In this document: positions 1 through 42,355 of the stretch, piece by piece
Layout: every line of letters starts with the position of its first letter
How positions within the stretch are numbered: position 1 is the stretch's first letter
Assembly (NCBI GenBank): GCA_033578915.1
Contig: JAVQWQ010000001.1
Location: 1 to 42,355 of the forward strand
Reading direction: 5' to 3'
From: Chitinophagales bacterium
GTDB lineage: Bacteria; Bacteroidota; Bacteroidia; Chitinophagales; LD1
Length of the DNA stretch: 42,355 bases
Program-made: the position numbers and the translations under genes
The notes under the pieces: generated by a model
The model's input: only the letters and a program-made list of their open reading frames with translations
What the model was told of the DNA's origin: nothing
Databases searched by the model: none

Positions 1-978
1 ACTTGGGCTATAACCCGCGTCTTTGAGGGCTTGGCGGCATGGCTCCAGGGTACGCTGTATTAGGTTATCGGAAAGTTGCTCAAACTTAGCACGGGTAAGT
101 TTGCGTACCAAGTGCTTAGGCACACCATCTACTGCCGTAATGTATGGCAGGTTAATTTCTGTTTCTTGCGAAGAGCTCAATTCGATCTTAGCTTTTTCAG
201 CTGCTTCTTTGAGTCGTTGTAAAGCCATCGGATCTTTTCGTAAATCAACGTTTTCGTCTCGCTTAAATTCTTCTGCCAGCCACTCTATAATGACCTGGTC
301 GAAATCATCTCCACCCAGATGCGTATCGCCATTAGTGGATTTAACCTCAAACACACCACCGCCCAGCTCAAGGATAGAGATATCAAAGGTACCTCCACCC
401 AAGTCGTACACCGCGACTTTCATGTCTTTACCTTTTTTATCAAGGCCGTATGCTAGGGCAGCAGCAGTTGGTTCATTGAGAATTCTTCGAACATTAAGTC
501 CGGCAATTTCTCCGGCTTCTTTAGTTGCCTGGCGCTGGCTGTCGTTGAAATATGCAGGTACGGTTATCACAGCCTCTGTAACGGGCTGTCCAAGATAATC
601 TTCTGCCGTTTTTTTCATTTTTTGAAGAATCATGGCAGAAATTTCCTGAGGCGTGTATAACCTGCCATCTATGTCCACGCGAACAGTATCGTTATCTCCT
701 CTTACTACTTTATAGGGAACACGAGAGATTTCGCTGGTTACCTCGCTATATCTTCTTCCCATAAAGCGCTTAATAGAGTGTATGGTACGCGTGGGGTTAG
801 TAATGGCCTGACGCTTGGCAGGATCGCCTACTTTACGTTCCCCATTCTGCATAAATGCAACAACTGATGGAGTTGTCCTGCGGCCTTCATCATTTGCAAT
901 AACGATAGGGTCATTGCCTTCTATAATACTAACGCAACTGTTAGTAGTTCCTAAATCTATTCCAATAATTTTGCCCAT
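1..978 (-). CDS. dnaK: Chaperone DnaK (Hsp70), N-terminal 326 codons; gene continues past the left edge of the window
   Basis: Absent from the ORF track because it is open-ended. Reverse complement from ATG 978..976 reads [42 protein letters not shown] ... [45 protein letters not shown] ... [15 protein letters not shown] ... [11 protein letters not shown]. These are the Hsp70 ATPase-domain signatures, and the frame stays open to base 1. The + strand ORFs 23..598 and 815..1051 are antisense shadows of it. Confidence 0.97.
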
Positions 979-1099
979 TGTTCAAGTTTTACTTAATAAC
1001 TCACAATCGTTGTGCCATAATATTTCCGGCAAACCATGTGGCATATTTTAATTGTTAAATGCGCCAAAAATTCTATCATTGAACTGACACTTAGGCAGC

Positions 1100-1107
1100 C
1101 AAAAGTA
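1100..1107 (-). promoter_or_regulatory. Candidate Bacteroidota -7 promoter box (TACTTTTG, matches TAnnTTTG) for dnaK
   Basis: The + strand reads CAAAAGTA. This is an exact match to the TAnnTTTG -7 consensus, about 120 nt upstream of the dnaK ATG. No convincing -33 TTTG partner seen. Confidence 0.25.
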
Positions 1108-1146
1108 AAAAGCACCACAAGAAATATCGGAACATAGCATTAATCC

Positions 1147-1154
1147 TATTTTTG
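1147..1154 (+). promoter_or_regulatory. Candidate Bacteroidota -7 promoter box (TATTTTTG) for the histidine kinase gene
   Basis: Exact TAnnTTTG match 28 nt upstream of ATG 1182, in the 203 nt divergent intergenic region shared with dnaK. Confidence 0.35.
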
Positions 1155-1181
1155 TACCTGTAAATAACAAATCATTAAATA

Positions 1182-2228
1182 ATGAAAAACGCCACACAGA
1201 AAAGTGTTGCGCTTCTGGTTTCTTCACTTTTGGCAGGAATACTCTTTGCCATAAGCCTGATAATGCGATTGGCTATTGACGAAGCTTTCCCCTTGTATAT
1301 GTTGTTGTTGTGGCCTGTGGTAGGATTTTGTGTTGCCTATCCGCTGGTTTACTATTCGGTAGAAGAATTTATTTATCGAAGGGTAAAATTAATTTATAAA
1401 ATCATTAATGATTTAAAAACAGGAAAAGACGTACTTCGGGAAAAACTTGAGTCTCCGAACATTCTAGATGACGTTAAGGAACAGGTGTTAGAGTTTAGCA
1501 GAAAGAAAAGCGCTGAGATTGAGGAGTTAAAAAAACTGGAAAAATACCGGAAAGAATTTCTCGGTAATGTTTCTCATGAATTGAAGACTCCTATATTCAA
1601 TATTCAGGGTTACTTGGAAACATTGCTCGATGGAGGGCTTGAAGACCCAAGAATTGCAAGGGAATACATTCTAAGAGCTGCCAAAAATGCAGACCGCTTA
1701 GGCAATATTGTAGAAGATTTATTGCTTATTTCTCAGTACGAAGGGGGAGAACTGGAGCTTTACATTGAGCGTTTCGATATTCATCAACTTACCAAAGATG
1801 TATTCGATAGCCTGCGAATGCAAGCCCAGCAAAGAGGCATAAAGTTTCAGTTTAAAGAAGAATGCGACCAGCCTTTTTATGTAGAAGCAGATAAGAGCCG
1901 AATAGCGCAAGTGCTGAATAACCTAATATCTAACGCTATTAAATATGGCCGTGAAAACGGAAATGTGTTTGCAGGTTTTTACATAATGGAAGATAAACTT
2001 CTGGTAGAAATCAGCGATAACGGCCCTGGAATTGAACAACATCATCTGGGCAGACTGTTTGAACGTTTTTACCGCGTGGACAAAGCGCGCTCGCGCGAGG
2101 CCGGAGGAACAGGCCTGGGGCTGTCTATCGTAAAACACATCATTGAGGCACATGGCGAACAGGTACATGTCCGAAGCACTGTTGGTATTGGTACTACCTT
2201 TAGCTTTACTCTTAAGAGGAGTCGTTAA
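1182..2228 (+). CDS. Membrane-bound sensor histidine kinase (HisKA + HATPase_c, PhoR/BaeS-like), no adjacent response regulator
   Basis: 348 aa. Two N-terminal hydrophobic helices. H-box SHELKTPIFNIQGYLETL. N box NLISNAIKY. G boxes DNGPGI and GGTGLGLSIVKHI. Confidence 0.92.
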   Translation: MKNATQKSVALLVSSLLAGILFAISLIMRLAIDEAFPLYMLLLWPVVGFCVAYPLVYYSVEEFIYRRVKLIYKIINDLKTGKDVLREKLESPNILDDVKEQVLEFSRKKSAEIEELKKLEKYRKEFLGNVSHELKTPIFNIQGYLETLLDGGLEDPRIAREYILRAAKNADRLGNIVEDLLLISQYEGGELELYIERFDIHQLTKDVFDSLRMQAQQRGIKFQFKEECDQPFYVEADKSRIAQVLNNLISNAIKYGRENGNVFAGFYIMEDKLLVEISDNGPGIEQHHLGRLFERFYRVDKARSREAGGTGLGLSIVKHIIEAHGEQVHVRSTVGIGTTFSFTLKRSR

Positions 2229-2333
2229 AAGTTTATTATTCTTCTCAAATACTCGGTCATTAACACAATTTACACTACAAATTCTGATAAGAGTTTATTG
2301 ATTTTAACTTAGCCAGTTTCTTTAGGTCATCAA

Positions 2334-4154
2334 ATGATAAATTACCTTTTGCAACGATTAGCTCCCTGGCTCCTCACGGCTTACACCTTTCTGCTCTGCT
2401 ACATTTTGAGCCTGTTGCCAGTACATCAGAATACGTTGGGCGATTATGCCATAGAAGTGCTACCAAGGGCCGTTTGCGGAATCTGTTTACTGCTGGTTAC
2501 TTTAATGTATTCCAGCAACAACGATGCGGATAGGTATGTCTCGCGCGAGTGGGCTTTTTTACATGTTTTCATTTTTGTGAGTGTCTGCATGTTGTATGCA
2601 TTATTCGGACAACAACGGTGCGGACTTAACGGCTTAATTGGCGATGCCTATTTCAGTACCGCCATGATTACAAAATATAAATACTTTTCCTCATTGACTG
2701 ACTTTAATTATTTAGGGCTGAGCACTTCTTATCCGGCGCTTTACCATTACATTGTCGGAAAATCAGCCGCTCTTTTTTCTGTTGAGTCTTTTGCAGCCGT
2801 TAAGTACGGATACTACCTGGTGTATGCGGTATTAAGCATTCCTCTTTACCTTTTGATTAAAAAATGCTGTAAACAAACCGTGGCTGTAGCATGGATTATA
2901 TTTATATTTCTTCAATATCCTTTTGATAATATCTTTAAACCGTACGAATTCATTTCATCTGCATTCTTTCTGGTGTGGTGGATATATTTTGTAGAAAGAC
3001 CTTCACTGTCCAGGAATGTACATATACTAATTGGTGGATTAATTGGGGGGCTGATATTTGCAACTTATTATTACTGGTTTTTTGCCGGGGCAATTTACAT
3101 TTTGGTTTTCTGGGGTCATGAAATGGTTACACGAGGGCCAAAACCATTTTTTACAAATAGAAAAAAACATTTTTTGTTGCTTATTACGGCTGCTGTAACA
3201 AGCAGTTTCTATTGGTTGCCATTGTTGAAAGACTTTTTAGCATTTGGCGTGGTATCGCTGCAAAACCGATGGCTCAGCGAAGAGATGGTTCACTTTAGTT
3301 TCATATCCAATAAAAGTATTTTTTCAGGATTTATAAGTTTAACAGGGGTGATTTTCACATTCATATTTTTTCGCGATAGCCTCATGAAAATTCTTTTCAA
3401 ACTTTTACTGTCCTGTTTGATACTTTATTCAGTGGGGTTTGTATTGCTTTTTGCACAGATACCATTGGTGGTAAATAAATTACATTATCTTATGGATGCC
3501 ATATGTGCGATGGCTTTCTTTCATGGCCTCTTTAACCTTGTCGGTTGGCAACAGGAAATAAAAGAACGATTGATTCTAGCATGTTATATCGTTTTGCTCC
3601 TGCTGGGATGCAACACTTTCATGGAATTGAAAGCGCATCCATTTTATGCCAGCACACGCAATTTTCAGATTAAATTTTTTCAGGATGATTCCCAGGCGCT
3701 GCATCAGTACAAAAACAAAGTAATGTTGACCGACCGCCAACATATCAACGCCTTAATACCGGTTCATTATTTTATTAATATCAACGCCCATTTTTCACAT
3801 CCCGCCTCGCGATTTCGCGAACGCATTGCATTTCTTGAGCAGCTACAAGCAATTAAAAATCCTGATGTTTTAGCGTGGATGCTCGCCTACAATAAATTCA
3901 ACAAAGTAGATTTGATATTCTTTGAAAACACTCCTGAGTTGACGATTTTTGACGATAATTTTCCTTACGGGCACAGCATGAAAAAAATCGTATTGACACC
4001 GGACTTGTTCACGTCTTCTTATTTAAAATATTATGGAAATATACCAGGCGAAAATGGCAATATTTATGCACTAGAGCCGCCTCCTTACGCTTTGCGAAAA
4101 AGTTTTAGTCCGTTGGAGGAAAGGATTGCCTCACAGTTCGCTCAAAAGTTGTAA
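2334..4154 (+). CDS. Large polytopic membrane protein, GT-C-fold glycosyltransferase-like (AftA-like layout)
   Basis: 606 aa. Roughly a dozen hydrophobic helices over the first ~460 aa. DAD (DxD-type) motif in the first loop (2523..2531). About 140 aa soluble C-terminal domain (INAHFSHPASRFRERIAFLEQL...). The family call is inferred from architecture, not from a search. Confidence 0.5.
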   Translation: MINYLLQRLAPWLLTAYTFLLCYILSLLPVHQNTLGDYAIEVLPRAVCGICLLLVTLMYSSNNDADRYVSREWAFLHVFIFVSVCMLYALFGQQRCGLNGLIGDAYFSTAMITKYKYFSSLTDFNYLGLSTSYPALYHYIVGKSAALFSVESFAAVKYGYYLVYAVLSIPLYLLIKKCCKQTVAVAWIIFIFLQYPFDNIFKPYEFISSAFFLVWWIYFVERPSLSRNVHILIGGLIGGLIFATYYYWFFAGAIYILVFWGHEMVTRGPKPFFTNRKKHFLLLITAAVTSSFYWLPLLKDFLAFGVVSLQNRWLSEEMVHFSFISNKSIFSGFISLTGVIFTFIFFRDSLMKILFKLLLSCLILYSVGFVLLFAQIPLVVNKLHYLMDAICAMAFFHGLFNLVGWQQEIKERLILACYIVLLLLGCNTFMELKAHPFYASTRNFQIKFFQDDSQALHQYKNKVMLTDRQHINALIPVHYFININAHFSHPASRFRERIAFLEQLQAIKNPDVLAWMLAYNKFNKVDLIFFENTPELTIFDDNFPYGHSMKKIVLTPDLFTSSYLKYYGNIPGENGNIYALEPPPYALRKSFSPLEERIASQFAQKL

Positions 4155-4164
4155 AAAAAGGGCA

Positions 4165-4959
4165 ATGGAAGAAATATCTGAACAGAACATCCATATCAAC
4201 GAAGAAAAACCTAAGGATAAAGGGCTGAAATGGTCGCCCGCAGCCATTGTTCTGGCCATAATTCTGATTATGACCTTAGGAATTGCCGTATATTTTTCAC
4301 TCAACAAAAATCGAAATAACAATAAGGATGCGATTGCTAATAATGCATTAAATCCGCAGGAGCAACTAAACAACGCCCTCAAGGCTGCTGAAGCTCAACC
4401 TACCGTTGCAAACCTCATCAATTTAGGGCTTGCTTATTTCAATAACGGTAAATTCTTAGAATGTATAGCAGTAAACATGCAGGTGGTTCAGGCAGACAGC
4501 AACAACAGTATTGCTTTAAATAATATCTGCGCTGCTTACAACAATCTATATAGGTTTGAGGAAGCAAAGTTTTTTTGCAAAAAAGCGCTTGAAAAAGATA
4601 GCGCCAATCAACTCGCTAAAAACAATCTTGCTTATGCAGAAGACCAAATACAACGAATAATCGCACTTCAGCAGAAAACAGACCAGCAAATGACTAAAGA
4701 AGATTACGTTCAATTAGGTATCTACCATTATAAGAGGAGAGAATTCGCGCGTGCAGCCGACATTTTTCAACGCGGCATCAATAAGTTTCCTCAAGATGTG
4801 TTGTTGCTGAATAATCTTTGCGCATCATTTTGTGAATTGAAACAATGGGACAAAGCACTTCCGTACTGCGAAGAAGCCGTGAGCCTGCAACCCGATTATG
4901 CTCTAGCACGCAACAACCTGCAGTGGGCCCGCGATGGCAAAGCCGGCAAATACAATTAA
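4165..4959 (+). CDS. Membrane-anchored TPR-repeat protein
   Basis: The track ORF starts at 4126 and overlaps the upstream gene; ATG 4165 (MEEISEQ) is the better start. One TM helix (WSPAAIVLAIILIMTLGIAVYF) followed by at least four 34-residue TPR-like units (LGLAYFNNGKFLECI, AAYNNLYRFEEAKFFCKKALE, LGIYHYKRREFARAADIFQRGI, CASFCELKQWDKALPYCEEAV). Confidence 0.8.
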   Translation: MEEISEQNIHINEEKPKDKGLKWSPAAIVLAIILIMTLGIAVYFSLNKNRNNNKDAIANNALNPQEQLNNALKAAEAQPTVANLINLGLAYFNNGKFLECIAVNMQVVQADSNNSIALNNICAAYNNLYRFEEAKFFCKKALEKDSANQLAKNNLAYAEDQIQRIIALQQKTDQQMTKEDYVQLGIYHYKRREFARAADIFQRGINKFPQDVLLLNNLCASFCELKQWDKALPYCEEAVSLQPDYALARNNLQWARDGKAGKYN

Positions 4960-4967
4960 ATACACTT

Positions 4968-6095
4968 ATGCAGCTACGTGTAGCGGTTTGCGCAACAGTA
5001 ATTTTCCTAATCTATGTTCAAAGCGCATCAGGAAACATTGACACTGTTTACGGACACATAGGCGTTTCAGCAACTTACTATTTTGGCAAACATATCAAAC
5101 ACAACCAGCGCATAACTCCCGAACTAAAAGGAATAACTCATGCTTATGAAATAAGTGTTTTCAAACAAACCGATGGGCGAAAAGCATGGATGCGCAAGCT
5201 GCGCCACCCTGAAATAGGAGGCGCTTTGCATATTACGCAAAACGTAAATATTGACACATTTGGTTGGGCTATCGGAGCAATGGGAACTGTTCAATTTTGG
5301 CTATGGCGCACCAGGCCATTTGATTTGTTTGTACGCCTGGGAAGCGGTGTTGCTTTTTTTACGCATTATTACGACAAAGAAAAAAATCCCAATAATAACG
5401 TTATTGGTTCATCGCCTAATGTAATTGCACAATTCAAAATAGGAGGTAACATAAAGCCGTTGCCTTGGCTGCACATAGCTTTGTTTTCGGCATTTACACA
5501 TCACTCGAATGGTGCGCTGCGGCCACCTAACCTGGGTATAAATGTAGTAAGTGGCGGATTGAGCGTAAGATATTTTCCGGCACATCACGCCATAGCGCTC
5601 AAGAAAGGAAATATTCCAAAGGAGGCACGGCCTAATGAAATTATGGCTAGATACGGATTGGGCTGGGTGCAGGCATGGTATGAAGGGCCTATGATGCCAG
5701 TGCACTTCGTAACTTTAGCTTATGCGCGCTACACCAGTATCGTGAATAAAGTTCTCGGTGGCCTGGCTTTTGAATACAGCACCGCCAAACAATATTTTTG
5801 GGCAGGATATCCCACAGCTACCGATAAAATGCGCAGAACCTATCCTATGAATCTAAGCTTTTTTGCCGGGGATGAGTTGATGGTAAACAGAGTAAGTATG
5901 CTGTGGGCTATAGGGGTATATGTCTATCGGCCTGAGCCAACCCGGGATAAAGTATATTTTCGCGGAGGTGCAAATTATTATCCATACGACTTAGGAAAGC
6001 AAAAAAATATCAGGCCATTTGTTGGCGCTCACCTTAAAACACATCAGGCTGTGGCCGAGACCATAGAATTTGTAGCAGGAATTTGCATCAGGTAA
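4968..6095 (+). CDS. Outer-membrane acyloxyacyl hydrolase / lipid A 3-O-deacylase (PagL)-like protein
   Basis: The track ORF starts at 4845 inside the TPR gene. ATG 4968 gives a clean signal peptide (MQLRVAVCATVIFLIYVQSASG). Beta-barrel-like alternating sequence. H-H-S-N-G motif (FTHHSNG, 5499..5513) resembles the PagL His/Ser active-site strand. Confidence 0.6.
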   Translation: MQLRVAVCATVIFLIYVQSASGNIDTVYGHIGVSATYYFGKHIKHNQRITPELKGITHAYEISVFKQTDGRKAWMRKLRHPEIGGALHITQNVNIDTFGWAIGAMGTVQFWLWRTRPFDLFVRLGSGVAFFTHYYDKEKNPNNNVIGSSPNVIAQFKIGGNIKPLPWLHIALFSAFTHHSNGALRPPNLGINVVSGGLSVRYFPAHHAIALKKGNIPKEARPNEIMARYGLGWVQAWYEGPMMPVHFVTLAYARYTSIVNKVLGGLAFEYSTAKQYFWAGYPTATDKMRRTYPMNLSFFAGDELMVNRVSMLWAIGVYVYRPEPTRDKVYFRGGANYYPYDLGKQKNIRPFVGAHLKTHQAVAETIEFVAGICIR

Positions 6096-6106
6096 CAGGT
6101 ATTTAC

Positions 6107-7573
6107 ATGTCATTAAACGCTGCTTCCAAATACAGAAAATTTCTGCTGTTCGGGTTGCTATTTACACTTTCGGCTGTACTTCATTTTCCATACTTCAATA
6201 AAGATATTATCAGCGCACACGTTTGGCGACAAAGCCAGACTATGACAAACATCGTAAACTTTTACGAAGAAGATTTCAACATTTTGAATCCGAGGAAAAA
6301 TGACAGAGGAGATGGCAGCGGCATCATGCGAATGGAATTCCCCTTGTATCAATGGCTCTGTGCAGCGCTATGGAAAATATTTGGCAAACATATTTGGATA
6401 GTACGGCTATTCACTTTCATAATAGGATTATGTTCGGTAGTAGCAATATATTTCTTGAATAAAATTTTCTGGAATAGGCAGAGTGCGGCAATAGGGGCGG
6501 CTTTCTGTTTTAGCTTTTCGCCTGCATTTTTTTATTACACTATTTGTCCGCTACCCGATAATCTGGCGCTATGTTTCGGATTGTGGTCTCTTTACTTTTT
6601 CTATTTATATTTTGACAAGGTTCTTTATAAGTACTTATTTATCGGAGCAATATTTGGGGCATTGTCAGCTTTATGCAAATTACCTTTTGTACTCTACTTT
6701 ATCGTTCCATTTTTTGGTTGTATTTATGATCTCATTTATAATCAGGAAAAGAACTTCAAAGTATGGCATCTATCAGCCTTCGCATTTTTGATTTTACCTG
6801 CATTATGGTACATCAAGGTAGTGCCTCAATGGCATGGAAATGGTATCGTCAAAGGTATATTGGATAATCAAACGGCAATTTCAACTTTGATTAAGTATAT
6901 AGCAGGAAATCTTATCTCTACCTTTCCTGAACTATTGATAAACTATGCTGCATTGCCGCTTTTTGCCTTAGGTATTGTGGAATTAATTCGCCTTAAACAT
7001 GTAAGCGCTTTTAAAATTTATTCGTACTGTGCTCTTTGCCTGTTGTTGGTTTTATATTGGCTTTACGAGCTGAATATGATTGGTTTGGATCACGATTACT
7101 ATTTCTTTCCTTTTTATCCGATTCTTTTTTTAGCCGTGGGTGGAGGATTTGTTTACGCAGAAAAGCTTCAGGGAAAAGTTTTTCGCGTAGTGAAGCCGGT
7201 TGTGCTGTCTGCAGTAGTCTTGGCCTGTATGTTGCGTATGGCTCCGAGATGGAAGGAAGAGGCACCAGGGTTCAATATGGATTTGCTTCGTTGCAAAAGA
7301 GATCTGCAACGCATCACAGAAAAAAAAGCATTATGTGTGGCCGGAAACGATGTCTCTCACCATATCTTTTTTTATCATTTAGACCGCAAGGGCTGGGCAT
7401 TTCACAACGATGAATTAAACGGAACTCAACTAAGGTATATGATTGAGAGAGGAGCTCGTTACCTCTATTCAGATTCCAGAGCAATAGAAGAAAAAAATGA
7501 TGTGAAACCTCACCTCGATACATTGCTGTATCAATGTGGCAGCTTCCATGTGTTCAGACTGAAAATACCGTAA
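6107..7573 (+). CDS. GT-C-fold glycosyltransferase, PMT_2 / ArnT (GT39/GT83)-like
   Basis: The track start 6083 is a TTG; ATG 6107 (MSLNAASKYRKF) is preferred. 488 aa with about 11 TM helices. First periplasmic loop has acidic residues plus the EFPLYQW motif typical of ArnT/PMT_2-type lipid-carrier-dependent transferases. Soluble C-terminal ~100 aa. Confidence 0.65.
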   Translation: MSLNAASKYRKFLLFGLLFTLSAVLHFPYFNKDIISAHVWRQSQTMTNIVNFYEEDFNILNPRKNDRGDGSGIMRMEFPLYQWLCAALWKIFGKHIWIVRLFTFIIGLCSVVAIYFLNKIFWNRQSAAIGAAFCFSFSPAFFYYTICPLPDNLALCFGLWSLYFFYLYFDKVLYKYLFIGAIFGALSALCKLPFVLYFIVPFFGCIYDLIYNQEKNFKVWHLSAFAFLILPALWYIKVVPQWHGNGIVKGILDNQTAISTLIKYIAGNLISTFPELLINYAALPLFALGIVELIRLKHVSAFKIYSYCALCLLLVLYWLYELNMIGLDHDYYFFPFYPILFLAVGGGFVYAEKLQGKVFRVVKPVVLSAVVLACMLRMAPRWKEEAPGFNMDLLRCKRDLQRITEKKALCVAGNDVSHHIFFYHLDRKGWAFHNDELNGTQLRYMIERGARYLYSDSRAIEEKNDVKPHLDTLLYQCGSFHVFRLKIP

Positions 7574-7639
7574 TACATCCATAAACATACCAATGAATAT
7601 TTTATAACATTGCTTTATTTCAACGCATAATAAACCGAC

Positions 7640-8998
7640 ATGACAAAAAAACAAATCATAGATTACGTAAAAGAGCATCCACTTCAAAAGGTAAAATTAG
7701 CAATTACTGATGCTGATGGCATTTTGCGAGGCAAATACATCAGTACAGAAAAGTTTCTTTCTGTGTGCGATGATAGTTTTGGCTTTTGCGATGTAGTCTT
7801 CGGTTGGGATTGCAACGACCTTGCATACGACAACACGCAGTTTACTGGTTGGCACACCGGCTATCCGGATGCACAGGTGCAAATAGATATAGACACATTC
7901 AGAACCATTTCATGGGAAATGGATGTGCCATTTTTTTTAGGCGCTTTTGTAAATTCAAATAAAGAGCCGCTGGCCATTTGTCCGCGCCAACTGCTGAAAA
8001 AGGTTCGCAACGAGGCTGAGCAGGCAGGATTCAAAGCTGTTTTCAGTCAGGAATTTGAATGGTTCAACTTTGCAGAAACACCTGATTCATTTGCAGAAAA
8101 AGGGTATAGAAAGCCTGCTCCGCTCACTCCGGGCATGTTCGGATATTCTATTTTACGCAGCACTTTAAAAAATGAATTTTTTACAGACCTGTTTGAACAT
8201 CTGAAAAAGTTTGGCGTGCCTTTAGAGGGATTACACACAGAGACCGGCCCCGGAACTTATGAAGCCGCCATTCAATATGCAGAGATACTTGAAGGTGCAG
8301 ACAGGGCTGTTTTATTTAAGTCGGCCGTAAAGGAGATTGCCTACAAACATGGAATTATGGCAAGTTTTATGGCAAAATGGAATGAAAATTTACCGGGTTG
8401 CAGCGGACACGTTCATCAAAGTTTGTGGGATATCGAGGGCAAGAAAAATCTTTTCTACGATGAGAACGACAATCACCGAATGAGCGAGTTGATGAAAAGT
8501 TACATAGCGGGACAGTTGTATTGTTTACCTCATGTATTGCCAATGTATGCACCTACAATAAATTCTTACAAAAGGCTGGTTGAAGGAGCATGGGCGCCTA
8601 CGACACTAACCTGGGGAATTGATAACCGGACGGTCGCCTTGCGCGCCTTGCCGGGTAGCGCAAAATCTACACGCCTGGAGACCCGTGTGGTTGGCAGCGA
8701 TTGCAATCCATATCTGGCCATGGCTGCCTGCCTGGCTACCGGACTTTACGGCATAAAAAAGCAACTTAAACTGGAGCAACCGCCAACGATAGGAAACGGA
8801 TACAAAGAGCTTAGATTCGGTACACTGCCGCGAAATCTTTGGGAAGCAACACAAGCCATGAAAAACAGTCCTTTAGCAGGAGAGTTGTTTGGAAAAGATT
8901 TTGTTGCGCATTTTGCAGCCACACGCGAATGGGAATGGAGACAATTCAGCAAAGCTGTTACAGACTGGGAAATGAAACGATATTTCGAAATTATTTAG
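7640..8998 (+). CDS. Glutamine synthetase family protein (type I-like, gamma-glutamyl-amine ligase candidate)
   Basis: 452 aa. GS catalytic-domain motifs GCSGHVHQSLWD, INSYKRLVEGAWAP, DNRTVALR and a C-terminal helical region. N-terminal beta-grasp-like domain. Confidence 0.88.
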   Translation: MTKKQIIDYVKEHPLQKVKLAITDADGILRGKYISTEKFLSVCDDSFGFCDVVFGWDCNDLAYDNTQFTGWHTGYPDAQVQIDIDTFRTISWEMDVPFFLGAFVNSNKEPLAICPRQLLKKVRNEAEQAGFKAVFSQEFEWFNFAETPDSFAEKGYRKPAPLTPGMFGYSILRSTLKNEFFTDLFEHLKKFGVPLEGLHTETGPGTYEAAIQYAEILEGADRAVLFKSAVKEIAYKHGIMASFMAKWNENLPGCSGHVHQSLWDIEGKKNLFYDENDNHRMSELMKSYIAGQLYCLPHVLPMYAPTINSYKRLVEGAWAPTTLTWGIDNRTVALRALPGSAKSTRLETRVVGSDCNPYLAMAACLATGLYGIKKQLKLEQPPTIGNGYKELRFGTLPRNLWEATQAMKNSPLAGELFGKDFVAHFAATREWEWRQFSKAVTDWEMKRYFEII

Positions 8999-9000
8999 TA

Positions 9001-9642
9001 CTAAATTTTTCGCGCAATATTTAAGCCGTCCCGTATGGGCAGGATAAAGCTTTCCACGCGCGGATCTTTGAGCACTTTTTCGTTATATGCCCTAATAGCT
9101 TCGGTATCCTTGTCAAATGGCGGATGCATTACCTTTCCGCTCCACAAAACATTATCTGCTATTATAAAACCTCCTTGCCTTACTTTATCAATTACGAGGT
9201 CAAAATACAAAGAATAGTTTTCTTTATCTGCATCTATAAAAACCAAATCAAAAGTTTCATTTAACTCTGGTACTACTTTGCAGGCATCGCCAATGTGCAA
9301 GGTTATTTTATCACTCAATTGAGCAAGCTCAAAATATTTTCGAATCATATCTTCCAGCTCTTCGTTGACATCAATAGTATGCAAGTGGCCGTTTTTGGCA
9401 AGGCCTTTTGCAAGGCAAATGGCAGAATATCCGGTATAGGTTCCGATTTCGAGGATGCGATGCGGCTGTAAAGCGCGAGAGAAAAATTCAAGAAACTTGC
9501 CCTGAACATTTCCGCTAAGCATTTGCGGCATAGACACTTTGAGGTGTGTTTCGCGCCACAACTGTTGCAGAACAGCGTCTTCAGGTGAAGACATTTGTTC
9601 AGCATATCGCAATAACTCTTCAGGTAGAAAAGACAAGCTCAT
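9001..9642 (-). CDS. Class I SAM-dependent O-methyltransferase (caffeoyl-CoA OMT / YrrM-TrmR family)
   Basis: 213 aa. SAM motif I ILEIGTYTGYSAICLA. DVNEE acidic loop. FDLVFIDADKENY and GGFIIADNVLWSG, typical of the Methyltransf_3 family. Confidence 0.88.
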   Translation of the reverse strand: MSLSFLPEELLRYAEQMSSPEDAVLQQLWRETHLKVSMPQMLSGNVQGKFLEFFSRALQPHRILEIGTYTGYSAICLAKGLAKNGHLHTIDVNEELEDMIRKYFELAQLSDKITLHIGDACKVVPELNETFDLVFIDADKENYSLYFDLVIDKVRQGGFIIADNVLWSGKVMHPPFDKDTEAIRAYNEKVLKDPRVESFILPIRDGLNIARKI

Positions 9643-9670
9643 AGCGATTAGTATTAAAAGAAAATGATCT

Positions 9671-10762
9671 TTAGTTTTTGAGTTTCATCTCCAACAAAAC
9701 GGGCTGGTGATCGCTGAAACGAAATCCAAGGTCAATAGTGTTAACATTTAAAACATCAATATTAGGCGAAACAAAAAAGTAATCTATAACCGTAGTAAAT
9801 GACTTTTGAGGGTCAAAAGGAGTTTTATTTTTTCTGTTTGTTCCTTTGGAAGGGTCGTACGCGTATTTCCAACCTAGAATGTAATTTTCATCGGCATTGG
9901 CGTTGAGATAGTCGCTTTCCGGCTCTTTAGCAAATTTGTATGGGTCTATGCCTGGAGGACATATATTCCAGTCCCCGCCAAGTACAACAAAATTTCCCTT
10001 GTTGTATTCATCCAGAAGAATTTTTCGAGTAAAATCCATTTGCTTCTTTTTGATTTCTCCTTTATCGTATGCTTCAAAATGCGTATTGATAACAATCAGG
10101 TCCTTGTTAGATTCAGCAATTGGAAACCTTTGTAGCAACAAGCAGCGCTGAAGATAAAAAAGTTTGTCCGGAAAATCTTCTTTATTAGGCAGTTGAATTC
10201 GTTTACATTCTGTTGGATAATACCGCGATAAAGACTGTAAACCACCCAAGACACGACCCATGGGATTAGTGTAGGGCACCGGCACAAAACGTACATCATA
10301 ATTCACCGCAAAAGCAGAGTAATATTCAGGCAAAGCAGAAGCGATTTTTTCTTTTTGGTTAATGTAGTGGCTTCTTCTGCCTGCAGTATCTACTTCCTGC
10401 AACAAAATGAAATCAGCATCACAATTCTTAAGAAAATCCTGTATGCCTTCATTATAGCGAAGCACCCATTCTTTCGGGCTTACAACCATCTTTCCTCCAT
10501 CGTAAAAAAAATCCGCCTCAGCCCCAAGGCCCCCATATCCGATATTCCATATCAATATCTTGTAAGTCTTTGTTGAATCGTTGGGCAGCTTGTTATCTAT
10601 TTCTTTTTGCGATGAATATTTTTTTTCTGCTTTAAGAGGTAATTCATGGTCAGGATTGAATCTTGTTAAGGCTGCAAATACAATATTGCCGAGCACATAC
10701 AGCACTGCAAGGGCTACAAGAGCAATCAATATGAACAACAGCAGCTTCATGAATTTTTTCAT
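9671..10762 (-). CDS. Membrane-anchored endonuclease/exonuclease/phosphatase (EEP) family protein
   Basis: 363 aa. N-terminal TM/signal anchor (LLLFILIALVALAVLYVLG). EEP catalytic blocks ILIWNIGYG, ADFILLQEVD, VINTHFEAY, LGGDWNI, SDHQPV. Confidence 0.85.
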   Translation of the reverse strand: MKKFMKLLLFILIALVALAVLYVLGNIVFAALTRFNPDHELPLKAEKKYSSQKEIDNKLPNDSTKTYKILIWNIGYGGLGAEADFFYDGGKMVVSPKEWVLRYNEGIQDFLKNCDADFILLQEVDTAGRRSHYINQKEKIASALPEYYSAFAVNYDVRFVPVPYTNPMGRVLGGLQSLSRYYPTECKRIQLPNKEDFPDKLFYLQRCLLLQRFPIAESNKDLIVINTHFEAYDKGEIKKKQMDFTRKILLDEYNKGNFVVLGGDWNICPPGIDPYKFAKEPESDYLNANADENYILGWKYAYDPSKGTNRKNKTPFDPQKSFTTVIDYFFVSPNIDVLNVNTIDLGFRFSDHQPVLLEMKLKN

Positions 10763-10776
10763 GCTAAAAGAATATT

Positions 10777-12465
10777 TTATTTATAAACCTTCCTTCTTAA
10801 AATAGCATACACCAGTATAAGAAAGAGAAATCCGGCTGTACAATACCCCATAAAACTCCACTTGTTAATCCCATAATAAAATTTCATTTCGGAAGGAAAG
10901 TCTGCTAAAAGCGCAATAGAAGAGCCTATGATGAGAGCACAAATGATATAAGTAAGTATGAGGCGGTTTGTAATGCTATCCCACTTTTTTAATGCATAAC
11001 CGTATCCTTGCAACTCTACTTCAAAATGCAACTTGCCTTTCTGTGTTTTTTGTAATATATTTCTTACTTCAACCGGGAAAGAATTCAGAAATGCGTTCAG
11101 GTTTGAAAAACGCATCTGTGCTTCTGATGCAAGATTTTCGGGACGCAATTGCTCTGCAATAAGTTTTTGTCCGTAAGGCCTTATGAAATCATAGGTTTTA
11201 AAGTTGGGATAAAGTTTTTTTCCAATACCCTCTAATATGGCAAAGGCGCGAAAGATGATAAATATGCCTCCCGGAACCGTAATTTTATAATCATACATTA
11301 TTTTTTGCAGGCGCGCAATCACATCCTGTATGCTACTCTCGCTCACATCAAGATGTGCGTAGTCTTCAATGAGGTCATTTAAATCATATATAAACTGCCT
11401 CATATCTGTAATGTTATCCTCTATAGCGAGCTTTCTGAATTGAACAGCCATTTCACGGGCATCATATTTTGACATAGCAATGAAAATTCCTGCGAAGGCA
11501 TATTTGTCTTTTTTCATTAATTGGCCCACCATACCAAAGTCGAGCAGAATTATAGTGCCTTCTTCATTCACCAGCACATTTCCCGGATGAGGGTCTCCGT
11601 GAAAGAAGCCATGCTCAAAAATCTGCGACAGGTAAATATCCATTCCGCGCTCGACAATTTTCTTAGGGTCAATGCCCCACTCGCGCAGTTGGCGCACATC
11701 GGTAATTTTACAACCGCGCACAAATTCCATCACCATCACTTTAGCCGTACTGTACTCGCGGTACACTTTAGGAACATAAAAATCAGTGCGGTTGCGGTAA
11801 TAATTTCTAAAGCGTTCGATGTTGCGCGCCTCGTTTCGGTAGTCAAGCTCTTTTTGCATGGTGCGTTCAAAAACATTCACAACCTCCTCGGCATTGAGAA
11901 TACCTTGTTTTTTAAGGTAGCGATCGCTTCTGCGCACCACCTCACGCAGTATGCTCAAGTCGCGCTCCACAACTTCCTGCACCTCCGGGCGCTGTACTTT
12001 TACCACCACCTCCTCCCCTGTTATCAGTTTTGCTTTATGCACCTGGCCAATGGAAGCCGAAGCAATAGGCACCTCACTGAATTCTTCGAAAATCTCATTC
12101 AGTTTTTTTTTCGTTTCTCGCTCTATGATGAGCTTTACTTTGGAAAATTCAAAGGGCGGAACTCTATCCTGTAATTTTTCAAATTCTTTGACAAGCGGTT
12201 CAGGGACGATATCGGGGCGGTTACTAAGCACCTGAGCCAGTTTGACAAAAGTTGGGCCTAACTCAACTGCAGCCATGCGAATGCGCTCCCAGCGTGTATA
12301 TTCCAATGCGGGCTTATCGTCTCGAATCCAGCGCAGCCGCATGCCTTCGGTTACCAGATTGCGCAGTGTGCTGTTGGCGATTAAATCTTCAAACCCATAT
12401 TTGATTAAAATCGCCAATATTTCGCGAGTGCGCCCTAAGTTCCGGAAAGTGTTATTGAAAATCAT
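10777..12465 (-). CDS. ubiB: ABC1/ADCK/UbiB-family atypical protein kinase
   Basis: 562 aa. FVKLAQVLSNRPDIVP, ASIGQVHKAKL, VVKVQRP, HGDPHPGNVLV, LLDFGMVG. Two C-terminal TM helices. The symbol is given as a family label only. Confidence 0.88.
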   Translation of the reverse strand: MIFNNTFRNLGRTREILAILIKYGFEDLIANSTLRNLVTEGMRLRWIRDDKPALEYTRWERIRMAAVELGPTFVKLAQVLSNRPDIVPEPLVKEFEKLQDRVPPFEFSKVKLIIERETKKKLNEIFEEFSEVPIASASIGQVHKAKLITGEEVVVKVQRPEVQEVVERDLSILREVVRRSDRYLKKQGILNAEEVVNVFERTMQKELDYRNEARNIERFRNYYRNRTDFYVPKVYREYSTAKVMVMEFVRGCKITDVRQLREWGIDPKKIVERGMDIYLSQIFEHGFFHGDPHPGNVLVNEEGTIILLDFGMVGQLMKKDKYAFAGIFIAMSKYDAREMAVQFRKLAIEDNITDMRQFIYDLNDLIEDYAHLDVSESSIQDVIARLQKIMYDYKITVPGGIFIIFRAFAILEGIGKKLYPNFKTYDFIRPYGQKLIAEQLRPENLASEAQMRFSNLNAFLNSFPVEVRNILQKTQKGKLHFEVELQGYGYALKKWDSITNRLILTYIICALIIGSSIALLADFPSEMKFYYGINKWSFMGYCTAGFLFLILVYAILRRKVYK

Positions 12466-12513
12466 TCGCGTGTTAAATGTATAATTTGTTTTAATAAACC
12501 GTGAAACCTATAA

Positions 12514-12521
12514 CAAAGTTA
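12514..12521 (-). promoter_or_regulatory. Candidate -7 promoter box (TAACTTTG) for the ubiB-EEP-OMT operon
   Basis: The + strand reads CAAAGTTA. Exact TAnnTTTG on the minus strand, 49 nt upstream of ATG 12465. Confidence 0.3.
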
Positions 12522-12576
12522 GAACTCATTAAAAACTGTTTACAATGAAGGATTTTGCAACCTTTGGCTTCTAAAC

Positions 12577-14775
12577 ATGTATCTTTACGCAGTGGGTTTA
12601 AGAAGCTTCGTTACCGTTTTTTTTACGCTCGCAATTAATATTTTACTTGCACAGCCCTTATATCACGCAGCGAGTCTTGCTGTTTATCGAAATGGTATTT
12701 TGTTAGATAATGGCTGGTGTGGCGGCCTGGATCTGCCTCAGATTTCTCCTGCATTTATTGACAATGATAATTTAGAGGATCTTTTTGTTTTTGACCGCAA
12801 CAATAACCGAGGCTACGTTTTTCTTCATAAAGGGCAGGGCAGGTATGTTTATTCTTTTCACTATTCCGGTATGTTTCCTGAAATGGAAAACTGGGCGCTG
12901 CTACGGGATTTTAATAAAGACGGTGTTCCGGATATTTTTTGTTACGCCAATAGCGGCATGAAAATATTCAGAGGCAAAAGAAATGGAAACATTCTTTTCT
13001 TCGAGTTACTCACTTCATTGCTTACTTACACAGATTATTTTAATCCTGCATACCCACAGGTAAATGTTTACGTTTTGACTGACGACATACCCGGTATTAT
13101 TGATGTAAATGGTGATGGCGACATGGATATTCTTGTTTTTGGAAATCTGCTTAGCTCGTCATCGTGCCAATATTACGAAAACCAATCTGTAGAAAAGGGT
13201 TATGGTGCAGATTCTTTGATATTCGACTCTTATGGTCTTGACCAGTGCTGGGGGCGTTTCCTGGAGTCAGATATTTCTAATTCCATTACACTGGGCTACT
13301 GTAAAACAGGCGGCATAGAAGGACATGGGGCGGGCAGGCACGCCGGCTCTACACTATGCCCGTTCGACGAAGACGGTGATGGTGACCTCGATTTACTGCT
13401 GGGCGACATCACATACAATACCATGATCATGCTCAGAAACGGAGGAGACGCTCAACAGGCCGACATAAAATCTTTCGATTCAATTTTTCCTCGCTACAAT
13501 ATTCCTATCCAGTTGCCCGTTTTCCCGGCCGGATTTATTGCAGACGGTGATGGAGATGGCATCAAAGATCTATTGGTAGCTCCTAATGCGCGAAACGCAT
13601 ACAAAAATGTAAACAACGTGTTGTGGTACAAGAACACTGGCACTAACAAAAACTTCATTTTTCAATATCAAAGTGATAGTTTTCTGGTTCGAACACTATT
13701 AGACTTTGGCAGCAATGCAAAAGTGGCCGTATTTGACCACAATAGTGACGGCTTGTTAGATATTGTTGTAGGCAATAAAAGTTATTACACTCAGCAAGGA
13801 CAATTGGAGGTTTCGAGGCTTGCATTGCTTGAGAATATAGGGACACCCCAAAAACCTATGTTCAAGTTGGCCAGCGATAATTATCAAAACATAGCTCAAT
13901 TTCTGATGAAAGAACTCCAGCCCGCTTTTGGTGACTTAGACGGAGACGGCAAATCTGACATGTTGCTGGGAGACTTCAGTGGTTACCTGCATTTTTTTAA
14001 AAACACCGGTGGAAATATGGCTGCTTTCCCTACGCTAACTGCTCCACAATATTTTAACATTGATGCCTCTGTGTTGGCAGCGCCTTACATCTATGATGTG
14101 GACAGCGATGGAGATAATGATATTATTTGTGGTCGGAGAGATGGCACGCTTAATTGGTATATCAACTTTGGTTCAAAAACCAACCCGTCTTTTCACAAAG
14201 ATTCTGTTGTAACAAATTGGGGGAAAATAAATATTACCGGCATTTATGAAGTGGAGGGTTGTACTCAGCCTGTCATATACCGAAAAAGTGATTCCTTGTT
14301 TTTATATACTGGCTCTAATCGCGGCACTGTATTTAAATTCTACATACCTGACCCTTTGCAGCGTAATGTTGTTTTTCAGCTTGTTGACTCCAATTTTCTT
14401 AACTTTAACGTTGGTCGCAGAGCTACTATAGCCATCGCTGATTTTGACGGTGATAGCATACCGGATATTGTAACAGGAAATGCCAGTGGAGGATTGGACT
14501 TTTTTACATCAACTCCACAAACCCCTTCGAATACCAGCGATCTGGCAGAATCAGATTCAGAATGGTATTTCTTTCCTAATCCTGCAGGTTCATATCTGTC
14601 AGTGGCCACAAAAAATAGAGAGCCAAAGCGCTTAGTGTTGATGGATATAGCGGGCAATAGAATTTGGGAAGAAGTGATACACGACAAAACATTTATATCT
14701 CTTGAAGGCCTTCCAAACGGAATTTATTTTCTTCAATCATCCAAGCAAACCAAGAAGCTGATTGTTGTGAAGTAA
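12577..14775 (+). CDS. FG-GAP/VCBS-repeat beta-propeller protein with T9SS C-terminal sorting domain
   Basis: 732 aa with a signal peptide. Seven Ca-binding-type repeats (DVNGDGDMDILVFG, DEDGDGDLDLLLGD, ADGDGDGIKDLLVA, DHNSDGLLDIVVGN, GDLDGDGKSDMLLGD, YDVDSDGDNDIICG, ADFDGDSIPDIVTGN). C-terminal ~75 aa CTD (FFPNPAGSYLSV ... LPNGIYFLQ ... KLIVVK), roughly 14548..14772. Confidence 0.9.
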   Translation: MYLYAVGLRSFVTVFFTLAINILLAQPLYHAASLAVYRNGILLDNGWCGGLDLPQISPAFIDNDNLEDLFVFDRNNNRGYVFLHKGQGRYVYSFHYSGMFPEMENWALLRDFNKDGVPDIFCYANSGMKIFRGKRNGNILFFELLTSLLTYTDYFNPAYPQVNVYVLTDDIPGIIDVNGDGDMDILVFGNLLSSSSCQYYENQSVEKGYGADSLIFDSYGLDQCWGRFLESDISNSITLGYCKTGGIEGHGAGRHAGSTLCPFDEDGDGDLDLLLGDITYNTMIMLRNGGDAQQADIKSFDSIFPRYNIPIQLPVFPAGFIADGDGDGIKDLLVAPNARNAYKNVNNVLWYKNTGTNKNFIFQYQSDSFLVRTLLDFGSNAKVAVFDHNSDGLLDIVVGNKSYYTQQGQLEVSRLALLENIGTPQKPMFKLASDNYQNIAQFLMKELQPAFGDLDGDGKSDMLLGDFSGYLHFFKNTGGNMAAFPTLTAPQYFNIDASVLAAPYIYDVDSDGDNDIICGRRDGTLNWYINFGSKTNPSFHKDSVVTNWGKINITGIYEVEGCTQPVIYRKSDSLFLYTGSNRGTVFKFYIPDPLQRNVVFQLVDSNFLNFNVGRRATIAIADFDGDSIPDIVTGNASGGLDFFTSTPQTPSNTSDLAESDSEWYFFPNPAGSYLSVATKNREPKRLVLMDIAGNRIWEEVIHDKTFISLEGLPNGIYFLQSSKQTKKLIVVK

Positions 14776-14782
14776 AACTACA

Positions 14783-15922
14783 TTAACGAAGAGCTTGGTC
14801 AAGGTCAGCAATCAGGTCCTCGATATCTTCTATCCCGACACTTAAGCGCAGAAGATTATCTGTTACTCCCGCTTTCTCGCGCTCTTCTTTCGGCACTGAT
14901 GCGTGTGTCATAGTTACAGGGTGATTCACTAAGCTTTCTACGCCACCTAGCGATTCAGCAAGAGAAAATACTTTAAAGGATGAAGCAATTCTGAAAGTTT
15001 CCTCTAAAGATACATCTTTGAGCCGAAAGGAAAGCATGCCTCCAAAATCGCGCATCTGCTTTTTGGCTACTTCGTGGTTGGGATGATCTTCGAAACCGGG
15101 GAAGTAAACACGCTCTATACGTGGGTGTTTCCTCAAAAAATGTGCAATGGCCTTAGCGTTTTGACAATGCCGCTCCATGCGCAAATGAAGTGTCTTGATT
15201 CCGCGAAGAACAAGAAAAGCATCCATGGGTCCCGGTACGGCTCCGCAAGAGTTGTGAATAAAGGCCAACTGCTGATATAACGATTCATCTTTGCAGATTA
15301 GAGCGCCCATCACCACATCGCTGTGGCCACCCAGATATTTAGTTACCGAATGCATTACGATATCAGCTCCTAAATCTAAAGGATTCTGAAGGTAAGGCGT
15401 GGCAAATGTATTATCTACTGCCAGCCTCAATCCGTTCTTATGCGCTATGGCAGCGCAGGCGCTTATATCCACTATCTGCATGGTAGGATTAGTGGGTGTT
15501 TCAATCCACAACAGTTTAGTGTGATTATTTAAATAGGATAAAATGTTTGCAGGATTACTAAGATCAATGTAGTGAAACTTAATTCCCAACGGAGCATATA
15601 TCATTTGGAACATCCTATAAGTTCCTCCATACAAGTCATTCCCTGTGATGACCTCATCGCCCGGGCGCAATAATTTTACGACCGCATCTATCGCCCCCAT
15701 ACCACTACTGAAACACAGGCAGAATTTTCCGTTTTCCAATGCAGCAAGATTCTTTTCTAAAACCTGTCGGGTAGGGTTTTTGCCTCTTGCATAAGCAAAT
15801 CCTTTGTGCTGCCCGGGGCTTTGCTGCACAAAAGTAGATGTTTGATAGATAGGAGTCATGATAGCTCCGGTAGTTGGATCAGGTTCAATTCCTGCATGGA
15901 TAGCTTTGGTTCCAAACTTCAT
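14783..15922 (-). CDS. PLP-dependent trans-sulfuration enzyme (cystathionine gamma-synthase / gamma-lyase / beta-lyase family)
   Basis: 379 aa. Cys/Met-metabolism PLP family with the lysine motif HSVTKYLGGHSDVVMG, plus N-terminal GAIMTPIYQTSTF and C-terminal RLSVGIEDIEDLIADL. Confidence 0.93.
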   Translation of the reverse strand: MKFGTKAIHAGIEPDPTTGAIMTPIYQTSTFVQQSPGQHKGFAYARGKNPTRQVLEKNLAALENGKFCLCFSSGMGAIDAVVKLLRPGDEVITGNDLYGGTYRMFQMIYAPLGIKFHYIDLSNPANILSYLNNHTKLLWIETPTNPTMQIVDISACAAIAHKNGLRLAVDNTFATPYLQNPLDLGADIVMHSVTKYLGGHSDVVMGALICKDESLYQQLAFIHNSCGAVPGPMDAFLVLRGIKTLHLRMERHCQNAKAIAHFLRKHPRIERVYFPGFEDHPNHEVAKKQMRDFGGMLSFRLKDVSLEETFRIASSFKVFSLAESLGGVESLVNHPVTMTHASVPKEEREKAGVTDNLLRLSVGIEDIEDLIADLDQALR

Positions 15923-16024
15923 TGTAAAAAAGTTTTGATAAAGACAATTTTAAAAAACATTTTACGCTGTGGAAGCTTATTTCAACCCGAATGAAAATTT
16001 ATAAATGCTAAGCTGTTTATTCAT

Positions 16025-16032
16025 CAAAAATA
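16025..16032 (-). promoter_or_regulatory. Candidate -7 promoter box (TATTTTTG) upstream of the trans-sulfuration gene
   Basis: The + strand reads CAAAAATA. Exact TAnnTTTG on the minus strand, about 100 nt upstream of ATG 15922, implying a ~95 nt leader. Confidence 0.25.
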
Positions 16033-16042
16033 TTTGATATAT

Positions 16043-16846
16043 ATGCAGCAAAGTTTACATATGAATAGAAGCTTCTTTTTTATTATTCTTCTGGGTATTT
16101 GGGGAATACAAGGCTGTAAAAAAGCTAATTTGTTTACCATACAAGATGATATTGCTTTAGGAAGACAAACTCACGAGGAAATCTTACGCAATCCCGGAGA
16201 ATATCCAATATTAAACGAAAGCACCAACAAAGCAGCTTATAATTATCTCTATGCCATGCGTGATGCCTTGCTGAATAGTTCAAATCATTTTGAACACAAA
16301 AACGATTTTGAATGGAAGATATACATTATTGACCGCGATGATGTATTGAATGCTTTCTGCACGCCCGGAGGTTATATTTATATCTACACAGGACTTATAA
16401 AATATCTTGATGATGCTTCATCGCTTGCAGGGGTTTTAGGCCACGAAATGGCACATGCCGACAGAAGGCACTCCACACGGCAAATGACAGAAATATATGG
16501 CATACAAGCCCTGCTCTCCTTTATTGGCGGAAGCGCCCAGCAAATAGCTGAAATAGCCGCTCAACTTATTGTATTAAAGTTCAGCAGAAATCATGAAAAG
16601 GAAGCAGATACATACTCTGTAAAATATCTCTGCGGCACCCGTTACCGTGCAGACGGGGCAGCAGATTTCTTTAAAAAAATTGGTAGCCAGGGAATTCCGG
16701 AATTCCTAAGTACGCATCCTGACCCCGGGAACCGCGTGGCAAACATTACAAAACAAAAACAAGAGTTAGGTTGTGAAGATGCAGATAATTATCAGCCTGG
16801 TGAGGATATTACCAGTTACAACCAGCTAAAAGCAGCTTTGAATTAA
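16043..16846 (+). CDS. M48-family zinc metallopeptidase, lipoprotein
   Basis: HEMAH zinc motif (GHEMAHADRRH) with downstream EKEAD. Lipobox WGIQGC. The track start 16034 is a TTG; the first ATG is 16043, and ATG 16061 (MNRSFFF) is an equally good start. Confidence 0.88.
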   Translation: MQQSLHMNRSFFFIILLGIWGIQGCKKANLFTIQDDIALGRQTHEEILRNPGEYPILNESTNKAAYNYLYAMRDALLNSSNHFEHKNDFEWKIYIIDRDDVLNAFCTPGGYIYIYTGLIKYLDDASSLAGVLGHEMAHADRRHSTRQMTEIYGIQALLSFIGGSAQQIAEIAAQLIVLKFSRNHEKEADTYSVKYLCGTRYRADGAADFFKKIGSQGIPEFLSTHPDPGNRVANITKQKQELGCEDADNYQPGEDITSYNQLKAALN

Positions 16847-16888
16847 AAATTATTTTTTTGCTATTATTAAAGGGATACGAGTAACCAT

Positions 16889-18967
16889 TTACGAGACAGC
16901 AGCTTTTTTAAGTTTCTTACTGATGGTGAAATAAAAGGTTGTACCTATTCCCGGAGTACTTTCAAACCAAATATCGCCACCGTGCAGATGAATGATTTTT
17001 TTACAAATAGCTAAACCTATTCCGGTTCCGGGAAACTCTGCTTCTGAATGAAGTCTCTGGAAAATTTGAAAGATTTTTTCTTTAAACTCTTCCTCAATTC
17101 CGATTCCATTATCTTCAATAGAAAACTGCCAGAACGCATCTTTTTCTTCTACGCCTATTTTTACGACAGGTTGATGGCCACGGACAAATTTTATGGCATT
17201 GTCTATAAGATTTTGAAAAAGTTGCATCAACTGGTTACTGTCTCCTATGACAACCGGCAAAGGCTGAATTTCTATTATCACGTTATTTGCCTGAATAGTT
17301 GTCTCTATATTTTTCAAGACTACGTGTAATAAATCGTTTAAGTTTATCTCTGTAAATGGCTTCGGACGTGTATTAATACGCGAATAGTTTAAAAGGTCCT
17401 GAATAAGCCGCTGCATACGTTTAGCTCCTGAAACAGAAAATTCTATAAACTCTTTTCCGTCTGCCTCTAATTTATGACCATACCTACTTTCGAGAAGTTG
17501 GAGGTAGCTAGATATGGTGCGAAGCGGGCCCTGAAGGTCGTGGCTGGCCACATAGGCAAAACGCTCTAATTCTTCATTGCTGCGTTTGAGTTCGGCGGCC
17601 TGGCGCTCCAGTTTCATCTGAATTTTTTTGAGGTCTGTTATATCCATAACCATTAACATACCATACACCACCTCTCCCTCATCGCTTCTAATAGGCAAAT
17701 AATTAATCTGATATACACAGTTATTTTGCTCCAGCTCATAAGTTCCAGAAGCCCCGTTGATGGCCGATTTATATATGTGTTCAACTTCTTTAATTTGTTC
17801 ATCACTAAATAGCTCATAAATACTTTTACCTTCTATCAGCTCTCTTTCCAAGCTTATAAAACCTACAAGGTTCCCCTCTGCAAGTACGTAACGAAGCTGT
17901 TTATCGAAGATAAAGATGGCTGAGCGCGGAATGTTTCGGGCGATTTGACGGTAAAGGTTCTCTGATATTTTCAGTATTCTGTTGGCCTCTTCAAGATCTT
18001 TGGTCCGCTGCCTAACTTTGTCTTCCAACTCCAGGTTGATCTGATGCAGGAGTTGCTGGTTTTTTATGCGTTCAGAAATGTCGCGAACATGAAGGAGCAG
18101 GGCCGGCTGGCCATTGTACTGAAAACGGGAGACCTTAACCTCTATTGGAACAGCAGTACCATCTTTTTTTAAAGCTTGCCCTTCAAAAGAGCGCATTTCT
18201 CCCTTAATCAAGAGTGGCTGCCGCATCCTCATGGCTTCTATTTGCGAAGCAGGAGTTAATTCGCAAATATTTTTGCCTAAAAGTTCCTCTTTGGTTTGTC
18301 CATGTAATATGCAGGCCTCTTCATTAACATCTAAAATATTACCTTCAAAATCCTCAACAAAGATTGCATCAGGTGAGCTATTGAAAATATCACGAAATTG
18401 TTGTTCGCTTTGTTTTAGCGCTTCCTGGGCTGACCTTCGTTCTTTTATTTCCTGTGTAAGCCTTTCATTGGTTTGTCTGAGTTCTTGCGTGCGGAGTTGA
18501 ACCAGATTTTCAAATTCATCTTTAGCGCGTCGGATAGCTTCCTCAGCCAAACGTTTTTCTGTGATATCCGTAAAAATACCAATAGACCCTCTGAAGATTT
18601 TATTTTCATCAAAAAAAGGACGCCCAATAACATGCCACCACCTAACCTCATTGTTTTTTCCGATGGTCTTTATTTCATACGCATCGCTGATGCCTTTTTT
18701 TCTTAATTCTCTTTTTTGTTCTACAATTTCTCGCTGTTCATCATCTGCAAGGAACTGATCACCACTGGTTCCAAGTAATTCTTCTGCAGTGTAACCAAGC
18801 TCCTGGCACATCTTTTCATTGATATAAATGATTTGTTTATGCTCGTTTTTTACTATGATACCCTCATCAAAAAGTTCAAGTAGTGCCTTGTAATCGAGTA
18901 GTTTAGATATATCAAGGTAATGAACTTTCTTTTCTATATCAGTCTGGATTCCCTTTGGCTCAAGCAT
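16889..18967 (-). CDS. Cytoplasmic multi-PAS sensor histidine kinase, no adjacent response regulator
   Basis: 692 aa. At least three PAS/PAC-like modules separated by coiled coils. H-box ASHDLQGPLRTISSYLQLL. N box QNLIDNAIKF. G boxes DNGIGI and GTGIGLAICKKI. Confidence 0.92.
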   Translation of the reverse strand: MLEPKGIQTDIEKKVHYLDISKLLDYKALLELFDEGIIVKNEHKQIIYINEKMCQELGYTAEELLGTSGDQFLADDEQREIVEQKRELRKKGISDAYEIKTIGKNNEVRWWHVIGRPFFDENKIFRGSIGIFTDITEKRLAEEAIRRAKDEFENLVQLRTQELRQTNERLTQEIKERRSAQEALKQSEQQFRDIFNSSPDAIFVEDFEGNILDVNEEACILHGQTKEELLGKNICELTPASQIEAMRMRQPLLIKGEMRSFEGQALKKDGTAVPIEVKVSRFQYNGQPALLLHVRDISERIKNQQLLHQINLELEDKVRQRTKDLEEANRILKISENLYRQIARNIPRSAIFIFDKQLRYVLAEGNLVGFISLERELIEGKSIYELFSDEQIKEVEHIYKSAINGASGTYELEQNNCVYQINYLPIRSDEGEVVYGMLMVMDITDLKKIQMKLERQAAELKRSNEELERFAYVASHDLQGPLRTISSYLQLLESRYGHKLEADGKEFIEFSVSGAKRMQRLIQDLLNYSRINTRPKPFTEINLNDLLHVVLKNIETTIQANNVIIEIQPLPVVIGDSNQLMQLFQNLIDNAIKFVRGHQPVVKIGVEEKDAFWQFSIEDNGIGIEEEFKEKIFQIFQRLHSEAEFPGTGIGLAICKKIIHLHGGDIWFESTPGIGTTFYFTISKKLKKAAVS

Positions 18968-19101
18968 CGAGGAAGGTTAAATTGAGATGATTTATTAGCA
19001 CTATAAATGATACGCTACTGTTTTAAAATGGTTACGAAATATAATAAATATAATTTTTTCTATTTGTTAAACCTTACACCAAAATGGCTGAGTTGGTTTT
19101 A

Positions 19102-20841
19102 TTACCTGATAATAACCATTTTGCCGAACCCTTTTTTAAAGTATTTATCAAAGCTTTCGCTGCGATGCTCGATGGGTTCATTATTTAATTTGGTAACTAC
19201 TCTGTAAAAATACACACCGTTTGCGAGGAGATCGCCATACTGATCGCGTCCGTCCCATGCATATTCAGTGATATTGTTTCCAATCCTAATAGGACCCAAC
19301 TCATGGCGTTGAATTTCTTTTACTACAGTTCCTTTTATATTCATAATCTGTATTTTAAAATAGTCGGGAACTTCACTGCCGGTGAGTGTAAATACAAAAC
19401 GAGTGGATGTAGTAAACGGATTAGGATAGTTGAGCACATTGGTGATAGTAGTTCTGGTAATTACCTCAAAATCTGTTTTATAATCGTACAAAATATTTCC
19501 TTCGTATCGCTGAGGCGAACTGCTGCTTTGGTTGCCGCTGCGGTCGCGGTCGCTTACATAGAGGGTGTATCTTCCATCCGTTGTAAATACCGGTTTCAGC
19601 TCCACGCGAGCCGTATTGTTTTTAGCTAAATTAGCAGGGTTTGCCGGATAGAAGCTCATCACCTGATTGTCATAGGCAAATCTGCGCGGAGTTGATTCAT
19701 TCGGATATTTGATGTAAACCTTTATCAAAGAGGTGTCATCAAGCGCCAGAAATTTGTTTTCATCTTTTAGAGTAATAACGATATGAGGCTTAGCAGAAAC
19801 TATTTCACCGTTTACGATGTGTCGGCCATCAAAAGTTACATCCAGCAAGGGATTTAAGTTATCTCCGCTTGTTGTAAATGAAACTTCAGCGATGTTATTG
19901 AAATGATACTGTTCAGGCTGATGATATATTCCGAGAGGGTTTGTTTCAATATATATCCGATTAATGCCCTGAAAATTATTTCCGGCAGCCGGAGTGTTTA
20001 ATCTTAGAATCATAGTTTGAAATCCTCGTAATGAATCCTGCTTGACAAAATAGGTAACAGGATTAAGGAGTGCATCGCGAATGATATATTTGGTTGTGAG
20101 ACTATCCATAGGATATTCTGTAACATTCTCCACCGCTATTTCAAGATTTAGATTGCTGCCTAGCAAGATACTATCCGTGAATACAAAGTGAGCGCTCGGA
20201 TTTAGAGCAGCCTCAGGTACCTCTTTGTAAAGAACTCTCCAGTATTTTAATTGTGTGGGAGTTCGGTCAATCACATCTTTGGTTACCAACTCCAATTGTA
20301 TAAACGGGTAAACCGATGCGTCTATAAACTGGATATTGTTGTCAGGTGCTGCGGTGCGCAGCAACAACACCTTTTGGTTTGCTTTATTAATTCCGTAAAT
20401 GGCTACAGTATCCTCATCATAAGTTGGGTTTTCCTTGCTCCTCTTTTGCCAATGAAAACTGCCCCATTCCTGAGCAGGGCCGATAACAGTTGAGGTCATG
20501 GCACCCTGGAACCATGTACCAACAAAATCAGTAGAAGCTGTAACTATACTTGTAGAGGGAGGATTTCCAAGCCTGCTGAGCGCAGGATAATTAAAGTTTC
20601 CTTTTTGAGTAAAGTAAATGTAGGGCGCGCTGATAGCTCCGTTTTTAAGCTGTTGAAATGTGGTTGCACCCAATTTGTTAACCAAAGCATTAACCAATAC
20701 CGTATCCCACAAAGTATAGTTTTGCGGTTGCCAGTTTATCGTATAAACCAACACATAAAAACCATTGGGAATAGAATCAATGAAATCACTGATTACCTGC
20801 GCCCATGTTTTATTGGTAAATACTGGATGGTTGGCATTCAC
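19102..20841 (-). CDS. C-terminal portion of the PorU-like C25 peptidase gene (Ig-like/beta-rich region plus T9SS CTD); track start is a GTG in frame with the upstream ORF
   Basis: 579 aa with no signal peptide. Ends in a FlgD-Ig/T9SS-type CTD (NYPNPFTTSTRFVF ... WDGRDQYGDLLANGVYFYRVV ... KMVIIR, about 19105..19380). The 36 codons between it and the TGA at 20950..20952 are open in the same frame. Confidence 0.75.
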   Translation of the reverse strand: MNANHPVFTNKTWAQVISDFIDSIPNGFYVLVYTINWQPQNYTLWDTVLVNALVNKLGATTFQQLKNGAISAPYIYFTQKGNFNYPALSRLGNPPSTSIVTASTDFVGTWFQGAMTSTVIGPAQEWGSFHWQKRSKENPTYDEDTVAIYGINKANQKVLLLRTAAPDNNIQFIDASVYPFIQLELVTKDVIDRTPTQLKYWRVLYKEVPEAALNPSAHFVFTDSILLGSNLNLEIAVENVTEYPMDSLTTKYIIRDALLNPVTYFVKQDSLRGFQTMILRLNTPAAGNNFQGINRIYIETNPLGIYHQPEQYHFNNIAEVSFTTSGDNLNPLLDVTFDGRHIVNGEIVSAKPHIVITLKDENKFLALDDTSLIKVYIKYPNESTPRRFAYDNQVMSFYPANPANLAKNNTARVELKPVFTTDGRYTLYVSDRDRSGNQSSSSPQRYEGNILYDYKTDFEVITRTTITNVLNYPNPFTTSTRFVFTLTGSEVPDYFKIQIMNIKGTVVKEIQRHELGPIRIGNNITEYAWDGRDQYGDLLANGVYFYRVVTKLNNEPIEHRSESFDKYFKKGFGKMVIIR

Positions 20842-20949
20842 TGTTCTGAAGTCAAAGCCATATTGCTCAATTGCCGATCCCGGCTGTACATGAATATTGC
20901 CATATTTACCATAAGAAGATGGCCCGTAATTAATACTTGCCCACGGCTT

Positions 20950-20952
20950 TCA
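20950..20952 (-). other. Single in-frame TGA interrupting an otherwise continuous ~1716-codon reading frame (19102..24252)
   Basis: The minus strand reads ...GAA AGT GCA ACA TGA AAG CCG TGG GCA AGT ATT AAT TAC... The frame continues without a stop into ORF 20841..19102. Confidence 0.9.
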
Positions 20953-23900
20953 TGTTGCACTTTCAATAACGGCAAATACCAAACCATTCGTATATCCCAG
21001 TTTATTGATAAATCGCCCTCTATGCATCAACACGCCATTATAATACCAGGAAACAGCCAAAGGGTCGCCCCCGCCGGCCTGCACGTCTATCTGATTAGCT
21101 GTTTTAGGGAAGCGGAACAAACGATCACTATCATAATTTAATAAGCTAAACTTATCTTTCAGATACTGATAATGATGGCTTTGATTCCAGCCAGGATATT
21201 CATTTGCCAGATAAATAAATGAGCTATAGTGCCAGTTTTTCCCTGTACCACCGCTGTCTATCCCTACCCTCCAGTAGTAAACCGTACTGTCTTGCATTAT
21301 GATATTTGGAGTGAACTTTACTACTCCTCCTTTTTGAGCCACCACTCCTGACACTCGCAACGGTGAGTTGAAAAGTTCTGTGGTATCTATTTCAAATCTG
21401 TATGCACGATAAGGCGCAAAAGGATTAACCGTAGAGGCCTTCAAGGTTACGCCTTGCTTAGGCACAATGGCAAATTCATACGGATATATGGGAATAATAT
21501 CATCGCTTTGGATATTCGTAACAATAGCTCCCAGCGGAATACGATTGTTGAATTCGGCCATTTCATCCACTTTTTCTTCGCTTTCTATAAATGCGCCAAA
21601 TTCATTAGCACCATATCCAATATAGCTGTTTCCGTAAGGTACAAGAGTAGGAATGCGAAAGGTAACAGTGTCCTTGTAGTAGTTGCGGGAAAGTGGCACG
21701 TGGTAAGTAAGATCTAAAAAGTTTGAAGGATTTTGGGGGTCGCGCACCCTACGGTATAAAGTGGCACGTATGGTGTTCGGCAAAGCCTTACCGAGATTAG
21801 TTACAATAAGTTTAGCCTCAAAAGTATCACTTGCAGCAGTGATGTTGGACGGATTAAAATAAAGCGAAGAGTTATCTATGGCATAATCGGGTTTTGGATA
21901 TTGATTGATGGTGAGCGCAGGATCACCGTGCAGGGTGAATTCATATCCTACCATCATAGTAAAATGGTCGCCAGAGCAACAGGAATTCAGGTCGCTCATT
22001 GTTTTGCTGATAATGTCTCCAAGTGATCTGGTGTAAAAACTCCGTGCAAGATTTTCATAAATTCGGGTGGTGTAAATATTTAAACTGGCCGAAAGCGAAA
22101 GGCCTGTTGTAGCCAAAAAGGCAATAGCACCAGTGTTCAACCCCTGATAATTTTCGTTGGCACGCGGGATAACAAATCGTTCGCTGTAGTTGCGCGATGC
22201 GCTGTGAATAAAGCCCACTAAACAACCATTGGAAATAATTATCGGATAACGGTTATAGTTGGTGTAATTATTTGGTTCATCAATACTCACATCGAAACCC
22301 AGGTTAGATGATGAATGTCCAAAAAAGGTAAGCAGAGATATTCCGCGGTTTATGATACTTTTTACAACCTGCTGCTGGGATTGATCTATTGGCGCAGGAG
22401 AATTTTTAGAGAATGTAGTAACTTTTGCACCATAAGATGTGTCCTCGATAATACGCTTCCAATTATTGACGTAACTGGCAAGGATAACCTGCTCTGTAGC
22501 AGAGGTGCCTCCAGAAAAATGCAGCACTTGTTTCATCCATTCCTTTTCCGGTATGCTTTGATTAGGAGCATATTGTGCTTGTAGCGATTCATAGGTCTTG
22601 AGTTTGTCCAGATATACTTTTATGTCATCTTGCGTTTGGGCTGCAAGACGGCCAATAGCAACGCTGGGAATGTTGCTCCCTATAGGACATGCCAACAAAA
22701 TATCAGAACCAGGGTAGCCAAATGTAGGCACAAGGCACTGATTGCGCGCAGCGGCACTCACTCGCATATCAGGATATTCGCGTGCCTTTCCTAATAACAA
22801 GACATAACGAGGTTTTCTGTTTTGAGACCAGTTATTCACTGCATACTGTATAAAATTAACTATTGCCAGAGGATGCTTAGATATGCCGTAAGCAAACTGA
22901 TCGTATAATTGTTCCACATCCACCGTTACTGCAATGAATTTTCCACCAAAACCTCCGTTCACATCGCGATAGAGGCGATATTGTTCAACCTGGCTTTTAG
23001 GGTCATTAACTCCTAAGGAGGGATGCGAAATGATAACAAAATTTCCTTGATTGGCTAAAGCAGTATAATTCTTGAATTCTATTGGAGTGATAGCTGTGAT
23101 ATTTGTAATAATGCTCTCGCTACCCAATATCAAATCTCTGTTTACAGATGAAGGCGGAAGAGCGAATTTACTACTGCCGGCAGGAGAAGTTATCCGCAGG
23201 CCATTAGTGATATCATATAAAATTAAGGTCGAATTATTGTCGTTAAAGTTTGAAATGTCGAGATACTTTCGACCAGGCCCAGCATTAATCTGAAAGCGGA
23301 AAAAGTTTGCACCTCCAAAGTCGAATAACCGTGGATAGGTGATTTCAATAAGCTGTATTCTGTTTTGTTGGGTGCCGGGCGAGTTGTCGCTAAAGCGATA
23401 TGAAACGGGCGTAGTACCGTTTGCAATGAGGCCAAGTGGTATTTGCTGTTCAAATTTACTTTGACGCCATCCGGCATAGCTGGTGTTGAATACTACTTGA
23501 CCGTTGACTTTTACCGTGAGTATATGAGGAGAGTTGCTGCGGCTCAGGTGATAAAACCTGAAGCGTGCAGTACCGGGGCTTCCCGGCCCTGTATAAACGA
23601 AAGGAGTTGGGATGTTAGTAACTGTTTCTGTAGGTGAGCTGTTAATCCAACCACCGCTCCATCCTTCTCCTTCTTCGTAGAGCGATTTCGAAAGCTCATC
23701 TTTTCCTGCATAGTAAACTTTACCTTCGAAAAAACTATTCAGAAAAACCGTGAGCGAAGGATGCATGAAAAAATTTTCCTTTGGGGGGAGATTGGTAAGG
23801 TCGTTATTGATATTAATCAATCTTCTGTTGTTGGTACTTGAAGAGGTTGTAAGGAAATATACTGAGGTATCTGTAAATAAACTGTAATAAGGATGTGGCT

Positions 23901-24252
23901 GTGCGCCTCTGGGCACATAGAGCAAACTATCTATTTCGCCCCTGTTGCGCACTCCAAAAAACTCGATAAAATCACCCTGGCCTAAGGCTGTGTTGTTGGA
24001 TATGTAAATAGGAACCTGTTGGCCATTGTGATACATCACAATATTAGCAGGGTTTATCATACTAATATTTGGAATCGCAGCAGCCAGAGTAGAATATGGG
24101 ATTCTGTATATTCCATCTTGCCACACCTTGATTTTAAAATGTGTGCGGTTGTAATCTATCCACTCGTTACCGTAATTCTGAGCCGCAACTCTGCAACAAA
24201 TTATTGCCAAAGCAATAGCTATGTAGCAAAAAATTCGGTTCAGGTTTTTCAT
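20950..24252 (-). CDS. Peptidase C25 (gingipain/PorU-like) family protein, N-terminal 1100 codons up to an in-frame TGA
   Basis: Signal peptide MKNLNRIFCYIAIALAIICCRVAAQ. C25-type core (PRYVLLLGKAREYP ... VPTFGYPGSD). Clan-CD catalytic dyad candidates FFGHSS (His codon 22315..22317) and IIISNGCLVG (Cys codon 22222..22224). Start overlaps the upstream porV-like stop by ATGA. Confidence 0.8.
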   Translation of the reverse strand: MKNLNRIFCYIAIALAIICCRVAAQNYGNEWIDYNRTHFKIKVWQDGIYRIPYSTLAAAIPNISMINPANIVMYHNGQQVPIYISNNTALGQGDFIEFFGVRNRGEIDSLLYVPRGAQPHPYYSLFTDTSVYFLTTSSSTNNRRLININNDLTNLPPKENFFMHPSLTVFLNSFFEGKVYYAGKDELSKSLYEEGEGWSGGWINSSPTETVTNIPTPFVYTGPGSPGTARFRFYHLSRSNSPHILTVKVNGQVVFNTSYAGWRQSKFEQQIPLGLIANGTTPVSYRFSDNSPGTQQNRIQLIEITYPRLFDFGGANFFRFQINAGPGRKYLDISNFNDNNSTLILYDITNGLRITSPAGSSKFALPPSSVNRDLILGSESIITNITAITPIEFKNYTALANQGNFVIISHPSLGVNDPKSQVEQYRLYRDVNGGFGGKFIAVTVDVEQLYDQFAYGISKHPLAIVNFIQYAVNNWSQNRKPRYVLLLGKAREYPDMRVSAAARNQCLVPTFGYPGSDILLACPIGSNIPSVAIGRLAAQTQDDIKVYLDKLKTYESLQAQYAPNQSIPEKEWMKQVLHFSGGTSATEQVILASYVNNWKRIIEDTSYGAKVTTFSKNSPAPIDQSQQQVVKSIINRGISLLTFFGHSSSNLGFDVSIDEPNNYTNYNRYPIIISNGCLVGFIHSASRNYSERFVIPRANENYQGLNTGAIAFLATTGLSLSASLNIYTTRIYENLARSFYTRSLGDIISKTMSDLNSCCSGDHFTMMVGYEFTLHGDPALTINQYPKPDYAIDNSSLYFNPSNITAASDTFEAKLIVTNLGKALPNTIRATLYRRVRDPQNPSNFLDLTYHVPLSRNYYKDTVTFRIPTLVPYGNSYIGYGANEFGAFIESEEKVDEMAEFNNRIPLGAIVTNIQSDDIIPIYPYEFAIVPKQGVTLKASTVNPFAPYRAYRFEIDTTELFNSPLRVSGVVAQKGGVVKFTPNIIMQDSTVYYWRVGIDSGGTGKNWHYSSFIYLANEYPGWNQSHHYQYLKDKFSLLNYDSDRLFRFPKTANQIDVQAGGGDPLAVSWYYNGVLMHRGRFINKLGYTNGLVFAVIESAT

Positions 24253-25349
24253 GGTTTCCTTTTGTTAATGTCAAGGCGAAGCGAGATTACATTGGAATAA
24301 AGTCCGGTAGAGCCAGTATTGTTACTGTTTAAAGTTGTAAGATTGGTTAAGGCATAATCAAGAGAAATCACTTTGATGTGCACACCTACACCCATACATG
24401 GCGATAATGAGAATGATTGTTTACCATCTTCGGCATAAATCCGTTGAAGATTATTAAAACCACCGCGTATATAACCGATATTGAACAAATTTAGTTCAAG
24501 GCCGGCATTAATATCCATACTGATAGGTTTAGCCGAGAGCAACACATTACGCCTGCCATCGGTACTGAAAATAAAATTAGCTTCAGGTAGGATAAAAAAT
24601 TTGTTTTTAATGGAAACTTTGTAAGCAAGTCCAAGATGAATATGAGGAACGGTAATTTCGGTAGTACTGGCCGGTAGCTGGTTATTGCTTTGCAGTAAAA
24701 CTCTTTTTTCTTCTTCGGTAAATGTAAAATCCCAGGCTGCAAACGTGGTGGTGATGTCGCGAAGCATAAGGCCGGCTTGCAGACCCTTCCAGCGATACTG
24801 AAGGCCTGCATCTATTCCAAAACCAAACGCTTTAGCAAAAGTTCCCACCTGCCGGTAAATAACTTTAGCGCTGCCACCAACTGTTAGCCCTTCTACGGGC
24901 AGTTTCTGCGCATAGTGAAACATAAATGCATAGTCTGCTACGGAAAAAGAGCGAATATTGTTGTAGTTGATACTATTGTCCGGGCCAATTAGAAACAAAG
25001 TATTTGGAATATCGTCCACACCGAAACGATAAAAAGAAATACCGATTACACTTTTTTTATCGCGAATAGGAACAGCAAAAGCTCCGAAATCCCACTTGGC
25101 AATACCGGCAAAATATTCAGTGTGCATGAAACCTAACTGAAAGGTATTTTGTATGCGAGCCAACCCTGCGGGATTGTAATACGCGCTGTAAACATCTTCA
25201 CATGAAGCTGCCTGGGCAGTACCCATAGCTAAACCCCTTGCACCTACACCAATGTTCAAAAACTCATTACTGTACTTTCGAACCGTTTGAGACATAGTGT
25301 AGTAGCACATACTGGTTGCAACAAGTATCAATAGGTAGGTTTTTGTCAT
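24249..25349 (-). CDS. PorV/PorQ-family outer-membrane beta-barrel (T9SS shuttle-like)
   Basis: 366 aa with a signal peptide. N-terminal signature NEFLNIGVGARGLAMGTAQAA..DVYSAYYNPAGLA, characteristic of PorV(LptO)/PorQ. Alternating beta-strand pattern to the C-terminus. Translationally coupled (ATGA) to the C25 peptidase gene. Confidence 0.7.
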   Translation of the reverse strand: MTKTYLLILVATSMCYYTMSQTVRKYSNEFLNIGVGARGLAMGTAQAASCEDVYSAYYNPAGLARIQNTFQLGFMHTEYFAGIAKWDFGAFAVPIRDKKSVIGISFYRFGVDDIPNTLFLIGPDNSINYNNIRSFSVADYAFMFHYAQKLPVEGLTVGGSAKVIYRQVGTFAKAFGFGIDAGLQYRWKGLQAGLMLRDITTTFAAWDFTFTEEEKRVLLQSNNQLPASTTEITVPHIHLGLAYKVSIKNKFFILPEANFIFSTDGRRNVLLSAKPISMDINAGLELNLFNIGYIRGGFNNLQRIYAEDGKQSFSLSPCMGVGVHIKVISLDYALTNLTTLNSNNTGSTGLYSNVISLRLDINKRKP

Positions 25350-25352
25350 GTG

Positions 25353-26006
25353 TTACAAATCATCCAACAGATTTTTCCATTCTTTTACACTTTTGTAGTA
25401 CTGGTTTATTACTTCAATAATACGAAAGAGTTCGGAATTTGTCATATTAATTCCTGTAATTTTAGCATATAAAAAAGAGATGATATCTGTAATAACTTTT
25501 GAGTCGTTAAGTTGATACAAAAACCTGTTTTGCAGCATACGCTCCCGCCTCTCACACACAACTTCATATAAACTTGCTATCTGATGTTTTTCAAAATAAT
25601 GTTTAAGAGACAGCGATAATGTATTTTCAAGCATATTGTAAAAATTTTGAGTGAGACTTGGATGGCACTCCTGCAAGCATCGGTCAAAAAGAATTTCTGC
25701 CAACAGATGCGCTATAACCGAGAGACGCAAACGGCCTCGGTCAAGTTGGGCATGAACCATTCCCTTTGTCAGCATATCTGAAACTTTAACAAAAGCATCG
25801 CTTAGATGAAATTTCCTATCATCTGCATAATGTGTTATTATTCCATCATGAAAATGTATTTCTTCTTCACTTAGGCTGGCAGTTGATTTTACAATTTTTT
25901 GATTATAAACCTTTGTAAACCCTTGAACTAAATCAGGAAGAAGATTGCCAAAACAAAAGCCTGAGGACTCTGATTGCCTCAGATAGTAATGCGCCAGAAA
26001 GTACAT
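25353..26006 (-). CDS. Acyl carrier protein phosphodiesterase (AcpH)-like protein
   Basis: 217 aa. N-terminus MYFLAHYYL....GNLLPDLVQG parallels E. coli AcpH MNFLAHLHLA....GNLLADFVRG. GIITHYADD parallels GIHMHRRID. Stop is 3 nt before the porV-like ATG. Recognition is from memory of the AcpH sequence only. Confidence 0.45.
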   Translation of the reverse strand: MYFLAHYYLRQSESSGFCFGNLLPDLVQGFTKVYNQKIVKSTASLSEEEIHFHDGIITHYADDRKFHLSDAFVKVSDMLTKGMVHAQLDRGRLRLSVIAHLLAEILFDRCLQECHPSLTQNFYNMLENTLSLSLKHYFEKHQIASLYEVVCERRERMLQNRFLYQLNDSKVITDIISFLYAKITGINMTNSELFRIIEVINQYYKSVKEWKNLLDDL

Positions 26007-26121
26007 TCAAAAAATTTAACCTGAATAATTTTTGCCTTAAAGACTTATATCAAAAGAATTCCTTTTTCTCAATATTTATAAAACCAGTTCGTTTATAGGC
26101 ATGCCTGCATTATTTTAGCAA

Positions 26122-29100
26122 ATGATGAATGCTTCTCAATATGATGAGCTTGTCGCAAAGCTCGATGCCTTTATTCGAAAATACTATCTGAATGAATTAA
26201 TCAGAGGAATAATTTTTACCTCTATTTATATTTTAGTATTGTTTCTCGCAATCAATGTTACGGAATATTATTTGTATCTGCCTTCGCTGTATCGAAAAAT
26301 TCTTTTTTACGGATTTATATTTTCTACGTTACTTTTTGCCTGCCGCTTCATTATTGTTCCACTCGTTCATTATTTCAGATTAGGCAAAATAATTTCTCAG
26401 GAAAGAGCGGCAGAGATTATAGGTAGTCATTTTGCAGAAGTAAGAGACAAACTCCTGAACATTCTTCAGTTGAAAAAGCTTTCTGAACAGAGCGAGTACG
26501 ATTTGCTTCGGGCAAGCATAGAACAAAAAATCAGCGAGATCAGGCCAATAAATTTTTCTTTGGCGATAGACCTGTCTAAAAACAAAAAATACCTTCGTTT
26601 TCTGCTGCCTCCTGCATTACTACTCCTTTTTATTGTTATCGCAGCCCCGCGCATGATAACCGAAAGTACAAAACGCCTCTATTACAATAACCGCGAATTT
26701 GAAAAACAAGCGCCATTTCGCTTTGTTATTCAAAACAAGTCTCTGAAAGTATTACAGTACTCAGATTTCGTACTCGAAGTAAAAACAGAAGGCAAGGCGC
26801 TGCCGTCAGAGGTATTCTTAGAAACAGACAAACAAACATTTAAAATGAAGAAAAAGCAAGGCAACCTCTTCTCCTTTGAATTTACATCAATAGAACGCCC
26901 GATTAATTTTCGCTTTTCCGCTGCGGGATTTAATTCTTCAACATACCAACTTGAAATAATTGAAAAGCCTTCGTTATTAAGTTTTGAAGTTCGCTGCGAT
27001 TATCCCGCCTACACCGGAAAATCTGACGAGACTCTAAAAAGCATGGGAGACCTTAGTGTTCCTCAAGGGACAAAACTCACGTGGCAAATAAAAACACGCA
27101 GCGCTACGGCTGTCAATGTTAATTTTGGAGATCTGGCAACTGCTACCGCGCGGCCAATATCTGAAAATAATTTTGTGTTTGACCATACCGCACGGCAACC
27201 GCTGCGTTATACAATTTATGTTGAAAACAACAACACCCGCACCTTTGACTCTGTTACGTACCAATTACACGTTATTCCTGATCTTTATCCAACTATAAGC
27301 GTTAGCGAGAAACGCGATTCCATCAATAAGGATTACTTCTACTACATAGGCGAAGCAGGTGATGATTACGGTATAAGAAACCTTGTCTTTCGTTATTTTA
27401 TAGAACGCGATGATTCCGCCACATATCCAAATGTACAACAGACAGTAAATGTGCCTATTCCTTCCGGCAGTAGTTCTGCGCGTTTCACACATTTCTGGAA
27501 TATAAAAGATATTGGCCTGAGGCCAGGAGACAACATGCGGTATTATTTTGAAGTTTGGGACAACGATGCCGTCAATGGCAGCAAGAGCACACGCTCGCAA
27601 ATGCTGCAATTTCAAATGCCTTCACAGCGCGCCATTGAGCAGGAAATAAACCGCCAGAGCGAAGACATTAAAAACACTCTTGCAAAATCTCTCAAAGAAG
27701 CAAAAGAACTAAAACAAAAAATGAAAGAATCGCAGGAGAAGCTCCTTGAGAAAAAAAATCTGAATTGGGAAGACAAGAAAAACCTGAGCGACCTTGCAGC
27801 CAAGCAGAAAAACCTGGAAGAGCAACTCAAGGAAATAAAAAATAAACTGAACGATGCTCTCAAAAAGCAAGATGAATTTTCTCCGGTGAGCGAGCAGCTA
27901 AAGCAAAAACAAGAAAAACTCAAAGAACTATTTGAAAGAGTCTTAGACGATGAAATAAAAAAACTATATGAAAAGCTGGAAAAGCTTCTTGAGGAATTGA
28001 ACAAGAAAGATGCATTGGAAAAAATGAGCGAAATGGAGATGAGCAATGAAAAACTTGAAAAAGAACTCGATCGGATGCTGGAGTTGTTCAAAAAACTGGA
28101 GTTTAACCGAAAACTCGAAGAAACAGCTAATAAGCTGGAACAACTTGCCAAAAAAGAAGAGGAACTGGCTAAGCAAACAGAGCAGCAAGGAGACAAATAT
28201 AACTCTTCTACACAGCAAAATGAAAAGGAAAAACAACAACTGGTAGAAGAACAAAAAAAGCTGGAACAGCAATTGAAAGATGCCAAACAAGATTTCGATG
28301 AATTGAAAAAACTTAACGAGGAGAGTAAGAGCGGACAGGACATGAAAGAGTCCGAGCAGAATATGGAAACCGCAGAAAAACAAATGGAGGAAGCACGCGA
28401 ACAGATACAGCAAAACCAAAACGATAAAGCTGCAAAAAATCAAAAAAGCGCTGCCAACAACCTGAAAAATGCTGCTCGCAAAATGAAAGACATGAAAATG
28501 AAAATGGAGCAGGATGCTTTGGCTGAAGACCTTCAGGCGCTCAGACAACTGCTGAAAAACATTATGCAACTTTCTTTTGAACAGGAAAAACTCATTGATG
28601 AACTAAAAGTTCTGAATATCAATACTCCCAGATATGTTCAACTCATGAAGGCACAGCAGCGCATACGCGAAAACTCCAAAATGGTAGAAGACAGTCTGTA
28701 TGCACTTGCCCGAAGGCAAATAAGCATTGAGAGCTTTGTTACAAAGGAAATGAACAACGTCAACCGTTATCTTGCCAAATCGCTCCAGCATCTGGAAGAA
28801 AGAAATGTTTCAAATGCATTGAGCGACCAGCAGTTTGTTATGACCGGTTATAATAACCTGGCTTTAATGCTTAGTGAAAGCCTGCAGAATTTGCAAATGC
28901 AGATGAGCGGCAGCGAAAGCGATCAGGAACAGAGCGGCAAACCCAACGCAGCTTGCAAAAAACCCGGTAAAAACAGCAAGGGCATTCCTAACCTTTCGCA
29001 AATGCAAAAGCAACTTAACGACAAAATCAATCAATTGAGCGAGATGATAAACAGGCAAGGACAGCAAGGCAATCGCGAATATCAACGTGAACTGAGCAAA

Positions 29101-29517
29101 CAGTTCAGCGAACTTGCTGCCAAACAGGCAGAACTGAGAAAAGCGCTCGAAAAACTTAATCAAGAACAAAATAAAGATGGAAAAAATTCTCTTGGCAACC
29201 TTGGCGAAGCAATAGATAAAATGAATCAGACTGAAACACAACTGGTAAATAAACAGCTTACCACAGAAATGCTTAAAAGACAGCAGGAGATCCTTACACG
29301 CTTGCTGGAAGCTGAAAATGCAATGCGGCAACGCGATGAGCAACCCGAACGCGAGAGCCGTACAGGACAGGATATGCCGCGAAAGTTGCCGCCCTCGCTG
29401 GAAGAATACCTGAAACAGCAACAGCAACAAGCCGATTTCCTCAAAGCCACTCCTGCAGAATTAAAGCCTTTCTATAAACAACTTTCTGAAATTTATTTCA
29501 GAGAACTGGCGCGCTAA
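26122..29517 (+). CDS. DUF4175-like membrane-anchored giant coiled-coil protein
   Basis: 1131 aa. N-terminal helix plus two TM helices (YDELVAKLDAFIRKYYLNELIRGIIF...), SHFAEVRDKLLNILQL motif, and a ~350 aa beta-rich domain. Then a ~600 aa K/E/Q-rich coiled coil (about 27620..29400). The family name is recalled, not searched. Confidence 0.6.
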   Translation: MMNASQYDELVAKLDAFIRKYYLNELIRGIIFTSIYILVLFLAINVTEYYLYLPSLYRKILFYGFIFSTLLFACRFIIVPLVHYFRLGKIISQERAAEIIGSHFAEVRDKLLNILQLKKLSEQSEYDLLRASIEQKISEIRPINFSLAIDLSKNKKYLRFLLPPALLLLFIVIAAPRMITESTKRLYYNNREFEKQAPFRFVIQNKSLKVLQYSDFVLEVKTEGKALPSEVFLETDKQTFKMKKKQGNLFSFEFTSIERPINFRFSAAGFNSSTYQLEIIEKPSLLSFEVRCDYPAYTGKSDETLKSMGDLSVPQGTKLTWQIKTRSATAVNVNFGDLATATARPISENNFVFDHTARQPLRYTIYVENNNTRTFDSVTYQLHVIPDLYPTISVSEKRDSINKDYFYYIGEAGDDYGIRNLVFRYFIERDDSATYPNVQQTVNVPIPSGSSSARFTHFWNIKDIGLRPGDNMRYYFEVWDNDAVNGSKSTRSQMLQFQMPSQRAIEQEINRQSEDIKNTLAKSLKEAKELKQKMKESQEKLLEKKNLNWEDKKNLSDLAAKQKNLEEQLKEIKNKLNDALKKQDEFSPVSEQLKQKQEKLKELFERVLDDEIKKLYEKLEKLLEELNKKDALEKMSEMEMSNEKLEKELDRMLELFKKLEFNRKLEETANKLEQLAKKEEELAKQTEQQGDKYNSSTQQNEKEKQQLVEEQKKLEQQLKDAKQDFDELKKLNEESKSGQDMKESEQNMETAEKQMEEAREQIQQNQNDKAAKNQKSAANNLKNAARKMKDMKMKMEQDALAEDLQALRQLLKNIMQLSFEQEKLIDELKVLNINTPRYVQLMKAQQRIRENSKMVEDSLYALARRQISIESFVTKEMNNVNRYLAKSLQHLEERNVSNALSDQQFVMTGYNNLALMLSESLQNLQMQMSGSESDQEQSGKPNAACKKPGKNSKGIPNLSQMQKQLNDKINQLSEMINRQGQQGNREYQRELSKQFSELAAKQAELRKALEKLNQEQNKDGKNSLGNLGEAIDKMNQTETQLVNKQLTTEMLKRQQEILTRLLEAENAMRQRDEQPERESRTGQDMPRKLPPSLEEYLKQQQQQADFLKATPAELKPFYKQLSEIYFRELAR

Positions 29518-29642
29518 AAAAAATTCCTTAGTTAATGTTTTCATCTTCTCATTTTAGTTACTGTTTTTTCAATAAATTATTCTTAAGTAGATAATAATGA
29601 TTTTCTTTATTGTGAAGATGTGAGAGTTAAAGGTGCGCTCCA

Positions 29643-31736
29643 ATGCTCAACCCATGGAGTAAATATCCTGCCATAAGATTATTTATTGTATTTGCTTTAG
29701 GCATAACCACATGCATTTATCTACCCGGTGGTTTTCCAACTGCATTAACAACGGGTTGTTTTTCGTTGATAATAATAGCTTTTTTTCTCTTGGCAAAAAG
29801 AATATGGCTTTATCCTGCAACTCGTTATGTGGCAGGAATATCAGCTAACTTGGCCGTTGGATGTATTGGATATGTGTTTACACACTTGCATGCCGATATA
29901 AATAAAGCTCATCATTTCAGCCGTATTGCACAAAATAGAGATTATTTGTTATGCATAGTTCTACAACCGCCATCAGAAAAAGAAAAAAGCCACAAAACAC
30001 TTCTGCAGGTTCAGGCAGTTTACAAAGCTAACGACAGCGTGATAAGCGCTACAGGAAAAATTCTTTCCTACCTCCGCAAAGATTCTTTAGCAAACACGCT
30101 GCAGTATGGAACCAGGTTGCTTATACCAGCTAAATTCAAAGAGATAGAAGGCCCTAAAAATCCGGGGCAATTTAATTATCGCGCATTTATGCGCTTCAAA
30201 AATGTTTATCATCAGGTATTTCTTCAATCAGGAAATTGGCGTAAGCTGGAGGGTAATGGCGGTAATATTTTTTTGACTCACATCTATGCGCTCAGAAATG
30301 ATTTGCTCAAACAACTTGCAAAATACATACCATCTCGTGAAGAGCTTGGTGTGGCAAGCGCTTTGTTGCTTGGATACCGCGACCTGATAACTCCTGATAT
30401 AACGCAAGCATACGCAGCTTCGGGCGCTTTGCATGTACTATGTGTTAGCGGGCTGCATGTTGGTATGGTGTTCCTGGTACTTAGCCGAGTGTTGTTCTTT
30501 TTAGATAAAAACAATACCAGGCGAATAGTTAAAACCGTCATTATTGTTTTGTTTATATGGCTTTACGCCTGCCTTACCGGCCTTAGTCCTTCTGTGTTGC
30601 GTGCCTCTGCCATGTTCAGCATGATAGCGTTAGGAAATGTGTTTGGAAAAAACACTTCGATTTTCAACATTATTGGCGCCTCAGCGCTAATTCTCACGGC
30701 ATTCAATCCTTTCATCCTTACCGAAGTAGGCTTTCAATTGAGCTATCTTGCGGTGATAGGTATTGTGTATCTTCAGCCGATTATAGCACGTTATCTTAGT
30801 TTCAGCTCATGGCTACCTCAGAAAATATGGGAAATTACTGCGGTGTCCATAGCTGCACAGGCAGCAACCTTTCCCTTAGGGCTGTATTATTTTCATCAGT
30901 TTCCAAACTTTTTTCTTATAAGCAATCTCGTTGTTATTCCGGCTGGGTGGTTGCTTATCCATTTAGGTATTGCCATTTTTTTCCTGGCCCCTTTATCTTT
31001 TTTGCAACTCATGGCTGGTAAAATGTTCTATTTTATTACGTACTGGCTAAATCGTTTTATTTTCCTGATAGATGATCTTCCATATGCTCTGCTGCAAGGA
31101 GTGAGCATTAGTATTTATGAAGTCCTCGCAATATATGCCGCTATCTTGCTTGCCTCTCAATTATTTATATCTGTCAAATTCAGGCCGCTTGCCGCGTTGA
31201 TGATAATAATTCTTGGTTTGCTTTTATGGAATGGTTATGAAAAGATAGTGCATTCCCGACAAAGCAAGCTAGTGTGCTATGCTGTTAATGACAAAAAAGC
31301 CCTTGCTGTATTTGAAGGACAAACTGCTTTCGTAGATTTTGATTCATTATTTCTCGCAGATGAAAGCGCCATGCTTTTTCATGTTAAACATCATTGGTGG
31401 AAGGAAGGGATTCAAAAAATAGAGCCTGTCAACAATTTCAAAGGTTTCACAAAAGTTAGTGGAGGTTACCGGCTAATTTTAAATTCAAAAGTATTTTTTG
31501 TTCCCGACAAAAATTTTTGCTGCAAAAATGTTCAGAATATTCCGGTTGATGTACTTTTTATTTCCAGGCAAATTCATCAAAAACCTGATTGCTTATTAAA
31601 ATGCCTAAGGCCAAAGCAAATCGTTGCGCTTAATAGCATCAAAACCTGGCAGCTTAAAAAGTGGAAACATGCTGCAAATACAAATAGTATTTCTTTCTAT
31701 GACGTATCTCGTGAGGGGTATTGGTTGGTACAATAA
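29643..31736 (+). CDS. comEC: ComEC/Rec2-family DNA internalisation channel protein (no beta-lactamase-fold domain evident)
   Basis: 697 aa. N-terminal TM + OB-like (DUF4131-type) region. Competence domain with ASALLLGYRDLI, AYAASGALHVLCVSGLHVG, LTGLSPSVLRASAM, FQLSYLAV. Confidence 0.88.
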   Translation: MLNPWSKYPAIRLFIVFALGITTCIYLPGGFPTALTTGCFSLIIIAFFLLAKRIWLYPATRYVAGISANLAVGCIGYVFTHLHADINKAHHFSRIAQNRDYLLCIVLQPPSEKEKSHKTLLQVQAVYKANDSVISATGKILSYLRKDSLANTLQYGTRLLIPAKFKEIEGPKNPGQFNYRAFMRFKNVYHQVFLQSGNWRKLEGNGGNIFLTHIYALRNDLLKQLAKYIPSREELGVASALLLGYRDLITPDITQAYAASGALHVLCVSGLHVGMVFLVLSRVLFFLDKNNTRRIVKTVIIVLFIWLYACLTGLSPSVLRASAMFSMIALGNVFGKNTSIFNIIGASALILTAFNPFILTEVGFQLSYLAVIGIVYLQPIIARYLSFSSWLPQKIWEITAVSIAAQAATFPLGLYYFHQFPNFFLISNLVVIPAGWLLIHLGIAIFFLAPLSFLQLMAGKMFYFITYWLNRFIFLIDDLPYALLQGVSISIYEVLAIYAAILLASQLFISVKFRPLAALMIIILGLLLWNGYEKIVHSRQSKLVCYAVNDKKALAVFEGQTAFVDFDSLFLADESAMLFHVKHHWWKEGIQKIEPVNNFKGFTKVSGGYRLILNSKVFFVPDKNFCCKNVQNIPVDVLFISRQIHQKPDCLLKCLRPKQIVALNSIKTWQLKKWKHAANTNSISFYDVSREGYWLVQ

Positions 31737-31763
31737 ATTTTTGTTTTTTGGAGAACATTATTG

Positions 31764-31797
31764 ATTAATTTATTAAGTTTGTAAGATATAAATTAAT
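31764..31797. repeat. 10 bp perfect inverted repeat (ATTAATTTAT N14 ATAAATTAAT) bracketing the candidate -7 box of the monooxygenase-like gene
   Basis: Arms at 31764..31773 and 31788..31797. The 14 nt spacer contains TAAGTTTG. All-A/T stem followed by TTTT. Confidence 0.6.
31774..31781 (+). promoter_or_regulatory. Candidate -7 promoter box (TAAGTTTG)
   Basis: Exact TAnnTTTG 26 nt upstream of ATG 31807. TTTG at 31747..31750 is a possible -33 element, with spacing slightly long at 23 nt. Confidence 0.35.
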
Positions 31798-31806
31798 TTT
31801 ACCCTA

Positions 31807-33495
31807 ATGAAAAAATATCTATCGCTGATTTTTGTCTTACCCTTTGTTTCTGTTTATGCACAAAGCACTTTTACACAAATCTATCAAATCTTAAATACGC
31901 GTTGCACCAATAGCGCGTGCCATAGCGCAGCCTCGGGTCACAACCTTCGTTTTGACGGATCAGAGAATGATGTGTTTAATGCTATCTTCAATAAGCCACC
32001 GGAGAATACAGTTGCTAAAAATAAGCTCGACAGGTTGGTTTTTGTCAATCAACCCTATGAGAGTTTTCTGCTGCGCAAAATCAACAAAAACCTCGATACC
32101 GACTTAGACCTAGAGCAGGGAGAAGGAAATGTAATGCTTGATATCAACGGGCAACCTCTTGCCAACCATGAGGTTGAGTTAATTCGCCAGTGGATAATTA
32201 ATGGCGCAAAGAAAACCGGTATAACGGTGGACACTGCGGTTATAAATGAATATTACCGCGATCCCTATCATGCCTTTTTACAAAAACCTGTAAAACCAGC
32301 TCCCGGAGAAGGAAAACGCATACGCTGCGGGCCTATTTTCCTGCCAAAATCGGGGCCAGGCAAAGAGTTTGAGATTCTATTAAAGTATGAGCTGAATTTC
32401 CCCTACGAAGCAGAGATATATAAAATTGACGGTTTCATGAACTATGAGAGCCACCACTTCCTCCTTTTTAGATTTAATGATTCAGCTAGCGCGGCTCAAG
32501 AGCCAGATGGGATAAGAGTAGTAAGCCTTACCGGAGGTACCACATCTTTCGATGGTAATAAACAACTCACCGGCGCGTGGCAAGACGATGAAGAGATTGA
32601 TTTGCCTAAAGGGACAGCGCTGTTCTGGCCAAAGAAAGTCTGGTTAGACCTCAATTATCACATCAAAAACTACGGAAATCAACACGTGCTACCCTGCGAC
32701 TTTTACTGCAATATTTACTATACACCTAGACAGCCCAAAACCATTGAAATGAAAAGCAGATTAGTAAATAGCATAACGCTAGGGGAACTGGGAAGTGGCG
32801 GCAATCAAGGATTTTTACCGCCAAACTCCGGGCCGGTAACAAGATACCTCAACGACCCCGATAACGGAAGAAACGAAGTGCGCTATTTATGGATGTTTAA
32901 TTCCCATACTCATCAATACGGTATTGACTTTGACCTTTTCGAATACGATAAATCAAAACCTAACAGACTGGGTAAGCAGCTGTACGAAGGGTTCTGGAAT
33001 TATAAACTGAATTACGACATGGGGCAATATCTTTGGGATCATCCTCCTATTCGATACTGGCCTAATTTCTACCCTGTGGATATGAAAATCGGACTCCGCG
33101 CCCGAGCCATGTATAATAATACAAGCAATAAAGTGGTTCGCTTTGGATTTACGACAGAAGATGAAATGTTTTTATATTATTATATGTACACCACACGGCT
33201 TCCCGACGGATGGGTGAGTGCACCTGACATTGCTACTAAAATCAACTCGTTTGGCATATACCCAAATCCTGCCTCAGACAAAGCTTTTGTTATTGTAGAA
33301 TCTAAAGAACCTATTGATATCAAGGTTATGATATGCGACATACATGGAAAGGTTATCGCAGAGTTGTTCAGTGGACAAACACAGATTGGAGTAAACCAAT
33401 ATTCCATACCGGATAACCTGCCGCAAGGAGTATATCTCGCGCAGTTGTTTTTCAACGGCCAGATAGAAAATAAAAAATTTGTGATATCAAGATAA
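31807..33495 (+). CDS. Secreted copper type II monooxygenase (PHM/DBH)-like protein with N-terminal cytochrome-like C-x4-CH module and T9SS CTD
   Basis: 562 aa with a signal peptide. IYQILNTRCTNSACH (31903..31923) ... LIRQWIINGA. HH in ESHHFLLF (32452..32457). LNYHIKNYGNQH. HxH in NSHTHQYG (32905..32913). Met in TEDEMFLYYYMY (33166..33168). CTD IYPNPASDKAFV ... LPQGVYLAQLFF ... KFVISR (about 33253..33492). Confidence 0.6.
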   Translation: MKKYLSLIFVLPFVSVYAQSTFTQIYQILNTRCTNSACHSAASGHNLRFDGSENDVFNAIFNKPPENTVAKNKLDRLVFVNQPYESFLLRKINKNLDTDLDLEQGEGNVMLDINGQPLANHEVELIRQWIINGAKKTGITVDTAVINEYYRDPYHAFLQKPVKPAPGEGKRIRCGPIFLPKSGPGKEFEILLKYELNFPYEAEIYKIDGFMNYESHHFLLFRFNDSASAAQEPDGIRVVSLTGGTTSFDGNKQLTGAWQDDEEIDLPKGTALFWPKKVWLDLNYHIKNYGNQHVLPCDFYCNIYYTPRQPKTIEMKSRLVNSITLGELGSGGNQGFLPPNSGPVTRYLNDPDNGRNEVRYLWMFNSHTHQYGIDFDLFEYDKSKPNRLGKQLYEGFWNYKLNYDMGQYLWDHPPIRYWPNFYPVDMKIGLRARAMYNNTSNKVVRFGFTTEDEMFLYYYMYTTRLPDGWVSAPDIATKINSFGIYPNPASDKAFVIVESKEPIDIKVMICDIHGKVIAELFSGQTQIGVNQYSIPDNLPQGVYLAQLFFNGQIENKKFVISR

Positions 33496-34995
33496 GTGGG
33501 CTGTTCAGATAAAATTAAAAAGTTCACCCTTTGCGAGTCGCTTCTAATTAATCGCTTATATCAGATAACACTTATTCAATTATGCTTGTGGTGTTGTGCG
33601 CCAGTTTTTTTGCTGTCACAACCTTTTATCAACGGGCCTGAATTGATTGGTTGTTATCCAAACAGTGAATGGATATACTCTATTCCTGTTGTGGCAAAAG
33701 GTAAAAAGAAATTTTCTTCAACCAACTTACCCGGCAAGCTGCAATTAGATACTGCTAATGGCATAATTCGCGGTGTTGCGCCCGAGGCGGGTCGCTACCT
33801 AATTCCAATAAGCGTTTCAGACGACTTTGGTTCTGCTGTTGATACGCTCACACTTATCTGTGGCAATAAACTGGCACTAACCCCTCCTATGGGTTGGAAT
33901 AGTTGGAATGTTTTTGCTCATGAGGTAAATGAAAAGATCATCATCGAAATGGCCGATGCCATGATAGCCAGTGGAATGAAAGATGCCGGTTATCAATACA
34001 TCAATATTGATGATTTCTGGCAGGCCGCACAACGCGCAACCGATGGAACTCCCTTGGCCAACCCAGAGAAATTTCCAAATGGGATAAAATATCTTGCAGA
34101 CTACCTTCACAGCAAAGGGTTGAAGTTAGGCTTGTATTCATGTGCAGGTAAATATACTTGCGGCAAACGTTTCGGCAGTTTCGGCTATGAGGAAATAGAT
34201 GCAAAAACCTACGCCGCATGGGGAGTTGACCTGCTGAAATACGACTATTGCTATGCGCCATGGGCAAGAAAAAAAGCTATTAAAAGATACCGCGCTATGG
34301 CAGAAGCATTGCAAAAAACAGGCAGAAGCATCGTCTTTAGCGTATGTGAGTGGGGTTTAAGAAAACCATGGAAATGGGCCTCTGAAATTGGAGGACACTA
34401 CTGGCGCACCACTCCGGATATTTTCGACAAATGGAAGGGAAATCATATTTGGCGCTACAGTATGATGCAAATTCTCCGCAAACAAAGAGGCCTTGAACGC
34501 TATGCGCGCCCAGGTGGCTGGAATGACCCCGACATGCTTTTGGTAGGGAACTACGGCAAAGGTATAGCCACTTCTGCTAAAGGAAGGTACAAGGGAATGA
34601 CCGACACAGAATATGAAAGCCACTTTGCTATCTGGTGTATGTTAAGTGCCCCATTGTTGGCAAGTTGTGACCTTCGGAACATGAATGAAGCTACACGAAA
34701 AATTTTACTCAACACAAAACTTATTTCCATTAATCAGGATGTGGCTGGCAATCAAGCGGTTTGCATAAGCCGAAAGAAAGGGATTTGGATTTATCGAAAA
34801 CCTCTCTCAAAAGGAATTGCTTATGCCTTCCTGAACACACGAGGTTCAAAAAAATACTTTACCATCCCTTATCCTATACAGAAAGAAATAAATGCACAAA
34901 CAGAAAAGATTCTCAACGCAGAGCAAATTCAAAATATAACTAAACCTTTGGCATTGGAGGGCCATCAAACCATGGTAATAATTGCGCATCCATAA
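33496..34995 (+). CDS. Glycoside hydrolase family 27 alpha-galactosidase with N-terminal Ig-like (He_PIG-type) domain
   Basis: 499 aa. LTPPMGWNSWNVF, YQYINIDDFW, GLKLGLYSCAG, LLKYDYC, FSVCEWG, WNDPDML are GH27 blocks. N-terminal NLPGKLQLDTANGIIRGVAPEAGRYLIPISVSD is an Ig-like module. Only a GTG start (33496) is available, directly abutting the upstream TAA. Confidence 0.9.
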   Translation: MGCSDKIKKFTLCESLLINRLYQITLIQLCLWCCAPVFLLSQPFINGPELIGCYPNSEWIYSIPVVAKGKKKFSSTNLPGKLQLDTANGIIRGVAPEAGRYLIPISVSDDFGSAVDTLTLICGNKLALTPPMGWNSWNVFAHEVNEKIIIEMADAMIASGMKDAGYQYINIDDFWQAAQRATDGTPLANPEKFPNGIKYLADYLHSKGLKLGLYSCAGKYTCGKRFGSFGYEEIDAKTYAAWGVDLLKYDYCYAPWARKKAIKRYRAMAEALQKTGRSIVFSVCEWGLRKPWKWASEIGGHYWRTTPDIFDKWKGNHIWRYSMMQILRKQRGLERYARPGGWNDPDMLLVGNYGKGIATSAKGRYKGMTDTEYESHFAIWCMLSAPLLASCDLRNMNEATRKILLNTKLISINQDVAGNQAVCISRKKGIWIYRKPLSKGIAYAFLNTRGSKKYFTIPYPIQKEINAQTEKILNAEQIQNITKPLALEGHQTMVIIAHP

Positions 34996-35001
34996 TTTAA
35001 T

Positions 35002-35009
35002 TACTTTTG
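35002..35009 (+). promoter_or_regulatory. Candidate -7 box (TACTTTTG) only 5 nt from the tlpA-like ATG (would imply a leaderless or near-leaderless mRNA)
   Basis: Exact TAnnTTTG match. Position relative to ATG 35014 is unusually close, hence low confidence. Confidence 0.2.
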
Positions 35010-35013
35010 AATC

Positions 35014-35541
35014 ATGTCGAGAGGAATTTTTATTGTATTGATACTTCTTTTTTGCATTAACATAAAGGCTCAAAACAAATCGCTGAGTGAGAAGATATTA
35101 GGTGAAAAAAAATTACCGGCAGTATCGCTCAGCGATATCCATGGAAAAAAAGTTAATGTGGCCGATTACGGCCAAAATGGCCAGATGGTAGTATTGAGTT
35201 TTTGGGCTACATGGTGTGTCCCCTGCAAAAAAGAACTGAATAACCTTAACGAGTTGTATGAAGATTGGAAGAAAAATTACAATGTTAAAATTGTTGCCGT
35301 TTCTATTGACGATTCGCGGAGCAGCAGCAAAGTAAAACCCTTTGCAGATAGCCAGCGATGGGAATTTGATGTGTTACTTGACCCTAACCAGGATTTAAAA
35401 AGAGAACTGAATATTCAGACTATCCCATTTACACTGCTTCTCGATAAAAAAGGAAAAATTGTTTATACCCATACAGGCTACATAGAAGGAGATGAGCTTG
35501 TTCTGGAAGAAGAGATAAAGAAACATTATCAGGTTGATTGA
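35014..35541 (+). CDS. TlpA/ResA-like periplasmic thiol:disulfide oxidoreductase (thioredoxin fold)
   Basis: 175 aa with a signal peptide. Active site WATWCVPCKKE (CxxC). AhpC/TSA-redoxin-type layout. Confidence 0.88.
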   Translation: MSRGIFIVLILLFCINIKAQNKSLSEKILGEKKLPAVSLSDIHGKKVNVADYGQNGQMVVLSFWATWCVPCKKELNNLNELYEDWKKNYNVKIVAVSIDDSRSSSKVKPFADSQRWEFDVLLDPNQDLKRELNIQTIPFTLLLDKKGKIVYTHTGYIEGDELVLEEEIKKHYQVD

Positions 35542-35604
35542 AAGTAAGCCTCTACCATAAATTCATTTTGTTAATTTTTATCCTGCAAAGCCAAAGCTTA
35601 AGAT

Positions 35605-36387
35605 ATGCGAAAGTGGTTTGGATTACTGCCAATATTATTTAAGTGTTTTGCATGTAAAGACAGCGACCTCGAATGGATTGCATCGTTTGGCGATAAAGGA
35701 GAGCAGGTTAATTTTTATCGTTATCGAAAGCAAACTGTAAGTGGTCTTCATAGTTCCATAATCATGAAATACAATGGAAGAATGGTTGACTATTATGGAA
35801 TGTATAAAGACTACAGCAAAGGATACGAAAAAAAGTTTCCGGTACAAGAAAAACATGTACGCCAGATCAGTAAGGTTTGCCGTGTAGAATACAATCAAAC
35901 CCTGCATGACGCTTTGTCCTGGGACGTGTGGGTGTTACCCTCAGAATTTTCTCCAAAGGAATATGAAAAAATCTGCTCCATTTTATTAAACAACAAAGAA
36001 ACATTACAAACAAACTTAGCATATGAAGATCCTTATAATACACAATATAAATTATACATATCCAACATTTCTTATTTCGATTACTCTCAGTTTAAAGTAG
36101 ATTACTATGAGTTAGATAATGGCATGCATAGATTCACCGTAGAAATTCATCCGCAAGGAGCGGTAAACTTGAAAGTGTACGACAAAATGATTAAACAAAC
36201 TATAGGGACAAATTTGGGTGTTTTAGACAGTACAGGAACAAAAGTGTTGATGCGCGAGGCATGGAAAATCGAAGGCGCACCCGACCTTTCTACCATAAAA
36301 GCCTTTCAGGATAAAAATGGAAAAACACTTGGCAGTACTTTTGAGTGGATTGAGTACGAATCAAAAAATAATGGCAAACAACAATGA
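35605..36387 (+). CDS. Hypothetical protein, probable lipoprotein
   Basis: 260 aa. N-terminus MRKWFGLLPILFKCFAC ends in a lipobox-like Cys. Y/K/E-rich with no motif I recognise. Confidence 0.55.
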   Translation: MRKWFGLLPILFKCFACKDSDLEWIASFGDKGEQVNFYRYRKQTVSGLHSSIIMKYNGRMVDYYGMYKDYSKGYEKKFPVQEKHVRQISKVCRVEYNQTLHDALSWDVWVLPSEFSPKEYEKICSILLNNKETLQTNLAYEDPYNTQYKLYISNISYFDYSQFKVDYYELDNGMHRFTVEIHPQGAVNLKVYDKMIKQTIGTNLGVLDSTGTKVLMREAWKIEGAPDLSTIKAFQDKNGKTLGSTFEWIEYESKNNGKQQ

Positions 36388-36584
36388 AGCGCTCCAAAAA
36401 GTACGAAAAACGCTTTGCCGAAGATACCAAAATGGCCATGCATAAATATGGTTACCAAACTGAACTTGAAATCATCGAGGCTATACTACATGAATATTCC
36501 AAAGAAGCAGATCCAGACCAAGGTTACTTAGCTTTTTTGCAGGAGCAATACGATAAAAGTAAAAAGAAAGGACAGCGTTCTTAA
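36384..36584 (+). CDS. Small hypothetical protein (66 aa), translationally coupled to the upstream gene
   Basis: ATGA stop/start overlap at 36384..36387. Charged, helical-looking, with no signal peptide and no recognisable motif. Confidence 0.4.
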   Translation: MKRSKKYEKRFAEDTKMAMHKYGYQTELEIIEAILHEYSKEADPDQGYLAFLQEQYDKSKKKGQRS

Positions 36585-36650
36585 ATAGTCAACTCGTCAT
36601 TCGTGTTGCAGGAAAGATGTTGCAGAAAAGAAGGCGAATAAACCTAAACC

Positions 36651-37022
36651 TTAGAATACGTTCAACAGTTGCCGCATGGCATTCCAACTGTCGCCTTCCA
36701 GCGTAAACGCTATAATAGCCCAAACTAAAAACAGAAAGGGCAACAGCACCGTCATTTTAAAACCCTTGGTTTCATGTCCAAGGTGCATGAAAACACCCAT
36801 GATGTACCATACCTTAACTACCGAGGCAATAGCCATGAAAATATTGATAAAAATCTTACCCTGCCCGTCCGGAAAAAAATGATCATAAATCATTGCCACA
36901 CCCACTTCAACCACAGTAACAATCGTTAATATAATAATTGTCTTCCATACAGAAGCCCTACCTTCTTTGTATTCTGACTCACTCCAATGCAGATGGCCTT
37001 CGCTGGGAACTTCAAAACTCAT
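36651..37022 (-). CDS. Cytochrome c oxidase subunit IV (prokaryotic COX4 family)
   Basis: 123 aa. Three TM helices (VWKTIIILTIVTVVEVGVAMIY, FMAIASVVKVWYIMGVFMHL, LLPFLFLVWAIIAF). Last gene of the cox operon. Confidence 0.75.
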   Translation of the reverse strand: MSFEVPSEGHLHWSESEYKEGRASVWKTIIILTIVTVVEVGVAMIYDHFFPDGQGKIFINIFMAIASVVKVWYIMGVFMHLGHETKGFKMTVLLPFLFLVWAIIAFTLEGDSWNAMRQLLNVF

Positions 37023-37052
37023 GATGTAAACTTTTTATAGTTAAAAAATATT

Positions 37053-37748
37053 TTACAACAGATAAAAACACAAAAATACATAAACCCAGACCAAATCTAC
37101 AAAATGCCAGTAAAGTCCAATCTTTTCAACCATTTCGTAGTGGCCCACCTTTTCAAAACGTCCATTGATAGTGGCAATAAGCAGCCATGTTAAAAGAATG
37201 ACACCCCCAAGCACATGCAGGCCATGGAACCCGGTTATAACAAAAAACAACTGGCCAAAATTGACCACTTTAGTGGTTGGGGATGCAGTTGTGGCCGTCA
37301 TTCCTTCGTGAATCAGGTGCGTCCATTCTAAATACTGGCAGAATAAGAATAGTGCGCCACAAGCAGCGGTAGGAATAATAAATTTCACTACTCCCCACTT
37401 ATTCATCAGATAGCCTTCTTGTACCGCACGCACCATCGTATAAGAACTAACGATGAGCAGGAAGGTCATAAAGCTAACAAAGACGAGTGGAGCTTTCACT
37501 CCGTGAAATATGTCAAGCGGAATGGAACTAAACACTTCTGCCGGCTTGGGCCAATTGTCTGCTAGCGTAAAGCGCAGAGCGCCATAGGTAATAAGTAAGC
37601 ATGCAAAGGTGAAAGTGTCGCTGATTAAAAAATACCACATCATTATTTTACCATATCCGGCTTTGAAAGGACTGCGGCCGCCTTTCCAGAGTTCCTGTTC
37701 GGTTTCTTTTACATGCCCGGTTGAATGTTCAATGGTAGCTGTTGCCAT
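37053..37748 (-). CDS. Heme-copper oxidase subunit III
   Basis: 231 aa polytopic protein. ITGFHGLHVLGGVILL and YWHFVDLVWVYVF are subunit III signatures. Confidence 0.9.
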   Translation of the reverse strand: MATATIEHSTGHVKETEQELWKGGRSPFKAGYGKIMMWYFLISDTFTFACLLITYGALRFTLADNWPKPAEVFSSIPLDIFHGVKAPLVFVSFMTFLLIVSSYTMVRAVQEGYLMNKWGVVKFIIPTAACGALFLFCQYLEWTHLIHEGMTATTASPTTKVVNFGQLFFVITGFHGLHVLGGVILLTWLLIATINGRFEKVGHYEMVEKIGLYWHFVDLVWVYVFLCFYLL

Positions 37749-37758
37749 GACGATTTTT

Positions 37759-38391
37759 TTATTGATAATTTAAGTAAAAAAATATATATAAGTAAATCCA
37801 GACTATATCAATATAATGCCAGAAAGTTACAAGCATTTCAAGATTAAAAATGCGTTTTGGATTTGCGATATTTCTTAATTCATAAATCGGGTCTTTGCGT
37901 GCGCGTATGGCATTTACGAGAAATACAAGGGTTACAATCAATGCACCGATAATATGTAATCCATGCATGGAGGTAATCAGATAAATAAATGAGCCTGAAA
38001 GATTGCCGTCTATCGGCATTCCACTTGCCGTAAGAATTTGCCAGCCTCTCCACTGCAAAAATAAAAACAGGCATGCGGAAAGAGTTCCTCCAAAAAGCAG
38101 CCACCTGAATGTTGCAAAATTTGATTTTCTGTAATGGATTAAACTTAGGTGCATGAATAAGCTAACTGCTAAAACAGCCATTGTGCTGTATAGAAAAATA
38201 CCTGGCAGCTTAAAGTTTTCCCAGTTTTGTACATCAGCCTTTTTTACAATGAGTGCGGATGTCAGTGCTGCAAAGAACATGGTCATGCTGGCCATAGCCA
38301 GCCATAAAGCAAACTTTTGCGGATGGATACCCGTGTATTCTATACGTTGTTTTAAGATTTCTTTATCTTTCCACGTGTAGTCCATAGCCAT
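37759..38391 (-). CDS. Heme-copper oxidase subunit III paralogue
   Basis: 210 aa. ITSMHGLHIIGALIV and FWHYIDIVWIYLYIF. Confidence 0.88.
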   Translation of the reverse strand: MAMDYTWKDKEILKQRIEYTGIHPQKFALWLAMASMTMFFAALTSALIVKKADVQNWENFKLPGIFLYSTMAVLAVSLFMHLSLIHYRKSNFATFRWLLFGGTLSACLFLFLQWRGWQILTASGMPIDGNLSGSFIYLITSMHGLHIIGALIVTLVFLVNAIRARKDPIYELRNIANPKRIFNLEMLVTFWHYIDIVWIYLYIFFYLNYQ

Positions 38392-38396
38392 AGTGC

Positions 38397-39332
38397 TTAA
38401 AAAGTTTTATCAATTAACATAGCCAGTTGCACTACCGGTAAATATGCAAATGAACCAAGCATAAGTTTTCGTGCAGACTGGTCATCGCAGCGTATCCATA
38501 ACTGCAAAGATTGAACAAAAAACATTACTCCCATAAATATCACAACTAAAGCTCCTGCCAATCCTATCCAACCTAAATAGTAGGGAATAATCGACAGTAC
38601 TAATAATGTAAAAGAATATAAAACATTTTGAAAGGCAGAAAATTTGTCTTTACCATTGGATGATGGCAAAAGCATAATATTGGCTTTTAGATAATCATCG
38701 TATTGAACCCATGCGATAGACCAGAAATGAGGAAACTGCCACAAAAACTGGATTCCAAAAAGGACAAGAGCAATTAGGTCAAGCTCTCCTGTGGCGCACA
38801 CATAACCGATTCCTATCGGCAGCGCGCCCGGAATGGCTCCCACAAGAACAGCTATGGAATGTACTCTTTTTAAAGGAGTGTAAATAAAAGCATAGCTTAA
38901 TAAGGATATAGACGCGAGGACACCGGCAGTAGCATTAAAAGTTTGCCACAGCAGAATAATACCTCCCACACCTAAAACCCCGGCGATAACGAGCGCTTCT
39001 ATGTTAGCCATTCTTCCGGCGGCTAAGGGGCGATTGCAGGTGCGGGTCATTAGTTTGTCAATATCTTTTTCTAGTATCTGATTAATGGCATTAGATGCTC
39101 CTGTAATGGCGATACCTCCAACAATTAACCAAAAAAGGTGACTTAAGGGGTACGACCCTTTAACACCTGTTAAAAATCCGACAGCCGCTGAAAAAACAAC
39201 CAACAGTGTCAGGCGAAACTTTATGAGTTCAAGGTAGTCTTGTATTTTTAAAGATATGCGAGCACTGAGGGCATGTGAAGCCGCCCCTGATACAACTGAA
39301 CCTGAAACTTGGTTACTTGTGTTCAACTTCAC
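38397..39332 (-). CDS. cyoE: Protoheme IX farnesyltransferase (heme O synthase)
   Basis: 311 aa. UbiA-family motifs NQILEKDIDKLMTRTCNRPL and polytopic layout. The only starts available are GTG 39332 or TTG 39326, both overlapping the end of coxI (stop 39313..39315). Confidence 0.9.
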   Translation of the reverse strand: MKLNTSNQVSGSVVSGAASHALSARISLKIQDYLELIKFRLTLLVVFSAAVGFLTGVKGSYPLSHLFWLIVGGIAITGASNAINQILEKDIDKLMTRTCNRPLAAGRMANIEALVIAGVLGVGGIILLWQTFNATAGVLASISLLSYAFIYTPLKRVHSIAVLVGAIPGALPIGIGYVCATGELDLIALVLFGIQFLWQFPHFWSIAWVQYDDYLKANIMLLPSSNGKDKFSAFQNVLYSFTLLVLSIIPYYLGWIGLAGALVVIFMGVMFFVQSLQLWIRCDDQSARKLMLGSFAYLPVVQLAMLIDKTF

Positions 39333-41136
39333 CGGCTTTTAAAGGTTCTGTTTGAGGAATAAAATCGCGTCCGTTGACATTATAGTCATAAGGCCAGCGA
39401 TGAACAGTAGGAATTTCTCCAGGCCAGTTGCCATGCAGGCGCTCTACAGGCGCTGTCCATTCTAGTGTGGTACCGCCCCATGGATTGCAGACCTCTCCTT
39501 CCACCTTTCTTCCTCTGAAGATGCTGTAGAAGAAATTGACTATAAAGAGTATCTGAGCTAAAAATACTACTATTGCAGAGACAGAAATAAATACGACCAG
39601 GCTATCGAAGTTGTTGAAAGTCTCAAAGTTTGCAAATGAATAGTATCTGCGGGGTAGCCCGGTCATAAAGTGCATGGGGAAGAATATCGCATAACCTCCT
39701 ATGAGTGTAACCCAGAAATGAATCAGGCCAAGGGTTTCATTCATAAACCTGCCAAAGAAGCGAGGGAACCAGTGGTAAACCCCGGCATACATTCCAAAGA
39801 AAGCAGCCACACCCATTACAATATGGAAGTGAGCTACCACGAAGTAAGTGTCATGCAATTGTATATCTATGGCAGAGTTACCTAGCATAATTCCGGTTAA
39901 GCCTCCAGTGATAAACAAGGAAACAAACCCTATAGCAAACATCATGGGAGTGTTGAGGCGAAGTGAGCCTTTCCAGATAGTACCTATCCAGTTAAATACT
40001 TTAATAGCAGAGGGTACGGCTATCAGCAGCGTAAATAAAACAAATACAGCGCCAAGATTTGGATTCATACCGGTTACAAACATGTGGTGCGCCCACACCA
40101 GGAAAGAAATAACGACAATGGCCATAATTGAAATTACCATGGCACGATAGCCAAAAATCGGCTTACGCGAATGTACACTCAAAACTTCAGACACTATTCC
40201 CATGGCAGGGAGAATGATGATGTAAACTTCTGGGTGTCCTAAAAACCAGAAGAGATGTTGATACAGTATTGGCGAACCTCCTTTATAATCAAGCAAATTA
40301 CCATTAATAATAATATCGTTGAGATAAAATGAAGTCCCTAAGAGGCGGTCGAACTCAAGCAGCGCAACACCAGCTAGCAGAGCAGGGAATGAAAGAATAC
40401 CCAAAACTGCAGTGAATAAAAATGCCCAGATGGTCAAAGGCATTTTCATCATCGTCATGCCTTTGGTGCGCATATTCAAGATAGTAGCTACATAATTAAG
40501 ACCACCTAAGAGCGATGAAACGATAAAAAGTGACATGGAAATTGCCCAAAGATCAAAACCTATTCCAGAACCTTTATTTATAGAAATATCATTTATACCA
40601 TTCAAAGGAGGATAAGCTGTCCAGCCACCGGAAGCAGCGCCTGTTTGGACAAAGAAAGAAGCAAACATCACAACAGATGCAGCAAAGAAAAACCAATAGG
40701 AAAGCATATTGATAAATCCAGAAGCCATGTCGCGCACACCTAGTTGATAAGGTATAAGCAAGTTGGCGAATGTACCACTAAGGCCTCCTGTAAGAACAAA
40801 GAATACAAGAATAGTGCCGTGCATGGTTACGAGAGAGTAATAAAATTCATTTGATATTTTTCCTCCCTCTGCCCAACGGCCGAAAAGTGTTTCCAGGAAA
40901 GGAAATGTTTCATTGGGCCAACCAAGTTGTAAACGAAATATAACTGACAGCAATCCACCCACAACTCCCCAAAACATTCCCGTGATTAGAAATTGTTTGG
41001 ATATAATTTTGTGGTCTTTGCTGAAAACATATTTCTCCAACCACGATTCTTCATGATGATGCCCATGATCATGGTGAGTATGTGCACCATTGTGCTGGTG
41101 TGTGCTTACTTCTACATGTGTGACTGACGTTTGCAT
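39313..41136 (-). CDS. ctaD: Cytochrome c oxidase subunit I
   Basis: 607 aa. WFLGHPEVYIIILP, VWAHHMF, HDTYFVVAHFHIVM are the canonical heme a/a3-CuB ligand blocks. His-rich N-terminal tail THQHNGAHTHHDHGHHHEE (41050..41103). Confidence 0.97.
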   Translation of the reverse strand: MQTSVTHVEVSTHQHNGAHTHHDHGHHHEESWLEKYVFSKDHKIISKQFLITGMFWGVVGGLLSVIFRLQLGWPNETFPFLETLFGRWAEGGKISNEFYYSLVTMHGTILVFFVLTGGLSGTFANLLIPYQLGVRDMASGFINMLSYWFFFAASVVMFASFFVQTGAASGGWTAYPPLNGINDISINKGSGIGFDLWAISMSLFIVSSLLGGLNYVATILNMRTKGMTMMKMPLTIWAFLFTAVLGILSFPALLAGVALLEFDRLLGTSFYLNDIIINGNLLDYKGGSPILYQHLFWFLGHPEVYIIILPAMGIVSEVLSVHSRKPIFGYRAMVISIMAIVVISFLVWAHHMFVTGMNPNLGAVFVLFTLLIAVPSAIKVFNWIGTIWKGSLRLNTPMMFAIGFVSLFITGGLTGIMLGNSAIDIQLHDTYFVVAHFHIVMGVAAFFGMYAGVYHWFPRFFGRFMNETLGLIHFWVTLIGGYAIFFPMHFMTGLPRRYYSFANFETFNNFDSLVVFISVSAIVVFLAQILFIVNFFYSIFRGRKVEGEVCNPWGGTTLEWTAPVERLHGNWPGEIPTVHRWPYDYNVNGRDFIPQTEPLKAGEVEHK

Positions 41137-41163
41137 AGGACTCTTTTTTATTTTATAGAAGAA

Positions 41164-42258
41164 TTAATTTTTTGTCAACATGGCCTGTGCTTTATTTTCA
41201 GACTTATTTTCCTCAGATGCAAGCGTTGGCTTAACTACAGTTTCGTAGTATGAAGCCTGTTCTTTAAACCACTCATCATATTCTTTTTGTTCAACAACTA
41301 TCACATCTTTTTGCATAGCATAGTGAGAACGTCCGCAAAGTTCAGTGCAAGCTAATTCGTATTTAAATGTTTCCCAGCGCGGCTTGCCGGTTTCAGGATT
41401 TATTTGTTGCCACCACGGTTGAGTTTTCAAATATTCTTGCATCTCTTTGGTGGTCATAGTTGGCACAAAATAGAATTGAGTGGGTAACCCAGGCACACAG
41501 TCCATTTTAACGCGAAAATGAGGGAGGTAAAAGCTATGAATCACATCAAGTGCTCCGAGTTTAACAAGCACAGGCCTGTTTTTTACCAAATAAATTTTAT
41601 CTGCAAAAAAATCATCATGGCTTTTCTCATCTTTCCAATTTATTCCCAACTCGTTTTCTGGCTTAACATGCTCTTTATCAATAATTCTCTCGCCAAAAGC
41701 GCCATCTTTTCCGGGGTAACGTACAGACCATTGAAACTGTTTGGCTACCACTTCAATCACCATCATGTTTTTGGTATCGCGCTTACTTACATCAAAAATG
41801 TTGAACCAAACTCGCATCCCTAAAACAACAAGAATAGTCATCACCACGGCAGGTATAACTGTCCACACCACTTCAAGCTTGTTGTTGTGAGGATAGAAAT
41901 AAGATTCTTTATTGTTTGCTTCGTTGTAGCGGTATGCAAACCAAAAGAGTGCTACCTGGGTCAACACAAAGACAATTACTAAAAAAAACAAGGTTATATA
42001 GAAAAGATTATCTGTTTGAACTCCATGCAGCGAAGCGGCTTTGGGAATCATAACAGGAATAAACTTTTTAGACGCCCAGGCAATACCGGCAAACAATAAG
42101 AATAAAAAAGCTAATGAATAATACCCATTCCTCTTACTGGCTTTAGTCGTGTCTTTATCCTCACCATTCAAGACCATAGCCAGCTCAGATGCTTTAGCTA
42201 TGTAAACAAGCACCACAAAGAGAAGTACAAGTATTACTGTTGAAATTAAAATGGTCAT
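41164..42258 (-). CDS. coxB: Cytochrome c oxidase subunit II (CuA-containing, no fused cytochrome c domain)
   Basis: 364 aa. Three hydrophobic helices in the N-terminal ~150 aa. Cupredoxin domain with DVIHSFYLPHF and the CuA motif CTELCGRSHYAM. No CxxCH anywhere. Confidence 0.95.
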   Translation of the reverse strand: MTILISTVILVLLFVVLVYIAKASELAMVLNGEDKDTTKASKRNGYYSLAFLFLLFAGIAWASKKFIPVMIPKAASLHGVQTDNLFYITLFFLVIVFVLTQVALFWFAYRYNEANNKESYFYPHNNKLEVVWTVIPAVVMTILVVLGMRVWFNIFDVSKRDTKNMMVIEVVAKQFQWSVRYPGKDGAFGERIIDKEHVKPENELGINWKDEKSHDDFFADKIYLVKNRPVLVKLGALDVIHSFYLPHFRVKMDCVPGLPTQFYFVPTMTTKEMQEYLKTQPWWQQINPETGKPRWETFKYELACTELCGRSHYAMQKDVIVVEQKEYDEWFKEQASYYETVVKPTLASEENKSENKAQAMLTKN

Positions 42259-42355
42259 ATGACACTTTTTTTAAGTTGCTCAAATAACTTTATGTACAAA
42301 TTAAAAGTTTGCATGTTATTGTTAAATATTATGTTTTATAGATTCCAGGTAATAA

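Follow-up and report, generated by a model that had tools for sequence, protein, structure and literature searches.

A PorU2-type C25 peptidase gene of a Chitinophagales bacterium, probably disrupted by a recent nonsense mutation

Introduction

Are two neighbouring open reading frames, one encoding a C25 peptidase and the other ending in a type IX secretion system (T9SS) sorting domain, two genes or the two parts of a single one, and what is the meaning of the in-frame TGA that separates them? This question is raised by a locus in the stretch of Chitinophagales DNA analysed here (the window: 42,355 nucleotides of contig JAVQWQ010000001.1, assembly GCA_033578915.1). The initial annotation, which was made from the sequence of the window, regarded the two frames as one gene for a PorU-like peptidase and offered three explanations for the stop: a recent nonsense mutation, an assembly or sequencing error, or regulated read-through. 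PorU is a T9SS component that is itself a cargo of the system and is held at the cell surface by PorV, and the activity of a transpeptidase that cleaves the C-terminal sorting domain (CTD) at the surface is known for PorU of Porphyromonas gingivalis only (PMC5445135).

Results

A single gene with one internal stop codon

Translation of the minus strand confirmed the long frame proposed in the initial annotation: the region 24252..19102 comprises 1717 codons including the terminal TAA, and the 1716 codons in front of it are sense codons apart from a single TGA (20952..20950) at codon 1101, the sole internal stop. Upstream of this stop there is an ORF of 1100 aa that starts with ATG (20950..24252, minus strand), and downstream an ORF of 579 aa that starts with GTG (19102..20841, minus strand). 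The 36 sense codons that had been described as joining both ORFs in frame, from the TGA to the GTG, are indeed present and translate as KPWASINYGPSSYGKYGNIHVQPGSAIEQYGFDFRT. We estimate that 615 unselected codons would stay open at 40% GC with a chance of about 1e-17; together with the homology to more than 25 orthologues, which continues past the stop, this means that the open downstream frame is not due to chance. For comparison, we used 33 related loci in Chitinophagales genomes, 24 of them complete. About 21 of the 24 complete loci contain a single ORF of 1702-1756 aa; such single-ORF orthologues align over residues 1-1716 of the window gene, without a gap over the stop. Consistent division into two genes among the orthologues would have spoken against the initial annotation, and it was not found. 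Our comparison thus supports the idea that the ORFs 20950..24252 and 19102..20841 form one gene (19102..24252, minus strand), an orthologue of the PorU2-type C25 peptidases of the Chitinophagales.

The gene belongs to the PorU2 family

The kinship to C25 peptidases and to the T9SS that was implied by the label PorU-like holds, but the family had to be refined. The N-terminal part (1100 codons; 20953..24252, minus strand), the sole expected product if the TGA terminates translation, matches the PorU2 model NF052324 (PorU_rel_Nterm) with 726.2 bits (cut-off 450); the match covers residues 11-903 and positions 5-879 of the 879 in the model. Canonical PorU was rejected as an identity for the gene: the N-terminal part reaches 132.7 bits with the PorU sortase model NF033707, far under its equivalog cut-off of 420, and the C-terminal part reaches 64.1 bits. 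By the curated cut-off and by the adjoining porV2 gene, we assign the gene to the NCBIfam PorU2 family (NF052324), the putative function of which is that of a type IX secretion system sortase; a literature search on PorU2 and PorV2 found no paper on the family. As judged from its sequence, what the window has is a disrupted PorU2 allele that lacks the uninterrupted frame of about 1700 aa: it carries a TGA at codon 1101, whereas about 21 of 24 complete orthologues are uninterrupted.

The first ORF begins with a predicted Sec signal peptide (residues 1-24, MKNLNRIFCYIAIALAIICCRVAA, followed by Gln; 24181..24252, minus strand), and the GTG-started ORF 19102..20841 has none; our reading of the translation by eye agrees with the initial annotation on both points. 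The C25 catalytic domain covers residues 405-781 (21910..23040, minus strand; Pfam PF01364, 190 bits). The codons of the claimed His/Cys dyad are present, His646 being encoded by CAT (22317..22315) and Cys677 by TGT (22224..22222), and in the orthologue profile they coincide with the GH and the Cys of P. gingivalis PorU (PDB 6ZA2). This profile was required to reach 6ZA2, as phmmer with the N-terminal part gave no match in the PDB. The domain match and the catalytic dyad together identify the predicted protein as a member of peptidase family C25 (PF01364).

The 615 codons beyond the stop (19105..20949, minus strand) are predicted to encode the remainder of an alpha/beta module as well as beta-sandwich domains and the sorting domain, as indicated by continuous homology, by the substitution pattern described below, and by the AF2 model of the orthologous fragment P0002. 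In this model, the Gly at the position of the stop is located five residues past the strand ITFAVID, and helices and strands of the same module come after it, which places the TGA inside the alpha/beta module. A Foldseek search with the junction model gave only generic matches to tandem beta-sandwich proteins (transglutaminases, complement C3), which are uninformative on the alpha/beta module. The T9SS sorting domain attributed to the second ORF (roughly residues 1609-1716; 19105..19428, minus strand) was recovered with a reservation: the region corresponds to the C-terminus of the PorU model NF033707 (matched from position 866 to 1079 out of 1095), contains the motifs NYPNPF and GVYFYRV and aligns weakly to the CTD of PorU 6ZA2, but the score with TIGR04183 is borderline (22.3 bits, below the cut-off of 23). 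FlgD_ig scored 23.1 bits, and PF18962 was not reported for the region at E <= 0.01.

With P. gingivalis PorU (PG0026; 6ZA2; NF033707) the window gene shares the C25 fold with the aligned His/Cys dyad, a predicted signal peptide at the N-terminus, a probable T9SS-type sorting domain at the C-terminus, and an adjoining gene for a PorV-family beta-barrel protein. In contrast to the P. gingivalis protein, it carries additional modules that separate the C25 domain from the CTD and is about 560 residues longer (1716 aa as compared to 1156 in the 6ZA2 chain), and the two genes stand in the opposite order, the PorV-like gene coming first in the window. This partner gene, porV2 (24249..25349, minus strand; NF052325 PorVQ2, 440.4 bits, cut-off 325, matched over positions 6-353 of the 354 in the model), is intact, and its TGA stop overlaps the start codon of porU2 (ATGA). 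The order porV2 then porU2 is common to all orthologous loci that reach far enough upstream. A conserved gene for a 217-aa protein of unassigned function (25353..26006, minus strand; weak Pfam matches only) heads the cluster, so that the conserved order is the 217-aa gene, porV2, porU2; of the 27 orthologous loci in which porV2 is seen, 22 have the 217-aa gene upstream of it. We found no experimental literature on this cluster. All other genes across the 42-kb window look intact.

The stop replaces a conserved glycine codon

The TGA at codon 1101 (20950..20952, minus strand) stands in place of a Gly codon that is conserved in all 26 close orthologues (GGT in 8, GGC in 8, GGA in 6, GGG in 4), none of which has a stop at this position. 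Since the residue is invariant and all four GGN codons are used, the window allele would have arisen by one G-to-T transversion, GGA to TGA, which is among the single-step changes that the initial annotation had listed; among the 836 Gly codons of the window, GGA is also the most frequent (291). Frameshifted orthologues differ in kind from the window gene as they contain many indels. In comparison with the nearest relative, L001, the 615 downstream codons contain no further stops or frameshifts, and pN, the only measure compared because synonymous sites are saturated (pS about 0.8) and dN/dS is thus not computable, is 0.150 upstream and 0.132 downstream of the TGA. The lack of a second lesion and of relaxed conservation downstream suggests that the mutation is recent.

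The same TGA is present in a second assembly, GCA_025054665.1 (contig JANWYY010000294, at L037 316-318), which has three other differences from the window, at 23269, 21252 and 17555. That the stop is shared by a sequence with these three differences speaks against a one-off assembly error and for the presence of the TGA in the genome of the sampled population rather than as an artefact of one assembly, even if the two assemblies are not fully independent, perhaps coming from the same environment or project. Exact-pattern scans of genome and metagenome contigs, with N at the mutated base, revealed no third copy of the site, a protein-guided scan of metagenome contigs yielded only distant relatives (at most 44% identity), and the same-species Logan contigs L035 and L036 end short of the TGA. 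The species is present in the public runs SRR25904939 and SRR15826901. No record was returned by an exact look-up of the 1100-aa product. A protein search over the junction with the Gly restored gave matches of at most 660 aa and missed the known 1700-aa L001; it is hence uninformative on an intact allele. Overall, the pattern, protein and contig searches, which are of limited reach, found no intact allele of the same species.

TGA serves as an ordinary stop codon in the window: the claimed ATGA overlaps (24249..24252 and 36384..36387) and the claimed TGA stop (35539..35541) were all confirmed, and the codon is the true stop of porV2, the match of which ends at model position 353 of 354, and of a thioredoxin-like gene. 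The view of the initial annotation that a recoded TGA is unlikely is therefore upheld. An in-frame TGA occurs in one of about 30 window genes, as opposed to 836 Gly codons. The internal stop has the same TGA-AAG context as a genuine stop elsewhere in the window, and downstream of the TGA there is neither an RNA structure (folding z = -0.49) nor an Rfam match. No tRNA genes are located in the window. The locus thus has neither the stop shared with orthologues nor the downstream stimulatory RNA element that would point to programmed recoding, be it selenocysteine insertion or read-through.

Discussion

Our work suggests that the locus is probably one porU2 gene that was recently disrupted by an ordinary nonsense mutation, GGA to TGA. 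If translation stops at the TGA, a Sec-exported 1100-aa protein would be made that retains the C25 catalytic domain and ends within the alpha/beta module; the final 615 residues, with the likely T9SS sorting domain among them, would be missing. As canonical PorU is a T9SS cargo that needs the surface (PMC5445135), the truncated PorU2 most likely stays in the periplasm and would be non-functional or degraded. A product re-initiated at the GTG would have no signal peptide and would be useless, and the disrupted gene is thus most likely non-functional. The absence of a second lesion or of a loss of conservation downstream, as well as the intact partner genes, would fit a recent lesion. In having one base change at a conserved sense codon and otherwise intact frame and neighbours, the gene resembles ordinary bacterial pseudogenes with a single nonsense mutation, and nothing sets it apart from them; loss of function is here a prediction.

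Each of the other explanations has some evidence on its side. It is unlikely that the true codon is GGA, and the gene intact, with the TGA being a sequencing or assembly error: a T is found in both assemblies whose consensus differs at three other sites, consensus substitution errors are rare, no other gene is damaged across 42 kb, and the frameshifted orthologues elsewhere, with their many indels, look unlike the window gene. Such an error would be compatible with the apparent origin of the sequence from metagenome-assembled genomes, with the fragmentation of GCA_025054665.1 into contigs of about 5 kb, including a contig break some 300 bp upstream of the TGA (between 21231 and 21267 in the window), and with the error-like nature of a lone substitution at a conserved codon in the absence of other damage. 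A natural arrangement of two genes, each encoding a working protein, could draw on the GTG 36 codons past the stop and on the gene caller of the public record, which called the 579-aa ORF, but it is hardly credible given that the orthologues are single ORFs, that the downstream ORF has a likely T9SS sorting domain yet no signal peptide, that conservation at the protein level extends over the 36 "intergenic" codons (81% identity to L001), and that the stop lies inside a predicted domain.

A leaky or suppressed TGA, due to near-cognate read-through or a suppressor tRNA, would give a major CTD-less 1100-aa form and a minor 1716-aa form that reaches the surface, so that the gene would be partly functional. 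Of the bacterial stop codons, UGA generally leaks most, the partner genes have remained intact, and the 615 downstream codons are fully open and as conserved as the upstream part; the latter is, however, just as expected of a recent mutation, and the lack of downstream decay fits a very recent mutation and a gene kept useful by some read-through equally well. We nevertheless consider a leaky TGA improbable: the absence of a stop from all orthologues means that recoding at the site is not conserved, the TGA is followed by neither a stimulatory RNA structure nor an Rfam element, its TGA-AAG context equals that of a genuine terminator, and common near-cognate read-through of UGA would insert Trp, Cys or Arg where all 26 close orthologues have Gly. 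It is less probable still that read-through occurs at a physiologically useful rate, with an abundant periplasmic CTD-less C25 peptidase, a rare full-length PorU2 at the surface and maintenance of the allele. Finally, the alignment of the TGA with a conserved Gly is reminiscent of translation table 25, in which UGA is read as Gly, but such a code, or selenocysteine at codon 1101, is barely conceivable: TGA ends porV2 exactly at the model end and also ends the thioredoxin-like gene, which effectively refutes recoding, only one of about 30 genes has an in-frame TGA in the face of 836 Gly codons, and the relatives place the lineage in the Bacteroidota/Chitinophagales, where table 11 applies. No SECIS-like hairpin follows the TGA, no tRNA gene is in the window, and selenocysteine normally aligns with Cys rather than Gly. 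Among the explanations of the initial annotation, the recent nonsense mutation is thus the one that we favour, whereas a one-off assembly error is at odds with the second assembly and regulated read-through found no support.

If the nonsense allele is real and fixed, it would represent a natural knock-out of a gene that is strongly conserved and intact in about 21 of the 24 related genomes with a complete locus; T9SS cargo genes and porV2 remain, and the allele could help to reveal the role of PorU2 and PorV2. Beyond annotation, the significance of the allele is slight: both ORFs should be annotated as a single, disrupted porU2 gene and not as a C25 peptidase and a hypothetical protein. The conserved cluster that porU2 forms with porV2 and the 217-aa gene seems to be a more interesting subject than the nonsense allele itself. 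The T9SS cargo genes of the window are located at 12577..14775 and 31807..33495.

The interrupted gene and its family

Read as a single minus-strand frame, 24252..19102 comprises 1717 codons, and its translation contains only one internal stop, the TGA at codon 1101 (20952..20950). The ORF table lists the two sides as separate minus-strand ORFs, i.e. one of 1100 aa with an ATG start (20950..24252) and one of 579 aa with a GTG start (19102..20841). The 615 codons behind the TGA are free of a second stop or frameshift. As judged by eye from the translations, the N-terminus, MKNLNRIFCYIAIALAIICCRVAA and then Gln, resembles a Sec signal peptide, and no signal-peptide-like sequence is present in the 579-aa downstream ORF. 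The sequence details on which the initial annotation had built its proposal of a single gene are all present: the 36 codons between the TGA and the GTG as quoted, the codons of His646 (22317..22315, minus strand) and Cys677 (22224..22222, minus strand), the two ATGA overlaps, and the TGA at 35539..35541.

The N part reaches 190 bits with Pfam Peptidase_C25 and 726 bits with NCBIfam NF052324, "putative type IX secretion system sortase PorU2" (cut-off 450), but only 132.7 bits with the canonical PorU model NF033707 (cut-off 420). The gene upstream (24249..25349) matches NF052325, PorV2, with 440 bits (cut-off 325). Moreover, the sole match of a profile built from 22 orthologues among solved structures was Porphyromonas gingivalis PorU (6ZA2, E = 1.4e-7), in which the catalytic GH and Cys positions align with the profile. 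Judged by these matches, the locus is a PorU2/PorV2 pair, related to the PorU/PorV attachment pair but distinct from that canonical pair. The C part covers positions 866-1079 of the 1095 in the PorU model, its C-terminal end, and scores borderline with the T9SS sorting domain TIGR04183 (22.3 bits, cut-off 23). A literature search on the names PorU2 and PorV2 found no paper using either, since the hits in two T9SS papers proved to be artefacts of reference numbers. The gene family is known as an NCBIfam family though uncharacterised.

A scan of species-representative genomes yielded 33 related loci. Each of them belongs to Chitinophagales, Saprospiraceae or other Bacteroidota MAGs, and the nearest is that of "Bacteroidetes bacterium 37-13" (83% identity over a 500-aa query, 78% over the full length). 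On long enough contigs, the orthologues are single ORFs of 1702-1756 aa (in Saprospiraceae about 1555 aa) that align with window residues 1-1716 and pass uninterrupted across the window's stop; consistently two-gene orthologues, which would have spoken against a single gene, were not seen among the related loci. The two ORFs are therefore one gene. The exceptions are four frameshifted loci of other MAGs (L007, L008, L025 and L027), one of which, L025, is rich in indels over 7250-7950. Long-read assembly errors are the probable cause of these frameshifts, though PorU2 may instead have decayed independently in some lineages. Four Saprospiraceae relatives (L029-L032) of about 1555 aa align only with window residues ~27-1354, lack the conserved Gly motif described below and differ in the C-terminal region; by sequence, they form a distinct PorU2-like subfamily.

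Origin of the stop codon

The orthologous codon at the position of the TGA, which the initial annotation had suggested as a check, points to a point mutation: all 26 close orthologues have Gly here (GGT 8, GGC 8, GGA 6, GGG 4), within the motif G-L-T-F-A-V-I-D-x-x-T-G-x-P-W. Asp, Ala or a gap is confined to the distant Saprospiraceae and a single further sequence, and no orthologue has a stop at the site. Since Gly is invariant in the close orthologues and GGA is used more often than any other Gly codon of the window (291/836), one G-to-T transversion, from GGA to TGA, explains the allele. A genuine inactivating mutation is the explanation that we consider likely, and it would be an ordinary, recent nonsense disruption of a copy of a PorU2 family gene.

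A sequencing or assembly error would produce the same picture, yet it seems improbable. Exact-protein look-ups identified a second public assembly of the organism, GCA_025054665.1, in which contig JANWYY010000294 spans window 21267..16298 (99.96% identity), with the same TGA at contig positions 316-318. The two assemblies differ at 23269, 21252 and 17555, indicating that their consensus sequences were derived separately, and a one-off consensus error is thus unlikely, although both may sample the same population. The species is also present in the Logan runs SRR25904939 and SRR15826901, whose contigs stop short of the site. Neither pattern scans nor protein-guided ones turned up another copy of the site in the genome and metagenome collections; a word-indexed protein search returned only matches of up to 660 aa and missed known 1700-aa orthologues, so that its negatives for long proteins call for caution. 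In GCA_025054665.1, the PorU2 gene is split over two contigs at window 21231..21267. The 35-bp gap between them lies some 300 bp upstream of the TGA, and the difference at 21252 (Gly to Ser) lies 15 bp from a contig end. Low coverage or strain heterogeneity could account for the gap and the SNP; by a rough estimate, coincidence is unlikely.

A naturally split gene is hardly credible given the single-ORF orthologues. UGA opposite Gly calls translation table 25 to mind; under this code, however, frequent in-frame TGAs are expected, and we found one among about 30 window genes. Moreover, TGA is a genuine stop in the window, as the initial annotation had held: PorV2 terminates in a TGA after reaching position 353 of the 354 in its model, and the TGA of a thioredoxin-like gene coincides with the end of its family model. 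Among the stops of 30 long ORFs there are 24 TAA, 4 TGA and 2 TAG. Recoding is thus very improbable; no tRNA gene lies within the window. Useful read-through of the TGA, which would yield the full-length protein, is improbable: besides the lack of a stop in the orthologues, an 86-nt stretch that surrounds the stop and extends beyond it is no more stably folded than shuffled sequence (z = -0.49), 20600..21300 has no Rfam match, and the context TGA-AAG is identical to that of a genuine terminator in the window.

Age, consequence and neighbouring genes

Nonsynonymous differences from the nearest relative amount to a proportion of 0.150 in the N part and 0.132 in the C part, with synonymous sites saturated, and the 36 linker codons retain 81% protein identity. 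Since the C part is as conserved as the N part and has no second lesion, and since PorV2 and the 217-aa gene upstream of it are intact, the mutation appears from these comparisons to be recent relative to the divergence from this relative. An orthologous fragment spanning the junction was modelled with AlphaFold2 (mean pLDDT 75). In this model, the beta-strand ITFAVID precedes the Gly by five residues; a loop of low confidence comes next, the helices and strands beyond it still belong to the same alpha/beta module, and beta-sandwich domains come after these. The stop is thus predicted to cut a folded module rather than a linker. In P. gingivalis, PorU is a component and a cargo of the T9SS alike; it keeps its CTD, and PorV holds it on the cell surface (PMC5445135). 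By analogy, a CTD-less PorU2 product should not be expected at its site of action. The locus is useful mainly for annotation correction, and it is a possible natural PorU2 knock-out.

The 217-aa gene (25353..26006, minus strand) directly upstream of PorV2-PorU2 has no confident family: Pfam matches are weak (ACP_PD 4e-5, HVSL 8e-3) and NCBIfam has none. Of the 27 orthologous loci showing PorV2, 22 have this gene at the same position, which suggests a conserved three-gene module with an uncharacterised first member. Divergent from this cluster lies a DUF4175 protein of 1131 aa (26122..29517, plus strand) without an NCBIfam match, which was not found adjoining the cluster within the flanks fetched for the orthologous loci. 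The remaining genes of the 42 kb look intact and ordinary, including glutamine synthetase, a cytochrome oxidase cluster, histidine kinases, ComEC and two T9SS cargo proteins. A T9SS-CTD protein (31807..33495, plus strand) ends with TAA, and an alpha-galactosidase (Melibiase_2) ORF (33496..34995, plus strand) begins in the same frame on the very next base. We rejected a second split gene here, as a complete sorting domain closes the T9SS-CTD protein. The Pfam match of the alpha-galactosidase ORF begins only at residue 129, and its true start is therefore probably further downstream.

Follow-up and report, generated by a model that had tools for sequence, protein, structure and literature searches.

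The window, i.e. the whole stretch of 42,355 nucleotides that was analysed (contig JAVQWQ010000001.1 of a Chitinophagales bacterium, assembly GCA_033578915.1), carries three co-directional genes on its minus strand. The first of the trio, an acpH-like gene (25353–26006), encodes a protein of 217 aa and ends in a TAA stop. It is followed by porV2 (24249–25349), encoding a 366-aa outer-membrane barrel of the PorV/PorQ family with a signal peptide, and by porU2 (19102–24252), whose frame for a C25 cysteine peptidase spans 1716 sense positions and contains one in-frame TGA (20950–20952, codon 1101) at a conserved glycine position. The catalytic dyad region of PorU2 occupies positions 22222–22317, with His646 encoded by CAT at 22315–22317 and Cys677 by TGT at 22222–22224, and a C-terminal sorting (CTD-like) domain is encoded at 19189–19428, downstream of the TGA. 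A 3-nt gap (25350–25352) separates the stop of the acpH-like gene from the start of porV2, and the porV2 stop and porU2 start share a 4-nt ATGA overlap (24249–24252); this arrangement, described in the original prediction, was confirmed on the sequence.

The only sizeable non-coding gap of the trio is a 115-nt stretch on the 5′ side of the acpH-like gene (26007–26121), which faces a divergent DUF4175 gene and is likely the promoter region of the trio. A promoter scan upstream of the acpH-like gene yielded one sigma-70-like match (26139–26112, minus strand), and a motif scan of the 26007–26121 gap revealed no Bacteroidota TAnnTTTG motif; as a whole, promoter and terminator scans gave no useful signal. 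The acpH-like gene is probably co-transcribed with porV2 and porU2 here. Type A CTD proteins are encoded elsewhere in the window at 12577–14775 and 31807–33495, which together with porU2 gives the three CTD-bearing genes within ∼21 kb that had been noted before.

Relationship of PorV2 and PorU2 to the canonical PorU-PorV pair

The porV2 product scores 440.4 bits against the NCBIfam model for PorV2 (NF052325, cut-off 325), compared with 30.4 bits against canonical PorV (NF033710, cut-off 250) and 69.2 bits against PorQ (NF033711, cut-off 220), the latter being the next-best model after the PorV2 family. As PorV2 thus scores nearer to PorQ than to PorV, a role as a shuttle is doubtful. PorU2 scores 726.2 bits against the PorU2 equivalog-domain model (NF052324, cut-off 450) over residues 11–903, and 132.7 bits against canonical PorU (NF033707, cut-off 420). 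Both proteins therefore lie well above the curated cut-offs of their families and agree with hundreds of other loci in their length class, in the order of the genes and in translational coupling; the one difference is the in-frame TGA in porU2. The families are not new, having already been named by NCBI curators with the label 'putative', and the accessions flanking the two models (NF052323 and NF052326) denote unrelated families. Literature searches, including searches for PorU/PorV paralogues, retrieved no experimental paper on PorU2 or PorV2.

Within PorU2, the Pfam domain Peptidase_C25 (PF01364) matches residues 405–781 with 190 bits. The FFGH and SNGC motifs, containing His646 and Cys677, are nearly invariant among 77 sequences, and their aligned counterparts in Porphyromonas gingivalis PorU (PDB entry 6ZA2) are YAGH and TATC; at the level of sequence, the presence of a C25 peptidase domain with a conserved His/Cys dyad is evident. 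A single-sequence phmmer search with PorU2 against the PDB found nothing, whereas a profile search recovered 6ZA2, which is both the best profile match and the best structural match. In an AlphaFold2 model the C-terminal half of the protein has a pLDDT of 85.6, with PorU of 6ZA2 as the top structural match (E-value 4.6e-11) and multi-Ig-domain proteins as the next ones. The CTD that had been claimed for the peptidase is present but borderline: it scores 22.3 bits against TIGR04183, just under the cut-off of 23, while the C-terminal region matches positions 866–1079 of the PorU model with 64 bits, aligns with the C-terminus of PorU in 6ZA2 and includes a FlgD_ig match of 23.1 bits.

Like the P. 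gingivalis PorU-PorV pair, PorU2 and PorV2 combine a C25 fold and a His/Cys dyad with a C-terminal domain that would likewise be retained and with a partner barrel of the PorV family. They also differ from the canonical pair. PorU2 fails the PorU model (133 versus 420 bits) and is ∼430 residues longer than the canonical PorU of the same genus (1290 aa), most of the additional residues lying after the C25 domain and ahead of the C-terminal domains, and PorV2 fails the PorV model (30 versus 250 bits). In a phylogenetic tree, PorU (n = 15) and PorU2 (n = 30) are split by one branch of ∼4 substitutions per site with an SH-aLRT support of 100. The separate, fully supported clades and the NCBIfam cut-offs bear out the proposal of a paralogous pair distinct from the housekeeping porU-porV. 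The proposed reversal of gene order holds as well: porV2 directly precedes porU2 here and in 71 of 72 informative loci from other species, whereas canonical porU is followed by porV, the two being adjacent in 10 of 15 loci of relatives.

Among 31 genomes, that of the window included, PorU2 is found in 28 and PorV2 in 29, and PorV2 occurs in at least 587 species. Canonical PorU scores above 1000 bits in all 30 sampled relatives. As to the second, canonical pair for which a search of the genome had been suggested, a separate PorV (contig C33, 439 bits) and a PorQ (contig C2, 278 bits) are present, but no canonical PorU turned up in the assembly, a metagenome-assembled genome (MAG) of 2.4 Mb, most likely because the MAG is incomplete. 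Synteny with the congener G004 is not kept beyond the three genes, so that the missing porU could not be located in that way. With porU2 interrupted and canonical PorU not found in the assembly, the question whether the locus might represent the only porU/porV pair of the genome, which the original prediction had raised as its own refutation, can be answered only through the relatives. Judged from these sequences, the PorV2-PorU2 pair coexists with canonical PorU, PorV and PorQ in the Chitinophagales and some other Bacteroidota, canonical PorU being seen in the relatives only.

The in-frame TGA of porU2

The description of porU2 as comprising about 1716 codons if read through is accurate in its wording, but the TGA at codon 1101 had not been flagged as a disruption. 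Under translation table 11 the gene yields a product of 1100 aa and a second open frame of 579–615 aa, instead of the uninterrupted ∼1650–1790 aa with a CTD that characterize the family; PorU2 homologues are free of interruptions, with lengths of 1655–1786 aa, and full-length porU2 in relatives is always an open frame without internal stops. Codon 1101 aligns with glycine in 39 of 39 homologues and is GGT in the two nearest relatives. On both sides of the stop the sequence is otherwise typical of the family, with an identity to G004 of 0.80 upstream and 0.81 downstream and dN values of 0.151 and 0.141, respectively. No relaxed selection or further lesions were seen in the 615 codons downstream of the TGA. 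For the gene in two relatives (G003 versus G004) a dN/dS of 0.045 was obtained, showing porU2 sequences to be under strong purifying selection.

Decoding of the TGA, either as glycine as in genetic code 25, as tryptophan or selenocysteine, or by programmed read-through, would produce a full-length PorU2 and would fit both the conserved glycine position and the perfect continuation of the frame past the stop. This is, however, highly improbable. Neither a tRNA with anticodon UCA nor a tRNA-Sec was found in the tRNA inventory, and pairs of long open reading frames bridged by a single stop show no excess of TGA (15 for TGA, 15 for TAG and 63 for TAA), so that recoding is largely refuted. Moreover, porV2 itself terminates in TGA within its overlap with porU2, four bases into that gene, and no relative has TGA at the site. 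In the absence of TGA in relatives, of a suppressor tRNA and of relaxed selection downstream, the codon is best regarded as a nonsense mutation of recent date or as an error.

Either the lesion arose very recently or it was introduced by the assembly. The second case, in which sequencing or assembly went wrong, or a minority allele was fixed in the consensus, and the organism itself has an intact porU2, is conceivable but less likely. It would agree with the unrelaxed, lesion-free 615 codons beyond the stop, and split C25 genes are also found among the canonical porU genes of relatives (G001, G022 and G023). The same population is represented by one more MAG (GCA_025054665.1), 99.98% identical over 5608 nt, whose contig ends 279 nt before the TGA, which may hint at strain variation at this point. 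Against an error, the site is neither a homopolymer nor a repeat, and consensus sequences from short reads seldom contain substitution errors. In addition, no intact conspecific copy of porU2 was found: the contig of GCA_025054665.1 is the only other conspecific contig found for the locus, and no metagenome contig matched when the sequence around the TGA was used as an exact pattern.

The acpH-like gene and its linkage to porV2

The acpH-like product shares with Escherichia coli AcpH and the family PF04336 (ACP_PD, DUF479) the N-terminal M-x-F-L-A-H motif and the overall length. It differs in its score of 24.1 bits against PF04336, which is below the Pfam gathering cut-off of 27, and release of 4′-phosphopantetheine from holo-ACP is a putative activity; none of the NCBIfam models matches the protein. 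At E-values up to 0.01, PF04336 matches 11 of 22 orthologues, and a profile built from the 22 recovers proteins of Pedobacter, Sphingobacterium and Mucilaginibacter annotated through PF04336 as 'ACP phosphodiesterase', with E-values from 1e-47 to 1e-38. By profile comparison, the acpH-like product is assigned as a remote member of the ACP phosphodiesterase/DUF479 superfamily. Eight residues, H6, D25, H59, D63, H67, H100, E104 and D108, are invariant among the orthologues and are putative metal ligands. The AlphaFold2 model is all-α (pLDDT 93); a Foldseek search with this model gave no match below E = 1, sequence and profile searches against the PDB gave no significant match, and no solved structure resembling the model was found. 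Weak matches to Zn_dep_PLPC occur in 7 of 22 orthologues, and a likeness to Zn-phospholipase C or P1 nuclease is not claimed, as it would rest on these weak Pfam matches and on ligand spacing. As a signal peptide is lacking, the protein is expected to be cytoplasmic.

With respect to genomic context, the proposal that the acpH-like gene is a partner of the pair stands only in part. The 3-nt gap and the conservation of the three-gene arrangement in 21 of the 29 relatives with PorV2, with overlaps or small gaps between acpH-like and porV2 in these 21, speak for it. However, the gene lies upstream of porV2 in only 4–5 of ∼67 loci from other species and is absent in ∼62 of them, and it was not detected anywhere in six relatives that possess PorV2-PorU2. 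The complete block, in which tyrS is divergent from acpH-like, porV2 and porU2, was observed at 11 loci, and in the Sphingobacteriales tyrS and acpH-like are found divergently arranged without porV2. These arrangements identify the acpH-like gene, at the level of gene order, as part of an old syntenic block. Many lineages have lost the gene or no longer have it next to the pair, so that it is no obligate part of the module, and the shared tyrS neighbour accounts for its adjacency to porV2 as inherited synteny.

Alternatively, the acpH-like enzyme may itself function in the module, by preparing or recycling a phosphodiester-linked lipid or glycan, or a phosphopantetheine-bearing carrier, for use by PorV2/PorU2 as anchor or substrate. 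This appears unlikely, although the tight spacing and the invariance of the putative metal-binding residues are in keeping with it. The enzyme is predicted to be cytoplasmic, whereas PorV2 and PorU2 would reside at the outer membrane, and to the other-species loci and the six pair-bearing relatives without the gene must be added its occurrence without porV2 in Sphingobacterium, Mucilaginibacter and Catalinimonas. Where unlinked, the gene follows either panC-panD or a gene for a PlsC-type acyltransferase, and the 344-aa gene that follows acpH in Catalinimonas is not PorV2-like. One further observation does favour a connection: in Pedobacter chitinilyticus (L153) and in the G024/L159 lineage the acpH-like gene is followed by porV2 without porU2 nearby, a tight linkage that spans two orders and could mean a functional tie instead of mere synteny. 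It is a speculative and quite improbable extension of this idea that the acpH-like gene is tied functionally to PorV2 and not to the peptidase, in which case PorV2 might deal with a lipid or glycan in phosphodiester linkage, or with an intermediate bound to a carrier, made or recycled by the cytoplasmic enzyme. If true, this would link ACP/lipid metabolism to a second T9SS surface-anchoring route.

Possible function of the PorV2-PorU2 pair

To consider how PorV2 and PorU2 may act, they can be compared with known barrel/CTD-protein pairs. PorU and PorZ remain attached through their CTDs to PorV and PorQ, respectively, and it has been proposed that cognate PorV-like barrels shield CTDs from cleavage (reviewed in PMC10202324). 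Like PorZ-PorQ (PMC10202324), and like the type B CTD proteins and their PorP/SprF-like barrels (PMC9143113), PorV2-PorU2 would consist of a surface protein with a CTD and a PorV-family barrel of its own that retains this CTD. It differs from PorZ-PorQ in that PorU2 is a peptidase whereas PorZ is a β-propeller-type protein, and in that PorV2 scores below the PorQ cut-off of 220 bits in a genome that has its own PorQ.

The locus is probably best described as a PorV2-PorU2 module, a two-gene, translationally coupled paralogue of the T9SS barrel/peptidase pairs that would operate at the cell surface. PorU2 would cross the inner membrane by means of a Sec signal peptide and the outer membrane through the T9SS, by its C-terminal domain. 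This domain would be retained, and its docking to the cognate barrel PorV2 would hold PorU2 at the cell surface, where the C25 domain would cleave a set of surface or secreted proteins, which PorU2 may in addition transfer to an anchor. Sortase activity, cargo and anchoring by PorV2 are all putative and are proposed by analogy. As the TGA lies between the catalytic part of PorU2 and its C-terminal export/anchor domain, a surface-anchored enzyme cannot be made from porU2 as written in the assembly.

PorU2 could instead not belong to the secretion machinery, but be a T9SS cargo, i.e. a large surface protease or adhesin with PorV2 as its dedicated barrel anchor, acting on external substrates. This is a possibility of lesser likelihood, which draws on the C-terminal half being a chain of Ig-like β-sandwich domains, as in adhesins and α2-macroglobulins, and on PorV2 being more like the anchor PorQ than the shuttle PorV. 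In one relative (G028) the PorU2-like paralogues number four, and three of these lack a PorV2 partner; barrel and CTD-protein genes also occur in pairs for type B cargo, where the barrel is PorP-like (PMC9143113). In contrast, most genomes have a single conserved copy of near-constant length, the low dN/dS argues against the cargo role, and the closest relative by structure and sequence is the sortase PorU.

Because the family has already been named, the locus in the window adds little on the cargo or anchor of the PorV2-PorU2 module. Its contributions are three modest ones. The old block of tyrS divergent from acpH-like, porV2 and porU2 explains the recurrence of an ACP-phosphodiesterase-like gene beside the pair; the distributions of the pair and of the acpH-like gene are separable; and caution in annotation is advisable, as porU2 is interrupted in this MAG and should be labelled a pseudogene or checked against the reads. 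In a wider sense, PorU2/PorV2 represents a widespread second T9SS barrel and peptidase pair, and its cargo or anchor, once known, would extend the one-sortase picture of type IX secretion.

Identity and architecture of PorV2 and PorU2

In the window, three consecutive minus-strand genes encode an acpH-like protein (25353-26006, 217 aa), a PorV-family barrel (24249-25349, 366 aa) and a C25 peptidase (frame 19102-24252). The acpH-like and barrel genes are spaced by 3 nt, and the barrel and peptidase genes overlap in an ATGA sequence. Among NCBIfam models, the barrel matches NF052325, "putative type IX sorting system protein PorV2", with 440 bits (cut-off 325), and stays below the cut-offs of the PorQ (69 bits, cut-off 220) and PorV (30 bits, cut-off 250) models. 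Similarly, the peptidase matches NF052324, "putative type IX secretion system sortase PorU2", with 726 bits (cut-off 450), and reaches 133 bits with the canonical PorU model, below its cut-off of 420.

The Pfam Peptidase_C25 domain of PorU2 spans residues 405-781 (190 bits). PorU is described as a peptidase with a Cys/His dyad (PMC10202324); the FFGH (His646) and SNGC (Cys677) motifs of PorU2, which are almost invariant in 77 sequences, can be aligned to GH and C motifs in PorU from P. gingivalis (PDB 6ZA2). An AlphaFold model of residues 881-1716 (pLDDT 85.6) shows a string of β-sandwich domains and one α/β domain, and its top structural match is PorU itself (6ZA2, E 4.6e-11), with generic multi-Ig-domain proteins ranking next. 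Compared to PorU, the extra length of PorU2 is mostly found between its C25 and C-terminal domains. A large protein collection contains more than 1,200 PorU2 relatives, and since the best 120 are nearly all 1680-1790 aa long, the long form is the norm for the family and not a peculiarity of this locus.

The acpH-like protein lacks a signal peptide. Residues H6, D25, H59, D63, H67, H100, E104 and D108 are invariant in 22 orthologues, a pattern typical of metal-dependent hydrolases. The protein scores 24.1 bits with the Pfam ACP_PD model, slightly under the cut-off of 27, and a profile of its orthologues retrieves PF04336 proteins named ACP phosphodiesterase from Pedobacter, Sphingobacterium and Mucilaginibacter. 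Its AlphaFold model (pLDDT 93) is all-α, and no solved structure is matched by Foldseek below E = 1, so that this branch of the superfamily is apparently without a solved structural relative.

Relationship to the canonical porU-porV pair

The original prediction that the pair is paralogous to, and distinct from, the housekeeping porU-porV pair is borne out by the family scores, by the phylogeny of the C25 proteins and by the presence of canonical PorU (>1000 bits) in all 30 relatives compared (18 genera, 13 families). In a maximum-likelihood phylogeny based on 45 C25 proteins, PorU (15 sequences) and PorU2 (30 sequences) are split by a single branch with an SH-aLRT value of 100 and a length of about 4 substitutions per site; PorU2 of the window nests among sequences from its own genus. 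With the window's genome counted, PorU2 scores above the cut-off in 28 of 31 genomes and PorV2 is present in 29. The order and size originally given for the canonical genes also hold, as porU precedes porV in 10 of the 15 relatives examined, with PorU lengths of 1126-1310 aa at those loci. One relative with a 6 Mb genome, G028, has four PorU2-like genes (L049, L055, L056 and L057; 1721, 1746, 1839 and 1065 aa), one of which alone follows porV2.

The assembly of the window's own genome (2.4 Mb in 251 contigs, with a marker-gene completeness of 90%) encodes a canonical PorV (C33:7561-8874, 439 bits) as well as PorQ (C2:17740-18870, 278 bits), but its sole C25 peptidase is PorU2, and a canonical PorU was not found in it, also not by tblastn with the PorU of a congener. 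As congener assemblies measure 3.0-4.1 Mb and all 30 relatives possess PorU, its absence would most simply be explained by missing sequence.

Gene neighbourhood and the tyrS block

A pattern scan of species-representative genomes detects PorV2 in at least 587 species, including the Chitinophagaceae genera Ferruginibacter, Terrimonas, Flavisolibacter, Lacibacter and Chitinophaga, and MAGs of Vicingaceae/Flavobacteriales and Sphingobacteriales. Agriterribacter humi and Pseudoflavitalea sp. are candidates for cultured carriers of the pair. Among the best 80 porV2 loci, 72 offer sufficient room for porU2, and 71 of these have it at a distance of -29 to +100 nt after porV2. A divergent tyrosyl-tRNA ligase gene (tyrS) lies upstream in 61 of the 80 loci, and clustering of all their neighbouring genes reveals no other constant neighbour.

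The acpH-like gene is less firmly attached. It lies immediately 5' of porV2 in 21 of the 29 PorV2-bearing relatives, whereas among some 67 other species no more than 4-5 have it at this position. Six relatives carry porV2-porU2 with no acpH-like copy detected genome-wide; the genomes of Sphingobacterium, Mucilaginibacter and Catalinimonas have the acpH-like gene without an adjoining porV2. Unlinked copies follow panC, panD and an LPG-synthase-like membrane gene in G028 (locus L050, G028:C1:4362000-4372000), or are preceded by a PlsC-type acyltransferase gene in relative G020. The gene facing the acpH-like gene at L050 has weak matches to S1-P1 nuclease and Zn-phospholipase C.

These arrangements are united by tyrS as their common neighbour. 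The full block, with tyrS divergent from acpH, porV2 and porU2, is present at 11 loci; tyrS divergent from porV2 and porU2 is found in Chitinophagaceae, and tyrS divergent from acpH in Sphingobacteriales. In Pedobacter chitinilyticus, tyrS is divergent from acpH and porV2 (PorV2, 482 bits), and no porU2 lies nearby. The simplest reading is an ancient syntenic block that suffered losses in individual lineages. A functional tie of the acpH-like gene to porV2 is a less likely possibility; the acpH-porV2 pairing is also kept in the G024/L159 lineage.

Upstream and divergent from the acpH-like gene lies a DUF4175 gene (26122-29517, plus strand, 1131 aa), for which no homologue is present in any of the relatives' loci fetched. 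The downstream neighbour, a PAS histidine kinase gene, adjoins the trio in only one of the relatives' loci searched (G007). The window further encodes two type A T9SS CTD proteins on the plus strand (12577-14775 and 31807-33495; TIGR04183, 35 and 44 bits).

The interrupted porU2 frame and the proposed role of PorU2

The length of about 1716 codons originally given for porU2 "if read through" is an exact count, but the figure conceals a TGA at codon 1101 (20950-20952), which under the standard bacterial code divides the frame into 1100 aa and a remainder of 579-615 aa. The position is Gly in all 39 aligned homologues (GGT in the two nearest relatives), and every full-length porU2 found among the relatives is free of internal stops. 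Downstream of the TGA there are no additional stops or frameshifts and no decay; amino-acid identity to the relative G004 is 0.81 downstream versus 0.80 upstream, with dN values of 0.141 and 0.151, respectively. Recoding of TGA is very unlikely in view of these uninterrupted frames, the lack of any detected tRNA-Sec or tRNA with anticodon UCA in the genome, the absence of a TGA excess among pairs of long ORFs joined across one stop codon (TGA 15, TAG 15, TAA 63), and the use of TGA as the stop codon of porV2 itself.

The stop is thus either a nonsense mutation of very recent origin or an error in the assembly. Another MAG from this population, GCA_025054665.1 (L160, JANWYY010000297.1), covers window positions 21231-26838 and differs at 1 of 5608 nt; its contig breaks off 279 nt ahead of the TGA. 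Metagenome contigs scanned for the exact pattern gave no match to the site. In three relatives (G001 C108:7050-10371, G022 C2:362449-365810 and G023 C7:275040-278406), canonical porU is distributed over two neighbouring open frames, so breaks in such long C25 genes are not rare in these assemblies. As written, the N-terminal product would contain the signal peptide and catalytic domain without the C-terminal export/anchor domain, a signal peptide would be missing from the C-terminal product, and on this prediction neither could reach the surface.

The PorV2 and PorU2 families and their interpretation as a second pair are already known, both being curated by NCBI, and no paper on them was found in the literature searched. 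New from the present locus are the block anchored at tyrS, the finding that the acpH-like gene and the pair are distributed separably, and the break in porU2. In the PorU/PorV and PorZ/PorQ pairs, the surface protein retains its CTD and is docked on a cognate PorV-family barrel (PMC10202324), and type B cargo is paired with PorP-like barrels (PMC9143113). By analogy to these systems, PorU2 would be exported by the T9SS and held at the surface by PorV2, where its C25 domain may have peptidase or transpeptidase activity on a putative set of substrates. A less probable alternative is that PorU2 is simply a protease or adhesin of the cell surface that has an anchor of its own. Its occurrence as a single copy, its constant length and a porU2 dN/dS of 0.045 speak against PorU2 as variable cargo, and favour a conserved cellular role.

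Follow-up and report, generated by a model that had tools for sequence, protein, structure and literature searches.

The analysed open reading frame, located in a 42,355-nucleotide stretch of DNA from a Chitinophagales bacterium (assembly GCA_033578915.1, contig JAVQWQ010000001.1; the window), encodes a predicted secreted Bacteroidota protein of 562 amino acids, in which a putative cytochrome-c-type haem domain is joined to a distant bacterial relative of the two-copper enzymes that make noradrenaline and amidated peptide hormones. This combination is widespread in Bacteroidota genomes, but is not recognised by the standard family databases and has no known substrate. A 100%-identical protein is annotated only as 'T9SS type A sorting domain-containing protein [Chitinophagales bacterium]'. 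The initial annotation, which had described a T9SS-secreted protein with the copper-ligand set of PHM and DBH fused to a cytochrome-like C-x4-CH module, is confirmed with respect to the sequence features and supported with respect to their interpretation, with the exception of a glycan or glycopeptide substrate hinted at by the abutting GH27 gene.

Domain organization

The protein is composed of a signal peptide, a haem-c-type domain, a PHM-like two-domain core, a linker and a C-terminal T9SS sorting domain (Table 1). The N-terminus (MKKYLSLIFVLPFVSVYA|Q) reads as a Sec signal peptide. This assignment was made from the sequence itself, but is in line with a pLDDT below 50 for residues 1–17 in the AlphaFold model and with the A-Q boundary shared by homologues. 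At the opposite end, residues 484–560 match Pfam PF18962 (36.3 bits, cut-off 27; E 7e-9) and TIGR04183 (43.8 bits, cut-off 23; E 1.9e-11), and the family profile hits solved structures of T9SS C-terminal domains. Genes for the T9SS components PorU2 (726 bits, cut-off 450) and PorV2 (440 bits, cut-off 325) as well as a second T9SS cargo are found in the same window.

The distribution of conserved residues indicates that the ligand motifs do not occur by chance. Of the 12 histidines in the protein, exactly seven (His39, His216, His217, His285, His367, His369 and His412) are conserved to 87–100%, while the remaining five reach at most 11%. The latter include His293, the second histidine in LNYHIKNYGNQH, which was therefore rejected as a ligand. 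Of the six cysteines, only Cys33 and Cys38 are conserved.

Table 1. Positions of the predicted features within the window.
Feature	Position	Strand	Residues	Assignment
Complete ORF	31807..33495	+	562 aa plus stop	Signal peptide, haem-c-type domain, PHM-like core, linker, T9SS tail
Signal peptide	31807..31860	+	1-18	Sec signal peptide, read from the sequence
N-terminal domain	31861..32286	+	19-160	All-alpha, monohaem cytochrome-c-type domain (PSCyt1-related)
C33-x4-C38-H39	31903..31923	+	33-39	Putative covalent haem-c attachment motif with the proximal His
M110	32134..32136	+	110	Candidate distal axial haem ligand
CuH-type domain	32299..32736	+	approximately 165-310	Beta-sandwich; boundary from the alignment to the PHM 198/199 boundary
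H216-H217	32452..32457	+	216-217	Equivalent to PHM H107/H108 (CuH)
H285	32659..32661	+	285	Equivalent to PHM H172 (CuH)
CuM-type domain	32737..33210	+	approximately 311-468	Beta-sandwich
H367-T-H369	32905..32913	+	367-369	Equivalent to PHM H242/H244 (CuM)
H412 (WDHPP)	33040..33042	+	412	Conserved family-specific His, role unknown
M454	33166..33168	+	454	Equivalent to PHM M314 (CuM)
T9SS sorting domain	33256..33492	+	484-562	Type-A C-terminal sorting domain
PorU2 and PorV2	20950-25349	-		T9SS machinery
Second T9SS cargo	12577-14775			T9SS cargo

The predicted core resembles PHM and DBH

The AlphaFold model of the full-length protein (pLDDT 87.3, pTM 0.76) displays a core of two β-sandwiches. 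In a Foldseek search of the PDB, the top 31 hits are all PHM or DBH, with E-values from 8e-13 to 3e-8, about 310–330 aligned columns and TM-scores of 0.52–0.65 on PHM. In contrast, curated models do not recognise the core. PF03712 scores only 16.4 bits against a cut-off of 23, over the Met region alone (residues 430–464), similar sub-threshold hits are obtained for 27 of 46 relatives, and no hit to PF01082 was found. Likewise, searches of PDB sequences with the protein and with the family profile detected nothing beyond T9SS C-terminal domains, and thus no PHM or DBH. Taken literally, the absence of a significant hit to the copper monooxygenase models fulfils one of the refutation criteria set by the initial annotation. 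However, this is overruled by comparisons of higher sensitivity. While alignment against a single PHM sequence with hhalign gave the right register but an E-value of only 0.05, alignment of the close family against a profile of 30 true PHMs was significant (E 5.9e-6), and the core of the 121-member wider family aligned with PHM over 260 columns with a probability of 96.7% and an E-value of 3.6e-10.

In both profile-profile alignments, all six proposed ligands are column-for-column equivalent to those of PHM. The CuH ligands are matched in the registers ESHHFLLF/TVHHMLLF and LNYH/LQVH, and the CuM ligands in SHTHQYG/VHTHHLG and TTEDEM/TSSDEM. The six residues are invariant in 46 sequences down to 40% identity. 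Among 121 wider relatives, His216-His217 is conserved in 117, His285 in 116, His367/His369 in 115 and Met454 in 115, whereas the neighbouring Glu453 is found in 120. All six ligands are kept in 114 of the 121, and the exceptions lose them together or by triad, as in the relative P0253, which keeps the three CuH histidines but has lost HxH and Met. His412 is found in 100% of the close homologues and in 87% of the wider family, but has no conserved counterpart in the PHM alignment.

The N-terminal domain is related to PSCyt1 cytochromes

The isolated N-terminal domain is predicted (pLDDT 87.7, pTM 0.84) to consist of six helices, and 741 representatives were detected in a library of 1.84 billion proteins. 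Direct Pfam scans gave no PF07635 (PSCyt1) hit, only weak Cytochrome_CBB3 hits were obtained in relatives, and a search of PDB sequences with the domain was negative. A fold search with the domain alone yielded no significant match either, the best hits being haem domains at E 0.6 (hydrazine synthase, TM 0.43) and E 3.8. At profile level, however, homology to PSCyt1 is detectable. Alignment of the close family with PF07635 proteins gave an E-value of 2.5e-4 at a probability of only 43%, while the profile of the diverse wider family reached a probability of 96.5% and an E-value of 9.2e-10, with both cysteines, the histidine and the axial methionine in register.

The motif C33-TNSA-C38-H39 deviates from the canonical CxxCH, and C-x4-CH is present in 118 of 118 close homologues with an intact N-terminus. 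In the 121 wider relatives, the same columns carry CXnCH with n = 2 (40), 3 (26), 4 (51) or 6 (3), and CX4CH is an accepted haem-binding variant in other cytochromes (PMC10734462). Met110 aligns with the invariant methionine of the PSCyt1 motif QMPP. Within the consensus EGxxMP, methionine is found in 106 of 121 relatives and is replaced by His in one subclade and by Cys in 5 of 121 and in the sequence P0002, although the window protein itself has ML instead of MP.

Genomic context

The next gene encodes a GH27 protein (Melibiase_2, E 3e-70), which had been taken as a hint at glycan or glycopeptide substrates. This suggestion is not supported, since the adjacency holds only in a 74%-identical relative, is gone at 56% identity and below, and was absent in a survey of 80 genome loci. 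Clustering of 702 ORFs from these loci revealed only clade-specific neighbours (a LuxC-like reductase with Ddl, an EamA transporter and an HMA-like lipoprotein), and no conserved partner gene points to a substrate or an electron donor.

Proposed mode of action and alternative interpretations

The evidence is most readily explained, with moderate confidence, by a three-module extracytoplasmic redox enzyme. In this model, which infers haem and copper occupancy, the direction of electron flow and the monooxygenase chemistry, haem is attached covalently to Cys33 and Cys38 in the periplasm after Sec export, with His39 and Met110 as axial ligands, likely by the system-II CcsBA that Bacteroidota use. 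Maturation of a C-x4-CH motif by system II does not, however, appear to be documented. Two copper ions load into the PHM/DBH-type core, with His216/His217/His285 forming the electron-transfer site CuH and His367/His369/Met454 the O2-activating site CuM. The folded holo-protein is then taken across the outer membrane by the type IX secretion system and is either released or anchored on the cell surface. During catalysis, the haem-c domain would accept single electrons from an external donor and pass them to CuH, thereby doing the job of ascorbate in PHM and DBH, although an electron source for a haem outside the outer membrane is not identified. CuH would reduce CuM, where O2 is activated to hydroxylate a C-H bond of an extracellular substrate. 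This substrate is not a C-terminal glycine peptide, since the carboxylate anchors Arg240 and Asn316 of PHM are replaced.

The non-canonical spacing of the haem motif, together with the lack of a Pfam cytochrome hit for the window protein and of a significant fold match to solved cytochromes, leaves room for an N-terminal domain without haem. Cys33, Cys38 and His39, with or without Met110, could instead form a disulfide or a metal site, as Cys/Cys/His/Met is also a plausible Cu(I) ligand set reminiscent of Sco- and CopC-type sites, and the domain might act as a structural cap, a copper-loading module or a substrate-binding module. This appears unlikely in view of the canonical CxxCH and the Cx3CH in the same columns of relatives, the profile homology to PSCyt1 and the Met/His/Cys alternation at one loop position, which is the pattern expected of an axial haem ligand. 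Similarly unlikely is a haem-copper redox protein which is not a C-H hydroxylase and whose PHM-like sites serve electron transfer only, for example in the reduction of O2 to H2O2 or water, in detoxification of reactive oxygen species or in electron exchange with extracellular metals. The lack of a conserved substrate-related neighbour and of the PHM substrate anchors would be in line with this view, as would degenerate paralogues which keep the haem but drop the copper, showing that the haem domain has a function of its own. However, the full His3 plus His2Met set is retained together with Glu453, which is the signature of the O2-activating, H-abstracting noncoupled binuclear site, and characterised members of this fold with this ligand set all seem to be monooxygenases (PMC4846438).

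A non-catalytic or non-metal member of the PHM/PNGase F superfamily, such as a glycan- or peptide-binding module or a glycoamidase displayed next to GH27, is very improbable. A PNGase was found by Foldseek at rank 32 (E 9e-7), and the GH27 adjacency is conserved in one close relative, but the PHM and DBH hits are about six orders of magnitude better and cover both domains, and the metal ligands are invariant in close homologues.

If the proposed model holds, the family could provide a bacterial, disulfide-free model system for PHM, DBH and TBH, the noncoupled binuclear copper monooxygenases, in which electron transfer from CuH to CuM and the coupling of the reductant to turnover are still debated and of which all characterised members are eukaryotic, glycosylated, disulfide-rich and ascorbate-dependent. 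The redox state of a built-in haem c could be followed spectroscopically, so that electron delivery to CuH could be triggered and timed. The chemistry of T9SS cargo would be extended beyond hydrolases and adhesins to O2-activating metalloenzymes, and an unrecognised oxidative function would be present in soil, freshwater and wastewater communities, since the family comprises hundreds of 50%-identity clusters in environmental Bacteroidota (Chitinophagales, Sphingobacteriales, Flavobacteriales), all currently annotated only as 'T9SS sorting domain-containing protein'. Moreover, the CXnCH series at one homologous haem site is useful for studying the tolerance of system-II cytochrome-c maturation. 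A more speculative and rather unlikely possibility is that the self-contained enzyme attacks extracellular polymers or recalcitrant organic matter at the cell surface, which would make it a functional counterpart of the fungal pair of cellobiose dehydrogenase and LPMO built from unrelated parts, and possibly the first described T9SS-exported c-type cytochrome enzyme. No bacterial cytochrome-c-PHM fusion was found in the literature, although the collection searched was incomplete.

Comparison with known systems

The cellobiose dehydrogenase cytochrome domain working with LPMOs is a functional analogy only, in that a secreted haem domain feeds single electrons to a histidine-ligated copper oxygenase acting outside the cell (PMC7078924). 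There is no homology, since LPMOs contain one Cu in a histidine brace and the cytochrome domain binds haem b in a DOMON fold, and no polysaccharide link was found for the present protein, in which the putative haem is c-type and fused in cis to a PHM-fold core.

The match between the N-terminal domain and PSCyt1 (PF07635) is collinear over 88 columns, covering the first Cys, the Cys-His, L-x-L-D, P-x-x-S-x-L, the axial M-P and the C-terminal W-(I/V)-x-x-G-A-P helix. Differences are the two-residue insertion in the haem motif, a longer loop before the axial Met, the occurrence in Bacteroidota and the fusion to a copper monooxygenase-like core rather than to the domains which usually seem to accompany PSCyt1 (DUF1549/DUF1553).

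DBH (PDB 4ZEL), of the group with TBH and MOXD1, is the best single Foldseek hit (E 7.8e-13) and contains the same ligand set (His262/His263/His333 and His412/His414/Met487; PMC4846438). Like the protein described here, it has an extra N-terminal domain ahead of the CuH domain. This DOMON domain has the fold of the haem-binding cytochrome domain of cellobiose dehydrogenase, but is a β-sandwich with no haem ligands or pocket (PMC4846438), while the N-terminal domain of the window protein is predicted to be all-α, with a covalent-haem motif and an axial Met. In addition, the window protein lacks a dimerisation domain and belongs to a group of prokaryotic proteins with T9SS sorting signals.

PHM (PDB 1PHM, 1SDW) shares the two-β-sandwich core, the order, similar spacing and alignment columns of the CuH and CuM ligands and the (D/E)-E-M motif, and the equivalent of Tyr318 (Tyr458) is largely kept. 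Sequence identity, however, is only 16–18%, the disulfide cysteines of PHM have no counterparts, and Arg240 and Asn316 align with the variable Asn365 (S/T/A/N) and the invariant Leu456, respectively. In contrast to PHM, the bacterial protein carries a T9SS sorting domain, an N-terminal haem-c-type domain and the extra conserved residues His412 and Met315, and has no PAL partner domain.

Sequence features and direct profile searches

The open reading frame is real and encodes a 562-aa protein. The N-terminus, judged by eye, is a typical Sec signal peptide (MKKYLSLIFVLPFVSVYA|Q). It is followed by the motif C33-TNSA-C38-H39 and, further downstream, by H216-H217 (ESHHFLLF), H285 (LNYHIKNY), H367-T-H369 (NSHTHQYG) and M454 (TEDEMFLYYYMY). 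Residues 484–560 form a T9SS type-A sorting domain, which scores above the curated thresholds of both Pfam (PF18962, 36.3 bits, cut-off 27) and NCBIfam (TIGR04183, 43.8 bits, cut-off 23). An identical protein exists in public data, where it is annotated only as 'T9SS type A sorting domain-containing protein [Chitinophagales bacterium]'.

In contrast to the sorting domain, the remaining part of the protein is largely missed by direct HMM searches. Of the three Pfam families proposed in the initial annotation (Cu2_monooxygen, Cu2_monoox_C and PSCyt1), only PF03712 gives a hit, which is limited to the Met motif (residues 430–464) and reaches 16.4 bits against a cut-off of 23, while PF01082 and PF07635 do not hit at all. 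Among 46 homologues, 27 show the same sub-threshold PF03712 hit and none passes. Sequence searches of the PDB, either with the single protein or with the family profile, find only T9SS tails. Taken literally, this outcome therefore counts against a copper monooxygenase by one of the criteria that the initial annotation had set. The relationship lies beyond ordinary HMM reach.

Predicted fold and ligand register of the core

An AlphaFold2 model built on a 46-sequence alignment is confident, with a mean pLDDT of 87.3 and a pTM of 0.76. In a Foldseek search of the PDB, the top 31 matches are all PHM or DBH, with E-values from 8e-13 to 3e-8 and about 310–330 aligned columns, which is essentially the whole PHM catalytic core. 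The TM-score normalised to PHM is 0.52–0.65 at a sequence identity of 13–18%. The next match, a PNGase from the same superfold, is six orders of magnitude weaker.

In order to establish the residue register, the authentic PHM core sequence was recovered from the PDB, 30 true PHMs carrying both Pfam domains were collected, and profile-profile alignments were calculated. Alignment of the close family with PHM gives an E-value of 5.9e-6 over 212 columns, and the core profile of a 121-member wider family gives a probability of 96.7% and an E-value of 3.6e-10 over 260 columns spanning both domains. The register is the same in all alignments: H216/H217 and H285 correspond to the CuH ligands H107/H108 and H172 of PHM, whereas H367/H369 and M454 correspond to the CuM ligands H242/H244 and M314. 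In DBH, these ligand sets are represented by H262/H263/H333 and H412/H414/M487 (PMC4846438).

Conservation of the putative copper ligands

All six ligands are invariant in 46 homologues down to about 40% identity. Moreover, conservation is bimodal. Of the 12 His residues of the protein, seven are 87–100% conserved, namely the five Cu-site histidines, H39 and H412, while the other five are at most 11% conserved. Of the 6 Cys residues, only C33 and C38 are conserved. H412 (100% in close and 87% in wider relatives) and M315 (100% and 95%) have no conserved counterpart in the PHM family and are candidates for an electron relay, an extra metal contact or substrate binding.

In 121 representatives of the wider family (28–44% identity), 114 keep all six ligands. 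The seven exceptions lose them together or by site: three have none of the six, and the relative P0253 keeps the CuH triad but has lost the entire CuM triad. All seven still keep the haem Cys/Cys/His/Met. This all-or-none pattern is independent evolutionary evidence for two three-residue functional units, which can be separated from the N-terminal module. The paralogues P0248, P0274, P0286, P0303, P0360 and P0253 keep the haem set and the whole PHM-like fold but have lost either all six copper ligands or the whole CuM triad. Four of them (P0248, P0274, P0286 and P0303) are long, with 814–1050 aa, and the two that were scanned (P0248 and P0274) carry Ig/PKD/fn3/SprB repeats, whereas P0253 and P0360 have about 540 aa. 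These paralogues may be haem-only surface proteins derived from the enzyme.

Remote homology of the N-terminal domain to PSCyt1

On its own, the N-terminal domain (residues 19–160) is modelled confidently as six helices (pLDDT 87.7, pTM 0.84). However, it has no Pfam hit and no significant structural neighbour, the best being a hydrazine synthase haem domain (E 0.6, TM 0.43) and a reaction-centre cytochrome c (E 3.8). Nevertheless, three lines of evidence identify it as a cytochrome-c-type module with an expanded haem motif.

An exhaustive HMMER search of 1.84 billion representatives found 741 proteins with this domain, nearly all of the same architecture. In an alignment of 121 of them, the Cys...Cys-His block occupies the same columns but with variable spacing, which is CxxCH in 40, Cx3CH in 26, Cx4CH in 51 and Cx6CH in 3 sequences. 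The C-x4-CH found here is thus a spacer variant of a canonical haem-c attachment site. In addition, the residue aligned with M110 lies in the family consensus 'EGxxMP', the usual signature of an axial Met, and is Met in 106 of 121 sequences. Within the close family it is replaced by His in one subclade ('E.DxxAH'). It is replaced by Cys in the 77% identical homologue P0002 and in five wider relatives, P0254, P0291, P0306, P0307 and P0353 ('EGDVCLD', 'EGxxCP'). These are exactly the residues that can ligate haem iron, and if haem is bound, His/Cys ligation would give a very different redox potential.

Finally, profile-profile comparison with real PF07635 proteins gives an E-value of 2.5e-4 (probability 43%) for the close family and an E-value of 9.2e-10 (probability 96.5%) for the wider family, with both Cys, the His, the Met and the C-terminal 'W-I-x-x-G-A' helix in register. 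CxxCH-bearing relatives also give sub-threshold Cytochrome_CBB3 hits spanning the domain. The PSCyt1-like character proposed in the initial annotation is therefore right at the level of remote homology, although the domain is not a member by Pfam's criterion.

Genomic context

Positions of the gene, its conserved motifs and the neighbouring features in the window, and of one feature in a related locus
Feature	Position	Strand
T9SS type-A cargo with FG-GAP repeats	12577-14775	+
PorU2 and PorV2 in tandem, with an adjacent 578-aa ORF	20950-25349, and 19102-20841	-
1131-aa DUF4175 protein	26122-29517	+
ComEC	upstream of the gene	+
Haem-c-type and PHM-like protein (this gene)	31807-33495	+
C33-x4-C38-H39	31903-31923
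M315	32749-32751
H412	33040-33042
Junction of the stop codon with a possible GTG start of GH27	33493-33498
GH27 alpha-galactosidase	start abuts the stop codon	+
Secreted ResA/TlpA/CcmG-like thiol-disulfide oxidoreductase	35014-35541	+
Unknown ORF	next	+
aa3-type cytochrome c oxidase gene cluster	36651-42258	-
HMA-like lipoprotein in L069, a Flavobacteriales locus of the survey	2115-2570	-

PorU2 (putative second T9SS sortase; NF052324, 726 bits) and PorV2 (NF052325, 440 bits), paralogues of the T9SS sortase and shuttle, are located 7–11 kb upstream of the gene. The organism therefore has T9SS components. The adjacent ORF matches only the C-terminal part of the PorU model, and together this looks like a paralogous T9SS sorting module close to several T9SS cargo genes. 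Two other envelope proteins, the FG-GAP cargo and the DUF4175 protein, which has a long, charged region that looks like a coiled coil, are unrelated to the finding. The oxidase cluster comprises COX2, COX1, haem O synthase (UbiA family), two COX3-like genes and COX4_pro and shows that the organism is aerobic and handles haem and copper cofactors in the envelope. Next to this cluster and two genes downstream of the target lies the thiol-disulfide oxidoreductase. Proteins of this class reduce apocytochrome-c and Cu-site cysteines, but since the adjacency is not conserved in other family loci, no link is claimed.

The GH27 ORF can start directly after the stop codon of the target without an intergenic gap, which suggests co-transcription in this lineage. 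The same gene order is seen in L005, the locus of a 74%-identical relative, there with a 20-nt gap, but GH27 is absent at 56% identity and below. None of the neighbours is conserved with the family. In 80 loci from species-representative genomes, all Bacteroidota and nearly all MAGs of Chitinophagales, Sphingobacteriales and Flavobacteriales, clustering of 702 neighbouring ORFs found only clade-specific neighbours. Among these, a lipoprotein of about 145 aa with a 'GMMCPSGCAAAI' motif resembling a heavy-metal-associated domain is situated about 1.2 kb upstream of the family gene in 10 loci of a Flavobacteriales clade (L069 and the equivalent position in nine others, L070–L087). It could be a copper chaperone or could simply reflect clade synteny. 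The enzyme behaves as a stand-alone gene, and the hint at glycan or glycopeptide substrates that the initial annotation had drawn from the abutting GH27 gene is not supported.

Proposed mode of action

The combination of a Sec signal, a haem-c-type domain, a PHM-type CuH/CuM core and a T9SS tail suggests how the protein most likely works. Haem would be attached in the periplasm, where Bacteroidota use system II CcsBA (PMC13645880), assuming that this system tolerates C-x4-CH. After copper loading, the folded protein would be exported by T9SS. The haem may then take single electrons from an external donor and relay them to CuH in place of ascorbate, whereupon CuM would activate O2 and hydroxylate a C-H bond. 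The substrate is not a glycine-extended peptide, since R240 of PHM aligns with a variable Ser/Thr/Ala/Asn position and N316 with an invariant Leu, although the Y318 equivalent is kept. Longer family members add only Ig, PKD or fn3 spacers, and none adds a recognisable substrate-binding module.

Comparison with PHM and DBH

The protein is a remote homologue of PHM and DBH and most likely works like them. However, it is not a member by the criteria of the curated models and lacks their disulfides as well as the PHM substrate anchors. Within the incomplete body of literature searched, no description of a cytochrome-c-PHM-like fusion or of a T9SS-secreted PHM-like enzyme was found. The nearest architectural parallel is DBH, in which the catalytic core is preceded by a DOMON domain with the fold of the haem-binding CDH cytochrome domain, although in DBH this domain lacks haem ligands (PMC4846438). 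Here, this position is held by an unrelated, all-alpha c-type cytochrome domain, which keeps its putative haem ligands.
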